Below, one piece after another: positions 1 to 64,000 of a stretch of DNA of 64,000 nucleotides (its first letter is position 1; every line of letters starts with the position of its first letter). The notes beneath the pieces were generated by a model. The model ran no database searches. It saw nothing but the letters and a program-made list of their open reading frames with translations, and had not been told where the DNA came from. The position numbers were made by a program, and so were the translations under genes. Source of the DNA: Eledone cirrhosa (taxonomy: Eukaryota). The stretch is from the NCBI GenBank assembly GCA_964016885.1, contig OZ024743.1:193378001-193442000 (forward strand). The letters run 5' to 3'.

Positions 1-29
1 TGTCACCAGAAATAATTTTTTTAATGTAT

Positions 30-760
30 CACTATCACCACCATCTTCACTGCCATCGCTACCACCACCACCACCATCATCACCATTACCATCACTGCCA
101 TCACCACCACCTTCACTACAGTCACTAACACCACCACCACCACCACCATCACCACCACCACCACCATCACCACCATAACTACCATTACCGCCACTACCAC
201 CCCTACTATCACTGCTACAACTACCATCACCATCACTTGCACCACCACTACCACTAGTACAATGATTGCCATCACCACCATCACCATAACAACTACCATC
301 AAATCACTACCACCACCAAAATCACTATCACAGCAACCACCAGTATCACTGCCACCACCACCATCACCATCACCAATAATATTACCACCACTACCACTAC
401 CACCATCACTGCCATCATCAGCAATAATATTACCACCACTACCACTACCACTACCACTACCACCATCACCACCACCATCACCATCACCAATAATATTACC
501 ACCACTACCACCACCACTACCACTACCACTACCACTACCACCATCACCACCACCATCACCATCACCAATAATATTACCACCACTACCACCACCACTACCA
601 CTACCACTACCACTACCATCATCACCACCACCATTACCACCACTAAGACCACTGCTATCACAACTGCCATCATCACTACTACCGTCACAACTACTTTATC
701 ACCACCACCACCATGATCACTGCTATCAACACTATCGCTATTACCACCCCAATTACCATA
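30..760. repeat. Degenerate (CAC/CAT/TAC)n trinucleotide microsatellite
   Basis: Continuous accaccacc/catcac/tactac runs; the poly-V/P/T ORFs are low-complexity artefacts. Confidence 0.95.
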
Positions 761-762
761 TA

Positions 763-3700
763 TAGGTGTCCCGTTTTTTTATGGGGGGTCCGTTTTTATT
801 TGGGTGCCCCGTTTTTTTTTATGGGGGTGTCCGTTTTTCATTTGGGTGCCCCGTTTTTTTATGGGGGGATCCGTTTTTTATTTGGGTGCCCCGTCTTTTT
901 ATGGGGGTCCGTTTTTTATATGGGTGCCCCGTTTTTTATTTGGGTGCCCCGTTTTTTATTTGGGTGCCCCGTTTTTTTATGGGGTGCCCGTTTTTATTTG
1001 GGTGCCGCGTTTTTTTTATTTTGGTGCACCGTTTTTTATTTGGGTGCTCCGTTTTTTTATTTTGGTGCACCGTTTTTTTATTTGGGTGGTCCGTTTTTTT
1101 ATGGGGGGGGGGTCCGTTTTTTATTTGGGTACCCCGTTTTTTTATGGGGGGTCCATTCTTTATTTGGGTCCCCATTTTTTTATTTGGGTGCCCCGTTTTT
1201 TATGGGTGGTCCGTTATTTATTAGGGTGCCCCGTTTTTTATGGGGGGGGGGGGGGCGTTTTTTATTTGGGTGCCCCGTTTTTTTATGGGGGGTGGTCCGT
1301 TTTTTTAATTGGGTGCCCCGTTTTTTTATGGGCGGGTGCGTTTTTATTTGGGTGCCCAGTTTTTTTATGGAGGGGTCCGTTTTTTATTTAGGTGGCCCGT
1401 TTTTTATGGGGGGGTCCGTTTTTTATTTGGGTGCCCCGTCTTTTTATGGGGGTGGGGTGGGGGGTGGGGGGTTCGTTCTTTATTTGGGTGTCAATTCTTT
1501 TTATGGGGGGGCGGGCCGTTTTCTATTTGGGTGCCCCGTTTTTTAATGGGAGGGTCCGTATTTTATTTGGGTGCCCCGTTTTTTTAGGGGGGGGGGTCCG
1601 TTTTTTATTAGGGTGCCCCGTTTTTTTATGGGGTGAAGTCCATTTTTTATTTGGGTGCCCCGTTTTTTATTTGGGAGCCTCGGTTTTTTTATGGGGGGAT
1701 CCGTTTTTTATTTGGGTGCCCCGTCTTTTTATGGGGGTCCGTTTTTTATATGGGTGCCCCGTTTTTTATTTGGGTGCCCCGTTTTTTATTTGGGTGCCCC
1801 GTTTTTTTATTTGGGTGGCCCGTTTTTTATTTGGGTGCCCGTTTTTTTATGGGGTGAAGTCCATTTTTTATTTGGGTGCCCCGTTTTTTATTTGGGAGCC
1901 TCGGTTTTTTTATGGGGGGATCCGTTTTTTATTTGGGTGCCCCGTCTTTTTATGGGGGTCCGTTTTTTATATGGGTGCCCCGTTTTTTATTTGGGTGCCC
2001 CGTTTTTTATTTGGGTGCCCCGTTTTTTTATTTGGGTGGCCCGTTTTTTATTTGGGTGCCCGTTTTTTTATGGGGTGCCCGTTTTTATTTGGGTGCCGCA
2101 TTTTTTTATTTTGGTGCCCCGTTTTTTATGGGTGGTCCGTTATTTATTAGGGTGCCTCGTTTTTTATGGGGGGGGGGCGTTTTTTATTTGGGTGCCCCGT
2201 TTTTTATGGGGGGTGGTCCGTTTTTTTAATTGGGTGCCCCGTTTTTTTATGGGCGGGTCCGTTTTTTATTTGGGTGCCCAGTTTTTTTATGGAGGGGTCC
2301 GTTTTTTATTTGGGTGGCCCGTTTTTTTATGGGGGGGGTCCGTTTTTTATTTGGGTGCCCGTCTTTTTATGGGGTGGGTGGGGGGTTCGTTCTTTATTTG
2401 GGTGCCAATTCTTTTTATGGGGGGGGCGTTTTCTATTTGGGTGGCCCGTTTTTTAATGGGAGGGTCCGTATTTTATTTGGGTGCCCCGTTTTTTATTTGG
2501 GTGCCCCGTATTTTTATGGGGGCTCCGTTTTTTATTTGGGTGCTCCGTTTCTTTATTTGGGTGCCCCGTTTTTTATCTGGGTGCTCCGTTTTTTATTTGG
2601 GTGCCCCGTTTTTTATTTGGGTGCCCCGTTTTTTATTTGGGTGCCTCGTATTTTTATTTGAGTGCCCCGTTTTTTATTTAGGTGCCCCGTTTTTTATCTG
2701 GGTGCCCCGTTTTTTTATTTGGGTGCCCTGATTTTTGATGGGGGGGGGTCCGTTTTTATTTGTGTCCCCCGTTATTTTATTTGGTTGCCCCGTTTTTTTT
2801 ATGGGGGGGTCCATTTTTTTTATGGGGGGGTCCATTTTTTTATTTGGGTGCCCCGTTTTTTTATTTAGGGAGAGTTCGTTTTTTATTTGGGTGCCCCGTT
2901 TTTTTATAGGGGTGGGGTGGGGGGTGGGGGGTTCGTTTTTTATTTGGGTGCCAATTCTTTTTATGGGGGGGGGGCGTTTTCTATTTGGGTGCCCCGTTTT
3001 TTAATGGGAGGGTCCGTATTTTATTTGGGTGCCCCGTTTTTTATTTGGGTGCCCCGTTTTTTTAGGGAGGGGGTCCATTTTTTATTTGGGTGCCCTGTTT
3101 TTTATTTGGGTACCCCGTTTTTTAATGGGGGGTCCGTTTTTTATGGAGGGTCGGTTTTTTTATTTGGGTGCCCCGTTTTTTCTATTGGGTGGTCCGTTTT
3201 CTATTTGGGTGTTCCGTTTTCTATTTGGGTGTCCCGTTTTTTATTTGGGTAGCCCGTTTTTTATGGGGGTGGGTCCTTTTTTTATTTGGGTGTCCCGTTT
3301 TTGTATGGGGTGGTCCCGCTTTCTATTTGGGTGCCCCGGTTTTTATGGGGGGGGGTCCTTTTTTTTATTTGGGTGCCTCTTTTTTTAATTGGGAGCCCCG
3401 TTTTTTTATTTGGGTGCCCCGTTTTTTTTATGGGGGTGTCCGTTTTTTATTTGGGGGGAGTCCGTATTTTTATCTGGGTGCCCCGTTTCTTTATGGGGGG
3501 TCCGTTTCTTGTTTGGATGCCCCGTTTTTTTATGGAGGGGTCCGTTTTTTATTTGGGTGCCCAGTTTTTTTATGGGCGGGGGGGGAAGTTCCGTTTTTTT
3601 TTAGGGTGCCTCGTTTTTTTATTTGGGTGCCCCGTTTTTCATTTGCCTGCCACGTTATTTTATGGGGGGTCCGTTTTTTATTTAGGTCCCCCGTTTTCTA

Positions 3701-6700
3701 TTTGTGTGCCCCGTTTTTTTATTTGGGTGCCCCGTTTTTTATGGGGGGTCCGTTTTTTATTTCGGTGCTCCGTTTTTTCATGGGGGTGGGTCCGTTTTTT
3801 TATGGGGGTCCGTTTTTTATTTGGGTGCCCCGTTTTTTATTTGGGTACGCCGTTTTTTAATGGGGGGTCCGTTTTTTATGGAGGGTCGGTTTTTTTATTT
3901 GGGTGCCCCGTTTTTTCTATTGGGTGGTCCGTTTTCTATTTGGGTGTTCCGTTTTCTATTTGGGTGTCCCGTTTTTTATTTGGGTAGCCCGTTTTTTATG
4001 GGGGGGGGGGGTCCTTTTTATATTTGGGTGCCTCTTTTTTTAATTGGGAGTCCCGTTTATTTATTTGGGTGCCCCGTTTTTTTATGGGGGGTCTCCATTT
4101 TTTATTTGGGGGGAGTCCGTTTTTTATATGGGTGCACCATTTTTTTATGGAGGGGTCCGTTTTTTTATGGAGGGTGCCCCGTTTTTTTATGGTGGGAGGG
4201 GGGTCCGTTTTTTATTTGGGTGCCCCGTTTTTTTTTATAGGGGTCCGTTTTTTAAGGGTCGTCCGTTTTTTATTTGGGTGCACCGTTTTTTTATTTGGGT
4301 GCCCCGTTTTTGTATGGGGGAGTCCGCTTTTTACTTGGGTGCCCCGTTTTTTTATGGGGGGGTCCCGCTTTCTATTTGGGTGCCCCGGATTTTATGGGGG
4401 GGGGGTCCGTTTTTTATTTGGGTGCCCCGTTTTTTTTATGGGCGGTCGTTTTTTATTAGGGTGCCCCGTTTTTTATGGGGATCCGTTTTTTATTTATGGG
4501 GGGGGGGGTCGTTTTTATTTGGGTGCTCCGTTTTTAACTTGGGTGCCCCGTTCTTTACTTGGGTGCCCCTTTTTTTATGGGGGGGGGGGGTCCGTTTTTT
4601 ATTTGGGTGCCCCGTTTTCTATTTGGGTGCCCCGTTTTTTTTATTTGGGAGCCCCGTTTTTTAATGGGGGGTCCGATTTCCTATGGGGGTCCGTTTTTTT
4701 TATTTGGGTGCCCCTTTTTTTTATTTGGGTGCGTCGTTTTTTATGGGGGGTCCGTTTTTTATTTCGGTGCCCCGTTATTTTTATGGGGTGGTCCGTTTTT
4801 TATTTGGGTGCCCCGTTTTTTTATAGGCTGGTCCTTTTTTACCTGGGTGCCCTGTTTTTTTATGGGTGTATCCGTTATTTATTAGGGTGTCCCGTTTTTA
4901 GGGGTGGGGTCCTTTTTTTCATTTGGGTGCCTCGTTTTTTATGGGGGGTCCGTCTTTTATTTGGGTGCCCCGTTTTATATTTGGGTGCCCCGTTTTTTTA
5001 TTTGGGTGCCCCGTTTTTTTATGGCGGGTCCGTTTTTTATTTGCGTGCCCCCTTTATTCATTTGAGTGACCCGTTTTTATGGGGGGTGTCAGTTTTTTAT
5101 GGGGGTGGGTCCTTTTTTTATGGGGCGTCCGTTTTTTATATGGGTGCCCCGTTTTTTATTTGAGTGCCCCGTTTTTTTATGGGGTGTGTGCGTTTTTTAT
5201 TTGGGGGGAGTCCGTTTTTTATCTGGGTGCCCCGTTTTTTTTATGGGGGGGTCCGTTTTTTATTTGGGTGCCTCGTTTCTTTATGAAGGCGTCCTTTTTT
5301 TATTTGGTAGCCCCGTTTTTTATAGGGGGTGGTCCGTTTTTAATTTGGGTGCCCCCTTTATTCATTTGGGTGACCCGTTTTTTATTTGTGTGCCCCGTTT
5401 TTTTATTTGGGTGCCCCGTTTTTCTATGGAGCGTTATGTTTTTCATGGGGGGGATCCCTTTTTTATTTGGGTGCCTTGTTTTTTTATTTGGGTGCCCCTT
5501 TTTTTATGGGGGGGGTCCGTTTTTTATTTGGGTGCCCCGTTTTTTATGGGGCGTCCGTCTTATATCTGGGTGCCCCTTTTTTATGGGGGGATCCGTTATT
5601 CATTTGGGTGCCCCGTTCTTTTATGGGGGGTCCGTTTTTTATTTGGGTGCCGCATCTGTTTATGGGGGTCCGTTTTTTATATGGGTGCCCCTTTTTTTAA
5701 TTGGGTGCCCCGTTAATTTATTTGGGTGCTCCGTTTTTTTATGGGGTGTGTGCGTTTTTTATTTGGGGGGAGTCCGTTTTTTATCTGGGTGCCCCGTTTT
5801 TTTTATGGGGGGGTCCGTTTTTTATTTGGGTGCCTCGTTTTTTTATGAAGGCGTCCTTTTTTTATTTGGTAGCCCCGTTTTTTATAGGGGGTGTTTCGTT
5901 TTTAATTTGGGTGCCCCGTATTTTTATTTGGGTGCCCCGTTTTTTTATGGGGGGGGGGTCCATTTTTTATAAGGATTGTCCGTTTTTTTATCTGGGTGCC
6001 CCGTTTTTTTTATTTTGGTGCCCCTTTTCTATTTGGGTGCCCCGTTTTTTTTTATGTGGGGTCCGTCTTTTATTTGGGTTCCCCGTGTTTTTATGTGGGT
6101 GGGTCCGTTTTTTATTGGGGTTCCGTTTTTATTTGGGTGCCCCGTTTTTTTTATTTGGGTGCTCCGTTTTTTTTATTTTGATGGTCCGTTTTTTATTTGG
6201 GTGCCCCGTTTTTTTTATGGGGTTACCGTTTTTTATTTGGGTGCCCCGTTTTTTTATTTGGGTGCCCTGTTTTTTTATGGGGGGGTCCGTTTTTTATGAG
6301 GATTGTCCGTTTTTATTTGGGTGCCCCGTTTTTTATGGAGGGGTCCGTTTTTTATAAGGGTGCTCCGTTATTTTATTTGGTTACCCCGTTTTTTTATAGG
6401 GGGGGGGGGTCCGTTTTTTAATTTGGGCGTCCCGTTTTTTATTTGGGTGCCCCATTTTTTTTATTCGGGTGCCCCGTTTTTTTATAGGGGCGTCCGTATT
6501 TTTATGGGCCGGTCCGTTTCTTATTTGAGTGCCCCGTTTTTTTATTTGGATGCCCCGTTTTTTGTTTGGTTGCCCCTTTTTTATTTGGGTGCTCCATTGT
6601 TTTATGGCGGGTCCGTCTTTTATTTGGGTTCCCCGTGTTTTTATGGGGGGGGGGGGGTCCGTTTTTTATGGGGGTTCCGTTTTTTATTTGGGTGCTCCGT

Positions 6701-9700
6701 TTTTTTATTTGGGTGCTCGGTTTTTTTATTTGGGTGCTTCGTTTTTTATTTGGGTGCACCGTTTCTTTATTTGGGTGTCCCGTTTTTTTTATTTGCGTGC
6801 CCCGTTTCTTTATTTGGGTGTCCCGTTTCCTATTTAGGTGCCCCGTTTTTTTATTGGGGGGGGGTCCATTTTTTATTTGGGTGCCCCGTTTTTTATGGGG
6901 GGCCGTATTTTATTTGGGTACCCCGTTTTTTTATGGGGTTTCTGTTTCCTATTTGGGTGCCCCGTTTTTTTTATGGGGGGGGTCCGGTTTTTATTTGGGT
7001 GCCCCGTTTTTTATGGGGGGGGGGGGCCGTTTTTTATTTGGGTGACCCGCTTTTTATTTGGGTGCCCCGTTCTTTATTTGGGTGCCCCGTTTTTTTATGG
7101 CGGGTCCGTTTTTTATTTGCGTGCCCCCTTTATTCATTTGGGTGGCCCCTTTTTTATGGGGGCGGGTCCGTTTTTCATGGGGGTGTCCCGTTTGTTTATG
7201 GTGGTTCCGTTTTTTAATGGGGGGGGGGTCCGTTTTTTACATGGGTGCCCCGTTTTTTATTTGGGTGCCTTATTTTTTCTTCTAGGGGGGTCCGTTTTTT
7301 TATGGGGGGATCCCTTTTTTATTTGGGTGCCCTGTTTTTTTATTTGGGTGCCCCGTTTTTTTATTTAGGTGCCCCGTTTTTTATTTGGGTGCCCAATTTT
7401 TTTTATGGGGGGTCCGTTTATTATTTGTTTGCCCCGTTTTTTTTATGGGAGTCCGTTTTTTTAGGGGGGTCCGTTTCTTTATGGGGAGGTCCATTTTTTA
7501 TTTGGGAGCCCCGTCTTTTTATTTGGGTGCCCCGTTTTATTATGGGGGAGGGTCCGTTTTTTTATGGAGGTCCGTTTTTTATTTCTGGGCCCCGTTTTTT
7601 ATTTGGGTGCACCGTTTTTATATTTCGGTGCCCCGTTTTTTTATTTGGGTGCCCCGTTTTTTATGTGGGTGTCCGTTTTTATGGGGGGAGGGGTCCGTTC
7701 TTTATTCGGGTGCCCCGTATTTTTTATGGATGCCCCGTTTTTTATTTGGGTGCCCCGTTTTTTTATGTGGGGGGGGGGTCCGTTTTTCATTTGGGTGCCC
7801 CGTTTTTTAATGGGGGGTCCGTTTTTTATTAGGGTGCCGTGTTTTTTTATGGGCGGGTCCGTTTTTTATTTGGGTACCCCTTTTTTTAATTGGGTGCCCC
7901 GTTTTTTTTATTTGGGTGCCCCGTTTTTTTATGGGGAGTGCGATTTTTATTTGGGTGTCCCTTTTTTTTATGGGGATGTCCATTTTTTATTCGGGTGACC
8001 CGTTTTTTATTTGGGTGCACCGTTTTTTTATTTGGGTGCCCCGTTTTCTTATTTGGGTGCCCCGTTTTTTATGGGCGGGTCCGTTTCTTATTTGGGTGCC
8101 CGTTTTTTTATGGGGGGGGGGGTCGTTTTTTATTTGGGTGCCTCGTTTTTTACTTGGGTACCCCGTTTTTTTTTATGGGGGGTCCGTTTTTTATTTGGGT
8201 GCCCCGTTTTCTATTTGGGTGCCCCATTTTTTTATTTGGGTTCCCCGTTTTTTAATGGGGGGTCCGATTTCTTATGGGTGCCCCGTTTTTTATTTGGGTG
8301 CCCCGTCTTTTTATGGGGGTTCGTTTTTTAATGGGGATGGGTCCGTTTTTTACATGGGTGCCCCGTTTTTTATTTGGGTGCCTAGTTTTTCTTCTAGGGG
8401 GGTCCGTTTTTTTATGGGGGGATCCCTTTTTTATTTGGGTGCCCTGTTTTTTTATTTGGGTGCCCCGTTTTTTTATTTGGGTGCCCCGTTTTTTATTTGG
8501 GTGCCCAATTTTTTTTATGGTGGGTCCGTTTATTATTTGTTTGCCCCGTTTTTTTTTATGGGGGTCCGTTTTTTTATGGGGGGTCCGTTTCTTTATGGGG
8601 AGGTCCATTTTTTATTTGGGAGCCCCGTCTTTTTATTTGGGTACCCCGTTTTATTATGGGGAGGGTCCGTTTTTTTATGGAGGTCCGTTTTTTTATTTCT
8701 GGGCCCCGTTTTTTATTTGGGTGCACCGTTTTTATATTTGGGTGCCCCGTTTTTTTATTTGGGTGCCCCGTTTTTTTATGTGGGTGTCCGTTTTTATGGG
8801 GGGAGGGGTCCGTTCTTTATTCGGGTGCCCCGTATTTTTTATGGATGCCCCGTTTTTTTATTTGGGTGCCCCGTTTTTTTTATGCGGGGGTCCGTTTATT
8901 ATTTGGGTGCCTCGTTTTTTATGTGGGGGTCCGTTTTTCATTTGGGTGCCCCGTTTTTTAATGGGGGGTCCGTTTTTTATTAGGGTGCCCCGTTTTTTTA
9001 TGGGCGGGTCCGTTTTTTATTTGGGTACCCCTTTTTTTAATTGGGTGCCCCGTTTTTTTTATTTGAGTGCCCCGTTTTTTTTATGGGGAGTGCGATTTTT
9101 ATTTGGGTGTCCCTTTTTTTATGGGGATGTCCATTTTTTATTCGGGTGACCCGTTTTTTATTTGGGTGCACCGTTTTTTTATTTGGGTGCCCCGTTTTCT
9201 TATTTGGGTGCCCCGTTTTTTATGGGCGGGTCCGTTTCTTATTTGGGTGCCCGTTTTTTTATGGGGGGGGGGTCGTTTTTTATTTGGGTGCCTCGTTTTT
9301 TACTTGGGTATCCCGTTTTCTTTATGGGGGGTCCGTTTTTTATTTGGGTGCCCCGTTTTCTATTTGGGTGCCCCATTTTTTTATTTGGGAGCCCCGTTTT
9401 TTAATGGGGGGTCCGATTTCTTATGGGTGCCCCGTTTTTTATTTGGGTGCCCCGTCTTTTTATGGGGGTTCGTTTTTTTATTTGGGTGCCCCGCTCTTTT
9501 ATTTGGGTGCCTTGTTTATTAATTGGGTGCCCCGTTTTTTATGGGGGGGATCCGTTTTTTATTTGGGTGCTCCCTTTTTTATGGGGGGTCCGTTTTTTTA
9601 TTTGGGAGCCCCGTTTTTTTATGGGGGGGTCCGTTTTTCATTTAGGTGCCCCGTTTTTTATTTGGGTGCCCCGTTTTTTTATTTGGGTTCCCCATATTTT

Positions 9701-12100
9701 TATGAGGGGGGTCCGTTTTTTATTTGGGTGCCCCGTTTTTTTATTTGGGTGTCCGTTTTTTTATTTGGGTGTCCGTTTTTTTATTTGGGTGCCCCGTTTT
9801 CTTATGGGGGGTTCGTTTTTATTTGGGTGCCCACTATTTTGTGGGGGGTCCGTTTTTTATTTGGGTGCCCCCTTTTTTTATGAGGAGGGCGTTTTTTATT
9901 TGGGTGACCCGTTTTTTTATGGGGGGGTCCGTTTTTAATTTGGGTGCCCGTTTTTAATAGTGGGGGGATGTTGATTCTTTTTTTATTTGGGTGCCCGTTT
10001 TATAATGGGGGAGCGGTCCGTTTTTTATTTGCGTGACCGTTTTTTTATTTGGGTGACCCGTTCTTTATTTGGGTGCCCCGTTTTTTTTTTTGGGGGGGGG
10101 GGGGTCCGTTTTTTATTTGGGTGCCCCGTTTTTTATTTAGGTGCCCCGTTTTTTATTTGGGTGCCCCGTTTTTTTTATGGCGGGTCCGTTTTTTATTTGG
10201 GTGCCCCGTTTTTTATGGGTGGGGTCCGTTTTTTATTTGGGTGCCCCGTTTTTTTATGGAGGGTACGTTTTTTATTTGGATGCCCCGTTTTTTTATGGGG
10301 GAGGTCCGTTTTTTTATAAAAAAACCGACCTCTCCCATAAAATATCGGGTAGAAAAATAAAAAAACGGGGCACCCAAATAAAAGAACCGATTCCCCCAAA
10401 ATGAAAACGGACCTACAAATGAAAAATGGACCCCCGAAATAAAAAACGGATGACCCCCCATAAAAACGGGGCACCCAAATAATAAACGGACCCCGCCATA
10501 CAAAAACGGGGCACCCAATTAAAAAACGGACCTCCCATAAAAAAACGGGGCACCCAAATAAAGAACGCCCCCTCCCCTAAATAAACGGGGCACCCAAATA
10601 AAGAACGCCCCCCCCCATAAAAACGGAGCACCCAAATAAAAAATGGATCCGTTTTTATTTGGGGGGGATCCATTTTTTATTTGGGCGGACCCGTTTTTCA
10701 TTTGGGTGGATACGTTTTTTATTTGGGGGGATACATTTTTTTATTTAGGTGGGTCTGTTTTTTTATTTTTTGGCCCTTTTTTATTTTGGGGTGATCCGTT
10801 TTTTATTTGGGTGCATCCCTTTTTTATTTGTGAAGCGCACGCGTTTCTTATTTGGGGGTCCATTTTTTATTTGGGTGGACCCGTTTTTCATTTGGGGGAT
10901 CCGTTTTTTATTTGGGGGATCCCTTTTTTATTTGGGTGGATCCGTTTTTTATTTGGGAGGGGGGGGGGGGCGGTACCTTTTTTATTTGGGTGCCCCGTTT
11001 TTTATTTGGGTTCCCGTTTTTTATTTGGGTGCCCCGTTTTTTTATGGGGGGGTCCGTTTTTTATTTGGGTGCCCCGTTTTTTATGGGGGGTCCTTTTTTT
11101 ATTTGGGTGCCCCGTTTTCTTATGGGGGGTCCGTTTTTTATTTGGGTGCTCCCTTTTTTATGGGGGGGTCCGTTTTTTATTTGGGTGCTCCCTTTTTTAT
11201 GGGGGGGTCCGTTTTTTTATTTGGGAGCCCGTTTTTTTATGGGGGGGTTCCGTTTTTCATTTAGGTGCCCCGTTTTTTATTTGGGTGCCTGGTTTTTTTA
11301 TTTGGGTGTCCGTTTTTTTATTTGGGTGCCCCGTTTTCTTATGGGGGGGGGTTCGTTTTTATTTGGGTGCCCACTTTTTTTTATGAGGAGGGCGTTTTTT
11401 ATTTGGGTGACCCGTTTTTTATGGGGGGTCCGTTTTTTATTTGTGTGACGCGATTTTTTATGGAGGGGGGCGTCCGTTTTTATTTGGATGCCCCGTTTTA
11501 TATGGAGGGGGGCGTTTTTTATTTGGGTGCCCCGTTTTATATGGAGGGGGCGTTTTTTTATTTGGGTGCCAGGTTTTTTTATTTGGGTGCCCCGTTTTTC
11601 TATTTGGGTTCCCCGTTTTTTATTTGGGGCCCCGTTTTTTATGTGGTTGCGTCCGTTATTTTATTTGGGTGCCCGTATTTTATGGGGGGTCCGTTTTTTT
11701 AATATATATATGCATGTATATATCTATATATATATATTTTTTTTTATTTTTATCAAAAACGGACCACCTCCATAAAAAAACGGCCCTCCCCATAAAAAAA
11801 CAGGCACCCAAATAAAGAAACGGGGCACCCAAATAAAAAAACGGGGCACCCAAATAAAAAACGGGGCACCCAAATTAAAAAAACGGGGCACCCAAATAAA
11901 AAACGGACCCCCCGCCGCATAAAAAAGCGGGTTTTTTATTTGGGTGCCCCGTTTTTTATTTGGGTACCCCGTTTTTTTATGGGGTGTCCCTTTTTTATTT
12001 GGGTGCCCCGTTTTTTTATGGGGGGGTCCCTTTTTTATTTGGGTGCCCCGTTTTTTTATGGGGGTCGCTTTTTAATTTGGGTGCCCCGTTTTTTTATTTG
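763..12100. repeat. ~11.3-kb satellite array of ~20-bp units (TnATTTGGGTGCCCCG alternating with TnATGnTCCG)
   Basis: Hundreds of related units with variable homopolymer length; inverted blocks at ~10317-10645 and ~11755-11925. Confidence 0.97.
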
Positions 12101-13482
12101 TCTGGTCCATGCAAATGCGTCTATGGAATGCTCCGACACTCTCATCTTAATTTCAGGCCGTTCTATTTGAGAAGCTAGCTGGAAGAATCCTCGTCGCAAG
12201 CGATAGGGTACCATCATACATATGAACACATAAGACACACACACGTTATAACGGAGGGTTTCAGGGTGGGACTACATTGGTTCTTCGACTTACTGGCAGA
12301 ATACATTTTTTTTACTTCAATGGTGAGAAGAAAGGCGAAATAAAGTGTCTTGCTGAAGAACACAACGCACTGATGGTATTCGAACTCTCAACATTACAAT
12401 CACGAGACACACACACATATGCACACATACACAGATACAGTAACACACATATGCACACACACACATAAGCAAACAAATACACACACATATATATATACAC
12501 ATAAACACTTATGCACACACACAGATACACACATAAACACACCACACATGCATATGTAGCGAAATCTATCCACGCCTTGAACCTTGTGTGACACCTAAAA
12601 GTCAAATTCTAGGTCACCACCCTGTTGGTGTGAACAGGTTCATGCGGGGGCTATCCCCTCAAGGTGGGAGACAGAAAGCGACAGATATATAAAGCTATAT
12701 TTTCCCACCTTAGACACAGGGAGATCGGAGCACCACGATACAGACCATCTATGGGAAAGATTCACCACTACCTTCAGGCCCCAGAGGTCTACAGACATAC
12801 AGAGCGATCGGAGCAGTACGCTATTACAAGCTATGTGAAAGATTCACCTCTATCTACAGGCCACAGTGGTCTACAGTCAACTACAGACCATTATCTCTCT
12901 CTTGGCGCATTCTAAACCAGCCTCATGAACCAACAACAAAAATAACATTGTCAACCTTTGCAACTCGTGGTAATATGTTTATTGTTCTTTTTGACTCAAG
13001 TGAAGTAAACCTTTATATATAAACTAAATCTTTATTCTTGTTATTAAATCTAACAACTTTGTTATAACCATTCTAACAATTTCTTACTTATACCCTTCGT
13101 TAAACATATATATACGTGTCTCAGTGAGTCTATGTACTTATGCAATGGTAAAAAGAATATACACCTGTGAATTGAATCATTGGTACTGTAGTCAATTTTC
13201 CTTTCCCTATTTCCACATCTTCACATACATACACACAGCCACATATACAGATAACCACACTATCGTCTATCTTTCTATCTACCTGCCAACCTACCTGTCT
13301 ATCTACCTCTCTCTATCTCTCACACACACACACAAATATATCTATTCTAGAGAGTGTGTCCGTTAGATGAATAATTGCATTTCAAGAATTACGAAGAATT
13401 TGCAAGTTACTTCATCCGGGGAGGATTAATAATAGCTTCACTAACCTCAGAAGACGATTTGTGTGTGGTATGTATGTGTGTT

Positions 13483-13512
<30 letters not shown>

Positions 13513-13513
<1 letters not shown>

Positions 13514-14250
13514 TCGCGCATGCGCAGTATGGACCGGCCTTCGCGCATGCGCAGTACGGACCAGCCTTCGCGCATGCGCACTTCGGACCAGCCTTTGCGT
13601 ATGCGCCTTTTGGACCACACTTCGCGCATGTGAAGTATGGACCAGCCTTCGTGCATGCGCACTTTGGGCCAAACTTCGCGCATGTGCACTTCAGACCAGA
13701 CTTCGCGCATGCGCACTTTGGACCAGACTTCGCTGCATGCGCAGTATGGACCAGACTTCGTGCAAGCGCACTTCGGACCAGACTTCACGCATTTGCATGG
13801 ATCAGACTTCACACATGCGCTCTTCGGATAGACTTTGCGCATGCGCACTTCGGAACATACTTTATGCATGCGCACTTCGGATCAGACTTTGCGCATGCAC
13901 ACTTCGGACCAGACTTCGCGCATGTGCATGTCGGACCAGCCTTCGCATGCACACTTCGGACCAGACTTCGCGCATACGAACTTCGGACAACACTTTGCGC
14001 ATACGCACTTCGGACCAGACTTCATGCATGTGCACTTCGGACCAGACTTCTCGCATGCGCAGTACGGACCAGCATTCGCGCATGTGCACTTCCAACCAAA
14101 TTTCGCGCCTGCGCAGTACTGACCAACTTCGCGCATATGCACTTCTGACCAGACTTCATGCATGCGCACTTCGGACCAAACTTCGCATGCGCACTTCGGA
14201 CCAGACTTAACCCATGCGCTCTTCAGACCAGACTTCGCGCATGCGCACTA
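13513..14250. repeat. 27-bp tandem repeat (cttcgcgcatgcgcacttcggaccaga-like), ~27 copies
   Basis: Unit visible directly and as a 9-aa period (FAHAHFGPD) in ORF 13375..14148. Confidence 0.93.
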
Positions 14251-14515
14251 GGTACCTGACTTCGTGCATGTCCCACCCTGAAACCCTCCATTATACGTGT
14301 CTATGGAATGCTCAGACACTGTCATCTTAATTTCAGGCAGTTCCATTTGAGAACCTAGCTGGAAGAATCCTCGTCGCAAGTGATAGGGTACCATCATACA
14401 TATGAACACATAGACACACACACAAGTTTCAAAGAGAATAGAAGGGATCAATAAAATAAGTACTAGATTTTAAAATATATGTACTGGAATTGAGGTCAAG
14501 AAAAATCCTTTAATC

Positions 14516-17500
14516 GTGGTACCCCAGCATGGGCACAGTCTAACGTCTGAAACAAGTGCAGGCCGGAGAATTGTTATTCCTCCTTTAATCTATGGTTCCC
14601 CTCGCTTCTACAGTGAGTGCTTTCAGAATTTGATGACTGTGGTTCGACACATGGGAAAGCCATCTTATTTCATCACTGTAACAACTAATCCTAACTGGGA
14701 TGAAATAAAAAATAGTTTGCAACCTGGTGAAGAACCTAGAGACTGTCCTGATATTTGTGCAAGAGTTTTCAAGATCAAGTATGACAGCCTCATGGATGAC
14801 ATACTGAAAAAAAATGTCCTAGGAAAAGTTGTGGCTCATTCTGCTACAATAGAGTGGCAGAAAACGAGGCCTCACTCATGCTCATATTCTGCTGATAATA
14901 GCTGAAGATAGCAAGCCCAAAACTGCTGATGCCATTGATCAGGTAGTGTACTGTGAGATTCCTGATAAAGCGACCAATCCAATTCTGCATAAGATCATCA
15001 CATCCTGCAACATTCATGGTCCATGTGGACAAGCTAATATGATATCCTCATGTATGGACGGGCTAGGACAACAACGCCATTGCTCAAAAAGTTATCCCAA
15101 GGCATTCAGACAAACCACATTTGTTGCCAAAAATTCCTTTCCGGAGTATAGAAGAAGGGATAGACAGCATGGTGGTCACACCCATACAATCCAACTGAAA
15201 GGTCAAGAATTTACTGTTGATAATCGTTGGATTGTTCCATACAACCCTTTCCTCTTATTGAGATATCAGTGCCACATCAATTGTGAGGTTGTCCACAGTA
15301 TCAAGGTTGTTAAGTACTTATATAAGTACATCACAAAAGGATCAGACAAGATCCCTTTCACTATTAAGGATGATCAAGGAAATTGTGTCCATGCCCAAAA
15401 TGAGATTGAGACCTATATCAATGCATGGTACATCTCAGCCAGTGAAGCATTCTGGAGAATCTATAAATTTCCATTACATCATCGAAAACCACCAGTTGAA
15501 AAGTTACCTTGCCATTTACCTGGGGAACAAATGGCCGTGTATGAGTGAGGGCAGGAAGAAAGTATTGTTTATAGGGGACAGCCAATGACTAAGTTGACGG
15601 AATATTTTCAACTGAATATTAGAGATCCAATGGTACAAAACATATTGTATATTGATATTCCTAAATATTTCACTTGGACAAACAAAAAGTGGCAAAGAAG
15701 AAAAAAGGGACATCTGGATAGTGATCAACAATTTATGAGTGAATCGCTTGGACGCATTCCAAAAGTACCTCTCAGTAGACATCAATCTGAATTATATTAC
15801 CTCAGGATGATCCTACATCACAAGGCTAGGTCAACTTCATACACAGATTTGAGGACAATTGAAGGAGTTGAATTTCCAACATTCCAAGAAGCATGCAGGA
15901 AACTTGGTCTGTTAGATGAAGATGGAGAAAAAGACAAAGCTATGGAAGAGGCCTCATCCATTACGCTTGGTCCTCAGCTGCGAGAGATCTTCTGCACCAT
16001 TTTATTTTACAGCATGCCAAATGACCCTCTGCAGTTCTGGGAGAAATGGAAGAATTGTCTTGCAGAGGATATCATGCATGAACGTCATGAGCAAGTCATG
16101 TCCATGCAAACCATGCAGATTGTTCTACAGAAGCTCCAACAGGGTTCTTATGGCAGAAACTGATTTCAATACACACCAACTGCAAGCAAACATAAATGAA
16201 CTTCTGCCAACATTGAATCCTGAGCAACTGGTTATTTTTCACAAAGTAATCACCTCTGTAAATGAAAATGAAGGCAGAATTTTCTGCTTGAATGCAAGTG
16301 CAGGTACAGGAAAGACCTATGTCATAAACATCCTATTGGATCACCCCAACAAATGATGCAGCAAGATTGGTGAGTGAGTTCATGGTCAACAAGTTCCTTG
16401 ATCATGAAATAATCTACAGAAGCTCTGATACAGTAGATAATTGTTTCTACTTTTGGCACAAGGCCAGCAATTACCCAGTACATTACTGGTACTTTATTTT
16501 ATCGACCCCGTAACGATGAAAGGCAAAGTTAACCTCGGCGGGATTTGAACTTAGACCGTAAAGGGACGTAACTATGCTGAAAGCATGGCGTCCGGCCCTC
16601 TACCGATACTGCCAATCCACCGCTGTAGATACAGTAGATAATGAACTGCAATATCCAATTGAGTTCATCAACAAACTTACCCCATCAGGCTTCCCAACAC
16701 ATACTTAAACTGAAGAAAGGCAGTTGCATCATGCTTCTGAGAAATTTGGATCCTCTAAACAGGCATTGTAGTGGTACATGCTACATCATCATCAGTTTAC
16801 ATAATCATGTAATTGAAGCTGAAGTGGCATTGGGTCCCAATGCTGGAACAAGGCTGCTAATCCCAAGGCCACTAATCCTCAAGAGCTTGAGTTCCCTTTC
16901 ACCTTTACTCGCAAGCAGTTTCCTGTCAAGCCAGCCTTTGCCCTTACATGCCACAAGGCACAAAGGCAGACATTTGAAAAGATAGGTGTATATCTACCAA
17001 CACAATTCTTCTCACATGGTCAGATGTATGTTGCATTATCAGATGTATGTTGTATTATATTAAATGAAAGGGTCTGTTTGCTGACAACTGTGTCTACAAA
17101 GAAATTCTACAGTGATGTGAAACAGCTATCACTCTCTTTTAGTTGAAATGCATTTCAGCTACTTTTTAACTGCTAGAAAAGGGACACTACAAAAACTTAA
17201 GAAGTCTATATGTGAATACAGTAAAACAACAATATAGTGAAGGTCAACTCTTCATATTGGTAAATGTAATTCATTCATTCATACCAGCAGCATCTATTTT
17301 CAAATTCACTGCTTGAAGCTTCCCATCGACATTCTCAAGTGAAGATTCATGAACATTTTCCGTCAACAGTTTCATCACTTTTCTATCTCCATTATCACTT
17401 TTTTAAAAAAATATATCATGGATTACTTTACTGATTACAGAAGTAAGTGTAACACAGTCTTTGTTCAGTTTATGTGCATATTGTCAATTGATGTATTATA

Positions 17501-17585
17501 TCTATGTGCATATATATTTGCGTATATCATTATACACACTATATATGCTAGCAGAAAACCGCCCGAAGGGCAGTTCTTCTGCTAG
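14516..17585 (+). mobile_element. Decayed Helitron (Rep/HUH plus Pif1 helicase pseudogene) with 3' hairpin-CTAG end
   Basis: Rep motifs GKPSYFITVTTNP, EWQK..HAHILL (frameshifted), HGPCG, DNRWIVPYNP, KYLYKYITKG; Walker A ASAGTGKT; QFPVKPAFA, FSHGQMYVALS; stops and frameshifts; terminal hairpin and CTAG at 17548-17585. Confidence 0.93.
16441..16625 (-). mobile_element. tRNA-derived SINE inserted in the Helitron helicase
   Basis: Same family as 57698-57890; 15-bp TSD gatacagtagataat at 16427-16441 and 16628-16642. Confidence 0.92.
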
Positions 17586-17596
17586 TAATAATAATA

Positions 17597-17866
17597 ATTG
17601 TTTCTACTTTTGGCACAAGACCAGCAATTATCCCAGTGCATTACTGGTGCTTTATTTAACTCTATGACGCAAAGAATGTTCGATGCTCTACCGATACTGC
17701 CAATAATAATAATAATAATTGTTTCTGATTTAAGCACAAGCTCAGCAATTTTGGGGGAGGACAAAGTCGATCAATCGACCCCAGAGTGTGACTAGTATTT
17801 TATTTTATTGACCCCGTAAGGATGAAAGGCAAAGCTAACCTTGGCGGGATTTGAACTCAGAATGTA
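17597..17866 (-). mobile_element. Two partial SINE copies of the same family
   Basis: ttgtttctacttttggcacaag tail and ggatgaaaggcaaag...ggatttgaactc core. Confidence 0.8.
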
Positions 17867-18325
17867 AGGAGGGGAGGGGGGGGGGGCTCTTTGCCACAAA
17901 GCATGTATGATGCTCAGCTGTATAGGCTCTGAGGACGCCTAAGGTCTTGACGGCGACCGGTGCGAAGGAGAAGTGGTCGGGTAATCCCCGGTATTTGTTT
18001 GTCTTTACAACCTGTTCAATAAAATTAAGTCGTTAATTAGAAGAAAACTTTTGTTGTGGTGTGTGACTGAGTGTATATGTATCCTCTCTCACCCCCTTCT
18101 CTCTCATATATATAGAAACTAATAAGACTTCGTACCTCTGTTTGTTTTCTCCTTGAATTATATATATGTATAGTAATAATAATAAATTTGAAGACTAAAA
18201 TCCAAAGAGGGCTCGATAAGGATAAATATATATCAAATATATAAGAACCGTAAGGGTGAAAGCTGCGATTCTTTGCTTAAACTTTAATCTGTTATTTTAA
18301 TAAATATATATATATATATATATAT

Positions 18326-18495
18326 AGTTGACAAGACTAGCATGGGTTTCATTGCTAGTACCGGTTGCATCTCGGCGTACTCAATAGGTAATGTTAAGTA
18401 AACTCCCAGAGTAGACACATAATTATTCGCTTTAACACAACACACGTAAATGGGTACCTTCAATCTATACTCGTACTCGAGTTTCGGCCACACTT
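18326..18495. repeat. Left arm of a ~170-bp inverted repeat (partner 21566-21734); probable PLE terminal repeat
   Basis: Near-identical reverse complement of the partner; both arms end outward in (TA)n. Confidence 0.9.
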
Positions 18496-18572
18496 AATGC
18501 AGCAATCTACTGTCTGCATTTATTATGCAACAATGCACAATCGGCGCATGTGGCTATATATATATATATATA

Positions 18573-21548
18573 TCATCATCATCATCATCATCATCAACGT
18601 TTAACGTCCGTGTTCCATGCTTGCATGGGTTTGGACGGGGGTAGTCCCACTTGAGGCAAGAGTGATTGTCTTGCTCGCATAGGACTGTCTGGCAGGTTTT
18701 CTACAGTTGGATGCCCTTCCTAACACCAACCACATTTACAGTGTGGGTCTGGGAGGTTTTTACCGTGTTGCCTACACGGCCACATTACAGCGTGGACTGT
18801 GTGTTTTTTTGTCGTGACACCTACACGATCTCATTTGTTTCGGCCTGGATGGCGCGGCACCAACATAACTTTACATAGAACGGGGTGGTGTGGATGGGGT
18901 GGGGGTGGTGGCGGACGGGGTGTATTTTGTTAGAGATGCCTACTGGCAAGGCGGGTCTTCTCTGTTACTGAGTACCGCCAAAGGTCTCGGTCCAGTGACA
19001 TTGTCTTGGAGAGGTGTAAGTGTGTGAGGTCGGAGTTTATCAGCTCGTCCCAGGTTTTTCTAGGTCTGCCTATTCCGTGGCTACCGTCTATCTTTATTGC
19101 CCTGCACTTTGTTATACAGCTATCGACTTTCATGCGCATCACGTGTCCATACCAACGTAGCCTTCTCTCGAGTAAACAACATCTGATCCCTCTTATCTCT
19201 AATTTTTTCCTTAGTTCGTTTATGCTTTGCCGTTCACGTATATTACTGTTACACATCCAGCGGAGCATGCAAGCTTCGTTCTTCTCTAGTCTGCGTATAT
19301 CCTCTGCACACAATGCCCAGGTCTCACTGCCATGCAACATTGCTGTTCGTATGCAGGCATCGTACAACCTGCCTTTCATTTTTAGGGAGAACCCTTTAGC
19401 AGCTAATAGTGGTATAAGCTCTCTGAACTTTTTCTAACCAGTTCTGACTCTAGCTACTGTACTTTCAGAGCACCCTCCCCCACTGCTGATTTTATCGCCC
19501 AGGTAATGGAAGCTGTCCACTATTCTATAGAACCCTCTGCGCAATTGAAAGAGCTAGTATTTTGTGGGCACTTGCTGCTACTTATTGCACCAGAACACCG
19601 GCCACATGTAAAATCTATGTTCTTAGTTAGCTTACCTGTGATCCCACTACATCTTTTATGCACCCATACTTTGCATTTAGGACATAAAATGGAGTTTCTA
19701 CCTACGCCTTTCCTACACACCGAGCACGACCATTTCCCAGAAGGGACCGCCGCCTTGTTTTCTTTCCTACAAACTAGAACTTTAGTCTTAGCCAGGTTAA
19801 TTTTAAGTCCTTTTGACTCTAGGCCGTGCTTCCATGTTTGGAATTTCTTCTCTAGCTCGGCCATTGATTCCGCTATGAGTGTCAGGTCGTCTGCGTATAG
19901 GAGTTCCCATGGGCAGCCGGTCTTGAACTCCTCTGTTATAGCCTGAAGGGCAATAATAAATAGTAGGGGGCTGAGAACAGAGCCCTGATGGACGCCAACT
20001 TTTACGCTAAACTCTTCACTATATTCGTTGTTAATTCTAACCTTGCTGACTGTTTCTTTATACATGGCTTGTATAGCCCTCACAAGCCATTCGTCAACGC
20101 CTAGTTTTCTAAGAGCCCACCAGATAATGGAGCGGGGGACTCTGTCGAAGGCTTTCTCCAAGTCGACAAAAGCTAAGTAGAGGGGATTACCTTTAGCTAG
20201 GTACTTCTCCTGTAGTTGTCGTACTATGAAAAGAGCGTCTGTGGTACTTTTGCCTGACACAACCCCGAACTGCATTTCATCTAGGTCAATTCTCTCTCTG
20301 ATTAGTTGCGCTATTACTTTTTCCGTGACCTTCATGACCTGGTCGATTAATTTAATGCCTCTATAGTTACTCCTATCTAGGGCGTCTCCTTTACCCTTAT
20401 AACAGTTAACGATGATGCTGCTATGCCAGTCCTTCGGAACAACCCCATTCTGTACGACTTGGTTAACTATGCGGGTGACCATGGTGTGTCCCACCGTGCC
20501 AGATGCCTTCAGCATCTCAGCAACTATTTCCGAAGGCCCAGCCGCCTTACCCGTCTTCATATCCTCGATTGCCTTACTTATTATACTCCCCTCGACTAAC
20601 ACTGCTGGTCCCTCTATTGGGTCGATATGGGGGAGACTGTCTTTCTCCCATTTATTCTCCTCATTTAGTAGCCTTTCATAGTGACACTTCCAAGCTACCT
20701 TCTTATCAGCGTCGGTGATGGCAAGTATGCCATCATCGTTAAGTACACACTTCTCCCCGACAATATCACGGTTTTCCTTGACGCATTGCCTAGCAATCCT
20801 GAACACCTCACGTTTTTGGTCATCGCGTTGTAGAACGTGCTTGAACTTTCTTTCCTCAGCTTCCCTTCTTGCTAAGTACACTTGTCTCCTAGCTTCCCTC
20901 CTGGCCACTTGATAGTCTTCTCTACTTCCCCCATCCCGCCATACTTTCCAAGCCTGCTTTTTGGCCTTAATTGACCCCTCCACCTTACTGTTCCACCACC
21001 ATGTTACTCTCCTCCTGCCTACAGGCCTGCTCCAGCCACAGACTTCGTCTGTCGCCAACAGCAGGTTTGCATTCAGAAATTCCCACTGTCCCTCTATATT
21101 GTCCGACTCTAAATGTTCTTCCTTACTGTCGAAAGCATCAAGTAATATGCTTTGAAATTTATTTCTGGCTGTGGGGTCCTTTAGCTTCCATATTTTTCTC
21201 CTGAGGATAGTCCTCTTCTGCTGTCGAGTACGTCTCGTCCTGACTATGAGGTCGCTAATTATCAGTCTATGTTGGGAGGTGCATTCTTCATGGGGGAGGG
21301 ATTTAGTGTTTACAACAGACACTCTGTCACGTCTTCTGGTAAGGATATAATCTACCTGGCTTGTGTGTTCCCCGGATCTATAGGTGATCAGGTGATTGTC
21401 ACGTTTTTTGAAGTTAGTGTTACAGATAGTTAGGTTATTTGCATCACAGAATTCCAGGATTCTGGAGCCTTCCTCATTTCTAGTACCAAACCCATAGCCT
21501 CCATGGATTTCGTCGTAGCCGTCACAATGTTGTCCAACGTGACCATTT
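18573..21548 (-). mobile_element. RTE-clade LINE, 5'-truncated in the APE domain, with in-frame stops
   Basis: RT motifs AFVDLEKAFD, GVHQGSVLSP, LLYADD; C-terminal LRWYGHVMR, GRPRKTW; (GAT)n tail; stops near 19520 and 19436. Confidence 0.96.
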
Positions 21549-21565
21549 ATATATATATATAAGTA

Positions 21566-21734
21566 AAGTGTGGCTGAAACTCGAGTACGGGTATAGATTG
21601 AAGGTACCCATTTACGTGTGTTGTGTTAAAGCGAATAATTATGTGTCTACTCTGGAGTTTACTTAACATTACCTATTGAGTACGCCGAGATGCAACCGGT
21701 ACTAGCAATGAAACCCATGCTAGTCTCGTCAACT
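21566..21734. repeat. Right arm of the ~170-bp inverted repeat
   Basis: Reverse complement of 18326-18495. Confidence 0.9.
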
Positions 21735-21882
21735 ATATATATATGGTCTATAACTTAACATTACTATTGGTTCACTAAGTTGAGTTCTCAATGTATAGGT
21801 GGGTCTGTTTTAGTATAGTCCGTGATGTTGTACATTTGGTGTTATAATATGGTCGGTCTCCTTTATAAGCAGAGGGTTAATA

Positions 21883-22061
21883 ATTGTTTCTACTTTTGGC
21901 ACAAGGCCAGCAAATATCCCAGTGTATTACTAGTACTTTATTTTATTGACCCTGTAAGGATGAAAGGTAAAGTTAACCTCGGCGGGATATGAACTCAGAC
22001 CATAAAGGGCTGTAACTCTTTGCTGCAAAGCATGGCGTCCAACTCTCTACCGATACTGCCA
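21883..22061 (-). mobile_element. tRNA-derived SINE
   Basis: Full-length match to the family at 57698-57890. Confidence 0.88.
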
Positions 22062-22489
22062 AGTATGAACGAGCTGTCAAAATGTCATCATTAAGTTTTT
22101 TCAGGTGTGACGCGCATTTCGCGATTGATCAGCTCAAGGTAGAATCCGTATAAATATTTATTGATTGTATTAATAACATTACAAATATGTTTTAAATATC
22201 ATCATCATCATCATCATCATCATTTTACGTCCGCTTTTCCCTGCTTGCAAGGGTTGGACGGGTCCTATTCAGCACAGCATCTCTCGACTTGTCACGGTCC
22301 TTCGTCATCTCCTCGGTGCGTAAATAACATTATAAATTGCTCGCAATTCGTTCAGAATAACATTACAAATATAATGTCGTTGATAAACACAAATACAAAC
22401 GCATAAAAGAGAGATTAAAAAAAAGAAAAAAAAAAGGTGGTGGGAGCAATTCACCACCAAGTGCGACAATCGACCGGACTTAGTCTCCT

Positions 22490-22917
22490 AGAAGATTTCA
22501 AGTTACCTTCCAGTAATCTGGAATCGCTTTCACTCCCGATTTCATAAATGATGGGAAAAGACGGCCTTACCCTTTGTTCTTGGGTAAGAGGCATTTGTGT
22601 CTCATCTAAGACGTTACAGTCAGTGATTCTTTTGCTCCCTCCCAATCATAGACGCTGCGGTAAATGTGAGGGTCACTGCTTCCATTGCTGAACGGAATAA
22701 AATCCGAAAATACCGGGATTTATCCAACAATTATTTTTTCCAGCCTGTTGCTTTCGAGACGTTTGGTGGACTTAGGCCGTTGACAGCGAAGTTCTTGTCA
22801 TCGTTAGTGGCTCGCCTTACTAAGGTGTCAGGTGATGCCCTTGGGAGTACTTGGTTGTTTCAGAACCTTAACCACGCCATCACCCGTGGTAACGTTGCGA
22901 GCGTTTTGGCTTGCTAA
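22490..22917 (+). mobile_element. CRE-like non-LTR retrotransposon 3' fragment (restriction-like endonuclease)
   Basis: Frameshifted DGKR..DGLTL..W..G...DVTV.DSFAPS, then AERNKIRKY..FQPVAFETFG..QNLNHAITRGN. Confidence 0.8.
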
Positions 22918-23319
22918 TCTATTCGATTCGGTTTCTAGTCTCTCTCTCTCAGTCTTCAAAAAAGTTACCACCTTTCAGCAGGCAACTTTTCATATTACCT
23001 CACTCTCTGATTTAGCTAAAAATAATGATTTCTTACTTAGGTACAAGGCCAGCAAAATTGTGTGTGTGTGTGTGGGGGGGGGGGGGGTAAAGTTGATTAA
23101 ATCAACTCCAGTGCTTAACTGATACTATATTTTATCGACCTCGGAAGGATGAGAAGTAAAGTTGACCTCGACGGGATTTGAAACTAGTATGTAGAGCGTC
23201 GAAACGAGCAGATAGAGCGACAGTGTAGAAGATTCCTTGTTGACAAGTAATCGACTGTGTACTTAAATAATCGTGTGTAGTGGGTGGGTGGGTGTCCATT
23301 TTTGCTCGTAACTATTTAT

Positions 23320-23490
23320 TATCACATAGCAACCGTAGTTAGAGGCAACGAAAATAACATTAAACACACGTTTTCCTAATGTACCGAATGATTTGTCCTA
23401 AACATTGTATCATATATCTATTACCAGACTGACACTGCAGCGCTGACTATAAGCACAACATCAACAACAGATATTTACAAAGAAGTGAGT
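23320..23490 (+). promoter_or_regulatory. Candidate ARMC3 promoter and non-coding exon 1
   Basis: X-box-like catagcaac (23325-23333) and gttagaggcaac (23338-23349); donor-like AA|GTGAGT at 23485; the ATG exon has an upstream acceptor, so an earlier exon must exist. Confidence 0.45.
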
Positions 23491-24504
23491 AAAAGTATTA
23501 GTTTTATTTCGTAGGTTCGTAAAAACAAAACAAAACAAAACAACAACAGAAACGGACATATCTCCAATATATATATATATATCGCCATATATCAGCCACA
23601 TACTTTTATCATAATCCCCTTCCTCTCCTACCCCCTACCTCTTACCCCTCTCTCAGTTCCTTATCCGCCTCCCATAGAATACAGGTTACAGGGCCCTTTA
23701 TTTTACTTCTTTTAATCTTCCATCACTTGTAGTAACTCTGGATACACAAACTTTCCTACATTTCCATAGTCAGAGACATTAGTACAGCGACACCGTGTAC
23801 ACTCGGGTCCCAGATAATAGAGGGGTGGGGTGGAATGAGTGGCGGTGGGTGGACATTTGCTTAAATTCACATAAGCGGGGGGGGGGGGGGGGTAAACGGG
23901 GGGAGAGGGATCAGTAATTGTATAGTGTACGTTCGTAAATATGGGATTTCTTGTAATATTCTTTTTTTGTCATATATAATGTTTTTCATTATAAAATAAA
24001 ATATTAGATTCTCTAGCTGCTGTATCGATATGAATCACAATAACATTTCGCCGGATATAGATTAGCAAAATTTAATAAGCGGGGTGGTGGGTGCATGTGT
24101 GTAATAAAAGCGGGGGTGGGTGGTGGAAACAATCTGAAAAGTTCGTTAGCGGGTGGGTTGGGGGACGATTATTCAAGACTTGAGAGTACTTCTATCATAA
24201 CCCCCCCCCCTTCTTCTCCTACCTCCTACCTCCCCCACCCTTACCCCTCTTTCAGTCCCTTATCCGTCCCCTACTATGCCAATATGTAGAATACAGGTTA
24301 TAGGGACCTTTACTTTTACTACTTTTAATGTTTTGACACTTGGAGTAACACTGGATACACAAACTTTCATACATTTGTAAAGTCAGAGACCTAGTACAGC
24401 GAGACTGTGTAGGTGGTATCTCTCTCACAAACTTTATTATAGTATTAATGACACTATTATAAATATTTTAATGTCTAAAATTTTAACAACAAAACAAAAT
24501 AAAA

Positions 24505-24785
24505 AAAAAAACGATCTCAGCTTCAATACAAGTAGCATGTAGTTAGAATGTCTGAGGAAAGAATTGCTGGAGAGATTTTATGGGCAAAACCAACTGGCAG
24601 CAGATCCAGGGGTAGACTTTGAGCAAGATGGTTGGATAACATCCAGAAGCTTGGCTGGTCACGCTTGGGGACCCAGCCGCATCAGTTGAAGACGGTTGCT
24701 TTTGACAGGACCTGCTGGAAGGAGTGTGTGAGGACTCTGCCCCCACAACCCTCTCAGGAATATAGTGGGTGAAGAAGAAGAGAAG
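24505..24785 (+). mobile_element. 3' fragment of a second RTE-like LINE family with (GAA)n tail
   Basis: HVVRMSEERI...SRSRGR..RWLDNI; related - strand copies at ~50100-50375 and ~56340-56750. Confidence 0.7.
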
Positions 24786-25434
24786 GCCACCAATATTAGG
24801 TTGAGGAAAGTTGATTAAATCAACCCCAATACTGGATGATACTTTATTTTATCAATCCAAGAAGGCAAAGTTGACCCCAGCAGCTTTTGAATTCAGAATG
24901 TAAAGAGTCAAAACTAAATAGTCAAAGCATTTTATCCAAAGTTCATTATGCCAATGTTTATCCTAGTTTCCTTGGTGTTAAGTAAATGAGAGTACAAGAC
25001 TCCCCTTTTGACAGGATGCCAGTCTATCACAGGTTTAAACCTTTAGCTACTGCTGGTACTAATTTACAACTTAATATTCTGGAGCAACACGAAATGATAT
25101 GTTTTGCTCAAGAACACAGCACAACCCAGTCCAGAAATTAAAACCCATGACATTATGATCATAAGTCCAACATCGTAGCCACTTGGGCATCATATAATAA
25201 TTGTTTCTAAATTTAACACAAAGCCAGCAATTTGAAGCTAAGGGGAAAGTTGATTAAATCGACCCCCAGTGTGTTATTGATACTTTATTTTATCAACCTC
25301 TTGGAGATTAAAGACAAAGCTGGCCTCTTTACAGAATGTAAAGGATCGTAACTCTATGCCTCAAAACGTTGTTTGACGTTCGGCAAACTCTGCCAATCCA
25401 CTGCGAGGAAAATAATGATTTCAGTCATATATAT

Positions 25435-25860
25435 TGGCAGCATTGGTAGAGCGTTGTACACCATGCTTGGCGGCTTAGAGTTACGGCCCTTTACATTCTG
25501 AGTTCAAATCCCACCACGGTTAACTCTGCCTTTCATCCTTATGGGGTCGATAAAATAGAGTACCAGTAATGTACTGGAGTCGATTTAATCGACCCCCCCC
25601 CCAAAAAAAAAAAATTGCTAGCCTTGTGCCTAAATCAGAAACCATTATGTTGTCATTATACCACACACATATAATTGTTTCTACTATTGGCACAAGGCCA
25701 GCAATTATCCAGTACATTACTGGTACTTTATTTTATCAACCCTGTAAGGATGAAAGGCAAAGTTAACCTCGACGGGATTTGAACTCAGAATGGCAAGGGC
25801 CGTAACTATGCGTCAAAGCATGGCGTCCGACCCTCTACCGATACTGCCAATTCACCGCCC
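25435..25860. mobile_element. Two SINEs tail-to-tail (+ 25435-25645; - 25673-25860)
   Basis: A/B boxes (tggcagcattggt, gagttcaaatcc) and the shared core. Confidence 0.85.
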
Positions 25861-26155
25861 ATACCACACATATATAATGAGTAGTGATTTGAAAATTCTA
25901 GCTACAGGCTTAAAGTCTTCTTAAAAGGTAGAATTAGCTGTCAGTGGCTTCTTAGCATAGTGGCTAACACACTCACCTGGCATCCGATAGATGTGGGGTT
26001 TCTCACAGGTGGTGCTTCAGTCCACATTTTTTTTTACATCTCCAGGGATATTTTACACAATTTTTTTCAATTATGATTTATATAGATTGACTATATTATA
26101 GTAATTTCAAATCTCAAACTTTCCAAATGCTTCATAAGTGAACAGCTTTTTAAAA

Positions 26156-26190
<35 letters not shown>

Positions 26191-26639
26191 CACACATCTA
26201 GGGAATGTAAGGTGCAGTTACTATAGATTCACCTGAGTGAGCACTCGATATATATATATACACTTGTTTTAATGAATAATTTACTCCATTCCTGCATCAA
26301 CAATGGATGATTTGCATAATGCAGTATTGTTTATCAACCCGAACAACCGGTTCTATCCATTGGTGAACAGCCTTACATAAATGATATATATATATATATC
26401 ATCATCATCATCATCATCATAATTTAATGTCCATCTTCCACGTTAGCATGGGTTAGACGGGAGTTGTGCCACTTGAGGCAAGGTTGGTCAAGTGACCGTG
26501 TCTCGCTCAGATAGGACTATCTGGCAGGCTTTCTACGGCTGGATGCCCTTCCTAACACCAACCACATTTACAGTGTGGAACTGTAATATATATATATATA
26601 TCTATCATTTATTGTTGTGGCTTTCCAATTCCGAATAAT

Positions 26640-27562
26640 ATATATATATATATTAGAAAAGGGAAGTAAGGTTCTATACAAAACAGTGGATATAGAGAAA
26701 AGGTGAAGTTGGAAATAGCGTGGAAAATATATTTTAGGGTCTGTTTTTCTTTTTTTTTATCCTTTCTTTGATTCGTCAAAGTGACATTATTGAAAAAATG
26801 AGAGGGACAATTCTTTAAAAAAAAAGTTTTATAATATATATTTTTGCATACACAAAAACAAAATATAAACAAACGTATTTATTTCATGAAAGCACAGGTG
26901 GCTTATCATCATTGTTACTGCCGATATGCCACCCAAAAAGTTCCAGCCTGGCTGCAAGATCAGATTTTCCAGAAGGAAAAATTTTACTAGAGCAACAGAG
27001 AGACTAAGCTTCGCGATTACCATCAACAAAGCTCAGGGTCAAACCCTAAACGTGGCTGGCCTTCATCTGGGAAAACCATGCTTCTCCCATGGTCAATTGT
27101 ATGTAGGATGCTCTAGGGTGAGCTCGCCAAACAATCTCTTCATCTTTGCTCCCAAGGGCCGAACAAAAAAATATTGTAATTTATGTATTTTCTGTGACTT
27201 GGAATTTCCATTATGGTTGTACAAATTATTGTAAAGTTTGTTAAAAAATGTGTTCTCTGTTCAGCCTTTATTGTTGTAACTCTTTTACCTGTTTCAGCCA
27301 TCTGGCTGAGGCCATGCTGGGGCATCGCCCTTGACTATCAATTTTCAATTATCAATTTTCAATTTCAACTATCAATTTTCTTTAACGTACTGGCTGCTGA
27401 ACTGGGGAATCCTAAAAACTATTCAAACCCAACATCAGAGCACGTTTACCCCCCCCCCCCACACACACATAATATCTCTTTTGCACTGGAGTGGAGGGTC
27501 AATCCTGAAAAAATAAAATGCCGGTATACCTAGCCGGGCGCCAGCCGGACGGGCCAGATACT
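26640..27562 (+). mobile_element. Non-autonomous Helitron carrying a Pif1 helicase C-terminus
   Basis: RLSFAITINKAQGQTL..CFSHGQLYVGCSRV; GC-rich end at 27530-27562; inverted sister copy at 37380-38025. Confidence 0.85.
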
Positions 27563-27721
27563 ATATATATATGTATGTATATATATATTCTGGGAAATAT
27601 CATTTTAACCCTTTTGATACCAACCTGACCAGAACTAGCTCTGGCTTTATGAAACAAAACCACTTATTTTAAAGAGTTCTTATTAAAATTAGAATCTTCT
27701 AACACAGTTGTGGGGCTAGTG

Positions 27722-29160
27722 GGTCAGTGACGTCACGTAAGTGGCTGGGGAGCCTTGCTAGAAGTATAGAGGTCAGTGACGTCACATAGGTGGCTGGAGA
27801 GCCTTGCTAGAAGTATAGGAGTTAGTGACGTCATATAGGTGGCTGGAGAGTCTTGCTAGAAGTATAGGAGTTAGTGACGTTATATAGGTAGCTGGAGAGC
27901 CTTGCTAGAAGTATAGGAGTTAGTGACGTTATATAGGTAGCTGGAGAGCCTTGCTAGAAGTATAGGAGTTAGTGACGTCATATAGGTGGCTGGAGAGCCT
28001 TGCTAGAAGTATAGGAGTTAGTGACGTCATATAGGTGGCTGGAGAGCCTTGCTAGAAGTATAGGAGTTAGTGACGTCATATAGGTGGCTGGAGAGTCTTG
28101 CTAGAAGTATAGAGGTCAGTGATGTCATATAGGTGGCTGGAGAGTCTTGCTAGAAGTATAGAGGTCAGTGATGTCATATAGGTGGCTGGAGAGTCTTGCT
28201 AGAAGTATAGGAGTTAGTGACGTCATATAGGTGGCTGGAGAGTCTTGCTAGAAGTATAGGAGTTAGTGACGTCATATAGGTGGCTGGAGAGCCTTGCTAG
28301 AAGTATAGGAGTTAGTGACGTCATATAGGTGGCTGGAGAGCCTTGCTAGAAGTATAGGAGTTAGTGACGTCATATAGGTGGCTGGAGAGTCTTGCTAGAA
28401 GTATAGGAGTCAGTGATGTCATATAGGTGGCTGGAGTGTCTTGCTAGAAGTATAGAGGTTAGTGATGTCATATAGGTGGCTGGAGAGTCTTGCTAGAAGT
28501 ATAGGAGTTAGTGACGTCATATAGGTGGCTGGAGAGTCTTGCTAGAAGTATAGGAGTTAGTGACGTCATATAGGTGGCTGGAGAGCCTTGCTAGAAGTAT
28601 AGGAGTTAGTGACGTCATATAGGTGGCTGGAGAGTCTTGCTAGAAGTATAGGAGTCAGTGATGTCATATAGGTGGCTGGAGAGTCTTGCTAGAAGTATAG
28701 AGGTCAGTGATGTCATATAGGTGGCTGGAGAGTCTTGCTAGAAGTATAGAGGTCAGTGATGTCATATAGGTGGCTGGAGTGTCTTGCTAGAAGTATAGAG
28801 GTCAGTGATGTCATATAGGTGGCTGGAGTGTCTTGCTAGAAGTATAGAGGTCAGTGATGTCATATAGGTGGCTGGAGAGTCTTGCTAGAAGTATAGAGGT
28901 CAGTGATGTCATATAGGTGGCTGGAGAGTCTTGCTAGAAGTATAGAGGTCAGTGATGTCATATAGGTGGCTGGAGAGTCTTGCTAGAAGTATAGGAGTTA
29001 GTGACGTCATATAGGTGGCTGGAGAGTCTTGCTAGAAGTATAGGAGTTAGTGATGTCACATAGGTGGCTGGAGAGTCTTGCTAGAAGTATAGGAGTTAGT
29101 GATGTCATATAGGTGGCTGGAGAGCCTTGCTAGAAGTATAGGAGTTAGTGACGTCATGTA
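27722..29160. repeat. 49-bp minisatellite, ~30 copies, containing TGACGTCA
   Basis: Unit gttagtgacgtcatataggtggctggagagccttgctagaagtatagga; exact 49-bp period (27727, 27776, ...). Confidence 0.97.
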
Positions 29161-29404
29161 AGCAGGACAACCAGTGTGGTCCTCTTCCCTTTTGGTTGTC
29201 GTGTCAGTAGTATGTGATTACTCTATGAGCTCAGGTACATGTCGCTAGGTTCTGGTCAGAGGTTTGGCAGGTAGGGCTCTCATGGATATATCATATCTAG
29301 ATAGGATCAATGATAAGAGAGGACTCACGAGGTAGGCGAGCTTTGCTTTTTCTCTCACAACAATAGTTTTATGTAAGAACTATATGTTAAGCTACCATCT
29401 TAGT

Positions 29405-29600
29405 AAGGAAGTGGTCGAGCCCATAGCAGTGGAGACTTCTGGTGTCCTTGGCCCTAGGACCACCGCCCTACTCCACACCATCAGCACGGAGTTGGCTACC
29501 TGCAGATGTGAGCCTCGTGAGCTGGAATGGCTCTTCCAATGCATCTCCTTCACCATCCTCCTGGGAAACGCCTTCTCTATTCTGTTCATCAGGGCTGCAG
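29405..29600 (+). mobile_element. CRE-like RLE C-terminal fragment
   Basis: EPIAVETSGVLGP...WLFQCISFTILLGNAFSIL. Confidence 0.72.
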
Positions 29601-29992
29601 GGCAGCCAGCACGTGGGTCCCCATTTGCTTATAATAGCGAGAGAGACAGAGTGTTCAATGACCAAACTGCTTGAAACTACTCCTTTCTACAATACAAAGC
29701 TGTTTATTTTAACATATATACACATTTAAGTTACAAGGTGAATGAATTTTTAGTAAAACCCTTAATTGAAATAGACTGTATTTCATTAAAAACACAGTCA
29801 CGAAAGTGTTAACTATAAATATATATTAATACTTGTTTCAAATTAAGAAGTCCTCAAATTTCTCTTCGTCTCCACTGGTTATGTTAAGCAATTTGTTTTT
29901 TGTTAACTAATTTTAAAAAAATTACTCTTTAATTATTCATATTCTCTTCTTTGCATTCATTTTTTAATTTTCAGTTGTTTTAAATCTTCAAG

Positions 29993-30040
29993 ATGGTCAA
30001 AAAAGGGAAGAAAGAAGAGAAGCCTCCAGCGGAAGATGTT
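29993..30040 (+). CDS. ARMC3: Armadillo repeat-containing protein 3, first coding exon (MVKKGKKEEKPPAEDV)
   Basis: Acceptor tttcag at 29974, ATG 29993, donor GTATGT; resembles the recalled human N-terminus MGKKIKKEVEPPPKDV; joins FDPL in phase 0. Confidence 0.88.
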
Positions 30041-30201
30041 GTATGTAGATTTTAATTTTGAATTTTTGTCTTTAATTAATTTTCTATGCATCTTATCCCA
30101 CTTTTAAAATGAAAACTAAATTTTTTTTTTTAGAAAACTATAAGTTTAGGTTAAACTCTTTCATTGCCATATTTGTGATAAAATAATCTTTCATTGCCAT
30201 A

Positions 30202-30794
30202 TCTATATATATAAAACTGAGGATGTCTGTCTGTTTGTGTGTGAGTTCGAATCCCTAAAACTCGAGAACCACCAAACCGACTGTTTTCAAACTTTACACA
30301 TGTAATACTTATGTTTCAAGGAGTGTTCTGAGCAAAAAAATCTTTCAAATTTTCAATGCCCTATAGACCGTATTAGGCGATTTAGCGATCTCGCTCTATA
30401 ATTCTTAGTCTTTCTCTTTTTAGATAGATACATACATATAAGGTCACGCCCTCATAATATCTGTCTGTATGTCTGGCTGTATGCATTACGTCACTTCCCT
30501 GAGGGTGTGTGTGTGAGTTTGAATCCTTAAAACTCGAGAAGTACCCAACCGATTTTTTTCAAACTTTAGCTATGTATTACTTATGTTTCATTACTTATGC
30601 ACATAAAAAATTCAACTTTTTTTTTTATCTCCTAGATTTTTATCAACTATGTATTAGTCAGTCTCTTCTTCATACCGTAAGCAAAGAAAATCCAACATTC
30701 TTATGGCCTAGAGCCCGCATTAGGTGAAAAACTTCATTTTTTCAGCTTCTTAGGGCTTTTTGGAGGCGTTACTTCTAGCCGATTTTCCTGCTAG
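30202..30794 (+). mobile_element. Non-autonomous Helitron (TC...CTAG) inserted at A|T in a 30-bp tandem repeat
   Basis: Starts TCTATATATATAAAACTGAGG, ends ctgCTAG; flanks rejoin as ctttcattgccata|tttatgataaaataat; no TSD. Confidence 0.85.
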
Positions 30795-30931
30795 TTTATG
30801 ATAAAATAATCTTTCATTGCCATATTTATGATAAAATAATCTTTCATTGCCATATTTGTGATAAAATATACATACACCTACATACGCATATACATACATA
30901 TATACACACATACACATACACACACATATAT

Positions 30932-31206
30932 ATACTATAAGGATAAGGAACAAGGATCCAGTGTTGCATCATAACATATTTAATAACATATTACATATGT
31001 TTCACTATCGATCATCTCGAGGCAAGACCTATTATAGATCGAACCTGACTCATATACCAAGCATATCTGACGACCTTTCGATTACAGAGTCAGGTTCGAT
31101 CTATAATAGGTCCTGCCTCGAGCTGATCAATAGTCAAACATATGTAATATGTCATTAAATACGTTATGATGCAACACTGAATCCTTGTTCCTTATCCTTA
31201 TAGTAT
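30932..31206. repeat. Fold-back element: ~120-bp arms, 35-bp loop
   Basis: 30932-31051 is the reverse complement of 31087-31206 with few mismatches. Confidence 0.92.
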
Positions 31207-31749
31207 TATACTCTGCTATGTGCGAGCATTGAGTGCTCAACTGGCATACCGCCTACAAACGCATTTTTCATGCAACCGTGTCACCCATAGTTAATGTCTC
31301 CCCCCCCCCTATTGGAGAAAATCGATTGTTTTTCTTTAATTTTCATCTGTGATTTTGTTTTACACGTTTTTATTGAATGTAAACTTCCCCCATTGTACTT
31401 GTCCCCTTCTTTTGTGCCCTTGTGGCTAATAAAGAAATATATATATACTAGCTGAGGTACCCAGCTTCACCAAGGTTAACAAATGATATGAGAAGATCGG
31501 CAGAAGAGAAAACGTCTGTATTGAATGTATTGTCTTGTTTTCCCCTTTAGTGTTCAAACCGCCCGAAATCGCCCGATAACACCCACACTAAAAAAAAATC
31601 GTTCTAAAAATAAACAAACAATCATCAAAATCAGGTCAATTCGAGATTACTGCGAGATTAGACCATTACCGCAAAAATTAACACTTAATATAGTGAAACA
31701 ACAAATGTTTTTTTAACTTTGAAAGTACAACATGGATTTTTTATTCAAC

Positions 31750-32935
31750 ATGGCTTATGAAAGTAGCGATACCGACTTTGAAGGTTTTACACATGACGAC
31801 ATTCAGAATAAACAAGAAACAAACGATAATATTAGTGATTTATCTTCAAATGAATCTGATGTTTTTATTTCTGAAATTTCGTCCAACGATGATTGTTTTG
31901 AAAGTGAAAACGAAGGAGATCTCCAGGGCACCATTGAAAATATTACAGCAATGTGGTTGAAAAATACCACACTAATATATGTTCCCGATTTTATTCAAAA
32001 TACTGGTCCACAACACACATTAGCTCCCGATGCTAAAGCACTGGATTATTTCTTTTTGTTTTTACCACAAACTTTCTTCGAAGTTGTGGCAGAAGAGATT
32101 AATTGATATGCCCAACAACAGATTTCAAATCGAGGAAAACCCGATCTGTTTGGCGACCGACAGATGCTGCGGAAATGCAAGCATTTTTTACCGTAAATAT
32201 TATGTTCGGTATAAAACAATTTCCAAGACTGTGGAATTACTGGAACACTGATATAAGGTTTAGTGATCCTTATATATGAAATACTAGCAGTGGTACCAGG
32301 CGTTTCATGGGATAAGGTATTGTGAAATATATAACCGCCTTAGCTAAGCTTAGTATTGCCACAACCACGGCTGGCAAAGAAGTAAGGGTCTGGTGGTACT
32401 AAGTAAGCAACACTGTGGCTTAAAATGTGAGGAAGAAGTTGTGTGCACTTACCAACTGTTTGGGGAATGAGTGTGAGATTTGTCTTGAGCAAGGGTGGCA
32501 GAATAACCGGAGGCAGCAGACAGCCAGACATACAGACAGATATTATAAGGGCGTGTTCTGGACGTAGAGCGAATTGTAGGAAGTGATGTAAGGCAGACAG
32601 CCAGACATACAGACAGATATTATAAGGGCGCGACGTTATATGTATGTATCTATCTAAAAAGAGAAAGACTAAGAATTATAGAGAGAGATCGCTAAATCGC
32701 CTAATGCGGTCCCTAGGGCATTGAAAATTTGAAATTTTTTTGCTCAGAACACTTCCTGAAACATAAGTATTACATGTGTAGAGTTTGAAAACAGTCGGTT
32801 GGGTGCTTCTCTAGTTTTAGGGATTCAAACTCACACACACAGACAGACATCCTCAGTTTTCTATATATAGATTATGCCGAAAACAATGTATTTATTATTA
32901 AACCAGTATTTGCACCTGGTTGATACTTCGAATGC
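31750..32935 (+). pseudogene. piggyBac-like transposase N-terminal remnant split by a Helitron
   Basis: SSDTDFEGF, ALDYFFLF, EIN*YA, EMQAFF, NYWNTD; resumes after 32871 as IMPKTMYLLLNQYLHL. Confidence 0.8.
32284..32871 (-). mobile_element. Non-autonomous Helitron with the same 5' end as 30202-30794
   Basis: - strand TCTATATATAGAAAACTGAGG start; hairpin-CTAG end; A|T insertion without TSD. Confidence 0.87.
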
Positions 32936-33109
32936 CCCTATTAATTAATTTCACCTGCCCATAAAAGTCAAATTTGTCAAGTAAAATTATATAATTGTAA
33001 ATTATTGATATTTAAACATCTGACAAAATTTCACGCCTCCACATAGAAAATTAAGAAAATTACAAACAAATAAAATTGATAACCCTCTTGAGTATGATTA
33101 ACTGAAAAT

Positions 33110-33278
33110 AATTGTTTCTACTTTTGACACAAGGCCAGTACATTACTGGTACTTTATTTTATTGACCCCGTAAGGATGAAAGGCAAAGTTAACCTCGGCG
33201 GGATTTGAACTCAGAATGGCAAGAGCCGTAACTCTATGCATCAAAGCATCGCGGCCGACCCTTTATCGTTACTGCCAA
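33110..33278 (-). mobile_element. tRNA-derived SINE
   Basis: Family core and B box present. Confidence 0.85.
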
Positions 33279-33349
33279 AATGCGAACAGATAAGCATGAC
33301 GTTTGAAAATTAATGCGAATGCTAAAAATGGTTACAGTGTGTGTGTGTA

Positions 33350-33382
<33 letters not shown>

Positions 33383-33422
33383 TGTGTGTGTATGTTTGTG
33401 TGTGTTTGTGTATATATATATA

Positions 33423-35908
33423 CTAGCAGAAGTACCCGGCGTCGCCCGGGTGTAAGTCGACCTTTGGTCTGTTAGAATGTGTGAAAGTTACTTCCCGCGC
33501 ATCACAGGTTCAAAACTTCGAACTTCAATGGAAAAAAATAGGTTAGTAGACACAGGTGTGTAATTTATTAATTGTAGTTACACAGTGTATCGTTGAAATT
33601 GTTCTCTGCATGACTGACGGAAGTCAAAATCGCTTGATATTGAATGTTCAGTTAATTTAAAGCAGGGTGAAAATGTCGATTACTTTCAGGTTTTTTTTTT
33701 TTTTTACAATTTTTGCGCTCACATGTGCAGAAGAAGAATTAAAAGGGCCTTTATCTTAACCGCGGCATAATGGCGAGTCTTTTGTGACAGTTTTCAAGAA
33801 TATAGGACGTTCCTGTAAAAAGTTTTCCCATGTGTAACTTTACCTTGTTTTTTTGCGCAAAGTCGAGCCCCGCTTCAGTTTTATTGATTTTTTACATCAA
33901 TGCGTGATCTCTGAAGTAGATTTGAGTAGCTAAAAACCTGTCCCGGTAAATTTGCTATAGGTGAAAAAAAGTTGATCAAAATTGTATCTAGGGTTATTGC
34001 CCTTTGCCACAGCCTCAAGCCTCGTCTGACGGGATGTTGGTGATTCCTCCGTCAGCGCTTGTTGGCGACGAAGGCGAACATCAGCAAGCCTTGTCGTACG
34101 AGATGTTGGTGACTCAACCAGCCGGGAAAGACGTCTATCAGCGAGTCGAGATTCGCGCTCAGCAGGTGTTTCCTAGAGAAAATTAATTAATTCTACTGGT
34201 TAGCTAAGCCAATGGCAGTGTCAATAGTAAATGAGAAAAGTCTAACATGAACAAAAGGGAATCAAGGTAAGACAATAAATTTAATATAACTACGATTAGA
34301 ATGTTGTAGTTGCTTAAAAGTGGTGACAGTTAGGATAAACGCAGTACTTGCTAACATTAAGGGAGAATATTGCATAAAGGATTAATCAATTGTGAATGAA
34401 CTCATACCCGAGAACGCCTAATTCGTTGTCTCAAAGCAATAGCTGTACCTTTTTTGGAGGTAAGTCTTGAACGTTTCCGTGTGGGCATAACGACATGTAA
34501 CGAAGCTGTTAGGTTAGAGAGAGGTGATTAAATACAGAGAGAGATGACACCAGATTCGTTAGCATGGTTACTGGTGAATGGGAAGGTTTGGAAATATGAT
34601 TACAATAACTTACAGAATTTTCCCGTCTATAAATTGCACTTAAAATAATTAAATTTAATAAAAAAACAGCTCTGCGCTTTATACTCCGGTGAGCCTTATG
34701 TATAAATAATACAATGGTAATCAATCACGGCTCTAACAGAAGTAATAGATCTAGACTAAAAGTAAAGAAGATAGCATTTTCTGGTTGGCCTTACACGCCG
34801 TTGCGCGGACCTGATTTTAAATGATACGCCTTATATCCTGGTGAGCCTTATAGAGCGGAAAATATCTATTGGAAAAGAATACGAATTCATGACCAAGGTG
34901 TGACAAAATAGGCGTCTATACAGCGCCTGAAACAAACTTGTCCAAAACCCTAGGATTTTTCTCGTTAAGTATCCACCCAAAAGGAACCGTTTTTTAGTTA
35001 CAAAAAATAACCATCATGCCAAAAAGAACAATATATTAAAAAAATGTTCTAAAGTACATTCAATCTCTCTTTTTGACCGATATCTTAATAAGCAAGTTAT
35101 CGAGTTTTTATTGGCTGTCAGTGTCTATCTGCATGCAGGTGTGCACGTGTGCGCAATTAATTGCAAATACGCTCATAACATTTAGTCGTAAGCAGAACAA
35201 AAAATGCCATTAGAGGTGGGCTAATAATGAAGACACAAACCCTAGTGAACTTACGTTTAAACACCCGAAAAGTTACTCACTTTCTGTGCAAAAGACTATT
35301 ATAAATTAAGTAATTTTTTAGAATCTTTTGTTTAAAAAAGGAAAACATTGGTACGACGTAAATTTTTTTAATTGTATTGTATGTGTACAACACAACTTGG
35401 TCAACGTATAATTTAGTAATTTTTTTTTCAAAAAGCATGATTATTTAAGACTGTTTGAAAATTTACTCACAGCTTTTAGGTTCACAAAAGACACCATTAA
35501 ATTTGGTTCCCTTTTCAGATAGGGATAATACTGTATTTCCACTTGAATAAGGTGGAATATGAAAATAAACTCTTTAATGGTCGGTCGTTTACTGAGACAG
35601 CTGGGAAGACATGCAGCTGGCCGTCCAATCAATAACGCACGTCCTTATATGGGCATATGAAATTTATTTTTATTGCGCCAGATGTAAACTAAGAGTTCTT
35701 GTGTTCGAATTCACATAAGATTTCATTGGAATCGAAAAACATTCTGTCATAGGGCCCGATTATCGATTTTTCGAAAATTTCAAGTAGCCTATTCCACTCT
35801 ACGCGTTGAGTTTTATATATGTGTGAGGTTTCATGAAAATTGGATGAACGGTGTAGCAGGCAAGTTCGGTACACTAAACAATGTCCATCTTCCCTTTCTA
35901 TATATAGA
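33423..35908 (-). mobile_element. ~2.5-kb non-autonomous Helitron
   Basis: - strand start TCTATATATAGAAAGGG; end acccgggcgacgccgggtacttctgCTAG. Confidence 0.75.
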
Positions 35909-36769
35909 TGTGTGTGTGTGTATATATATGTGTGTGTGTGTGTGAGTGTTCGTGTGTGCGTGTGTGTGTGTGTGTGTAAACCACCGTTGGAACCGGAGAC
36001 ATAGGCCGCGAAACACGATCATCATTGACAACGAACTCGCAGAGAGAATCCTTATGGTTGATTCCCAACCTGCTAGAAATAGCAGTCAGGTTGGTTAGCA
36101 TACGTGGTATGTCTTTCTTCTTCTTTGGTGTTATAAAATTAGTATCAATAAACTTTCCTGGATATACTCTTATCCCAATCCTGTACATACTTTCCGATTG
36201 TCACTTTTCGTTTTTTTTCGTGTGATACGCGAAGGAACCAACCAACAAACATTTTATATTATGTATAGGTTACTATATCTCTTTTATTTGTTCATTCAAC
36301 ATATTTTTCAGCTAATTCTGTCGTACAATATACATCAGCAATCGTTATCTAATGTTTAAAACATATGAATAAATGCGATATATGCACCATATCAATCAAA
36401 AACGATATGAGAATTGAATACCATACTAAAGTGCCAGTAAGCTTGCTAAGAACCTGCAGATAGAAATGTTAATAAATACAACATTTGGCTTGAGTAAACT
36501 TTAAGATGTTCTTTCATTGTAGGTTTCTTTTCTCCGTCTCTCCTTCTTTATTTCTCTCTCCCCCCCCCCTCTCTCTCTCTATATATATATACATATATAT
36601 ATATATACATTTAGAAACACACAGATACACGCGGACACACACATATATACATGAATGCATCCGCACCCAACTGTGAGTTAAGGGTGCCAACTTCACCGAT
36701 GTTGCTCAATGAATGACTGGGACAGACCAATTCAGTTTGAACCAGACTGAACCAGTATCAGAGTTAAAA

Positions 36770-37342
36770 ATACATTATGAAGAGAGAAGAAACATTTAGA
36801 TATAATTAGTAATAAAATGTATCATACCTAAACTGTTCCTAAATTCCTCGACTACGTAGTTTCGTGGCATAAACAAAAACAATATATCAAAGATATAGAG
36901 TCCTTGCGAGGTCTGCCGACTTATCAAGAGGATACCTCATTTTACTAGTCTCAAGAACGCGTCCACACGACGTGAGAAAGAATCCCAAAAGGCGGAGGGC
37001 GAGATAGTCACGCGATATAACGGTCGAGAAACAGTGCTAAGCCTCTTATAACCACGAAAAAAATACCACGGAGGCGGAGGGGGTATTCATATCGAGGCCG
37101 TAGAAGAGGTAGTGAAGAAGGCGAGAAGTATGAGTAATGGAAGCTTTCCAGTTGTCCCCACACTTCAAAGATTGCTCGACCAGAGGGAGTTATTAATACA
37201 TTTAGAAACACACAGATACACGCGGATACACACATATATACATGTTTATGCCACGAAACTACGTAGTCGAGGAATTTAGGAACAGTTTAGGTATGATACA
37301 TTTTATTACTAATTATATCTAAATGTTTCTTCTCTCTTCATA

Positions 37343-37348
<6 letters not shown>
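36770..37348. mobile_element. Penelope-like terminal repeat relic with ~105-bp inverted repeat
   Basis: 36770-36875 is the reverse complement of 37243-37348; carries the hammerhead; 47-bp direct repeat at 36606-36652 and 37196-37243. Confidence 0.7.
36845..36932 (-). ncRNA. Type I hammerhead ribozyme motif, U3-A8 variant
   Basis: UCCUC-UUGAUAA-GUcGGCA...UGCCAC-GAAA-CUacguAG-UC^GAGGA; stems I, II and III all pair. Confidence 0.8.
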
Positions 37349-37379
<31 letters not shown>

Positions 37380-37382
<3 letters not shown>

Positions 37383-38025
37383 CTAGGTTTACCGGCATTT
37401 TATCTTTTCAGGAATCCCGCCTCCACTCCAGTGCAAAGATACTGCACGCCCTCTCAAGTGTGTGTGTGTGTGTGGGGGGGGGGGGGGTTACGTGCTCTGA
37501 TGTTGGGTTTGAATAGTTTTTAGGATTCCCCAGTTCAGCAGCCAGTGCGTTAAAGAAAATTGATAGTTACAACAATAAAGGCTGAACAGAGAACACATTT
37601 TTAAACAAACTTTACAATAATTTGTACAACCATAAGGGAAATTCCAAGTCACAGAAAATACATAAATTACAATATTTTTTGTTCGTCCCCCAGGAGCAAA
37701 GATGAAGAGATTGTTTGGCGAGCCCACCCTAGAGCATCCTACATACAACTGACCATGGGAGAAGCATGGTTTTCCAGACGAAGGCCAGCCACGTTTAGGG
37801 TTCGATCCTAAGCTTTGTTGATGGTAATCGCGAAGCTTAGTCTCTCTGTTGCTCTAGTAAAATGTTTCCTTCTGGAAAATCTGATCTTGCAGCCAGGCTG
37901 GAACGTTTTGGGTGGCATATCGGCAGTAACAATAACGATAAGTCGTCTGTGCTTTCGTGAAATAAATACGTTTGTTTATATTTTGTTTTTGTGTATGCAA
38001 AAATATCTGTACACGAATATATAAT
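37380..38025 (-). mobile_element. Non-autonomous Helitron helicase-tail copy
   Basis: Reverse complement of ~26830-27530 (FSHGQLYVGCSRVGSP). Confidence 0.85.
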
Positions 38026-38424
38026 TATATATATATATATATATTAAAATAAGAGATTTAAGTTTAAGCAAAGAATCGCTGCTTTCACCCTTAACGGGAT
38101 CTTATGAAACTAAAAAAATCAATCTGTGAATGCAGAAGAAAATAAAATTGTTTGAAAAACATTGCAACCGAAAGAAAACAGGAAGATGATACTTTGGTTT
38201 GTGAAGACGTTAGGAATGTCATATAACCGGAAGTGTTGACATTTGAAAATTTTAAAGAAGTGAATATTTAAATAATGTCTTTAATCTTTTAACAAAATTC
38301 AGTAGACGAAAATACCCTCACATTTTTACTTGGAAAAAGTTACATCTATGGTGCAAATTTGGTGCTGTTTTGTCCAGCCATTTGGCGGAAAGTTTGTTAC
38401 CTACATACGGCCGTCAGCTTTATA

Positions 38425-38503
<79 letters not shown>

Positions 38504-38542
38504 AAATATAAAACAATCAAAATTTTGCTCAATACATTTAAT

Positions 38543-38634
38543 TGCTGACGATCGTTTCTTCCAGACAACTGTCCGGATCCATTGGAGCATACACAATGTT
38601 TAAACAAGTAATTATACTCCTAGCCTTCAGAACA
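38543..38634 (-). ncRNA. Degenerate hammerhead-like motif in a PLE 3' region
   Basis: UGUU-CUGAAGG-(long stem II)-GAAA-CgaucG-UC^AGCA; position 9 and the stem II base are non-consensus. Confidence 0.5.
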
Positions 38635-39366
38635 TTCATAAAGATACATTACTATTGACAGTGTCAGTGACATCATATTGAAAAGCAAGAGTGACAAAAT
38701 GATATGTTATACAGATATCAACGTATTAGGAGCTGTTGTGAGGAGGTTATTACATAAAGTGAAAATAGTGAGCATATTATATAGAAAGTTATTCATAAAG
38801 GTAATTCAGGTGCAAAAAGATGGTACAGAAGAAAGATAAAAGATATCATAGCATTGAAAAGTGTAATAGTAAGGATATATGAAGCAAAATATATAGAATA
38901 TTAATAGACATGCGTGAGGTATGTGATATTCATAAGGGGAGTTAATAACAAAAGGGAGGTAATTAAGGAAGTATTACAGGTTTACAGTAGATAAAACATT
39001 TTGTTATTTAAATCATTTATTAGTTAATAATAGCCCTATCAATTAATAAAGACCTTATCCTATCAAGATCTATATACAATTAATCAGTTTATCAATTAAT
39101 ATACTTGTTTATTATATATTTATTTATTAATTTTATTAATATAAAATATTTTTTATTATTATAATTCTTAAATACTATTCCTAATTAAACAAAGAATTAT
39201 AATCTATTAATATTTATTGATATAGAGAGGGGGTAGTTTTATTATAAAATTATTGTTAATTATCTATTAAAATTATCATTCATTAATGCTGTTATAAATT
39301 AACATTTATAAATTATAAATTATTATTAATTATTTATCAATTATATATAAAAAAATTATCTATTCA

Positions 39367-42300
39367 TCATCATCATCATCATCATCACCGTTTTACGTCA
39401 GTTCTTCCACGCTAGCATGGGTTAGACGGGTTGTCCTGTGTGGGCAGTGTCTGGTCGGCTGACCATGCCTTGCTCATACAGGAACTGATTTGGCTTGATT
39501 TCTACAACTGGATGCCCTTCCTAACACCAACCTCATTTACAGTGAGTGCTGGGTGCTTTTTCGTGGTACCTACACGTCCACTTTACAGTGTGGGCTGGGT
39601 GCTTTTTTGCCGTGGCACCTCCACGACCACCTTGCAGTGGGAGGTTGTGGGGGCATATTGTCTATATGCTTCAGCTTGTACCCATGGGAGGTCGGATACT
39701 CTATATTACTGCGTGACGCCAGAGGTCACGGTCGTGTGTCATCGCCTTTGAGAGGTGTAATTGGGTAAGGTCGGCTTTTATCACCTGATCCCAGGTCATC
39801 TTGGGTCTCCCCACTCCGCAGTTTCCATCGACTTCTAGTGTTCTGCACCTTTTTATGCAGCTGTCATCCTTCATACGCATCACATGTCCATACCAACGCA
39901 TCCACCTCTCCTGCACACAGCATTTGATTCCTCTTATGCTCAGTCTCTCTCTCAATTCATTTATGCTTTGTCGTTCGTGTATATTACTATTACACATCCA
40001 TCGGAGCATGCAGGCTTCGTTTCTCTCTAATCTACGTAAGTCTTCCACCTTCAGCGCCCAGGTCTCACTACCATGTAACATTGCTGTTCGGATACACGCA
40101 TCATACAGTCTGCCTTTCATTTTGAGGGAGAAGCCTTTTGCAGCTAGCAGTGGTAGTAGTTCCCTGAACTTCTTCCATCCCGTTCTTACCCTAGTTATTG
40201 TACTTTCTGAACACCCACCTACGCTGCTAATTCGGTCACCTAGGTAGCAGAAGCTGTCTACTGTCTCTACAGAGCCCTCCCAGAGATTGGTGGTACTTGT
40301 TTCCTGTGGCTGTTTGCTGCTTGCTGTCCCAGTACAGCTGCTGCATGTGAAGCCTACATTCTTAATTAAGCTTCCTGAGATCCCGCTACATCTCTTGTGT
40401 ACCCATTGTTTGCATTTGGGGCAGAGAATGAAGTTCCTACCTACACCTTTCCTACATACTGAGCAAGGCCATTTCCCTGAGGGGATCTGGGTTCTGTTTT
40501 CTCGTCTACTTACAAGGACCTTAGTCTTTGTCATGTTGACTTTGAGACCCTTTCTTTCTAGTCCCTGCTTCCAAGTTTGGAATTTCTTCTCTAATTCTAC
40601 CATAGATTCAGCTATAAGTGCGAGGTCATCAGCATACAGGAGTTCCCATGGGCATCCAGTCTTAAACTCCTCCGTTATTGCCTGCAGGACTATGATGAAC
40701 AGGAGAGGGCTAAGAACAGAGCCCTGGTGGACCCCAACCTGTATGCTAAATTCCTTGCTATACTCATTGCTAATCCTAACTTTGCTGACTGCTCCCCTAT
40801 ACATGGCTTGTACAGCTTTCACAAGCCATTCATCTACTCCTAGTTTTCTAAGAGCCCACCAAATTACAGCATGTGGAACTCTGTCAAAGGCTTTCTCGAG
40901 ATCGACGAATGCCAGGTAGAGTGGCTTACTTTTAGCTAGGTACTTTTCCTGTAACTGCCTCACAAGGAAGAAGGCATCAGTGGTGCCTCTTCCTGGTACA
41001 AACCCAAATTGCATCTCATCTAGTTTCACCCGGTCCCTAATCAACTGTGCTATAACTCTTTCTGTTACTTTCATGACCTGGTCCATCAGCTTTATACCTC
41101 TATAGTTTCCTCTATCTAGTGCATCACCTTTACCTTTGTAGCAGTTGACAAGGATGCTACTACACCAATCTTTTGGTATGACACCTTCTAGTATTACCTG
41201 GTTAACAATACGTGTGGTTATAGTGTGACCTACAGACCCAGATGCCTTCAGCATCTCGGCAGCTATACCCGATGGACCGGTTACCTTCCCCATCTTCATA
41301 TCTTTGATTGCCTTACATACTACGCTGCTGCTCACTTGTACTGCTGGCCCCTCTATAGGGTCTCTTCTTCCCATGCATTCTCCTCATTTAGTACTCGATC
41401 ATAATGGCTCTTCCATGCATCTTTCTTCTCAGTACTTGTGAGGGCAAGCTCACCTTTATCATTCCGGATACACTTCTCTCCAATGACATCACAATACTCT
41501 CTGACACACTGCCTTGCAATCTTGAACACCTCCTGTTTCTGGTCCTCACGTTGCAAAACATGCTTGAATTTTCTATCCTCTGCTTCCCTCCTAGCTAAGT
41601 ATACTTGTCGCCTAGCTTCCCTCTTGGTCTCTATGTAATGTATCCTGCTGCCCCCGTTCTTCCATTCTTTCCATGTCTGTCTCTTGGCCTTAACTGCCTC
41701 ATCTACCTTATTGTTCCATCACCAAATCACTCTCCTTCTGCTTGTGGTCTTACTCCAGCCACAGACCTCATCTGTCGCCTCTAGTAGGTTATTTTTTAGG
41801 AACTCCCAGTGCTCTTCTACATTGAATGTCTCTATCTGTTCTTCTTTACTGTCGTAGGCGTCGAGTAAAATATCTTTAAATCTGTTACTGGCTGAGGGGT
41901 CTTTCAGCTTCCACATCTTTATTCTCCAGGTTGGCCTCTGTTTCCAGGTTTGTCTAGTTCTGACTGTGAGGTCGCTGACAACTAAGCTATGTTGGGAGGT
42001 ACATTCCTCACTAGGGAACGCTTTTGTGTTTACAACCGTCCTTCTGTCACGTCCTCTGATGAGGATAAAATCTATATGACTAGAATGCTCCCCTGGTCTA
42101 TAGGTGATCAGGTGGTTGTCGGGTTTTTTGAAGTTTGTGTTACATATCGACATGTCATTGGCGTCGCAGAATTATAGAAGTCTGAATCCTTCTTCATTTC
42201 TTGTGCCAACCCCGTGGCCTCCATGGACTCTATTGAAGCCGTCACAGTGTTTACCTATGTGTCCGTTAAAATCTCCTGCGATGATTAGGAAGTCATTGTC

Positions 42301-43524
42301 GTTTGTTAGAGCAGTAGTGTGCATTAGGGACTCGTAAAATCTATCCTTAAGTTCGTCTGGCAACCCCGATTGGGGTGCGTAAGCTGATATTATTGTGGTA
42401 ATTGTTTTATTCAGGACTAGTCTGAGTTTAATGATTCTTGCATTTACCCTGTACACTGAGATTACTTTATCTACCCACTTGTCAGCTAGTAGTATACCTA
42501 CACCACCCATCCCATCGTCATTTCCCACCCAGAAAAATTTGTAGCACCGACTTTTTCCTACAAGGACTCTAGCAGACTCTCCTCTCCATCTAGTCTCTTG
42601 CACACAGCATGCATCAATTTCCTTTCGCTCGAGCATCTCTACGATTTCTCCTGCTCTTCCTTTCATCGTGCTTACATTGATGGTACCAACTTGGAGTTTT
42701 GGGCATTTGTCGACACTCGTACTGATGGGTCGATTTTTGCAGGGGTGTGTGTGTGCTTCCTCTCTCTGGATTGGTGCTTCACATGGGTGCTTGGTAGCTC
42801 GCGGATTCATATTCATTTCATCTATTAATTCAGAGTTGCTCCAAATTATTCTCAGCTCATCCATCCATACCGGTAGGAAAAATTCAGGGCTAGAACAGTG
42901 GTGGTGGTAATAATGGCAGGGTGTGTTGGGCTGGGACGGGGGAGGAGAGAGTTAGGTAGTAATAGTAGAAGAAATGGTATGCTGAGGTTTGATTGGTTGA
43001 ATAGACTATGGTGGTGTGAGGGAAATTGTGGGGTAGAGAGAGGTTCGCCGTCAAGGCTAACAAACTAACTGATAGAAGACAGCATGGCAAAGTAGCCGAT
43101 AGAATACAGCAACAATAATATTAATAATAGCCAGTCATGGCCTGTAGCCTTAGATGGAAAAATAGTCAGAGACAGAGTCAGCATGGTAAGGAAAGAATGA
43201 GGATAACAAAATAGATGTGTTGTGGTGGCTGAAATACCTGGCCAGATTTGTATGGATGGATGACTGGAACGTAGCTAAATCAACTCTAGTGATTCATTTT
43301 AGCCTTTCAGAGTAGAGTGTCTTATCTCTTCAATAACTTTAAGATGAGTGAGGAGGAACGGGTGAAGAGGGAACGAGAGGTAATAGGTGGCTTAGAGATG
43401 GATAGAGAGAGAGAGAGAGATAGAGAGAGGGTAGCCATCATAGAGAGAGAGATAGAGAGAGGGTAGCCATCATAGAGAGAGGGTCGCCGTCAAGGCTAAC
43501 AAACTAACTGATAGAATACAGATT
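39367..43524 (-). mobile_element. Near full-length RTE-clade LINE (APE+RT), inactivated
   Basis: APE motifs GTINV, VQETRW, SAYAPQ, AGDFNGH; RT YADD; stops at ~42172 and ~41719; TSD attat(c/t)tattca at 39355-39366 and 43525-43536; (GAT)n tail. Confidence 0.96.
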
Positions 43525-44000
43525 ATTATTTATTCAAATTGTGTAAAGATAGATGAAATATTAATAACTAGATAGGGATTTATATAATATATGGCAATAT
43601 ATAATGAAGTAATTAGTGTTATGGGCACTGTTGCCAGCTATCTAATTAGTGTTATATTTATTTAGTAGTAAGGAAAGTACTTTAGGAGGGAGAGCATAGT
43701 AGGGCGTATGAAGTGTTTCTTTATTCTCTATATGGTTATTAAGAAATATATGATTTGTATTAGATATGAGATATAAGAAGGAGTTTATTAATATGTAAAT
43801 GTTATGGTAATACTGTGATAATTAAGTAATAGAAAAGGATATCAGATAGAATATAAGGTGGTAGGGTTTATAAAAGTTTACGGGGGTAGTTATATAATTA
43901 CAAAAAACAAATGAATTAAACTTAAGGTAGTTGTAATATGGGAATAGATCTGACATTGTTATATATTAGCTATTGGGTTTGAAATAGTGGAAAGAATATC

Positions 44001-44350
44001 AGTGATAATGTGGACTCGTGGAGGAAATTTCTGATTTTCTATTTAGTAGGTTGATATTTGAATAAATAATAGTGCGAGATTCTAGGAGACAAAGGTTACA
44101 GAATTTGTTAGGTGGTTTATAAGAGAGGGCCTTAGCTAGCACTTCCCATTCTAGGGTATAAGGTATATTACTAGTTTTTAATGAGTGTATGTAGGTAGAT
44201 AGTGAAGTAGCGTTACTAAGTTTAGGGTTTCTAAACGAGTGAAGGTGAGAGTTATATCTGGTCTTAAAGCTATTTCAGGTTGAACCTATATAAACTTTCG
44301 AAATTTTATCTTTTGTATCTCTGCTCTATAATACACATGATAATTTACAT
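44001..44350 (-). pseudogene. Penelope-like element GIY-YIG endonuclease C-terminus
   Basis: KVYIGST*NSFKTRYNSHLHSFRNP...TSLSTYIH...WEVLAKALSY...FCNLCLLESRTII...LLNRKSEISSTSPH. Confidence 0.88.
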
Positions 44351-44434
44351 TGAGCTTTTTCTCTTACTGGTAATTGGGTAGTGCTTAATACTACCCTTTC
44401 ATATTTATAATTATATATAACTCATATGATGATG

Positions 44435-46510
44435 ATCATCATCACCATTTTACGACCATTCTTCCACGCTAGCCTGGGTTAGACGAGTTGTCCTGTTGTG
44501 GGCAGTGCCCAGTCAGCTGACCATGTCTTGCTTATACAGGAACTGATTCTGGCTGGGTGCTGGGTGCTTCTTTTCCGTGGCGCCTACACTTCCACTTTAC
44601 AGTGTAGGCTGGGTGCTATTTTGCCATGGCATCTCCACGATCACTTTGCAGTGGGAGGGTGTGGGGGCATTCATCTACTCCGAGTTTTCTAAAAGCCCAC
44701 CAGATTATAGCACGGGGGACTCTGTCAAAGGCTTTCTCGAGATCGAAGAATGCCAGGTAGAGTGGCTTACTTTTAGCTAAGTACTTTTCCTGTAACTACC
44801 TCACAAGGAAGAGGACATCAGTGGTGCCTTTTCCTGGCACAAACCCAAATTGCATCTCATCTAGTTTCACCTGGTCCCTAATCAACTCTGCTATAACTCT
44901 TTCTGTTACTTTCATGACCTGGTCCATCCGCTTTATACCTCTATAGTTTCCTCTATCTAGTCCATCACATTTACCCTTCTAGCAGTTGACATTGATGCTG
45001 CTGCACCAATCCTTTGGTATGACACCCTCTAGTATTACCTGGTTAACAATACGTGTGGTTATGGTGTGACCTACAGACCCAGATGCCTTCAGCATCTCGG
45101 CAGCTATAGCCGATGGACCGGTTGCCTTCCCCATTTTCATATCTTTGATTGCCTTACTTACTATGCTGCTGCTGACTTGTATTGCTGGCCCCTCTATAGG
45201 GTCTACTTGGGGTAGGGTTCTTTTTCCCATGCATTCTCCTCATTTAGTAATCTTTCATAATGGCTCTTCCTCGCATCTTTCCTCTCAGCACTTGTGAGGG
45301 CAAGCTCATCTTTATCATTCCGGATACACTTGTCTCCAATGACATCACAATTCTCTCTGACACACTGCCCCGCAATCTTGAACACCTCCTGTTTCTGGTC
45401 CTCACGTTGCAAAACATGCTTGAATTTTCCATCCTCCGCTTCCCTTCTAGCTATGTATACTTGTCGCCTAGCTTCCCTCCTGGTCTCTATGTAATGTACC
45501 CTGCTTCCCCCGTTCTTCCATTCTTTCCATGCCTTTCTCTTAGCCTTAACTGCCTCATCTACCTTATTGTTCCATCACCAAATCATTCTCCTCCTGTCTG
45601 TGGTCTTGCTCCAACCACAGATCTCGTCTGTTGCCTTTAGTAAGTTATATTTAAGGAACTCCCAGTGCTCTTTTACATTGAATGTCTCTATCTGTTCTTC
45701 TTTACTGTCATAGGTGTTGAGTAAAATATCTTTAAATCTGTTACTGGCTGAGGGGTATTTCAGCTTCCAGATCTTTCTTCTCCAGGTTGGCCTCTGTTTC
45801 CAAGTTCGTCTAGTTCTGACTGTGAGGTCGCTGACAACTAAGTTATGTTGGGAGGTACATTCCTCACTAGGGAAGGCTTTTGTGTTTACGACGATCCATC
45901 TGTCACGTCCTCCGATGAGAATAAAATCAATCTAGAATGCTACCCTGATCTATAGCTGATCAGATGGTTGTCGGGTTTTATATCGATATGTCATTGGCGT
46001 CGCAGAATTCTAGAAGCCTGAAGCCTTCTTCATTTCTTGTGCCAAACTCGTGGCCTCCATGGACTCTATAGAAACTGTCACGGTGTTTACCTACATGTCC
46101 GTTAAAATCTCCTGCAATGATTAGGAAGTCATTGTCATTTGTTATGCCAGTAATGTGCATTAGGGACTCGTAAAATCTATCCTTAAGTTCGTCTGGCAAC
46201 CCCGATTGGTGTGTGCTGATATTATTGTGGCAATTATTTTATTCAGGACTAGTCTGAGTTTAATGATTCTTGTGTTCACCCTGTTCACTGAGATTACCTT
46301 ATCTGCCTATTTCTCAGCTAATAGTATACCTACACCACCCATCCCATTGTCATTTCCCACCCAGAAAAATGTGTAGCACTGACTTTTGCCTACAAGGACT
46401 CTAGCAGACTCTCCTCTCCATCTAGTCTCTTGCACACAGCATGCATCAATTTCCTTTCGCTCTAGCATCTCTATGATTTCTCCTGCTCTTCCTTCCATTG
46501 TGTTTACATT
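44435..46510 (-). mobile_element. RTE LINE copy with the RT core deleted and a 5' truncation
   Basis: Colinear with ~40835-42680; joined at ~44672 directly to the 3' UTR; multiple stops. Confidence 0.92.
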
Positions 46511-46578
46511 GTGCTTACATATATAAGTGTAAATAATATTATTAGCATATATATATACACACATATATATATACATAT

Positions 46579-46616
<38 letters not shown>

Positions 46617-46647
46617 ACACAGACACACACAGACACACACACACACG

Positions 46648-46694
<47 letters not shown>

Positions 46695-46699
<5 letters not shown>

Positions 46700-47232
46700 T
46701 TAGTTAAGCAAAACAAGACCACAGATTTCACAAGGAAGACATTATTAAAAGATTGTCAACATATTTTAGTTTGATGTAAGGAATGTACAGAATAATAATA
46801 ATAATGTCCGTTTACAATTGTTTCGCTACTCCATATAATATTTCTAGATCAAATGATTATATATCATTATTGATATGATTCAGTTGAAAATAATTAACGA
46901 AGGTAGAAATAGAGCAGCTCATCGGAACATCAAAAGGAATATAAATTAAAATAAGGAAAGTATGTTACATAAATGTAATGTTCCACATGTTGGTATTTCA
47001 CTATGGTGATATCTTGGCTAGGGCCCAACCGTTCAATGGACGAAGAAAATCTTGTGAACTCTGTCTTACCGAAGTATATTACATAACTCTATCATGACCT
47101 CTACCGATTAATGATAGAAAGGAGGTAACTATTAGCTGTCAACATCGAAGGGCTAATTCCTTATGTTGACAATCTTTTAATAATGTCTTCCTTGTGAAAT
47201 CTGTGGTCTTGTTTTGGTTAACTAATGAATAT
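46695..47232 (+). mobile_element. Penelope-like 3' fragment with inverted terminal copy
   Basis: 47005-47169 GDILARAQPFNGRRKSCELCLTEVYYI..*..INDRKEVTISCQH; 46695-46762 is the reverse complement of 47163-47230. Confidence 0.8.
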
Positions 47233-47599
47233 TTCCAGCTCTGTGCACCTAACCTCTGCATGAATCCAGCCACCTAGCTGCATTCCACTGCATATTGCAC
47301 ATTGAGCACATGCCTTTACGCTTTGGCTTCTAACTAATTCACCAATCTCTCCTCTCCTATCTCCATCTCTCTCTTTAAGATTGGTTACTTTTGAACTGTG
47401 TATATATATATATATATATATCATCATCATCATCATCATTTCATTTTACGTCCGCTTTTCCCTGCTTGCAAGGGTGGGACGGGAACTGATTCTGGCTTGA
47501 TTTCTACAGCTGGATGCCCTTCCTAACACCAACCTCATTTACAGTGAGTGCTGGGTGCTTTTTTGCCGTGGCACCTACACGACCACTTTGCAGTGGAAT

Positions 47600-47764
47600 G
47601 ATAGGGACCTCAGTCCCTATCATCTCATTTCTACAGCTGAGTAAACTGGAGCAATTTGAAATAAAGTGTCTTGCTCAAGGAAACAACACACCACCCGGTC
47701 TGAGAATTGAACTCACAACCTTTCGATTGCAAGGCCAATGCTCTAACCACTAAGCCATGTGCCT

Positions 47765-47766
<2 letters not shown>
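47600..47766 (-). mobile_element. tRNA/CORE-type SINE (second family)
   Basis: ggcttagtggttagagc A box; tttccttgagcaagacact core; sister copy at 49279-49430 (+). Confidence 0.8.
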
Positions 47767-47810
<44 letters not shown>

Positions 47811-47901
47811 CGAAGGAAATGTGGTAAGGAACCAAGTGGACCATAATACACCAAAGTACTCAATACTTAGAGTAGTAGAGTGGGTAATAGGAACGAGTAG
47901 G

Positions 47902-47997
47902 ACCCCGACGGCTGAGCTCAAGCTGTTTCGACGGCTAATTCTGGACTAAATGAAAATTTTTATCCTGGTATATGAATAGCCGAGCTTCTCAGGGGGT
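47902..47997 (-). ncRNA. Hammerhead motif, left-arm copy
   Basis: ACCCC-CUGAGAA-G..CGGCUA...UAGCCG.C-GAAA-CAGC uugagcuca GCCG-UC^GGGGU. Confidence 0.6.
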
Positions 47998-49105
47998 AAT
48001 TCCATATATGGTAAAAGTGATTGTTACAAGGATTGGTCAAAAATTTGTTGTTGTGACACATAATTCTATCATGGCAATTTGTGGAAGGAAGGGGTAGCTA
48101 AACCTGCCAGTAGAAGAAAGAGGGCGAGGGGGTGGAGGAAACCCAGTCATGCATTGATAGTACCAACTACAGCAGGGCAAGAGGTCAAGCAAGTATACTA
48201 GGGAAGGGGAGGGGGAGGAAGTCGAAACAATAAGTAAAACAATATGGGGTAAATATATAGAAGAATACCGAGAATGTTAAAAGTATAAAAAAAACAATTT
48301 CTGGTTACTATTCCCTAACGACAGTTATCAAGTCTCTCACTGGTACTGCTAAACTATAGAAAAGTTTACTAGGTGGGACGGGATTATAATGAGACCATTT
48401 TAAGAGTTAGTAGTAATCAACCGAGTATATCTTACGGTGACAGGTCAACAAGTGGGGGGCCAAAATACTAAAGAAACTACCACAAAATAATAATTCAGAG
48501 TCCCGAGACTAATACGAAATAATTTATTTCGTATTAGTTTATTTTTTGCACTGGGTGGTTGCTGGCCTTGTGCCTAGGGTAGAAACAATTATTTCATATT
48601 AGTCTCGGGACTCTGAATTATTATTTCGTGGTAGTTTCTTTAGTATTTTGGCCCCCCACTTGTTGATCTGTCACCGTAAGATATACTCGGTTGATTACTA
48701 CTAACTCTTAAAATGGTCTCATTATAATTCCGTCCCACCTAGTAAACTTTTCTATAGTTTAGCAGTACCAGTGAGAGACTTGATGACTGTCGTTAGGGAA
48801 TAGTAACCAGAAATTGTTTTTTTTTATACTTTTAACATTCTCGGTATTCTATATATTTACCCCATATTGTTTTACTTATTGTTTCGACTTCCTCCCCCTC
48901 CATAGTATACTTGCTTGACCTCCTGCCCTGCTGTAGTTGGCACTATCAACGCACGACTGGGTTTCCTCCACCTCCTCTCCCTCTTTCTTCTACTGGCAGG
49001 TTCAGCTACCCCTTCCTTCCACAAATTGCCATGATAGAATTATGTGTCTCAACAACAAACTTTTGACCAATCCTTGTAACAATCACTTTTACCATATATG
49101 GAATT

Positions 49106-49201
49106 ACCTCCTGAGAAGCTCGGCTATTCATATACGAGGATAAAAATTTTCATTTAGTCCAGAATTAGCCGTCGAAACGGCTTGAGCTCAGCCGTCGGGG
49201 T
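49106..49201 (+). ncRNA. Hammerhead motif, right-arm copy (sense to ARMC3)
   Basis: ACCUC-CUGAGAA-G..CGGCUA...UAGCCG.C-GAAA-CGGC uugagcuca GCCG-UC^GGGGU; predicted cut after 49196. Confidence 0.65.
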
Positions 49202-49211
49202 CCTACTCGTT

Positions 49212-49265
<54 letters not shown>

Positions 49266-50499
49266 CATACATTTCCGTGAAGGCACATGGCTAGTGGTTA
49301 GAGCATTGGGCTTGCAATCGAAAGGTTGTGAGTCTAATTCTCGGACTGGGTAATGTGTTGTTTCCTTGAGCAAGACACTTTATTTCACATTGCTTTAGAA
49401 ATGAGATGAGATGATAGGACTGGGGTCCCTATACATACACATGACTATTTAATACCCGAACAATGCCGAGTACCTCTGCTAGTTTGTGATAAAATTCACT
49501 GTATTTGAATCAGTCAATGAAGAATTTGAAAGTATTTACTAAAATTATTTCAAATATCAATATTTATTTGTAATATAACAAAGGTTTTTATATAAAATAT
49601 GGAAGATTTTAATTTAAATAGGAGCCTTTTAAATGAATGTTTTTTTTAAAAAAAAAAACCAAAAGAGGTTTTGGGCAGGTTGGTATTGAAATGGTTAAGG
49701 TGATGAAATGACAGATGTATTAGAGTGTTGAATTAAATGCCTTGTAGTATTTGTTCTGACTTTGTGCTTTGAGTTCAAATCCTGCAAAAGACAACCTGGC
49801 CTCTTGTCCTTTTGTTGTCAGTAACTAAAGTACCATTCCATGTTGGTGGATTAATGGGATTGTTAGGGTGTTGAATGTGATGCTTATGGTTATCTCTTTC
49901 GGCCCTTTGTATATGCCCTAGAAATGCAGTATGTCAATATGGTGCCCCTACGATTCCCTCAGGAGTTATGAGTCCATACATACCATTCTGAGCCTAGCTG
50001 GTGCCAAGTTGTATCAGCTCTTGCTTTTCTTTTGGACAGTGTTGGTGGCATGGAGAGAGAAGACTTTCATATATAGTCAACTGCTGTTATTTTAAGAGAT
50101 TTCTTCTTCTTCTTTGCCCACTTATTCCTGAGAGGGTTGTGGGGAGCAGAGTCCTCAAACACTCCTTCTAGTGGGTCCTATCAGAAGCAACCATCTCCAA
50201 CTGATCTGGCTGGATCCCCAAGCAAGACCAGCCAAGCTCATGGATGTTATCCAACCATCTTGCTCTGGGTCTATGCCTGGATCTCTTGCCAGTTGATTTT
50301 GCCTGTAAAATCTGTAGAGTGATACTTTTCTGAGACATTCAGACTACATGCCCATAGTATTGGAGCTGTGATCTCTTAATTCAGAGAAGTAGTGACTCTA
50401 CCTGGAGTGACCCTTTGATCTCTGAGCTATGCACTCTATTGAATAATGTTACTCCAAAGAGACTTCGGAGGACCCCATTTCAGCCGCTTTTAAGAGACT

Positions 50500-51685
50500 G
50501 TTAGTGACAAAAGATTTCCCACTTATTTTGCAACGATACGATTTTTCTCCAGTGTATGTATTTTTCTGTCTTGTTAATTCACTATTATTAATGAAATATT
50601 TCCAACATTTCACAGTGATAGGGTTTTATCTGAAGTTTGTGTTCTCTTGTGAGCTACAAGATTAGGATTATCTAAGAAAGATTTTCTACATATTTCACAA
50701 TGGTAAGGTTTTTCTCCATTGTGTGATTGTGTGTTGTTAAATCACTGTTTTGCTGAATCACTATTGTCACAGGCTTTAACATATATTTCACAATGATAAG
50801 TTTTTTTCTTCTCTAGGATGTTTTTTTAAACCACTTTGTGTGTTGCTAAATCACTGTTTGACAAGAGCTTTAGCACATATTTCACAATTATATTGCATAT
50901 TTTTTCTCTAGGATGTTAAATTACTTTGTGTGTTAAATGACTTTATTTGATAAAAACTTTACCACATATTTCACAATAATAGAGTTTTTTTTCTCTCGTT
51001 TCACAAAAGCTTCATCACATATTTCACAATAAGTTTTTTTACTCTTGTTTGCTTTCTTTTGTGCGTTGTGCACTGGGGTTGAATTAATTGACTTTCCCTC
51101 CCTTAAAATTGTTGGCCTTGTGCCTAAATCAGAAACCTTTATTGTAAAAAGCTTTCCTTTATATTCCACATTGATAAGTTTTTTTCTCTCTAGGGTGTGT
51201 TTATTTGTGTGTTGCAAAAGCCACTATGTTTGTCAAAAGCTTGCCACAGATTTCACATTGATAAGGGTTTTTTTTTTCTCTAGGATGTGTTCTTTTTTGT
51301 ATTTCTAAACCACTCTGTTTGACAGAAGCTTTATCACAAATTTCACAATGATAAGATTTCTTTTTCTCTAAGCTGCTGTTATTGATAAAAATTTTGCCAC
51401 ATATTTCACAGTGGTAAAGATTTTTTCCAGTGTGTATTCTTTTATCAACATATTAGAATGATCAAACAATGATTTCCTACATATTTAACAAGAATGAGGT
51501 TTTTCTCCTGAGTGTATTCTTTTCTGAACTACATGTGTAGAATTTTCAGAGACTGACCTCCCACATATTTAACTGCAAAAATGTTTTTCTTCAGTTTTTC
51601 TACGTTTGTGTATAGTGAGACTAAAATTATGATCAAAGGATTTTCCACATATTTCACAATGATTAGGTTTTTTCTCCATTGTGAT
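50500..51685 (-). pseudogene. Decayed tandem C2H2 zinc-finger array
   Basis: Repeated - strand HTGEK-like linkers and tgtgaaatatgtgg (CEICG), broken by frameshifts and stops. Confidence 0.8.
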
Positions 51686-52057
51686 TAATTTATCTTCAAA
51701 ATAATATTTAGTTAAAGACTCAGCTCTAATGACAGGCTTTGGTGTTCAGGGGTGCCTCAGAATATTTTGGGTGGGGTGGGGTGGGGGTACTCTAATTCCC
51801 TAGGGATTATTTTGACCAGCTTCTTTGATTAACAATTGAAAAAAAAAAAAATTATTTTGTTCTTTGTTCTTGTTTTGAGAAAAAACAAAAGCCAAGTCAA
51901 GACTTCAAAGAACGTATTTCAGAATAATATTTTTATAAACTGTTTTCTAAACCTGAGGGTGTTCCATTGAAAAGTAGCAATGTTGTGCCATCAAGTACTT
52001 GCCTTTGGCAATAGGCCCCACAAAGACTAAATTTAAGATGTCTTATCAAGAGTAAAA

Positions 52058-52420
52058 TCATCATCATCATCATCATCGTTTAACGTCCATTTTCCATGCT
52101 AGCATGGGTCTGGACGGGAATTTTCCCACTTGAGGCAAGATTGGTTGTCTTGCTCAGGACTGTCTGGCGGGTTTTCTACGGCTGGATGCCCTTCCTAATA
52201 CCAACCACGTTTACAGTGTGGACTTGGAGGTTTTTACCGTGTTACCTACACAGCCACATTACAGCGTGGACTGTGTGTTTTTTTTGTCATGACATCTACA
52301 CGACCTCATTTGTTTCGGACTGGATGTTGTGGTACCAACATAACTTCACATTTAAGGGGGTGGTGTGGATGGGGTGGGGGTAGTGGGACGGGGGTGTATT
52401 TTGTTAGAGGTGCCTACTGA
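52058..52420 (-). mobile_element. RTE 3' UTR fragment with (GAT)n tail
   Basis: Colinear with 18575-18945; similar tails at 26400-26580 and 47420-47595. Confidence 0.88.
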
Positions 52421-53164
52421 CTGTAGGTTTCGCTTTGTAAAATATTCCTGAATATTATCTTGCAGTGTAAAAAGTGGGTAAGACATTTCCAATCAGTGCA
52501 GGCATGGCTGTGTGGCTAAGGAGTTTGCTTCACAGCCAAGCAGTTTCAAGTTTGGTCCTACCACATGGCACTTTAGCAAAGTAATTTGGTAGATGGAAAC
52601 TGTGTGGAAGCCTGTCCTATACACACACACACACACAGAGACACACGTGACATCTTCAGTGATTATTGCTGTGTTTCCTCCCATTGTGATTCTATTTGTG
52701 AAACTGTTCTATTAATATTAAGGCTGTTTTCAAATGTGTCTATAGTTAAAATCACCATCATCATCGTTTTTATGTCTACTTTTTCCTGCTTGCATGGGTT
52801 GGATGGGTCCTTTTCAGCACAGCACCTGTACACTGGCTGTGTTTCTTTGTCATGTCCTCTGTGAGTCTCAGAGATTTGAGGTCAGCTCTCAAAACCTCTG
52901 CCAAGGTCTTTCTCAGTCTACCTCTACTGTGGCTTCGATCCACTGGCATTTCCTGGCACCTCTTTACTCATCAATTGTCATCCATGTGTATCACATATCT
53001 GTACCAATGCAGTCTTCTCCCTTGCACACACCCCCTTGAATTCTTCTGAAACCACGCTTCTCTGTTTGTTCATCCAAGCTCTGCCTTTCTCTCATATTTA
53101 CATTGTACATTCAATGAAGCATGATAAAATAAATAATTTCTAATACAAATAATTATCATTTCAG

Positions 53165-53282
53165 TTTGATCCATTAGTGATTGAAGCTAAACAAGCTAGA
53201 ACAGCTGTTTTAATGCTGGCCAGTTCTGAAACTGAAGTACAGGCACATGCTTGTGAATCCATATATAGATTTGTGGCTAAAA
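53165..53282 (+). CDS. ARMC3: ARMC3 coding exon 2 (FDPLVIEAKQARTAVLMLASSETEVQAHACESIYRFVAK)
   Basis: AG/GTAAGT boundaries; phase 0 to 1; resembles recalled FDPLMIESKKAATVVLML. Confidence 0.93.
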
Positions 53283-53653
53283 GTAAGTAGTTTATTTTTA
53301 TTTATTGTCGTAAGAAGCAAAGGGACCTACCTTTGCATCTCCATACATGTCCGGACTGAATTTTCCTGTGTGATGTTCACCTGTTATGTGTCTGGCCAGA
53401 GAACATAGCAAATCTCACACACTCATTCACACAAGTCATTACAAAGATGTCCTCCTTCACCACCACCATCACCACCACCATTCAATACCTATTTTACTTG
53501 CTTCCATTGGTTAGATAGATTGTCAGGTACTGAGGTTAGACCAGCCATACATCATCATCATCATCATCGTTTATACATAGAGAGTCCTCATGCCCACCTT
53601 CCAGCAGCTCCTCCTGTCAAAAGCAACCATCTCCCTTTATTTTATATTTTCAG

Positions 53654-53779
53654 ATGATGAGAACAAAAAAACCCTGTTAGATCTGAATGCCTGTGAACCA
53701 CTTTTGGAATTGATGAAAAATGAAGACAGAATTGTTCATAGAAATGCCCTCGTGGCGCTGTCTACCATGTGTGCACACC
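53654..53779 (+). CDS. ARMC3: ARMC3 coding exon 3 (DENKKTLLDLNACEPL...EDRIVHRNA)
   Basis: AG/GTGAGT; phase 1 to 1; ARM repeat. Confidence 0.93.
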
Positions 53780-54003
53780 GTGAGTTGATTTCTCTTCATC
53801 TTATTTCTCATATAACAATCCCTGCTAGCAAGGGTTGCTCACTCAGGTGTTCACAGGCCATGTCAGTACTCAAGCAGAGCTACTGAGCTCCCAGATGATT
53901 ATTTACATTCCCACACTCTACTTAGTGCTCAGGCAGGCCGGGTGTTGGGTGGGTGGATCTGTACCTTGCTTGTTTACATTTTTGCATTCTACTGTGTTAT
54001 AGG

Positions 54004-54305
54004 CAGGGCTGGAGTTAGACCTTGGTGTGCCTGAGACGCATCAGGTTTGGAGGCCCACTCATACACAAAAAATTAGAATACACAGCAAACCCTCCAAATT
54101 TACATACCTAAGTTAGCTTGGCACAAGTAATTGGAATTGAAAAGTTATGCATACAGGTATTATATTTCCAAAATTTCTAACCATCCTAAAACTAAAAAGC
54201 CCGGCTGAGGGCACAAATAAATTGCTACGACCATCACTGGTGAAGCCTCCACAGCAGGGAGTCCGGGGCAACTGCCTCCTTTGCCCGCCATTAAATCCAG
54301 CTTTG
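54004..54305. mobile_element. MITE-like element
   Basis: Imperfect TIRs cagggctggagtta / taaatccagctttg. Confidence 0.5.
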
Positions 54306-54637
54306 TATAATTTTGCTCATAATTTTATGTATACCTTTGCTCATAATTTTATGTAAGAAACTTTCTTAAGTTATGTTCCAAACACCATATAAATAATGAG
54401 AAAATTTGTTATATTACTAAATCTCTAAATTGTTGATTATTTTCAAAATAATTTGATAACTAAAGACAATGCCTTTCATTAGAAATATGGTAGTGAAAGG
54501 GTTAAACCCCTAAAAATATGATATATATGGCTGGAATTAATACATATACAAAAATATTTACATTGAAAATGCTGAAGATATGTACATGAATTTTTATATT
54601 TTTGTTTCAAATTTTAAAATATATTCTTTTTATACAG

Positions 54638-54709
54638 CTGAAGTTCGTAAAACATTAAGAAAGAGGAAAGATTGTATACCAACTTTTATTTCACTGCTTC
54701 ATTCTGATG
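54638..54709 (+). CDS. ARMC3: ARMC3 coding exon 4 (EVRKTLRKRKDCIPTFISLLHSD)
   Basis: CAG/GTAACA; phase 1 to 1. Confidence 0.88.
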
Positions 54710-54754
54710 GTAACATTACAGTTTTAATATCTTGTCATATATGGTGATATAATA

Positions 54755-54935
54755 ATTGTGTCTACTATTGGCACAAGGCCAGCAATTACCCCAGTACATT
54801 ACTGGTACTTTATTTTATCGACCCCATAAGGATGAAAGGCAAAGTGAACCTCGGCAGGATTTGAACTCACACCATAAAGGGGCGTAACTCTATGCTGCAA
54901 AGCATGGCGTCTGACCTTCTGCTGATACTGCCAAT
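54755..54935 (-). mobile_element. tRNA-derived SINE
   Basis: Family match. Confidence 0.88.
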
Positions 54936-55089
54936 CAATGATAATGAAAATTATTGTGTACAGTGCTCAGGTGCACTACAACTCATCAAAGGTACATGTA
55001 TAGTACATAGAATACTGTACAAATGTCAGGAAAGTGAACACTGTTGGAGTCATGATACACACATAGACACACATGCATTCATGTGTATG

Positions 55090-55380
55090 GAAGGGGGAAT
55101 ATCAGGTGTAGTGTTGCTGAATTTCAGGAAGTATGGAAATTTTGAAGGATGCAGTGTCCTGACAGCTAACAACTGATGCAGGTAGTTTGTTCCATGCTTC
55201 AGCAACTCTGAGCAGGAAACAATGTTTACAAAAGTCATGGGAGCTGTGCTGTTTTCTGATTTTGTAAGCATGTCCATGGGTGTAGACATATGGAATTCAA
55301 AAAGGTGCTCAGGGTTGTTGTTGGAAAGATGGTTAATAATCTTTTGGGTATTTACCAAGTCAGTTGCCAGACGCCAGAGC
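55090..55380 (-). mobile_element. CR1-like LINE 3' fragment
   Basis: HCFLLRVAEAWNKLPASVV..ASFK C-terminal motif. Confidence 0.65.
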
Positions 55381-55381
55381 T

Positions 55382-55610
55382 TTAACCTTTTAGCATTTCC
55401 ATTGCTCTATATTTACTATTGTATTTTCACAGTAAACATTTTAACTCTCATAATTATCTCACATAGTATCAAATTTATGAGATTTTGATATTATTTATTT
55501 AGAGAACGATACCTTAACGTTGGTATGAATGGACGGTGACAGCCGGTTTGAACAGAACGACATGAGAGAATTATGGCTGGATACAGCTGGTTTAAATGCT
55601 AAAGGGTTAA
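55382..55610. mobile_element. TTAA-bounded piggyBac-type MITE
   Basis: TTAAccttttagcattt ... aaatgctaaagggTTAA. Confidence 0.7.
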
Positions 55611-55899
55611 CAGAAAGTACCAAGTTTGTTGAAAATATAATAGATAAAATATATAAATATAGTAAACAATAGTTGAGAGATGGGGAGAGTGGGAGAGACG
55701 GAGGCAGTGACAATGGGAGTTTGGTCCCTTTGTGTTCGGACCTGGTGTATATATCTCATGGATACACACACTCACACCGAGGCAATCTTTTCATGGTATT
55801 TCATAATTGTAATTTCATTTCATGGTCAACAAATGACTGAAGCATATATATATGAATGAATGTCATTTATATGTTTATAATGCCATACATTTGTCTAGT

Positions 55900-56260
55900 T
55901 CTCCATCATAACTGGGGCCTGCCAGACTTGACTGTGGTGATGGCAAATGCCTAGACAAGTGTTGTTTGAGGGACGTAAATCTTTAATCTGGGATGCCATG
56001 TGTTGTGACATATTCTCTGCCACAAACCTGTGCACTGCCGCCTGTAATACAGAGGAGTGGAAGATATCCTAAATGCTGAAACTTGATCGACCACTTCCTT
56101 TTTATGTCAGTTGTCATTGAGACCTCTGGTGTTTTGATGTTCTCAGTCACTGAACTGCTATTTTGCTCTGCAAAATTGCGAGGAGTTCATCCTACCCAAG
56201 AAAGGGGCCCCATGGAGTGGAGTGGCTGATGCAGTGGGTATTGCTGGCTGTTTGCTGTAG
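55900..56260 (+). mobile_element. Degenerate CRE-like RLE fragment
   Basis: WDAMCCD and VIETSGVL motifs. Confidence 0.55.
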
Positions 56261-56337
56261 GATGTAGATGAGATATGCTACCCAAACTGGAGTATAGAGT
56301 CTACTCCTTCCTGCCTTTTCCTTTTCCTTTCATAATT

Positions 56338-56555
56338 TTCTTCTTCTTCTTTTCTTCTTCTTCTTCTTCTTCTTCTTCTTCTTCTTCTTCTTCTTCTTCT
56401 TCTTCTTCTTCTTCTTCTTCTTCTTCTTCTTCTTCTTCTTCTTCTTCTTCTTCTTCTTCTTCTTCTTCTTCTTCCTCCTCCTCCTCCTCCTCATCCTCCT
56501 CCTCCTCCTCCTCCTCCTCCTCCTCCTCCTCCTCCCCTCCCCCTCCTCCTCCTTC
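56338..56555. repeat. (TTC)n then (TCC)n microsatellite
   Basis: Directly visible; forms the tail of the adjacent RTE fragment. Confidence 0.95.
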
Positions 56556-56829
56556 CTGGGAGGGTCGTGGAAGCAGAGTCCTCAAACACCCCTTCCAAAG
56601 GCAACCATCTTCAACTGATTCAGCGCTGGATCCCCAAGCGAGACCAGCCAAGCTTGTGGATTGTTATCCAACTATGATGCTCGGGGTCTAGTCCTGGGCC
56701 CCCTGCCGGTTGGTTTTGCCCATAAAATTTGTCCAGTGATTTTTTCTTGAAATAGGTGTATACCAATTATTAAAATAAATTTTATGCAATCAAACAAAAT
56801 ACCTATTTCTATCATCTTTTCATATACAG

Positions 56830-57005
56830 ATGAAACAATTGTATTAGAATTTGCATGTATGGGTTTGAATTATTTGTCAACTGAATTTGTGAGCAAAGCA
56901 GAAATATTTAATTCTCAAGCCCTTGAACCGTTAATACGTTGTCTTAACCACAGCGATCCTGATGTACAGAAGAACTCTATTGAAGCTTTATCTCAGTTAG
57001 TGCTG
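56830..57005 (+). CDS. ARMC3: ARMC3 coding exon 5 (ETIVLEFAC...LEPLIRCLNHSDPDVQKNSIE)
   Basis: CAG/GTAAGT; phase 1 to 0. Confidence 0.94.
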
Positions 57006-57697
57006 GTAAGTAATACATTATGTATGAAATCCTATAGATCTAATATATAGTTTTATCACAGTGGATGTGAATCCTTACTTCGATTATATTCATTACTATT
57101 ATTTTCTCCTAGCCTTTATAATTAATTAATTGATTGTTTAATTGTTTGTTTGAAAACCTAACTGAGAGCTTACTTCAAGGCTGTGAATAAATCCTTTGTT
57201 CACACTTTTGAATGTACCTACCAAAATCCAGGAAATGACCTTCTTCTTTTTGAGAAAGGACACTTGTCCTCACTGCCAAATTTACTACTACAGTTGAATG
57301 GTAGTGTTGTCTCAGGACATGATGAAAGTGAATACTTGCAACGAAAGACCTGTTGACATTCCATTTTAGGATACATTACTGACATTATGGAACTTGGAGT
57401 GTAACTTCCAGATTAACAGAAGCCTATTGAAGATATTTATCGATTAATATCTATTGATCTGGTCCAGGTTCGCCTTTAACCTGTCTGTATTTTTCATTGT
57501 TGTAGGATTAATGTGGTAACATGCCTCTGGTCGCATTATTCATTGTGTCACTATTACCTAACTTATTGTGTTCACTCGGAGGAGAAATTTATTAATTGCT
57601 CTATCATTGAGTGCTTTGTGACAGTCTTTGAAAATTGGATGCGAATCTGTTAATTTCAGCTGCAGCTTTGATTATACTCATTACTATTATATATATA

Positions 57698-57890
57698 GGG
57701 GCGGTGGATTGGCAGTATCGGTAGAGGGTCGGACGCCATGCTTTGCAGCAAAGAGTTACTGCCCTTTATGGTCTGAGTTCAAATCCCGCCGAGGTTAACT
57801 TTGCCTTGCATCCTTACGGGGTCGATAAAATAAAGTACCAGTAATACACTGGGATAATTGCTGGCCTTGTGCCAAAAGTAGAAACAATTA
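57698..57890 (+). mobile_element. Full-length tRNA-derived SINE (reference copy of the main family)
   Basis: A box tggcagtatcggt, B box gagttcaaatcc, core gccttgcatccttacggggtcgataaaataaagtaccag (resembles the Meta/MESC domain as recalled). Confidence 0.9.
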
Positions 57891-58039
57891 TATATATATA
57901 TATATATGGCATTATGTAGTAATACAGAAACCTGCCTTCCAATGGGCACAGGCTGAAGTTGAAGCATACATATATATAGTATGCACCACTCTTCCCTACA
58001 TCTCCCATGGGGTCAGGCTGAAGCATGCATCTAGTGAAG

Positions 58040-58445
58040 CCTCCAGCCCACACTATAAAGTGATTGTGATGGTGACACAGCAAAAAGCATCCAGCCCACA
58101 CTGTAAAGTGGTCATGTAGGTGTCATGACAAAAAGCACCCAGTCCACACGTTAAAGTGGTTGCGTAGGTGTCATGACAAAAAGCATCCAGCCCACACTGT
58201 AAAGTGGTCATGTAGGTGTCATGACAAAAAGCACCCAGTCCACACGTTAAAGTGGTTGCGTAGGTGTCATGACAAAAAGCAACCAGCCCACACTGTAAAG
58301 TGGTCATGCAGGTGTCATGACGAAAAGCATCCAGTCCACACGTTAAAGTGGTTGCGTAGGTGTCATGACAAAAAGCAACCAGCCCACACTGTGAAGTGGT
58401 TGTGTAGGTATCACAACAAAAAGCACCCAGTACTCACTGTAAATG
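58040..58445. repeat. 48-bp tandem repeat with alternating variants inside an RTE 3' UTR copy
   Basis: 16-aa period KKHPAHTVKWSCRCHD / KKHPVHTLKWLRRCHD; RTE tail at 58445-58600. Confidence 0.9.
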
Positions 58446-58911
58446 TAGTTGGGGTTAGGAAAGGCATCCAGCTGTAAAAACCAAGCCAAAATCAGTTCTG
58501 TATGAGCGAGACATGGTAACCTAACCTGGCATTGCTCACAACAGGACAACTCGTCTAATGCTAGTGTGGGAAAATGATGATGGTGATGATTATGATATTC
58601 GGTGATAATGATGATGATGATGATATTCGATAATGTTGGTGAAGATGATTATGATGATGGTTATGATGATGGTGATGAGATAATGAAGTTGTATGGCAAT
58701 ACACTAAATGTTAAGATGCTGTACACATGCCTCACAAAGAGTTGGTGCCTGGCAGGGACACTTGGCTGTAAAACATTGCCTTAAAACATCCCAGCCAACC
58801 CATACCAACTTGGAAAATTCAACATAAAAACAATGACAATGATTCTTTGCTTCCTAGAATTCTATTTTGTAATATTTACTGATTTCTTTGTAAGTTTCTT
58901 TAAATCTTCTT

Positions 58912-59233
58912 GTATAATAGTTAATAATTTGAAATATTACTTTAGCTCTATAATAGTTAATCATTTTAAATATTACTTTAACTCTATAATAGTTAATAAT
59001 TTGAAATATTACTTTAACTCTATAATAGTTAATAATTTGAAATATTACTTTAACTCTATAATAGTTAATAATTTGAAATATTACTTTAACTCTATAATAG
59101 TTAATAATTTGAAATATTACTTTAACTCTATAATAGTTAATAATTTGAAATATTACTTTAACTCTATAATAGTTAATAATTTTAAATATTTCTTTAGCTC
59201 TATAATAGTTAATAATTTGAAATATTACTTTAT
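58912..59233. repeat. 36-bp AT-rich tandem repeat, ~9 copies
   Basis: Unit ctctataatagttaataatttgaaatattactttaa. Confidence 0.95.
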
Positions 59234-59235
59234 AG

Positions 59236-59362
59236 AACTACCAATGTCAACGGGCAATGAAAGACTTGAATGGAATTCCTGCAGTTCTTGAACATTTGAA
59301 ATCAGAATATGCTGTAATTCAGAGACTAGCTCTGCTGGTTTTAGAGAGATGTTCTCATGATG
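59236..59362 (+). CDS. ARMC3: ARMC3 coding exon 6 (NYQCQRAMKDLNGIPAVLEHLKSEYAVIQRLAL)
   Basis: TAG/GTGAGT; phase 0 to 1; resembles recalled LKSEYPVIQLLAL. Confidence 0.92.
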
Positions 59363-59444
59363 GTGAGTCATATTTTATTTTCAAATCTGAACTTTTTTAT
59401 TCAGAAATCTGAAAAAAAACCATTTACATGGGATTGTCTGGTTA

Positions 59445-59640
59445 CTTCACACCAGATGCCATCGAGACCTCAGGTGTCCTCCGACCCTGTACTACCAAGC
59501 TCCTCTACAAGATCGGAACATCAGCAGCCCATCTGAGGAAGGAGCCCCATGAGGTGGGGTCGCTATTGCAGCAGGTGTCACTGGCCATTGTTTGCAGAAA
59601 TGCTTTTGCGGTCTTGTCTGCGAGGAGCAGCTCCAACACC
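59445..59640 (+). mobile_element. CRE-like RLE C-terminal fragment
   Basis: AIETSGVLRP...LLQQVSLAIVCRNAFAVL. Confidence 0.7.
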
Positions 59641-60048
59641 ACCACGCCTTAGGCCCAGAGCCCATTACTCTCCTTGCTTTTCTTTCTTCTGTGGCCCTAT
59701 AGTCCTTGCTTTTCCTCTCATTTATAGCTTTCATAGTCCTTTCCTTTACTTTCCCATACAGTCAGATCTGCCCTTCCTTACCTCTTCCCCTTTTCCTCAT
59801 TAATTAATTTTGCTTTTATCTTTCTTTCTCATATTCTTAGAAATAAACATAAATTTGAGACACTGGTTGTTAACATTGGCTAAGTAACAATATTATATAC
59901 TTTGGTAATACTGGGTTCTTCTGTGGCCTTAGAGCCATGCTTTTCCTTTCCTTTTCCATTGGTGGCGTTTCTCTAATTATTTTATAGTCATCCATTCATG
60001 TAGTTACTCATTTTTTAAATTTTGCATATTTTCTTATTTAATTTTCAG

Positions 60049-60188
60049 TTGAAAATCGTATTGTTTTGAGAGAATTAGATGTTGTGAATAAGATGATAAG
60101 TTTGATTGGTAACCCTGATTGGCCAGATCTTCATATTATGGCTGTGATGGTGTTGTCAAATATGATGGAAGATGTGGAGACTGTTGAA
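60049..60188 (+). CDS. ARMC3: ARMC3 coding exon 7 (ENRIVLRELD...DLHIMAVMVLSNMMED)
   Basis: CAG/GTGAGT; phase 1 to 0. Confidence 0.92.
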
Positions 60189-60247
60189 GTGAGTCATAGC
60201 AAATGTATTTCAGTATTTCAGTATTTTAAGTCTTTGTTAGTGACTAC

Positions 60248-60248
60248 A

Positions 60249-60301
<53 letters not shown>

Positions 60302-60565
60302 TATCACTGTCGTTGTTGTTGAAATTGTCATCATCATTATCATCACCATCACCATCATCATCATCATCATCACCACCAACATCATCACCACCATCATCAC
60401 CACCATCATCACCACCATTATCATTACCATCGCCATCATCATCGCCATCATCATTATCACTGCCATCATCATCATCATCATCAACGCCATCAACATCATT
60501 AATTTTATCATCACCACCAACACCATCATCATCATCACCACTGCCACCACTACCACCACCACCAC
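60248..60565. repeat. (CAT/CAC)n microsatellite
   Basis: Directly visible. Confidence 0.95.
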
Positions 60566-60844
60566 TTATATCATATAAGACCATCAATTGCTGTTACATG
60601 AACAAATCTTCACCAATCCAATGTAATAACAGCTGATCCTGTAGAGAGACCTTTATGTCAGAGCCTTGTCAAATGGAGATTCAGTCCACATGGTATCAAG
60701 GTATGATATGCATATACATGTAATTTAGACTGTCAATTGATTTAACTTGAAGTCAAATAAATTCAGAACACTCCATTGCTTTCCATGAACTAAAGCAAAT
60801 GTTATCTATAAACCTACATTTGACCTACTCACTAGACCCAAAGT

Positions 60845-61125
60845 GGGGGCATGTGGCCTAGTGGTAAGGGTGTTGGACTTACAATCATGATGTCGTGGGT
60901 TTGATTCCTGGGCTGGGTTGCATGCTGTGTTCTAGAGCAAAACACTTCATTTTATCTTGCTCCAGTATACTCAGCTGAAAATGAGTACCAGCAATAGCTG
61001 GAGGTTTAACCTTGTGATGGACTGGCGTCCTGTCCAGGGGGAAGTCTTGTACTCTCAGTCGCTTCACACCATGAAACTGGGATGAACACCAGCTTAACTA
61101 GCCTTCTGGCTTAAAACAGACTTTA
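60845..61125 (+). mobile_element. tRNA-derived SINE with CORE-like segment
   Basis: tggcctagtggtaag A box, ggtttgattcc B box, tgtgatggactggcgtcctgtccaggg segment; - strand sister at ~24985-25190. Confidence 0.8.
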
Positions 61126-61534
61126 AACTCACCAGACCCATACAACAAAAGGAAAAGTAAAAATCACACCTCGTTCAAAACCATATCCTAACTGTCTCTG
61201 CAAAACAACAACCAACCTGCACCAATTACTGGTATGGGGATAGCAAACATAACCTGGCTACAGCAGTTGTATTACATATCATCATCATCACCATTAAATG
61301 TCCATTTAAAATACATAGTTTATCAGAGATCAAACTTGGTTGAAATATGCCAAGAAAATTTAAAGCTCAATGTGTTTCTATAAATCTGCAGATAGAATGA
61401 GAGGTCAAGAAAATTTAAAGCTCAATGTGTTTCTACAAACCCAAGAATAGAATGAACCAATTTATCCAAGGTGTAATCCACAGGGTGAATTAATCCAAAA
61501 TATTGTATGAGTGTAAGATTACAGAGCATAAATA

Positions 61535-61887
61535 ATGGTTTCTGCTTTAGACACAAGGTCAGCAATTTTGGTGGAGGGGAAAGTCGATTAAATTGACCCC
61601 AGTGCATGAATAGTACTTTATTTTATCGATCCTGTAAGGATGAAAGGCAAAGCTAACGTCGGCGGGATTTGATCACAGAACATAAAGGGCCATAACAGCA
61701 TAAATAATTGTTTCTACTTTAGGCACAAGGCCAGCAATTACCCAGTGCATTACTGGTACTTTATTTTATCGACCCCGTAAGGATGAAAGGCGAAGTCAAC
61801 CTCGGCGGGATTTGAACTCAGATCGTAAAGGGACGTAACTATGCTGGAAAGCATGGCGTCCGACCCTCTACAGATACTGCCAATCCA
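61535..61887 (-). mobile_element. Two adjacent SINE copies
   Basis: Family core occurs twice (61535-61695, 61706-61887). Confidence 0.85.
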
Positions 61888-61976
61888 TAAATAATAATAA
61901 ATAATAATCCAACCATCGGTTCAGGCTGAATTCATAACATTTTAATAATTTTTTGTAATTTCATTTTACTTTTCAG

Positions 61977-62106
61977 ACATTCAAAGAAGGTCCTGGGCTA
62001 AGAAAACTTATTGCTTTAATTGTAGACCAAGTACCCCCTGAAGAAGAACAGCAACCCAAAAAAGGGGATAAAAAGTCCTCCAAATCAGGAAAAAAAGGGA
62101 AAGAAG
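61977..62106 (+). CDS. ARMC3: ARMC3 coding exon 8 (TFKEGPGLRKLIAL...KKGKE)
   Basis: CAG/GTGAGA; phase 0 to 1. Confidence 0.88.
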
Positions 62107-62717
62107 GTGAGAATTTTGACTGTTTTCTTTATAAAGTTATTCTCCATTTTATTTTCAACTCTAGATTGGAGTCAGTCAGTCAGTGTATGTTAATATATTT
62201 ATAAGAGTGTGTTAAAGTTTGCTTGAAGCATTGCGAAATATGAAAAGTAGTCGTTTTGGAAGCCTCAACAATGCAGATGGGTAAATCTCCGGGTAACAAA
62301 ATCAGGTGGTAGTGAGATGAGAGAGAAAAGTAGGAAGAAGCGTAGATAGAGACATAGAGAGTGTTAATATATTTAATTCTTTATGCCAAGAACTCTCAGA
62401 CCAGGATTTAGAGAGAAACATAAAGTCAACAGATGTGGTCAGTGTATTTTAATATATTTAGTTCTTTATGCCAAGAAGGTGTTTTCCCAGAGGATGGTGA
62501 GGGAGACACATATCTCAAGTTTATGTTTATTTGTTGGATTGTTAACAGCTAAATCTGGGGTTGGCAACAAATAAATAAATAAAAGCTTAATTTCTTAATT
62601 TTATTTGCTTATTGGTTTAGTGTGGAGGAAGGGATTCTGCTTGATAGCTCCTTAAGGGGTGTTGAGATTGATATATTTCCTTTTCCTCTTGAATAGTTTT
62701 AAGTGGATGGCTGATAG

Positions 62718-62751
<34 letters not shown>

Positions 62752-62842
62752 CTCCAGGGGAGCAGCATTCTGGGAAGGAAGACTGGATTTAGTTTTAATT
62801 GTTATATCTTTACAAAGTTTTCATATTTGATATTCTATGTAG

Positions 62843-62956
62843 CAAAATCTGTGAAGGAAGATGAAGCTGCAAGTCCAGCTATTGATACTTTTTTTCCACT
62901 TCTACCTGATGTAAAGTATGCTGCTGCCAAGGCTGTTGGCCGTGCTGCTAGAAATG
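62843..62956 (+). CDS. ARMC3: ARMC3 coding exon 9 (..LPDVKYAAAKAVGRAARN); gene continues beyond the window
   Basis: TAG/GTAAAT; phase 1 to 1; resembles recalled IPDIQKNAAKAI. Confidence 0.87.
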
Positions 62957-63037
62957 GTAAATTCCTCTTCATTTATTTATTTACATGAATTTAAGAATTA
63001 TCTTTTGAAAAGATTTAGATTATATTTTAGTTAGAAA

Positions 63038-63158
63038 CATCATCACCGTCACCATCATTGCTGCCACTATCAACACCACCACCACTGCCAACAAGCAGCA
63101 GCAGCAACAACAGCAACAACAGCAGCAACAGCAACAACAGCAGCAACAACAGCAACAT

Positions 63159-63191
<33 letters not shown>

Positions 63192-63221
63192 CAGCAACAT
63201 CAGCAGCAACAACAGCAACAT

Positions 63222-63253
<32 letters not shown>

Positions 63254-63254
63254 A

Positions 63255-63289
<35 letters not shown>

Positions 63290-63300
63290 ACAGCAGCAGA
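63038..63300. repeat. (CAG/CAA)n microsatellite
   Basis: Directly visible; intronic. Confidence 0.95.
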
Positions 63301-63667
63301 ATTTTCAAGATTGGTGGGACGAAGATATCCTCAAATTGGAGAACTGGTCTGAATGCTTGTGAGAGAGAGAGGACTCTGCTAAAGGCACTTGGTAGATGGT
63401 AGGCAGATGGTAGGCACCTTAGTGCTGAATGATAGATTTAAGTCTACCCTCTAACTATTTCCAGCATAAGGAGAGAGAGAGCGAGAGAGAGATAGAGAGG
63501 GTGAGAGAGAGGGAGACAGAAAGAGAGAGAAAGAGATATCCACTGATCAAGTGTCAAACTAACTGGAATAATTGGAAACTAAAAACAAAATTAGAATTTT
63601 GTGTTTCGCTCTAACATAGCGGATATATAAATGTATTTGTGAGATTTATATTGAATAATAATAATAT

Positions 63668-63886
63668 TTGATTCGTTTGCAAGCAAACAGCCTCATTACT
63701 CTATGTGTTTTAGACAACCATCGTCATCCCTTTGTTCTAGCAGTGACAGAGAGAAACAATCGACAATGTTGTTTCTGGGTTATTGCTCTTTGTTGATTGT
63801 TTCTCTGTATCACTGTTAGAACATAAGGATGGCGATGGTCATCTAAAAAACAACGTAATGTGGCTGTTTGCTTGCAAACGAATCAA
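63668..63886. repeat. Fold-back element with ~90-bp arms
   Basis: ttgattcgtttgcaagcaaacagcc ... ggctgtttgcttgcaaacgaatcaa. Confidence 0.88.
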
Positions 63887-64000
63887 GCAGTGGATTAGCA
63901 GTATCGGTAGAGGGTTGGATGCCATGCTTTGCAGCATAGAATTACAGCCCTTTATGACCTGAGTTCAAATCCCACCAGGATTGAAAAAATAAAGCACCAG

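Follow-up and report, generated by a model that had tools for sequence, protein, structure and literature searches.

What kind of genetic element carries the hammerhead-like sequence present at 36845..36932, on the minus strand of the window (the whole 64-kb stretch of DNA analysed here), and how might that element be copied? An earlier note had read a complete hammerhead at this place, and the sequence bears out all of its parts (stems, core, GAAA, palindrome, GUC and cut position) at the positions given there. What the note had overlooked is the mobile tandem repeat, with units of 591 nt, in one unit of which the motif lies.

The hammerhead motif and its 591-nt unit

The motif is a type I hammerhead with an open stem I of 5 bp (UCCUC 36932-36928 / GAGGA 36849-36845). 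Then come the core U3 U4 G5 A6 U7 A8 A9 (UUGAUAA, 36927-36921), which is the U3-A8 variant, a bulged stem II of 6 bp (GU(C)GGCA 36920-36914 / UGCCAC 36869-36864), GAAA (36863-36860), stem III (36860-36851), whose sequence ACUACGUAGU is a perfect 10-nt palindrome giving 2 bp as a hairpin or 8 bp as a duplex, and the GUC site, in which C17 is 36850 and the predicted cut falls between 36850 and 36849. The elements of a hammerhead core, i.e. a 3-8 pair (here U3-A8), GAAA and UC, are all present, and a descriptor allowing either C3-G8 or U3-A8 gave this single match over both strands of the window (128 kb of strand). The motif does not fall within a hammerhead covariance model, none of the 33 Rfam matches at E<=1 being to a hammerhead; standard searches therefore do miss the U3-A8 motif, as the note had anticipated. 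Taken in isolation the fold has no more than ordinary stability (z -0.57, with 59 of 200 shuffles doing as well). The long loop ascribed to stem II is there, but it is a structured hairpin extension (36874..36906, minus strand), in which 7 of 13 pairs change on one side with the pairing kept.

An old subfamily, about 72-76% identical, was retrieved with a probe taken from outside the ribozyme. Between old and young subfamilies, 41 of the 42 columns of core and stems are the same, against 357/474 elsewhere (p 3.6e-4); the catalytic-core columns are unchanged (12/12) across about 25% divergence, and the ribozyme halves themselves form the two longest stretches of identity (29 and 26 nt). Since the ribozyme columns are kept far above the rest of the unit, they are under selection; as judged from these alignments, the ribozyme letters are selectively conserved between subfamilies. 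The old subfamily lacks the outermost pair of stem II. The covariation among genomic copies proposed as a check was not seen; core and stems I-III display invariance instead, with almost invariant pairs, no compensatory change and no both-sided change in 11 sequences, and a search for copies altered in both bases of the second pair of stem III had 0 matches. The U3-A8 pair, which the note called compensatory, is so with respect to the canonical core but not within the family, where the 11 copies departing from U3 all keep A8 and none (0/11) is C3-G8. Variation that leaves the pairing intact is seen in the extension of loop II and in the hairpins downstream. Four of the changes are double-sided, and all of these separate the old lineage from the young one; relatedness limits the statistic.

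The repeat has a period of 591 nt in genomic arrays and is non-coding, its longest stop-free stretch being 77 codons; blastp of the unit against the long frames of local PLE loci gave no match. Arrays reach about 5 units, each unit with a type I hammerhead, while the window copy is a monomer. Its main arm (36605..37243, minus strand) is 639 nt long, running from 37243 to 36605, and consists of one unit (37243-36653) plus 48 nt of the next, terminating at what we call site B. It is joined 5' to 5' with a 106-nt inverted, 5'-truncated arm (37243..37348, plus strand), a 100% copy of unit positions 369-474 which terminates at site A. The latter arm contains the 3' strand of stem II, GAAA, stem III, the cut site and the 3' strand of stem I, that is, only the 3' half of the hammerhead, in agreement with the note. 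Both arms are flanked by (TA)n, with a (TA)n-rich target run past site B (36580..36604) and a (TA)n run past site A (37349..37380). A 45-nt direct repeat (36608/37198) was considered as a target-site duplication and rejected, being the beginning of the following unit. Two CCCTCCGCCT motifs (36988..37087, minus strand) lie in runs identical between subfamilies, at unit positions 157-172 and 242-256; they are possible internal promoter boxes. The window copy is probably inert, since it has a single hammerhead and no second one, and since RNA initiated past 37348 would include a 106-nt antisense stretch against the 3' half of the ribozyme. We take it to be a dead product rather than a source, the monomer being likely blocked by its own antisense arm.

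Genome-wide (3.0 Gb), an 18-mer across stem III has 7,696 exact copies, and 0 for the reversed control. Complete core, stem II and stem III patterns number at least 3,631 + 3,050 = 6,681, all controls being 0; this count combines two complementary patterns, one of which covers the commonest loop length, absent from the other. The 591-nt circle is predicted to fold at -171.0 kcal/mol with 62% of its bases paired (z -5.3, 40 shuffles). Closed contigs of the unit (621 and 620 nt) assembled in two runs were dropped as a hint of circles, for a collapsed tandem suffices: a neighbouring LINE is at similarly low depth in both runs. No description of the family was met in the papers covered, though it may already bear a name in a repeat library. 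The word 'ribozyme' is absent from the main text of PMC13282606.

The window holds a variety of other repeats. An approximately 11-kb degenerate 20-nt minisatellite with internal inversions occupies 765-12100, together with sub-threshold Rfam miRNA matches; shorter minisatellites are at 13513-14271 (27 nt), 27726-29157 (49 nt), 58037-58451 (48 nt) and 58913-59232 (36 nt). Broken frames at 14474-16356, two pieces of which gave no Pfam match, resemble a Helitron Rep/helicase. LINE copies of one kind are found at 18930-21625, 39370-42950 and 44430-46700; the first two encode an RT followed by a PHD finger, one of them also with an AP-type endonuclease piece. A short non-repetitive frame at 60042-60240 may be a host exon and has no Pfam match.

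Insertion ends and template variants

Insertions were mapped at 128 loci of one contig (C1), 48 of them taking in the first 100 matches to an internal 18-mer, 69 from a list of site A junctions and 11 from a list of site B junctions. The copies are 5'-truncated arrays in (TA)n, including partial tandems, often with an inverted arm; no LTR-like layout was found in the arm maps of the 128 loci. Among the 205 arms clear of locus edges, 109 have their 3' end at site A (36770, +80 nt from the cut), 84 at site B (36605, +245 nt from the cut) and 12 elsewhere, i.e. 193/205 end at A or B, and TA-rich DNA follows 183 of these 193 ends. In the 48 loci picked by the internal 18-mer, hence blind to the ends, 71/78 arms terminate at A or B (hand count). 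Exact junctions in the whole genome amount to 2,495 at A and 1,165 at B.

The 5' ends behave differently from the 3' ends in that they are scattered round the unit. The median arm length is 511 nt and the longest arm has 2,907 nt (4.9 units); the lengths deviate from a simple exponential (KS p 0.006). A small cluster of 5' ends (12/205) at unit positions 566-574 (window 36678-36670), beside a predicted hairpin, is possibly a pause site of reverse transcription. No pile-up was found at the cut site: 2/205 arms end within 392-398, and only 2 of the 175 arms that reach the cut stop there. Cut linear RNA is thus not the usual template; circles and uncut multimers fit equally well.

A strict regularity emerges when the two arms of an insertion are considered together. 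Among 71 inverted pairs, 64 associate one A end with one B end (2 of these 64 being local duplicates, L043 and L218), 7 involve another end, and neither A+A nor B+B was ever seen (0 each). The loci chosen blind to ends gave 23/27 A+B. Insertions therefore show two internal 3' ends, with a 'tail', here of 165 nt, at one end only. A 'tail at one end' is already known for PLEs, in qualitative terms; in the papers covered, we met no tally of one site per arm as a strict rule, nor of template variants common to the copies of an insertion. One two-arm junction (L075:5205-5265) contains about six copies of an 11-nt fragment of the unit, as if slippage had occurred during joining.

The nature of the template was approached through shared variants. 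Of the informative shared-variant columns, 260/283 agree among copies of the same insertion and 547/4,164 (13%) among copies from different insertions, leaving out 5 compound loci (two insertions or a duplication); with these included, 627/689 copy pairs within insertions agree. Divergence is 0.37% within an insertion and 2.8% between insertions, the closest other insertion being at a median of 0.39%. Of 137 variants private to a single insertion, 24 occur in all of its copies. The agreement within insertions indicates that both arms, and all units, derive from one template variant.

Folding, mobilization and rival explanations

The genome also contains a coding PLE with comparable features. 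L099 (2273-7700, minus strand; also L100, L104, L106, L108, L110 and L111) encodes an RT, a CX4CX2C linker and a GIY-YIG domain, with a minimal U3-A8 hammerhead in each pLTR; we call it Neptune/Nematis-type, a clade name based on the linker motif alone. A 36-mer spanning the U3-A8 hammerhead of this family has 10,444 copies in the genome. The family, too, ends in (TA)n at two fixed sites, +82 and +150 from the cut, and six of the eight inverted pairs seen use one of each, none using the same end twice; the other two are interrupted, or cut by the locus edge, in one arm. The first ends of the two families (+80 and +82) are 2 nt apart, and the end motifs look alike by eye. The A+B rule of the 591-nt family, repeated in this coding PLE, suggests that a single RNA primes both target strands.

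Beyond these resemblances the two families also differ. Both have U3-A8, a palindromic stem III, (TA)n targets, two fixed ends used one per arm and similar pyrimidine-rich end motifs, but the coding PLE has stems I and II of 4 bp each, a 68-nt tail and RT and GIY-YIG domains, and shows no alignable homology to the unit. BLASTN of the unit against 43 loci with GIY-YIG or other hammerheads, a small sample of the 10,595 GIY-YIG candidate frames of the genome (150 were scored), revealed no homology beyond microsatellite-like stretches. With nothing shared beyond short end motifs, the L099 family is a candidate partner only, whose protein may help to mobilise the repeat. No autonomous parent sharing the pLTR of the unit was met in this non-exhaustive search: no arm in the 128 mapped loci enters a coding frame of its own, and the 43 other loci showed no homology to the unit. 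At L047:4510-4640, an arm of the 591-nt family has its 5' end directly against the 3' end of the coding PLE, no (TA)n separating them. This possible mixed insertion or template switch was not counted as evidence, being a single case that insertion beside an older fragment explains equally well. A few other sequences deserve mention: another pLTR family (L087, L089, L103, L105, L111, L162 and others), whose pLTR is about 73% like that of L099 as far as the ribozyme; two C3-G8 minimal hammerheads 511 nt apart (L109:9068 and 9579, plus strand), accompanied by the palindrome ACTAGT and probably belonging to one more pLTR or retrozyme-like family; and more distinct C3-G8 motifs in L119, L120 and L107, of which L120 has an inverted pair.

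The energetics of stem III are +3.2 kcal/mol as a hairpin and -9.5 kcal/mol as an 8-bp duplex. The favoured duplex fits cleavage as dimers in tandem transcripts, and PLE hammerheads reportedly do cleave as dimers. Together with the conservation between subfamilies, this upholds the view of the motif as a PLE-type hammerhead with U3-A8 and a palindromic stem III suited to dimers; the earlier reading is supported, but both traits had been published before. A candidate pseudoknot between loops I and II would pair UGAGGU, directly 5' of stem I (36934..36939, minus strand), with ACCUCG in loop II (36907..36912, minus strand). It comprises 6 bp (-6.9 kcal/mol) and is retained in the old subfamily with one single-sided U-G/U-A change; its columns are kept 11/12, which for conservation alone is not significant (p 0.31). 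In the whole unit the lowest-energy fold is an inactive one, as both strands of stem I are captured, by a short hairpin on the 5' side and a long one downstream. The active fold of the circle lies 9.3 kcal/mol above it, a figure that leaves out the pseudoknot and the dimer. The long hairpin, directly after the cut (36779..36849, minus strand), is predicted in young and old subfamilies, and the 3' strand of stem I can be tied up in its base. The region 36850-36600 folds at z -6.14, and the 165-nt tail between sites A and B (36605..36770, minus strand), as delimited by end mapping, is structured, with the 4 double-sided changes in hairpins. An AU-rich stem of 10-11 bp between A and B is predicted in 41/48 young, 4/4 intermediate and 0/6 old sequences and is absent in the coding PLE.

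On account of the two fixed 3' ends, the (TA)n target, the partial tandems, the inverted arm and the likeness to the coding PLE, we consider it probable that the 591-nt repeat is a non-autonomous PLE, i.e. a non-LTR retrozyme, whose RNA self-cleaves as a dimer and is copied by the RT/GIY-YIG protein of a local coding PLE. Multi-unit arrays would be transcribed, and neighbouring hammerheads would exchange their palindromic stems III and cut as a pair, perhaps aided by the loop I/loop II pseudoknot and a bound protein; unit-length RNA would then be ligated into a circle. The PLE protein would nick both (TA)n strands, and reverse transcription would begin at site A off one strand and at site B off the other, with one RNA molecule serving both. 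Each cDNA would halt at a variable point, and the pair would be joined 5' to 5', unless a single arm survives. A more detailed version can be offered as tentative only. The ribozyme-made circle might present its two AU-rich start sites, face to face on a stem mimicking (TA)n, to both active sites of a dimeric PLE protein, so that both cut strands prime on, and roll round, the same molecule and leave the A+B signature, the pseudoknotted, dimer-dependent U3-A8 hammerhead being held off until the protein binds. The A:B stem is the weakest part of this version, given its absence from the old sequences and from the coding PLE. If true, the family records how the inverted and tandem insertions of PLEs form.

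Other explanations have to be weighed against this one. The same element might be moved by the same machinery with a hammerhead that rarely cuts and is kept as a structure bound by the PLE protein, the template being uncut multi-unit transcripts rather than circles. Inactive folds are indeed lower in energy, arms run through the cut site, and insertion of Poseidon_Ac in vitro did not need cleavage, and no reads ended at its cut site (PMC11167929). Also, the divergence within insertions equals the median to the nearest insertion, which does not single out circles. We nevertheless find this rather unlikely: all catalytic-core columns are unchanged between subfamilies that are about 25% divergent, related animal retrozymes accumulate as circles (PMC7229834), and arms of 2,907 nt would need long source arrays, which 5' truncation would erode at each round unless a circle rebuilds them. 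Much further from the data is the suggestion that the fold is a chance arrangement within a repeat. The modest stability of the isolated fold and the silence of Rfam would suit it, but a single descriptor match in 128 kb of strand, the conservation of core and stems, and a position relative to the 3' end that is the same as in the coding PLE make it scarcely conceivable.

The two arms of an insertion overlap in sequence, and to our knowledge L1-type twin priming does not yield such arms; this speaks against a SINE-like passenger of an ordinary LINE, as do the likeness to the local coding PLE (+80 versus +82) and the two internal fixed 3' ends, partial tandems and inverted arm, which are PLE anatomy (PMC8557442). 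LINE-type RT and endonuclease frames are near in the window, no pLTR homology was found in the 43 loci and PMC7229834 leaves LINEs open as mobilisers. We hold a LINE passenger to be very improbable. Spread of a satellite as DNA, whether by unequal crossover, by gene conversion or by rolling-circle transposition of DNA, with a fossil hammerhead, would account for the near identity of array units and for the two loci, L043 and L218, where a whole insertion is locally duplicated. It does not account for dispersed arrays of 1-5 units with fixed 3' ends, ragged 5' ends and a single target type, nor for selection on RNA pairing in the hairpins; the end map largely refutes it, and we grant it next to no credit. 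The non-autonomous PLE thus remains our preferred reading.

Comparison with known hammerheads, retrozymes and PLEs

The hammerhead motif in itself is ordinary for PLEs: U3-A8 is found in about 1,300 Schistosoma PLE motifs, with a palindromic helix III and a low, dimer-requiring activity (PMC4209133), and both natural U3-A8 hammerheads and the commonness of pseudoknots in hammerheads are on record (PMC3088659). The Schistosoma U3-A8 and Drosophila virilis Penelope hammerheads (PMC4209133) resemble the present one in being of type I, with a short stem I, a long stem II bulged in mid-stem, a palindromic stem III and a covariant U3-A8. Theirs lie in a pLTR beside an ORF, whereas that of the 591-nt family lies in a non-coding tandem unit and has an 8-bp dimer stem III and a loop II of about 44 nt with a candidate pseudoknot. 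Searches based on CUGANGA or on Rfam overlook well over 17,000 hammerhead copies in this genome (6,681 + 10,444).

Non-LTR retrozymes were defined in PMC7229834, which shows their circles and names PLEs as candidate mobilisers; a preprint (10.64898/2026.07.22.740005) links retrozymes to pLTRs and gives units of 51-972 bp. The 591-nt family is like them in its non-coding, AT-rich tandem units, each with a type I hammerhead, and its thousands of copies (PMC7229834), as well as in a highly self-paired predicted circle and coexistence with PLEs (PMC7229834; 10.64898/2026.07.22.740005). Its unit exceeds the 150-450 bp of PMC7229834 but is within the range of the preprint. It differs from them by U3-A8, a long structured loop II and an active fold that is not the lowest of the circle, the latter being a prediction here, and by arrays that are short and dispersed, lie in (TA)n and have inverted arms. 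Prediction of dimers is no guarantee of cleavage: for the Xenopus retrozymes 1/9 predicted dimers cleaved and 8/9 did not (10.64898/2026.07.22.740005). As a young, abundant, non-coding substrate with the end geometry of a coding PLE of the same genome, the family ties a retrozyme to PLE machinery.

The closest biochemical parallel is Poseidon_Ac, where two internal RT start sites lie about 85-92 nt after the cut (a distance obtained here by subtraction), both target strands are extended, the protein is a predicted dimer and the ribozyme is protein-assisted (PMC11167929). Both systems have two start sites downstream of the hammerhead, the first about 80-90 nt after the cut, an AT-rich target and extension of both strands. 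Spacing is 165 nt in the 591-nt family against 30-40 in Poseidon_Ac; two-armed insertions have one of each site here, whereas a strand difference was not seen in the Poseidon_Ac assays in vitro; and sites A and B end in AU-repeat-like letters resembling the target, whereas the Poseidon_Ac start is reported not to be homologous to the cut DNA (PMC11167929). The rule of one start site per arm and one template per insertion is directly testable in vitro.

How PLE tandem and inverted insertions form, and which enzyme moves animal retrozymes, are questions stated to be open (PMC8557442, PMC7229834). PMC8557442 describes non-autonomous PLEs and, as PLE anatomy, insertions into microsatellites with partial tandems, 5' copies in inverted orientation and a tail of 30-40 bp that is often present at a single end. 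The 591-nt family shares with the Chlamys non-autonomous and EN+ PLEs (PMC8557442, PMC9977147) head-to-tail multicopy insertions, 5' truncation, an inverted 5' copy, a one-end tail and a microsatellite target without a clear target-site duplication; the microsatellite target is also that of Neptune/Naiad. It differs from the Chlamys elements in that it carries a hammerhead and that, beyond short end motifs, clear 3' homology to an autonomous family was not found; and its tail is 165 nt long, against the 30-40 bp of PLEs (PMC8557442).

Follow-up and report, generated by a model that had tools for sequence, protein, structure and literature searches.

The window analysed here, a stretch of 64,000 nt from Eledone cirrhosa, carries exons of ARMC3 on its plus strand. 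Coding exon 1 (aa 1-16, MVKKGKKEEKPPAEDV) was located at 29993..30040 (+; tblastn, 81-87% identity, E 1e-4 to 2e-5) and is followed by a GTATGT donor, and coding exon 2 (aa 17-56) lies at 53165..53284 (+; tblastn, E 1e-13) behind a TTTCAG acceptor. Further ARMC3 exons extend on the plus strand to 63027, with Pfam Arm repeats at 53581-53883 and 56751-57047. ARAGORN found no tRNA in the 64-kb window. Between coding exons 1 and 2, inside the 23-kb intron 1, there is a long palindrome with a hammerhead-like motif in each arm. The flanking exons bear out an earlier sequence-only reading, which had placed the palindrome in ARMC3 with the motif of its plus arm in the sense orientation.

A repeat search of the window revealed two inverted repeats, 47887-48212 / 48891-49216 (326 nt, 96%) and 48287-48524 / 48587-48824 (238 nt, 98%), as well as two further perfect inverted blocks of 55 and 33 nt, and all these blocks belong to one palindrome. 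BLAST alignment of arm against arm gave 95.6% identity over 639 columns. These results confirm the palindrome previously proposed at 47887..49216, and arms of such length and likeness cannot have arisen by chance. The arms correspond to two copies of the 3′-UTR of a Penelope-like element (PLE). The left copy (47810..48524, minus strand) is 5′-truncated at about position 353 of the 993-nt UTR, and UTR positions 353-1073 of the full-length element L121 match 48522-47810 at 90.8% (BLAST). The right copy (48525..49213, plus strand) is 5′-truncated at about UTR position 281, and UTR 281-996 of L121 matches 48524-49216 at 90.0%; it ends in GTTCC and carries no tail. The left copy does have a tail of 80 nt (47810..47889, minus strand), equal to the first bases of the full-length unit after the pseudo-LTR. 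Because this tail, situated between GTTCC and the (TA)n tract, belongs to the left copy, we set the start of the left arm at 47810. The sequence on both sides is a (TA)n microsatellite, the presumed target (47767..47809 on the left and 49214..49272 on the right). The two copies meet at 48508..48538 in a perfect 31-nt palindrome centred on 48523, which is built from a 15-nt word found twice in the element (microhomology); the same direct repeat is present in the family consensus. The 62 nt at 48525-48586 were considered as a spacer between the arms and rejected, since they belong to the right copy and are matched by other copies. The flanking inverted SINE copies were likewise rejected as part of the palindrome, being only 84% alike and members of a separate family. 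The same tract region also contains two SINE copies, together with a MITE-like element.

A first look at the genome returned 2870 candidate copies, 40 of which were scored to give 46 matches, with 94-100% identity in the full-length ones. The family comprises thousands of copies with variable 5′ truncation, and the sampled copies whose ends were read terminate either as GTTCC-(TA)n or as GTTCC-tail-(TA)n. The full-length arrangement consists of (TA)n, an inverted truncated copy, a pseudo-LTR, a 794-aa ORF, a 3′-UTR of ∼990 nt with the hammerhead-like motif near its end, the tail, and (TA)n again. The unit measures ∼3.5 kb, and in L121 unit positions 1-142 equal its 3′ terminal stretch, 5605-5746. 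The 794-aa ORF is open in L121, and L120 carries an ORF of 795 aa. At E≤1e-5 the 794-aa ORF has 145 homologues, one of them from a coral, mostly ∼700 aa long and on contigs of ∼2.5 kb. Pfam searches assigned no family to this ORF, to the degenerate ORF pieces of L031 or to four of the homologues, nor did they reproduce the precomputed labels PF26215 and PF28514 found on homologues; the element was therefore assigned to the PLEs by its architecture and by visual reading of the motifs. Five features described for the Hydra clade of PLEs (PMC8557442; comparisons with this and the other cited publications refer to the parts of their text that were consulted) were present in both the L121 and the L120 ORFs. 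They read in L121 as SDKT (DKT), RLRWR, CNCPDRSIC (CxCX5C), the lack of CCHH between VIYQ and YIG, and CNLC plus CKH, with the RWK of the published description appearing as RWR in both elements. The insertion architecture described in the same paper was also found, namely 5′ truncation, a pseudo-LTR, an inverted 5′-truncated partner and a one-sided tail, and so was the preference for (TA)n targets, at both window ends and in the sampled copies. The source family thus appears to be a high-copy PLE with Hydra-clade features, a placement by motifs and architecture.

The hammerhead-like motif sits 17 nt from the unit end. The right copy of the motif (49106..49201, plus strand) has its CUGAGAA core at 49111-49117 and its predicted cut between 49196 and 49197, and it is sense to ARMC3; the left copy (47902..47997, minus strand) has the core at 47992-47986, the predicted cut between 47907 and 47906 and a stem III altered by one G-to-A change. 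In the right copy the order is helix I (ACCUC/GGGGU), core, helix II with a 57-nt insert, GAAA, and a 6-bp stem III closed by the loop UGAGCUC. Two observations of the sequence-only reading were reproduced here, the atypical core common to both arms (CTGAGAA in DNA) and the perfect stem III of the plus arm (ACGGCU/AGCCGU). Both arms contain GAAA, a stem III, and GUC followed by GGGG, and decay has reached the motif itself, stem III having changed in the minus arm and helix I in the plus arm. The canonical 5′ core strand C3 U4 G5 A6 N7 G8 A9 is not matched, position 8 being A in both arms. The other 12 of 13 hammerhead core positions fit: both arms read GUC, GAAA, C...G, UC and, past the cut, G, which supplies G12 A13 A14, the A15.1-U16.1 and G10.1-C11.1 pairs and a non-G (C17) at position 17. 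Of the 64 copies compared, 61 preserve G10.1-C11.1 and 60 preserve A15.1-U16.1. This arrangement suggests that the motif is the family's type-I hammerhead.

To what extent the core departs from the canonical form could be read from its genomic copies, 2361 of which match the 19-nt context. Position 8 was A in 2345 of them and G in 16 (4 C3-G8 and 12 U3/G8); U3-A8 was found in 1144 copies and C3/A8 in 1201. The fifth letter of the heptamer varied among 100 copies (80 G, 14 U, 4 A, 2 C), and A6, A8 and A9 did not. Such variation is what is expected of N7 and makes the deletion of N7, offered earlier as one reading of the core, unlikely. When 52 of 66 copies were placed in a tree, the C3/A8 copies formed one clade nested among U3/A8 copies. 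Since they are a single derived clade, the changed base is C3 and not A8, and the change is older than the insertion in the window. These data point to an ancestral UUGANAA core (U3-A8) and to a later U3-to-C change in the window's subfamily, giving the C3/A8 mismatch. The U3-A8 pair is a known natural covariant of C3-G8 (PMC4209133, PMC3088659), so the new core variant considered earlier as one option is better described as a known covariant, of which A8 is part, in a subfamily that then turned U3 to C. The suspicion that the atypical core preceded the duplication of the arms proved right. At least 1201 copies make up the subfamily in which it is fixed, and inactivation before duplication is therefore nearer to the facts than a private mutation. 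The consensus across copies is not canonical either, so in that form the notion of an inactive variant of a canonical family does not hold. A sister family with a canonical core was sought with the pattern GCTGTCGAAACGGCNNGAGCT and rejected, since most of the 7719 matches are copies from the same superfamily that are CpG-decayed or ultra-short and palindromic.

The C3/A8 mismatch likely weakens the self-cleavage predicted from the core. Despite it, the lineage multiplied, and one copy in its clade has kept the 794-aa ORF intact. We suggest only tentatively that a lineage of ∼1200 copies with one intact ORF might mean either that the C/A core still cleaves, for instance through a protonated A+.C wobble, or that Penelope retrotransposition needs no ribozyme catalysis.

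The strongest competitor of the hammerhead assignment, though an unlikely one, is that the motif serves as a 3′ stem-loop signal for the element's reverse transcriptase (RT) and that its likeness to a hammerhead is a decayed relic or chance. Some of the computational results lean that way. None of the Rfam hammerhead models (Hammerhead_1, Hammerhead_3, Hammerhead_II, HH9 and HH10) matched at gathering score over the 64 kb, nor at E≤10 over 2.1 kb or 136 nt, and the best-scoring Rfam entries, families of miRNA hairpins, only mirror the palindrome; the same genome yielded 18 Hammerhead_1 matches above cut-off, all of them in another PLE family. The minimum-energy folds of the two window motifs were not hammerheads and were no better than those of shuffled sequences (z -0.03 and -1.18). 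Helices II and III are built from identical words (CGGCU / AGCCGUC, twice), so a rival hairpin is possible. The base that is invariant in canonical cores, G8, is A in 99.3% of copies. In addition, the 17 nt past the predicted cut are present in all genomic copies whose ends were sampled, so their templates were not cut at the 3′ motif. Finally, the last ∼80 nt of the element outnumber the inner arm 50- to 100-fold (Logan contigs, four runs of one study), as would fit a 3′ recognition hairpin.

Other properties of the motif favour a hammerhead. Its sole misfit among the core positions, A8, pairs with the ancestral U3, a covariation known from other PLE hammerheads (PMC4209133), N7 is the only position of the heptamer that varies, and its location close to the 3′ end agrees with that of PLE hammerheads (PMC8557442). 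Pairing as drawn was present in 94.2% of 1654 cells, against 23-47% when the partners were slid, although the structure was drawn from these same sequences. The scarcity of covariation, on the other hand, fits the stem-loop reading: three pairs showed double changes against a mean of 2.0 in shuffled alignments, and 127 of 500 shuffles did as well. This near absence is explained by the copies being so alike. In L063, a distant subfamily member, stem III is preserved by a double change from C-G to G-C, and among the minimum-energy folds only that of L063 gave the three-way junction.

The ends of short copies are indirect evidence of cleavage. Eleven of 35 ultra-short copies, and up to 16 if ambiguous ones are counted, begin exactly at G1.1; among the ultra-short types are solitary units of 94 nt and mini-palindromes whose two arms both begin at the predicted cut site. 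These 5′ ends may represent a genomic footprint of cleavage in vivo, and an RT stop at the base of stem III could yield the same pattern. We then compared tail-bearing copies that begin at G1.1 immediately after an A/T 4-mer. They amounted to 19/8361 with a marker shared with the C3/A8 clade and 43/7461 with a pure U3-A8 marker, an odds ratio of 2.5 (p 5e-4). Copies starting at G1.1 do not include the core, and their 17-nt marker, present both in the C3/A8 clade and in its nearest U3-A8 relatives, does not single out one subfamily of origin.

Among the first 100, by position, of the 2361 motif pattern matches, 58 copies fell into 29 -/+ pairs no more than 6 kb apart, and the other orientations were represented by one +/- pair and two -/- pairs. 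In all 29 -/+ pairs both members shared the label for the variant at positions 3 and 7, where the chance of sharing is 0.335 per pair, and each of the nine pairs whose ends were read had exactly one tail-bearing copy. The 1.4-kb palindrome was accordingly rejected as a special structure; it is the usual insertion form of Penelope-like elements. Very probably, it is a head-to-head pair of 5′-truncated 3′-UTR copies of a high-copy Penelope-like retroelement, inserted into (TA)n in ARMC3 intron 1, likely in a single integration event. In the mechanism that we propose, the element's endonuclease would nick both strands of the self-complementary (TA)n target, and both nicks would prime reverse transcription at U/A-rich 3′ sites of the RNA, one after GUUCC and the other after the tail. 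The two cDNAs would then be joined at the repeated 15-nt word, creating the perfect 31-nt centre.

It is improbable that the arms instead record two independent insertions of one subfamily into the same (TA)n tract, in opposite orientation by chance. Such tracts are a hot target, as illustrated by the SINEs and the MITE-like element of the same region, the window arms are not sisters in the copy tree, and their mutual identity of 95.6% is about that to the best other copies (94-96%). Independent hits, however, would give both orientations and mixed variants, so the ratio of 29 -/+ to one +/- pair, and the matching core variants in 29 of 29, count against them. Besides, when derived columns were scored against the majority of 17 subfamily copies, sampled by position and not by similarity, 16 were common to both window arms, next to 14 and 12 columns of private difference. 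Nor is there any (TA)n between the arms, which meet in the 31-nt microhomology palindrome, and the single tail conforms to the other pairs that were read. These observations favour the single integration event.

We also considered what the insertion may mean for the host RNA. As had been anticipated, the arms form a duplex of ∼630 bp: folded as one RNA, they reached a minimum free energy of -1154.3 kcal/mol, with the motif engulfed. In ARMC3 pre-mRNA, the modelled pairing would hide the sense motif. Cephalopods edit their RNA heavily, and the intronic duplex could be an ADAR substrate candidate, one among very many such duplexes. It is very improbable, nevertheless, that CUGAGAA is a working new core and that the palindrome acts on ARMC3 RNA, whether through antisense-gated self-cleavage or as an editing platform. 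Such a role would draw on the sense orientation of the plus motif in intron 1, on the long duplex that the arms would form, on the editing habit of cephalopods and on the continued productivity of the C3/A8 lineage, with its 1201 copies and intact-ORF copy. Against it, dozens of the sampled loci, and by extrapolation hundreds in the genome, carry such a structure regardless of genes, and the arms decay freely, motif included. Moreover, the pair lost in C3/A8 is retained in both known forms of the core (PMC4209133, PMC3088659), and starts at the cut site are fewer with the marker shared by the C3/A8 clade. Nothing suggests a host role for the palindrome.

It is extremely improbable that the palindrome was created in the assembly by long reads folding back into a chimera: the Logan contigs (59-110 nt, four runs of one study) do not bridge its centre and such structures are noted to trouble assemblies (PMC8557442), but a fold-back would give identical arms, so the 26 private columns, the unlike truncation points (UTR 281 and 353) and the tail in one arm count against it, as does the same architecture at 29 other places among the 100 sampled copies, and this objection to the earlier reading can be set aside.

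Taken together, these results suggest that in this genome the insertion of Penelope elements into (TA)n routinely yields long palindromes with 'twin ribozymes', of which hundreds more are expected. One retroelement lineage offers matched hammerhead cores, U3-A8 (1144 copies) and C3/A8 (1201 copies), that differ at one base. With the accumulation of 5′ ends at the predicted cut site, this pair constitutes a natural read-out on whether PLE hammerheads are needed for retrotransposition, which PMC8557442 doubts because Naiad elements have no hammerheads. The ultra-short copies that begin at the predicted cut site are a possible footprint that can be mined further.

The closest known relatives are the Hydra-clade Penelope-like elements, whose hosts include molluscs (Craig, Yushenova, Rodriguez, Arkhipova 2021, PMC8557442). 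As described there, the single ORF of these elements encodes a C-terminal GIY-YIG endonuclease and shows DKT instead of DKG, RW(K/R), a CxCX5C linker, no CCHH, and CxxC plus CxH near the end. They insert into (TA)n with heavy 5′ truncation, pseudo-LTRs, a 5′-truncated copy inverted at the 5′ end and a tail on one side only, and they bear a hammerhead near the 3′ end. The Eledone family resembles them in all these respects. It differs in that canonical hammerheads are readily detected in Hydra elements, whereas its own motif has a U3-A8 or C3/A8 core, a 57-nt insert in helix II and no Rfam match; its unit is also longer, ∼3.5 kb with a 3′-UTR of ∼1 kb against <3 kb, and so is its tail, 80 nt against 30-40 nt.

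The PLE hammerheads of Cervera and de la Pena 2014 (PMC4209133), among them the U3-A8 core of Schistosoma Cercyon elements, share with the Eledone motif the type-I form in a terminal repeat, U3-A8 for C3-G8, the kept G10.1-C11.1 pair and a palindromic loop 3. They also occur as dual motifs on opposite strands (100-700 bp apart), and most copies are solitary and truncated. In that set helix III is reduced to 0-2 bp, and the minimal motifs are believed to act as dimers; in the Eledone motif helix III is stable, with 6 bp, and helix II is long. The spread of a C3/A8 mismatch form to ∼1200 copies is not described in the consulted part of that paper. Perreault et al. 2011 (PMC3088659) describe the pairing of C3 with G8 and natural U3-A8 cores, the latter earlier shown to be active in vitro; their examples keep the 3-8 pair, and the window copies break it. 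Non-LTR retrozymes, which are non-autonomous PLE derivatives (bioRxiv 10.64898/2026.07.22.740005), likewise multiply a hammerhead-bearing PLE terminal sequence without coding capacity, but they are short tandem repeats that give circular RNAs, whereas the Eledone copies are dispersed, truncated and inverted rather than tandem. The Eledone family would thus add a new example to the known kind of PLE hammerhead, in a pair architecture already described (PMC8557442, PMC4209133).

The palindrome in the window consists of two inverted copies of one repeat, a left copy on the minus strand (47810-48524) and a right copy on the plus strand (48525-49213). Its inverted-repeat blocks measured 326 nt (96% identity), 238 nt (98%), 55 nt (100%) and 33 nt (100%), and BLAST alignment of the two arms gave 95.6% identity over 639 columns. 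Both arms carried, in the same order, CTGAGAA, at distance GTCGAAAC, a stem, a loop with GAGCTC, the return strand and GTC|GGGG. The plus-arm core lies at 49111-49117 with a predicted cut at 49196|49197, and the minus-arm core at 47992-47986 with a predicted cut at 47907|47906; stem III is a perfect 6 bp in the plus arm and has one G-to-A change in the minus arm. The sequence-only reading had thus described the palindrome, both CTGAGAA cores and the perfect plus-strand stem III accurately. Its extent of 47887..49216 required correction: the inverted arms are real, but the left copy carries an 80-nt tail, absent from the right copy, that extends it to 47810, and the 62-nt "spacer" between the arms is part of the right copy. 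Runs of (TA)n stand at both ends, and the arms join where a 15-nt word present twice in the element forms a perfect 31-nt palindrome (48508-48538).

Relative to the 3′-UTR of L121, a copy with an intact open reading frame, the 5′ truncation falls at about position 281 in the right copy and about 353 in the left. When derived columns were scored against the majority of 17 subfamily copies, sampled by position and not chosen by similarity, 16 were common to both window arms while 14 and 12 were private, which fits descent from one source followed by independent decay. A fold-back assembly artefact, raised earlier as a possible cause of the palindrome, was rejected because it would yield identical arms with equal truncation, and these arms differ in sequence and truncation point. 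Logan contigs for the region (59-110 nt) were too short to span the palindrome centre.

Octopus ARMC3 mapped to the plus strand, with its first 16 residues at 29993-30040 next to a GTATGT donor and its other mapped exons from 53165 to 63027; Pfam Arm repeats were found at 53581-53883 (82% identical to octopus ARMC3) and 56751-57047. The palindrome therefore lies in the 23-kb intron 1 of ARMC3, where, as had been proposed, one hammerhead-like copy, that of the plus arm, is sense to the host gene. Folded as one RNA, 47810-49216 gave an almost unbroken duplex of the arms (-1154.3 kcal/mol), in line with the long pre-mRNA duplex previously suggested. Because of this fold, sequestration of the sense motif by the antisense arm would be expected thermodynamically, and the duplex is a plausible editing substrate.

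The intron holds further mobile-element sequence. Two tRNA-headed SINE copies, 84% alike, face the palindrome (47413-47766, minus; 49281-49432, plus); the tRNA head scored 28.1 bits with Rfam tRNA at 47700-47757 (cut-off 29), and the left copy, which terminates in (ATG)n, is bounded on either side by (TA)n, as if this SINE too lands in (TA)n. A MITE-like element at 46697-47232, with 71-nt terminal inverted repeats (99%), abuts (CA)n/(TA)n and is unrelated to the palindrome's repeat. Other remains (19523-21625 and 39704-41383, minus; 26890-27231 and 32103-32276, plus) include reverse-transcriptase-like open frames of 701 and 560 aa, helicase-like fragments and a piggyBac-type transposase fragment (Pfam DDE_Tnp_1_7, E 3e-6).

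The arm is the 3′ terminus of a repeat that is very abundant in the 3.0-Gb genome of the same species. A DNA search returned 2870 first-look candidates; scoring of 40 of them yielded 46 matches, with full-length matches at 94-100% identity. Family copies are truncated at their 5′ ends at many different points and end in ...GTCGGGGTCCTACTCGTTCC, behind which comes either (TA)n or the 80-nt tail and then (TA)n. At one of 28 other loci fetched by arm likeness (L014), the same tRNA-headed SINE as beside the palindrome directly follows the element's end and (TA)n. Longer copies contain a degenerate ORF, and among the 36273 first-look candidates from a protein search with a piece of it, many have an open frame of about 785-795 aa. 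In L121, a full-length copy, the order is (TA)n; an inverted 5′-truncated copy; a direct pseudo-LTR of 231 nt; an ORF of 794 aa; a 3′-UTR of 993 nt, near whose end the motif lies; the 80-nt tail, identical to the opening bases of the unit beyond the pseudo-LTR; and (TA)n. Its ORF carries DKT (SDKTGN), an RW(K/R) motif (RLRWR), a CxCX5C linker (CNCPDRSIC), GIY...YIG as VIYQ...AYIG with no CCHH inside, and CxxC (CNLC) and CxH (CKH) near the end. The 145 homologues at E<=1e-5 were mostly some 700 aa long, encoded on contigs of roughly 2.5 kb, and one of them was from a coral. Since Pfam named no family in the 794-aa ORF, in ORF fragments or in four homologues, we assign the repeat to the Hydra-clade Penelope-like elements (PLEs) by ORF motifs and architecture, and not by profile or tree. 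At another locus, L120 (G000:C3:35058500-35066500), a 795-aa open frame has an inverted partner 99.2% identical over 1238 nt; this identity suggests a recent insertion and a family that is possibly still active.

An exhaustive pattern search for a 19-nt core context found 2361 copies in the genome and none with the reversed control. Among the first 100 of these matches in positional order, all on contig 1, 58 copies formed 29 head-to-head (-/+) pairs with cores 179-5414 nt apart, against one +/- pair and two -/- pairs; the two window cores are about 1120 nt apart. Both members had the same core variant in 29/29 pairs (chance expectation 0.335 per pair), and exactly one member carried the tail in all nine pairs whose ends were read. 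By this census, the window palindrome is a normal insertion form of the family. PLE insertions are described as strongly 5′-truncated, with an inverted 5′-truncated partner copy, a short tail often at one end only, and (TA)n as a preferred target (PMC8557442); dual hammerheads on opposite strands, 100-700 bp apart, have also been reported (Cervera and de la Pena 2014, PMC4209133). We infer that the pairs could arise by double priming: because the (TA)n target is self-complementary, both nicked strands could prime on U/A-rich sites of the RNA, one after GUUCC and the other after the tail, and microhomology would then join the two cDNAs.

The plus-arm motif can be read as a type-I hammerhead: helix I (ACCUC/GGGGU); the core C3 U4 G5 A6 G7 A8 A9; helix II (49118-49126 with 49167-49175), beginning with G10.1-C11.1 and a 2x1 internal loop and continuing as a long imperfect helix whose main strands are separated by 57 nt; G12 A13 A14; helix III (49177-49182 with 49190-49195), 6 bp opened by A15.1-U16.1 with the loop UGAGCUC; and C17 directly before the predicted cut. 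The core fits at 12 of 13 positions, position 8 being the misfit. Rfam hammerhead models had no match in the 64-kb window at the gathering score, or in 2.1 kb and 136 nt at E<=10, and the minimum-energy folds of both window motifs were not hammerheads. In 64 copies, 94.2% of cells paired in the drawn structure, itself drawn from these copies, versus 23-47% with slid partners; covariation among them was no better than in shuffles. In a divergent copy (L063), stem III is preserved by a double change from C-G to G-C, and the three-way junction is the best fold. Helices II and III are built from the same words (CGGCU ... AGCCGUC, twice), so a rival hairpin between the helix II 3′ strand and the helix III 5′ strand can compete with the hammerhead fold, perhaps as a switch or perhaps by accident. 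Elsewhere in the genome, Hammerhead_1 exceeded its cut-off in 18 of 74 matches scored (L034-L051); these belong to a different PLE-like family with canonical CCUGAUGAGUCCUAAAUAGGACGAAAC and a very short helix III, which ends in (TA)n about 55 nt downstream of the hammerhead.

Across the 2361 copies, the core was U3/A8 in 1144, C3/A8 in 1201 (by difference) and G8 in 16 (4 C3-G8, 12 U3/G8). A8 is thus fixed in 2345/2361, and the family consensus is not the canonical one that the sequence-only reading had considered. Its alternative of a deleted N7 is unlikely, since the fifth heptamer letter varies as N7 should (G 80, U 14, A 4 and C 2 in the first 100 listed copies) between invariant neighbours. 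Divergent subfamilies (N7 = U, A or C) are all U3/A8, and in a midpoint-rooted tree of 52 of 66 sampled copies, for which no support values were read and from which 14 were left out because they did not span the final 352 nt, the C3/A8 copies group in a single clade within the U3/A8 copies, with stray C3 or G8 copies scattered. From the fixed A8, the divergent subfamilies and the nested clade, the ancestral core is U3-A8, and the window subfamily later changed U3 to C. C3/A8 stands in both the pseudo-LTR and the 3′ end of L121; when copies were collected for their similarity to the window arm, 24 of 26 distinct ones had C3/A8 and two had U3/A8. The sequence comparison places the mismatch before the window insertion and indicates that it did not end the lineage; the timing implied by "inactivation before duplication" agrees with its fixation in a subfamily of at least 1201 copies.

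Stem III and the end of the element, its final ~80 nt (window bins 47888-47971 and 49148-49231), outnumber the inner arm 50- to 100-fold. This stretch gave 7719 pattern matches in the genome and often occurs as ~100-200-nt head-to-head mini-palindromes in (TA)n, truncated within helix II. Among the first 100 matches listed in another search, which overlap, 35 distinct ultra-short copies were found; 11 started exactly at G1.1, the first base after the predicted cut, or at most 16 with ambiguous junctions, against about 1.4 expected under uniform spread over ~25 positions (binomial p 7e-8). Some of them are mini-palindromes with the predicted cut site at the start of both arms, and 94-nt solo units flanked by (TA)n (e.g. 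L152, L153, L160, L168, L170) run from that site (GGGGTCC...) to where the tail ends; about 10 of 19 come directly after (TA)n. Starts also cluster, in smaller numbers, 9 and 15 nt upstream of the predicted cut. The G1.1 peak could come from reverse transcriptase halting at the foot of stem III, or be a genomic footprint of in vivo cleavage. The 17 nt beyond the predicted cut are present in every ordinary copy, so the templates of these copies remained uncut at the 3′ motif. G1.1 starts after an A/T 4-mer numbered 43/7461 with a 17-nt marker exclusive to U3-A8 subfamilies and 19/8361 with a marker that the C3/A8 clade has in common with its closest U3-A8 relatives (odds ratio 2.5, p 5e-4, between groups that differ otherwise too), the direction expected if C3/A8 cuts less well.

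All in all, the window feature is real and ordinary in kind, a PLE pair in its usual form with a hammerhead-like motif. Mildly new are a Hydra-type PLE motif off the canonical form, with long helix II, stable helix III and U3-A8 core, and a large sub-lineage with the C3/A8 mismatch; cores of this sort may already be among the hammerheads tabulated by family in supplementary files S1 and S2 of PMC8557442. DKT, RW(K/R), CxCX5C, GIY-YIG without CCHH, and CxxC plus CxH are given as Hydra-clade features by Craig et al. 2021 (PMC8557442), and all are present in the L121 ORF. The U3-A8 covariant of C3-G8 is reported from Schistosoma PLE hammerheads (PMC4209133) and elsewhere in nature, with in vitro activity shown earlier (PMC3088659), and the ancestral core of this family has that pair in common with the Schistosoma elements.
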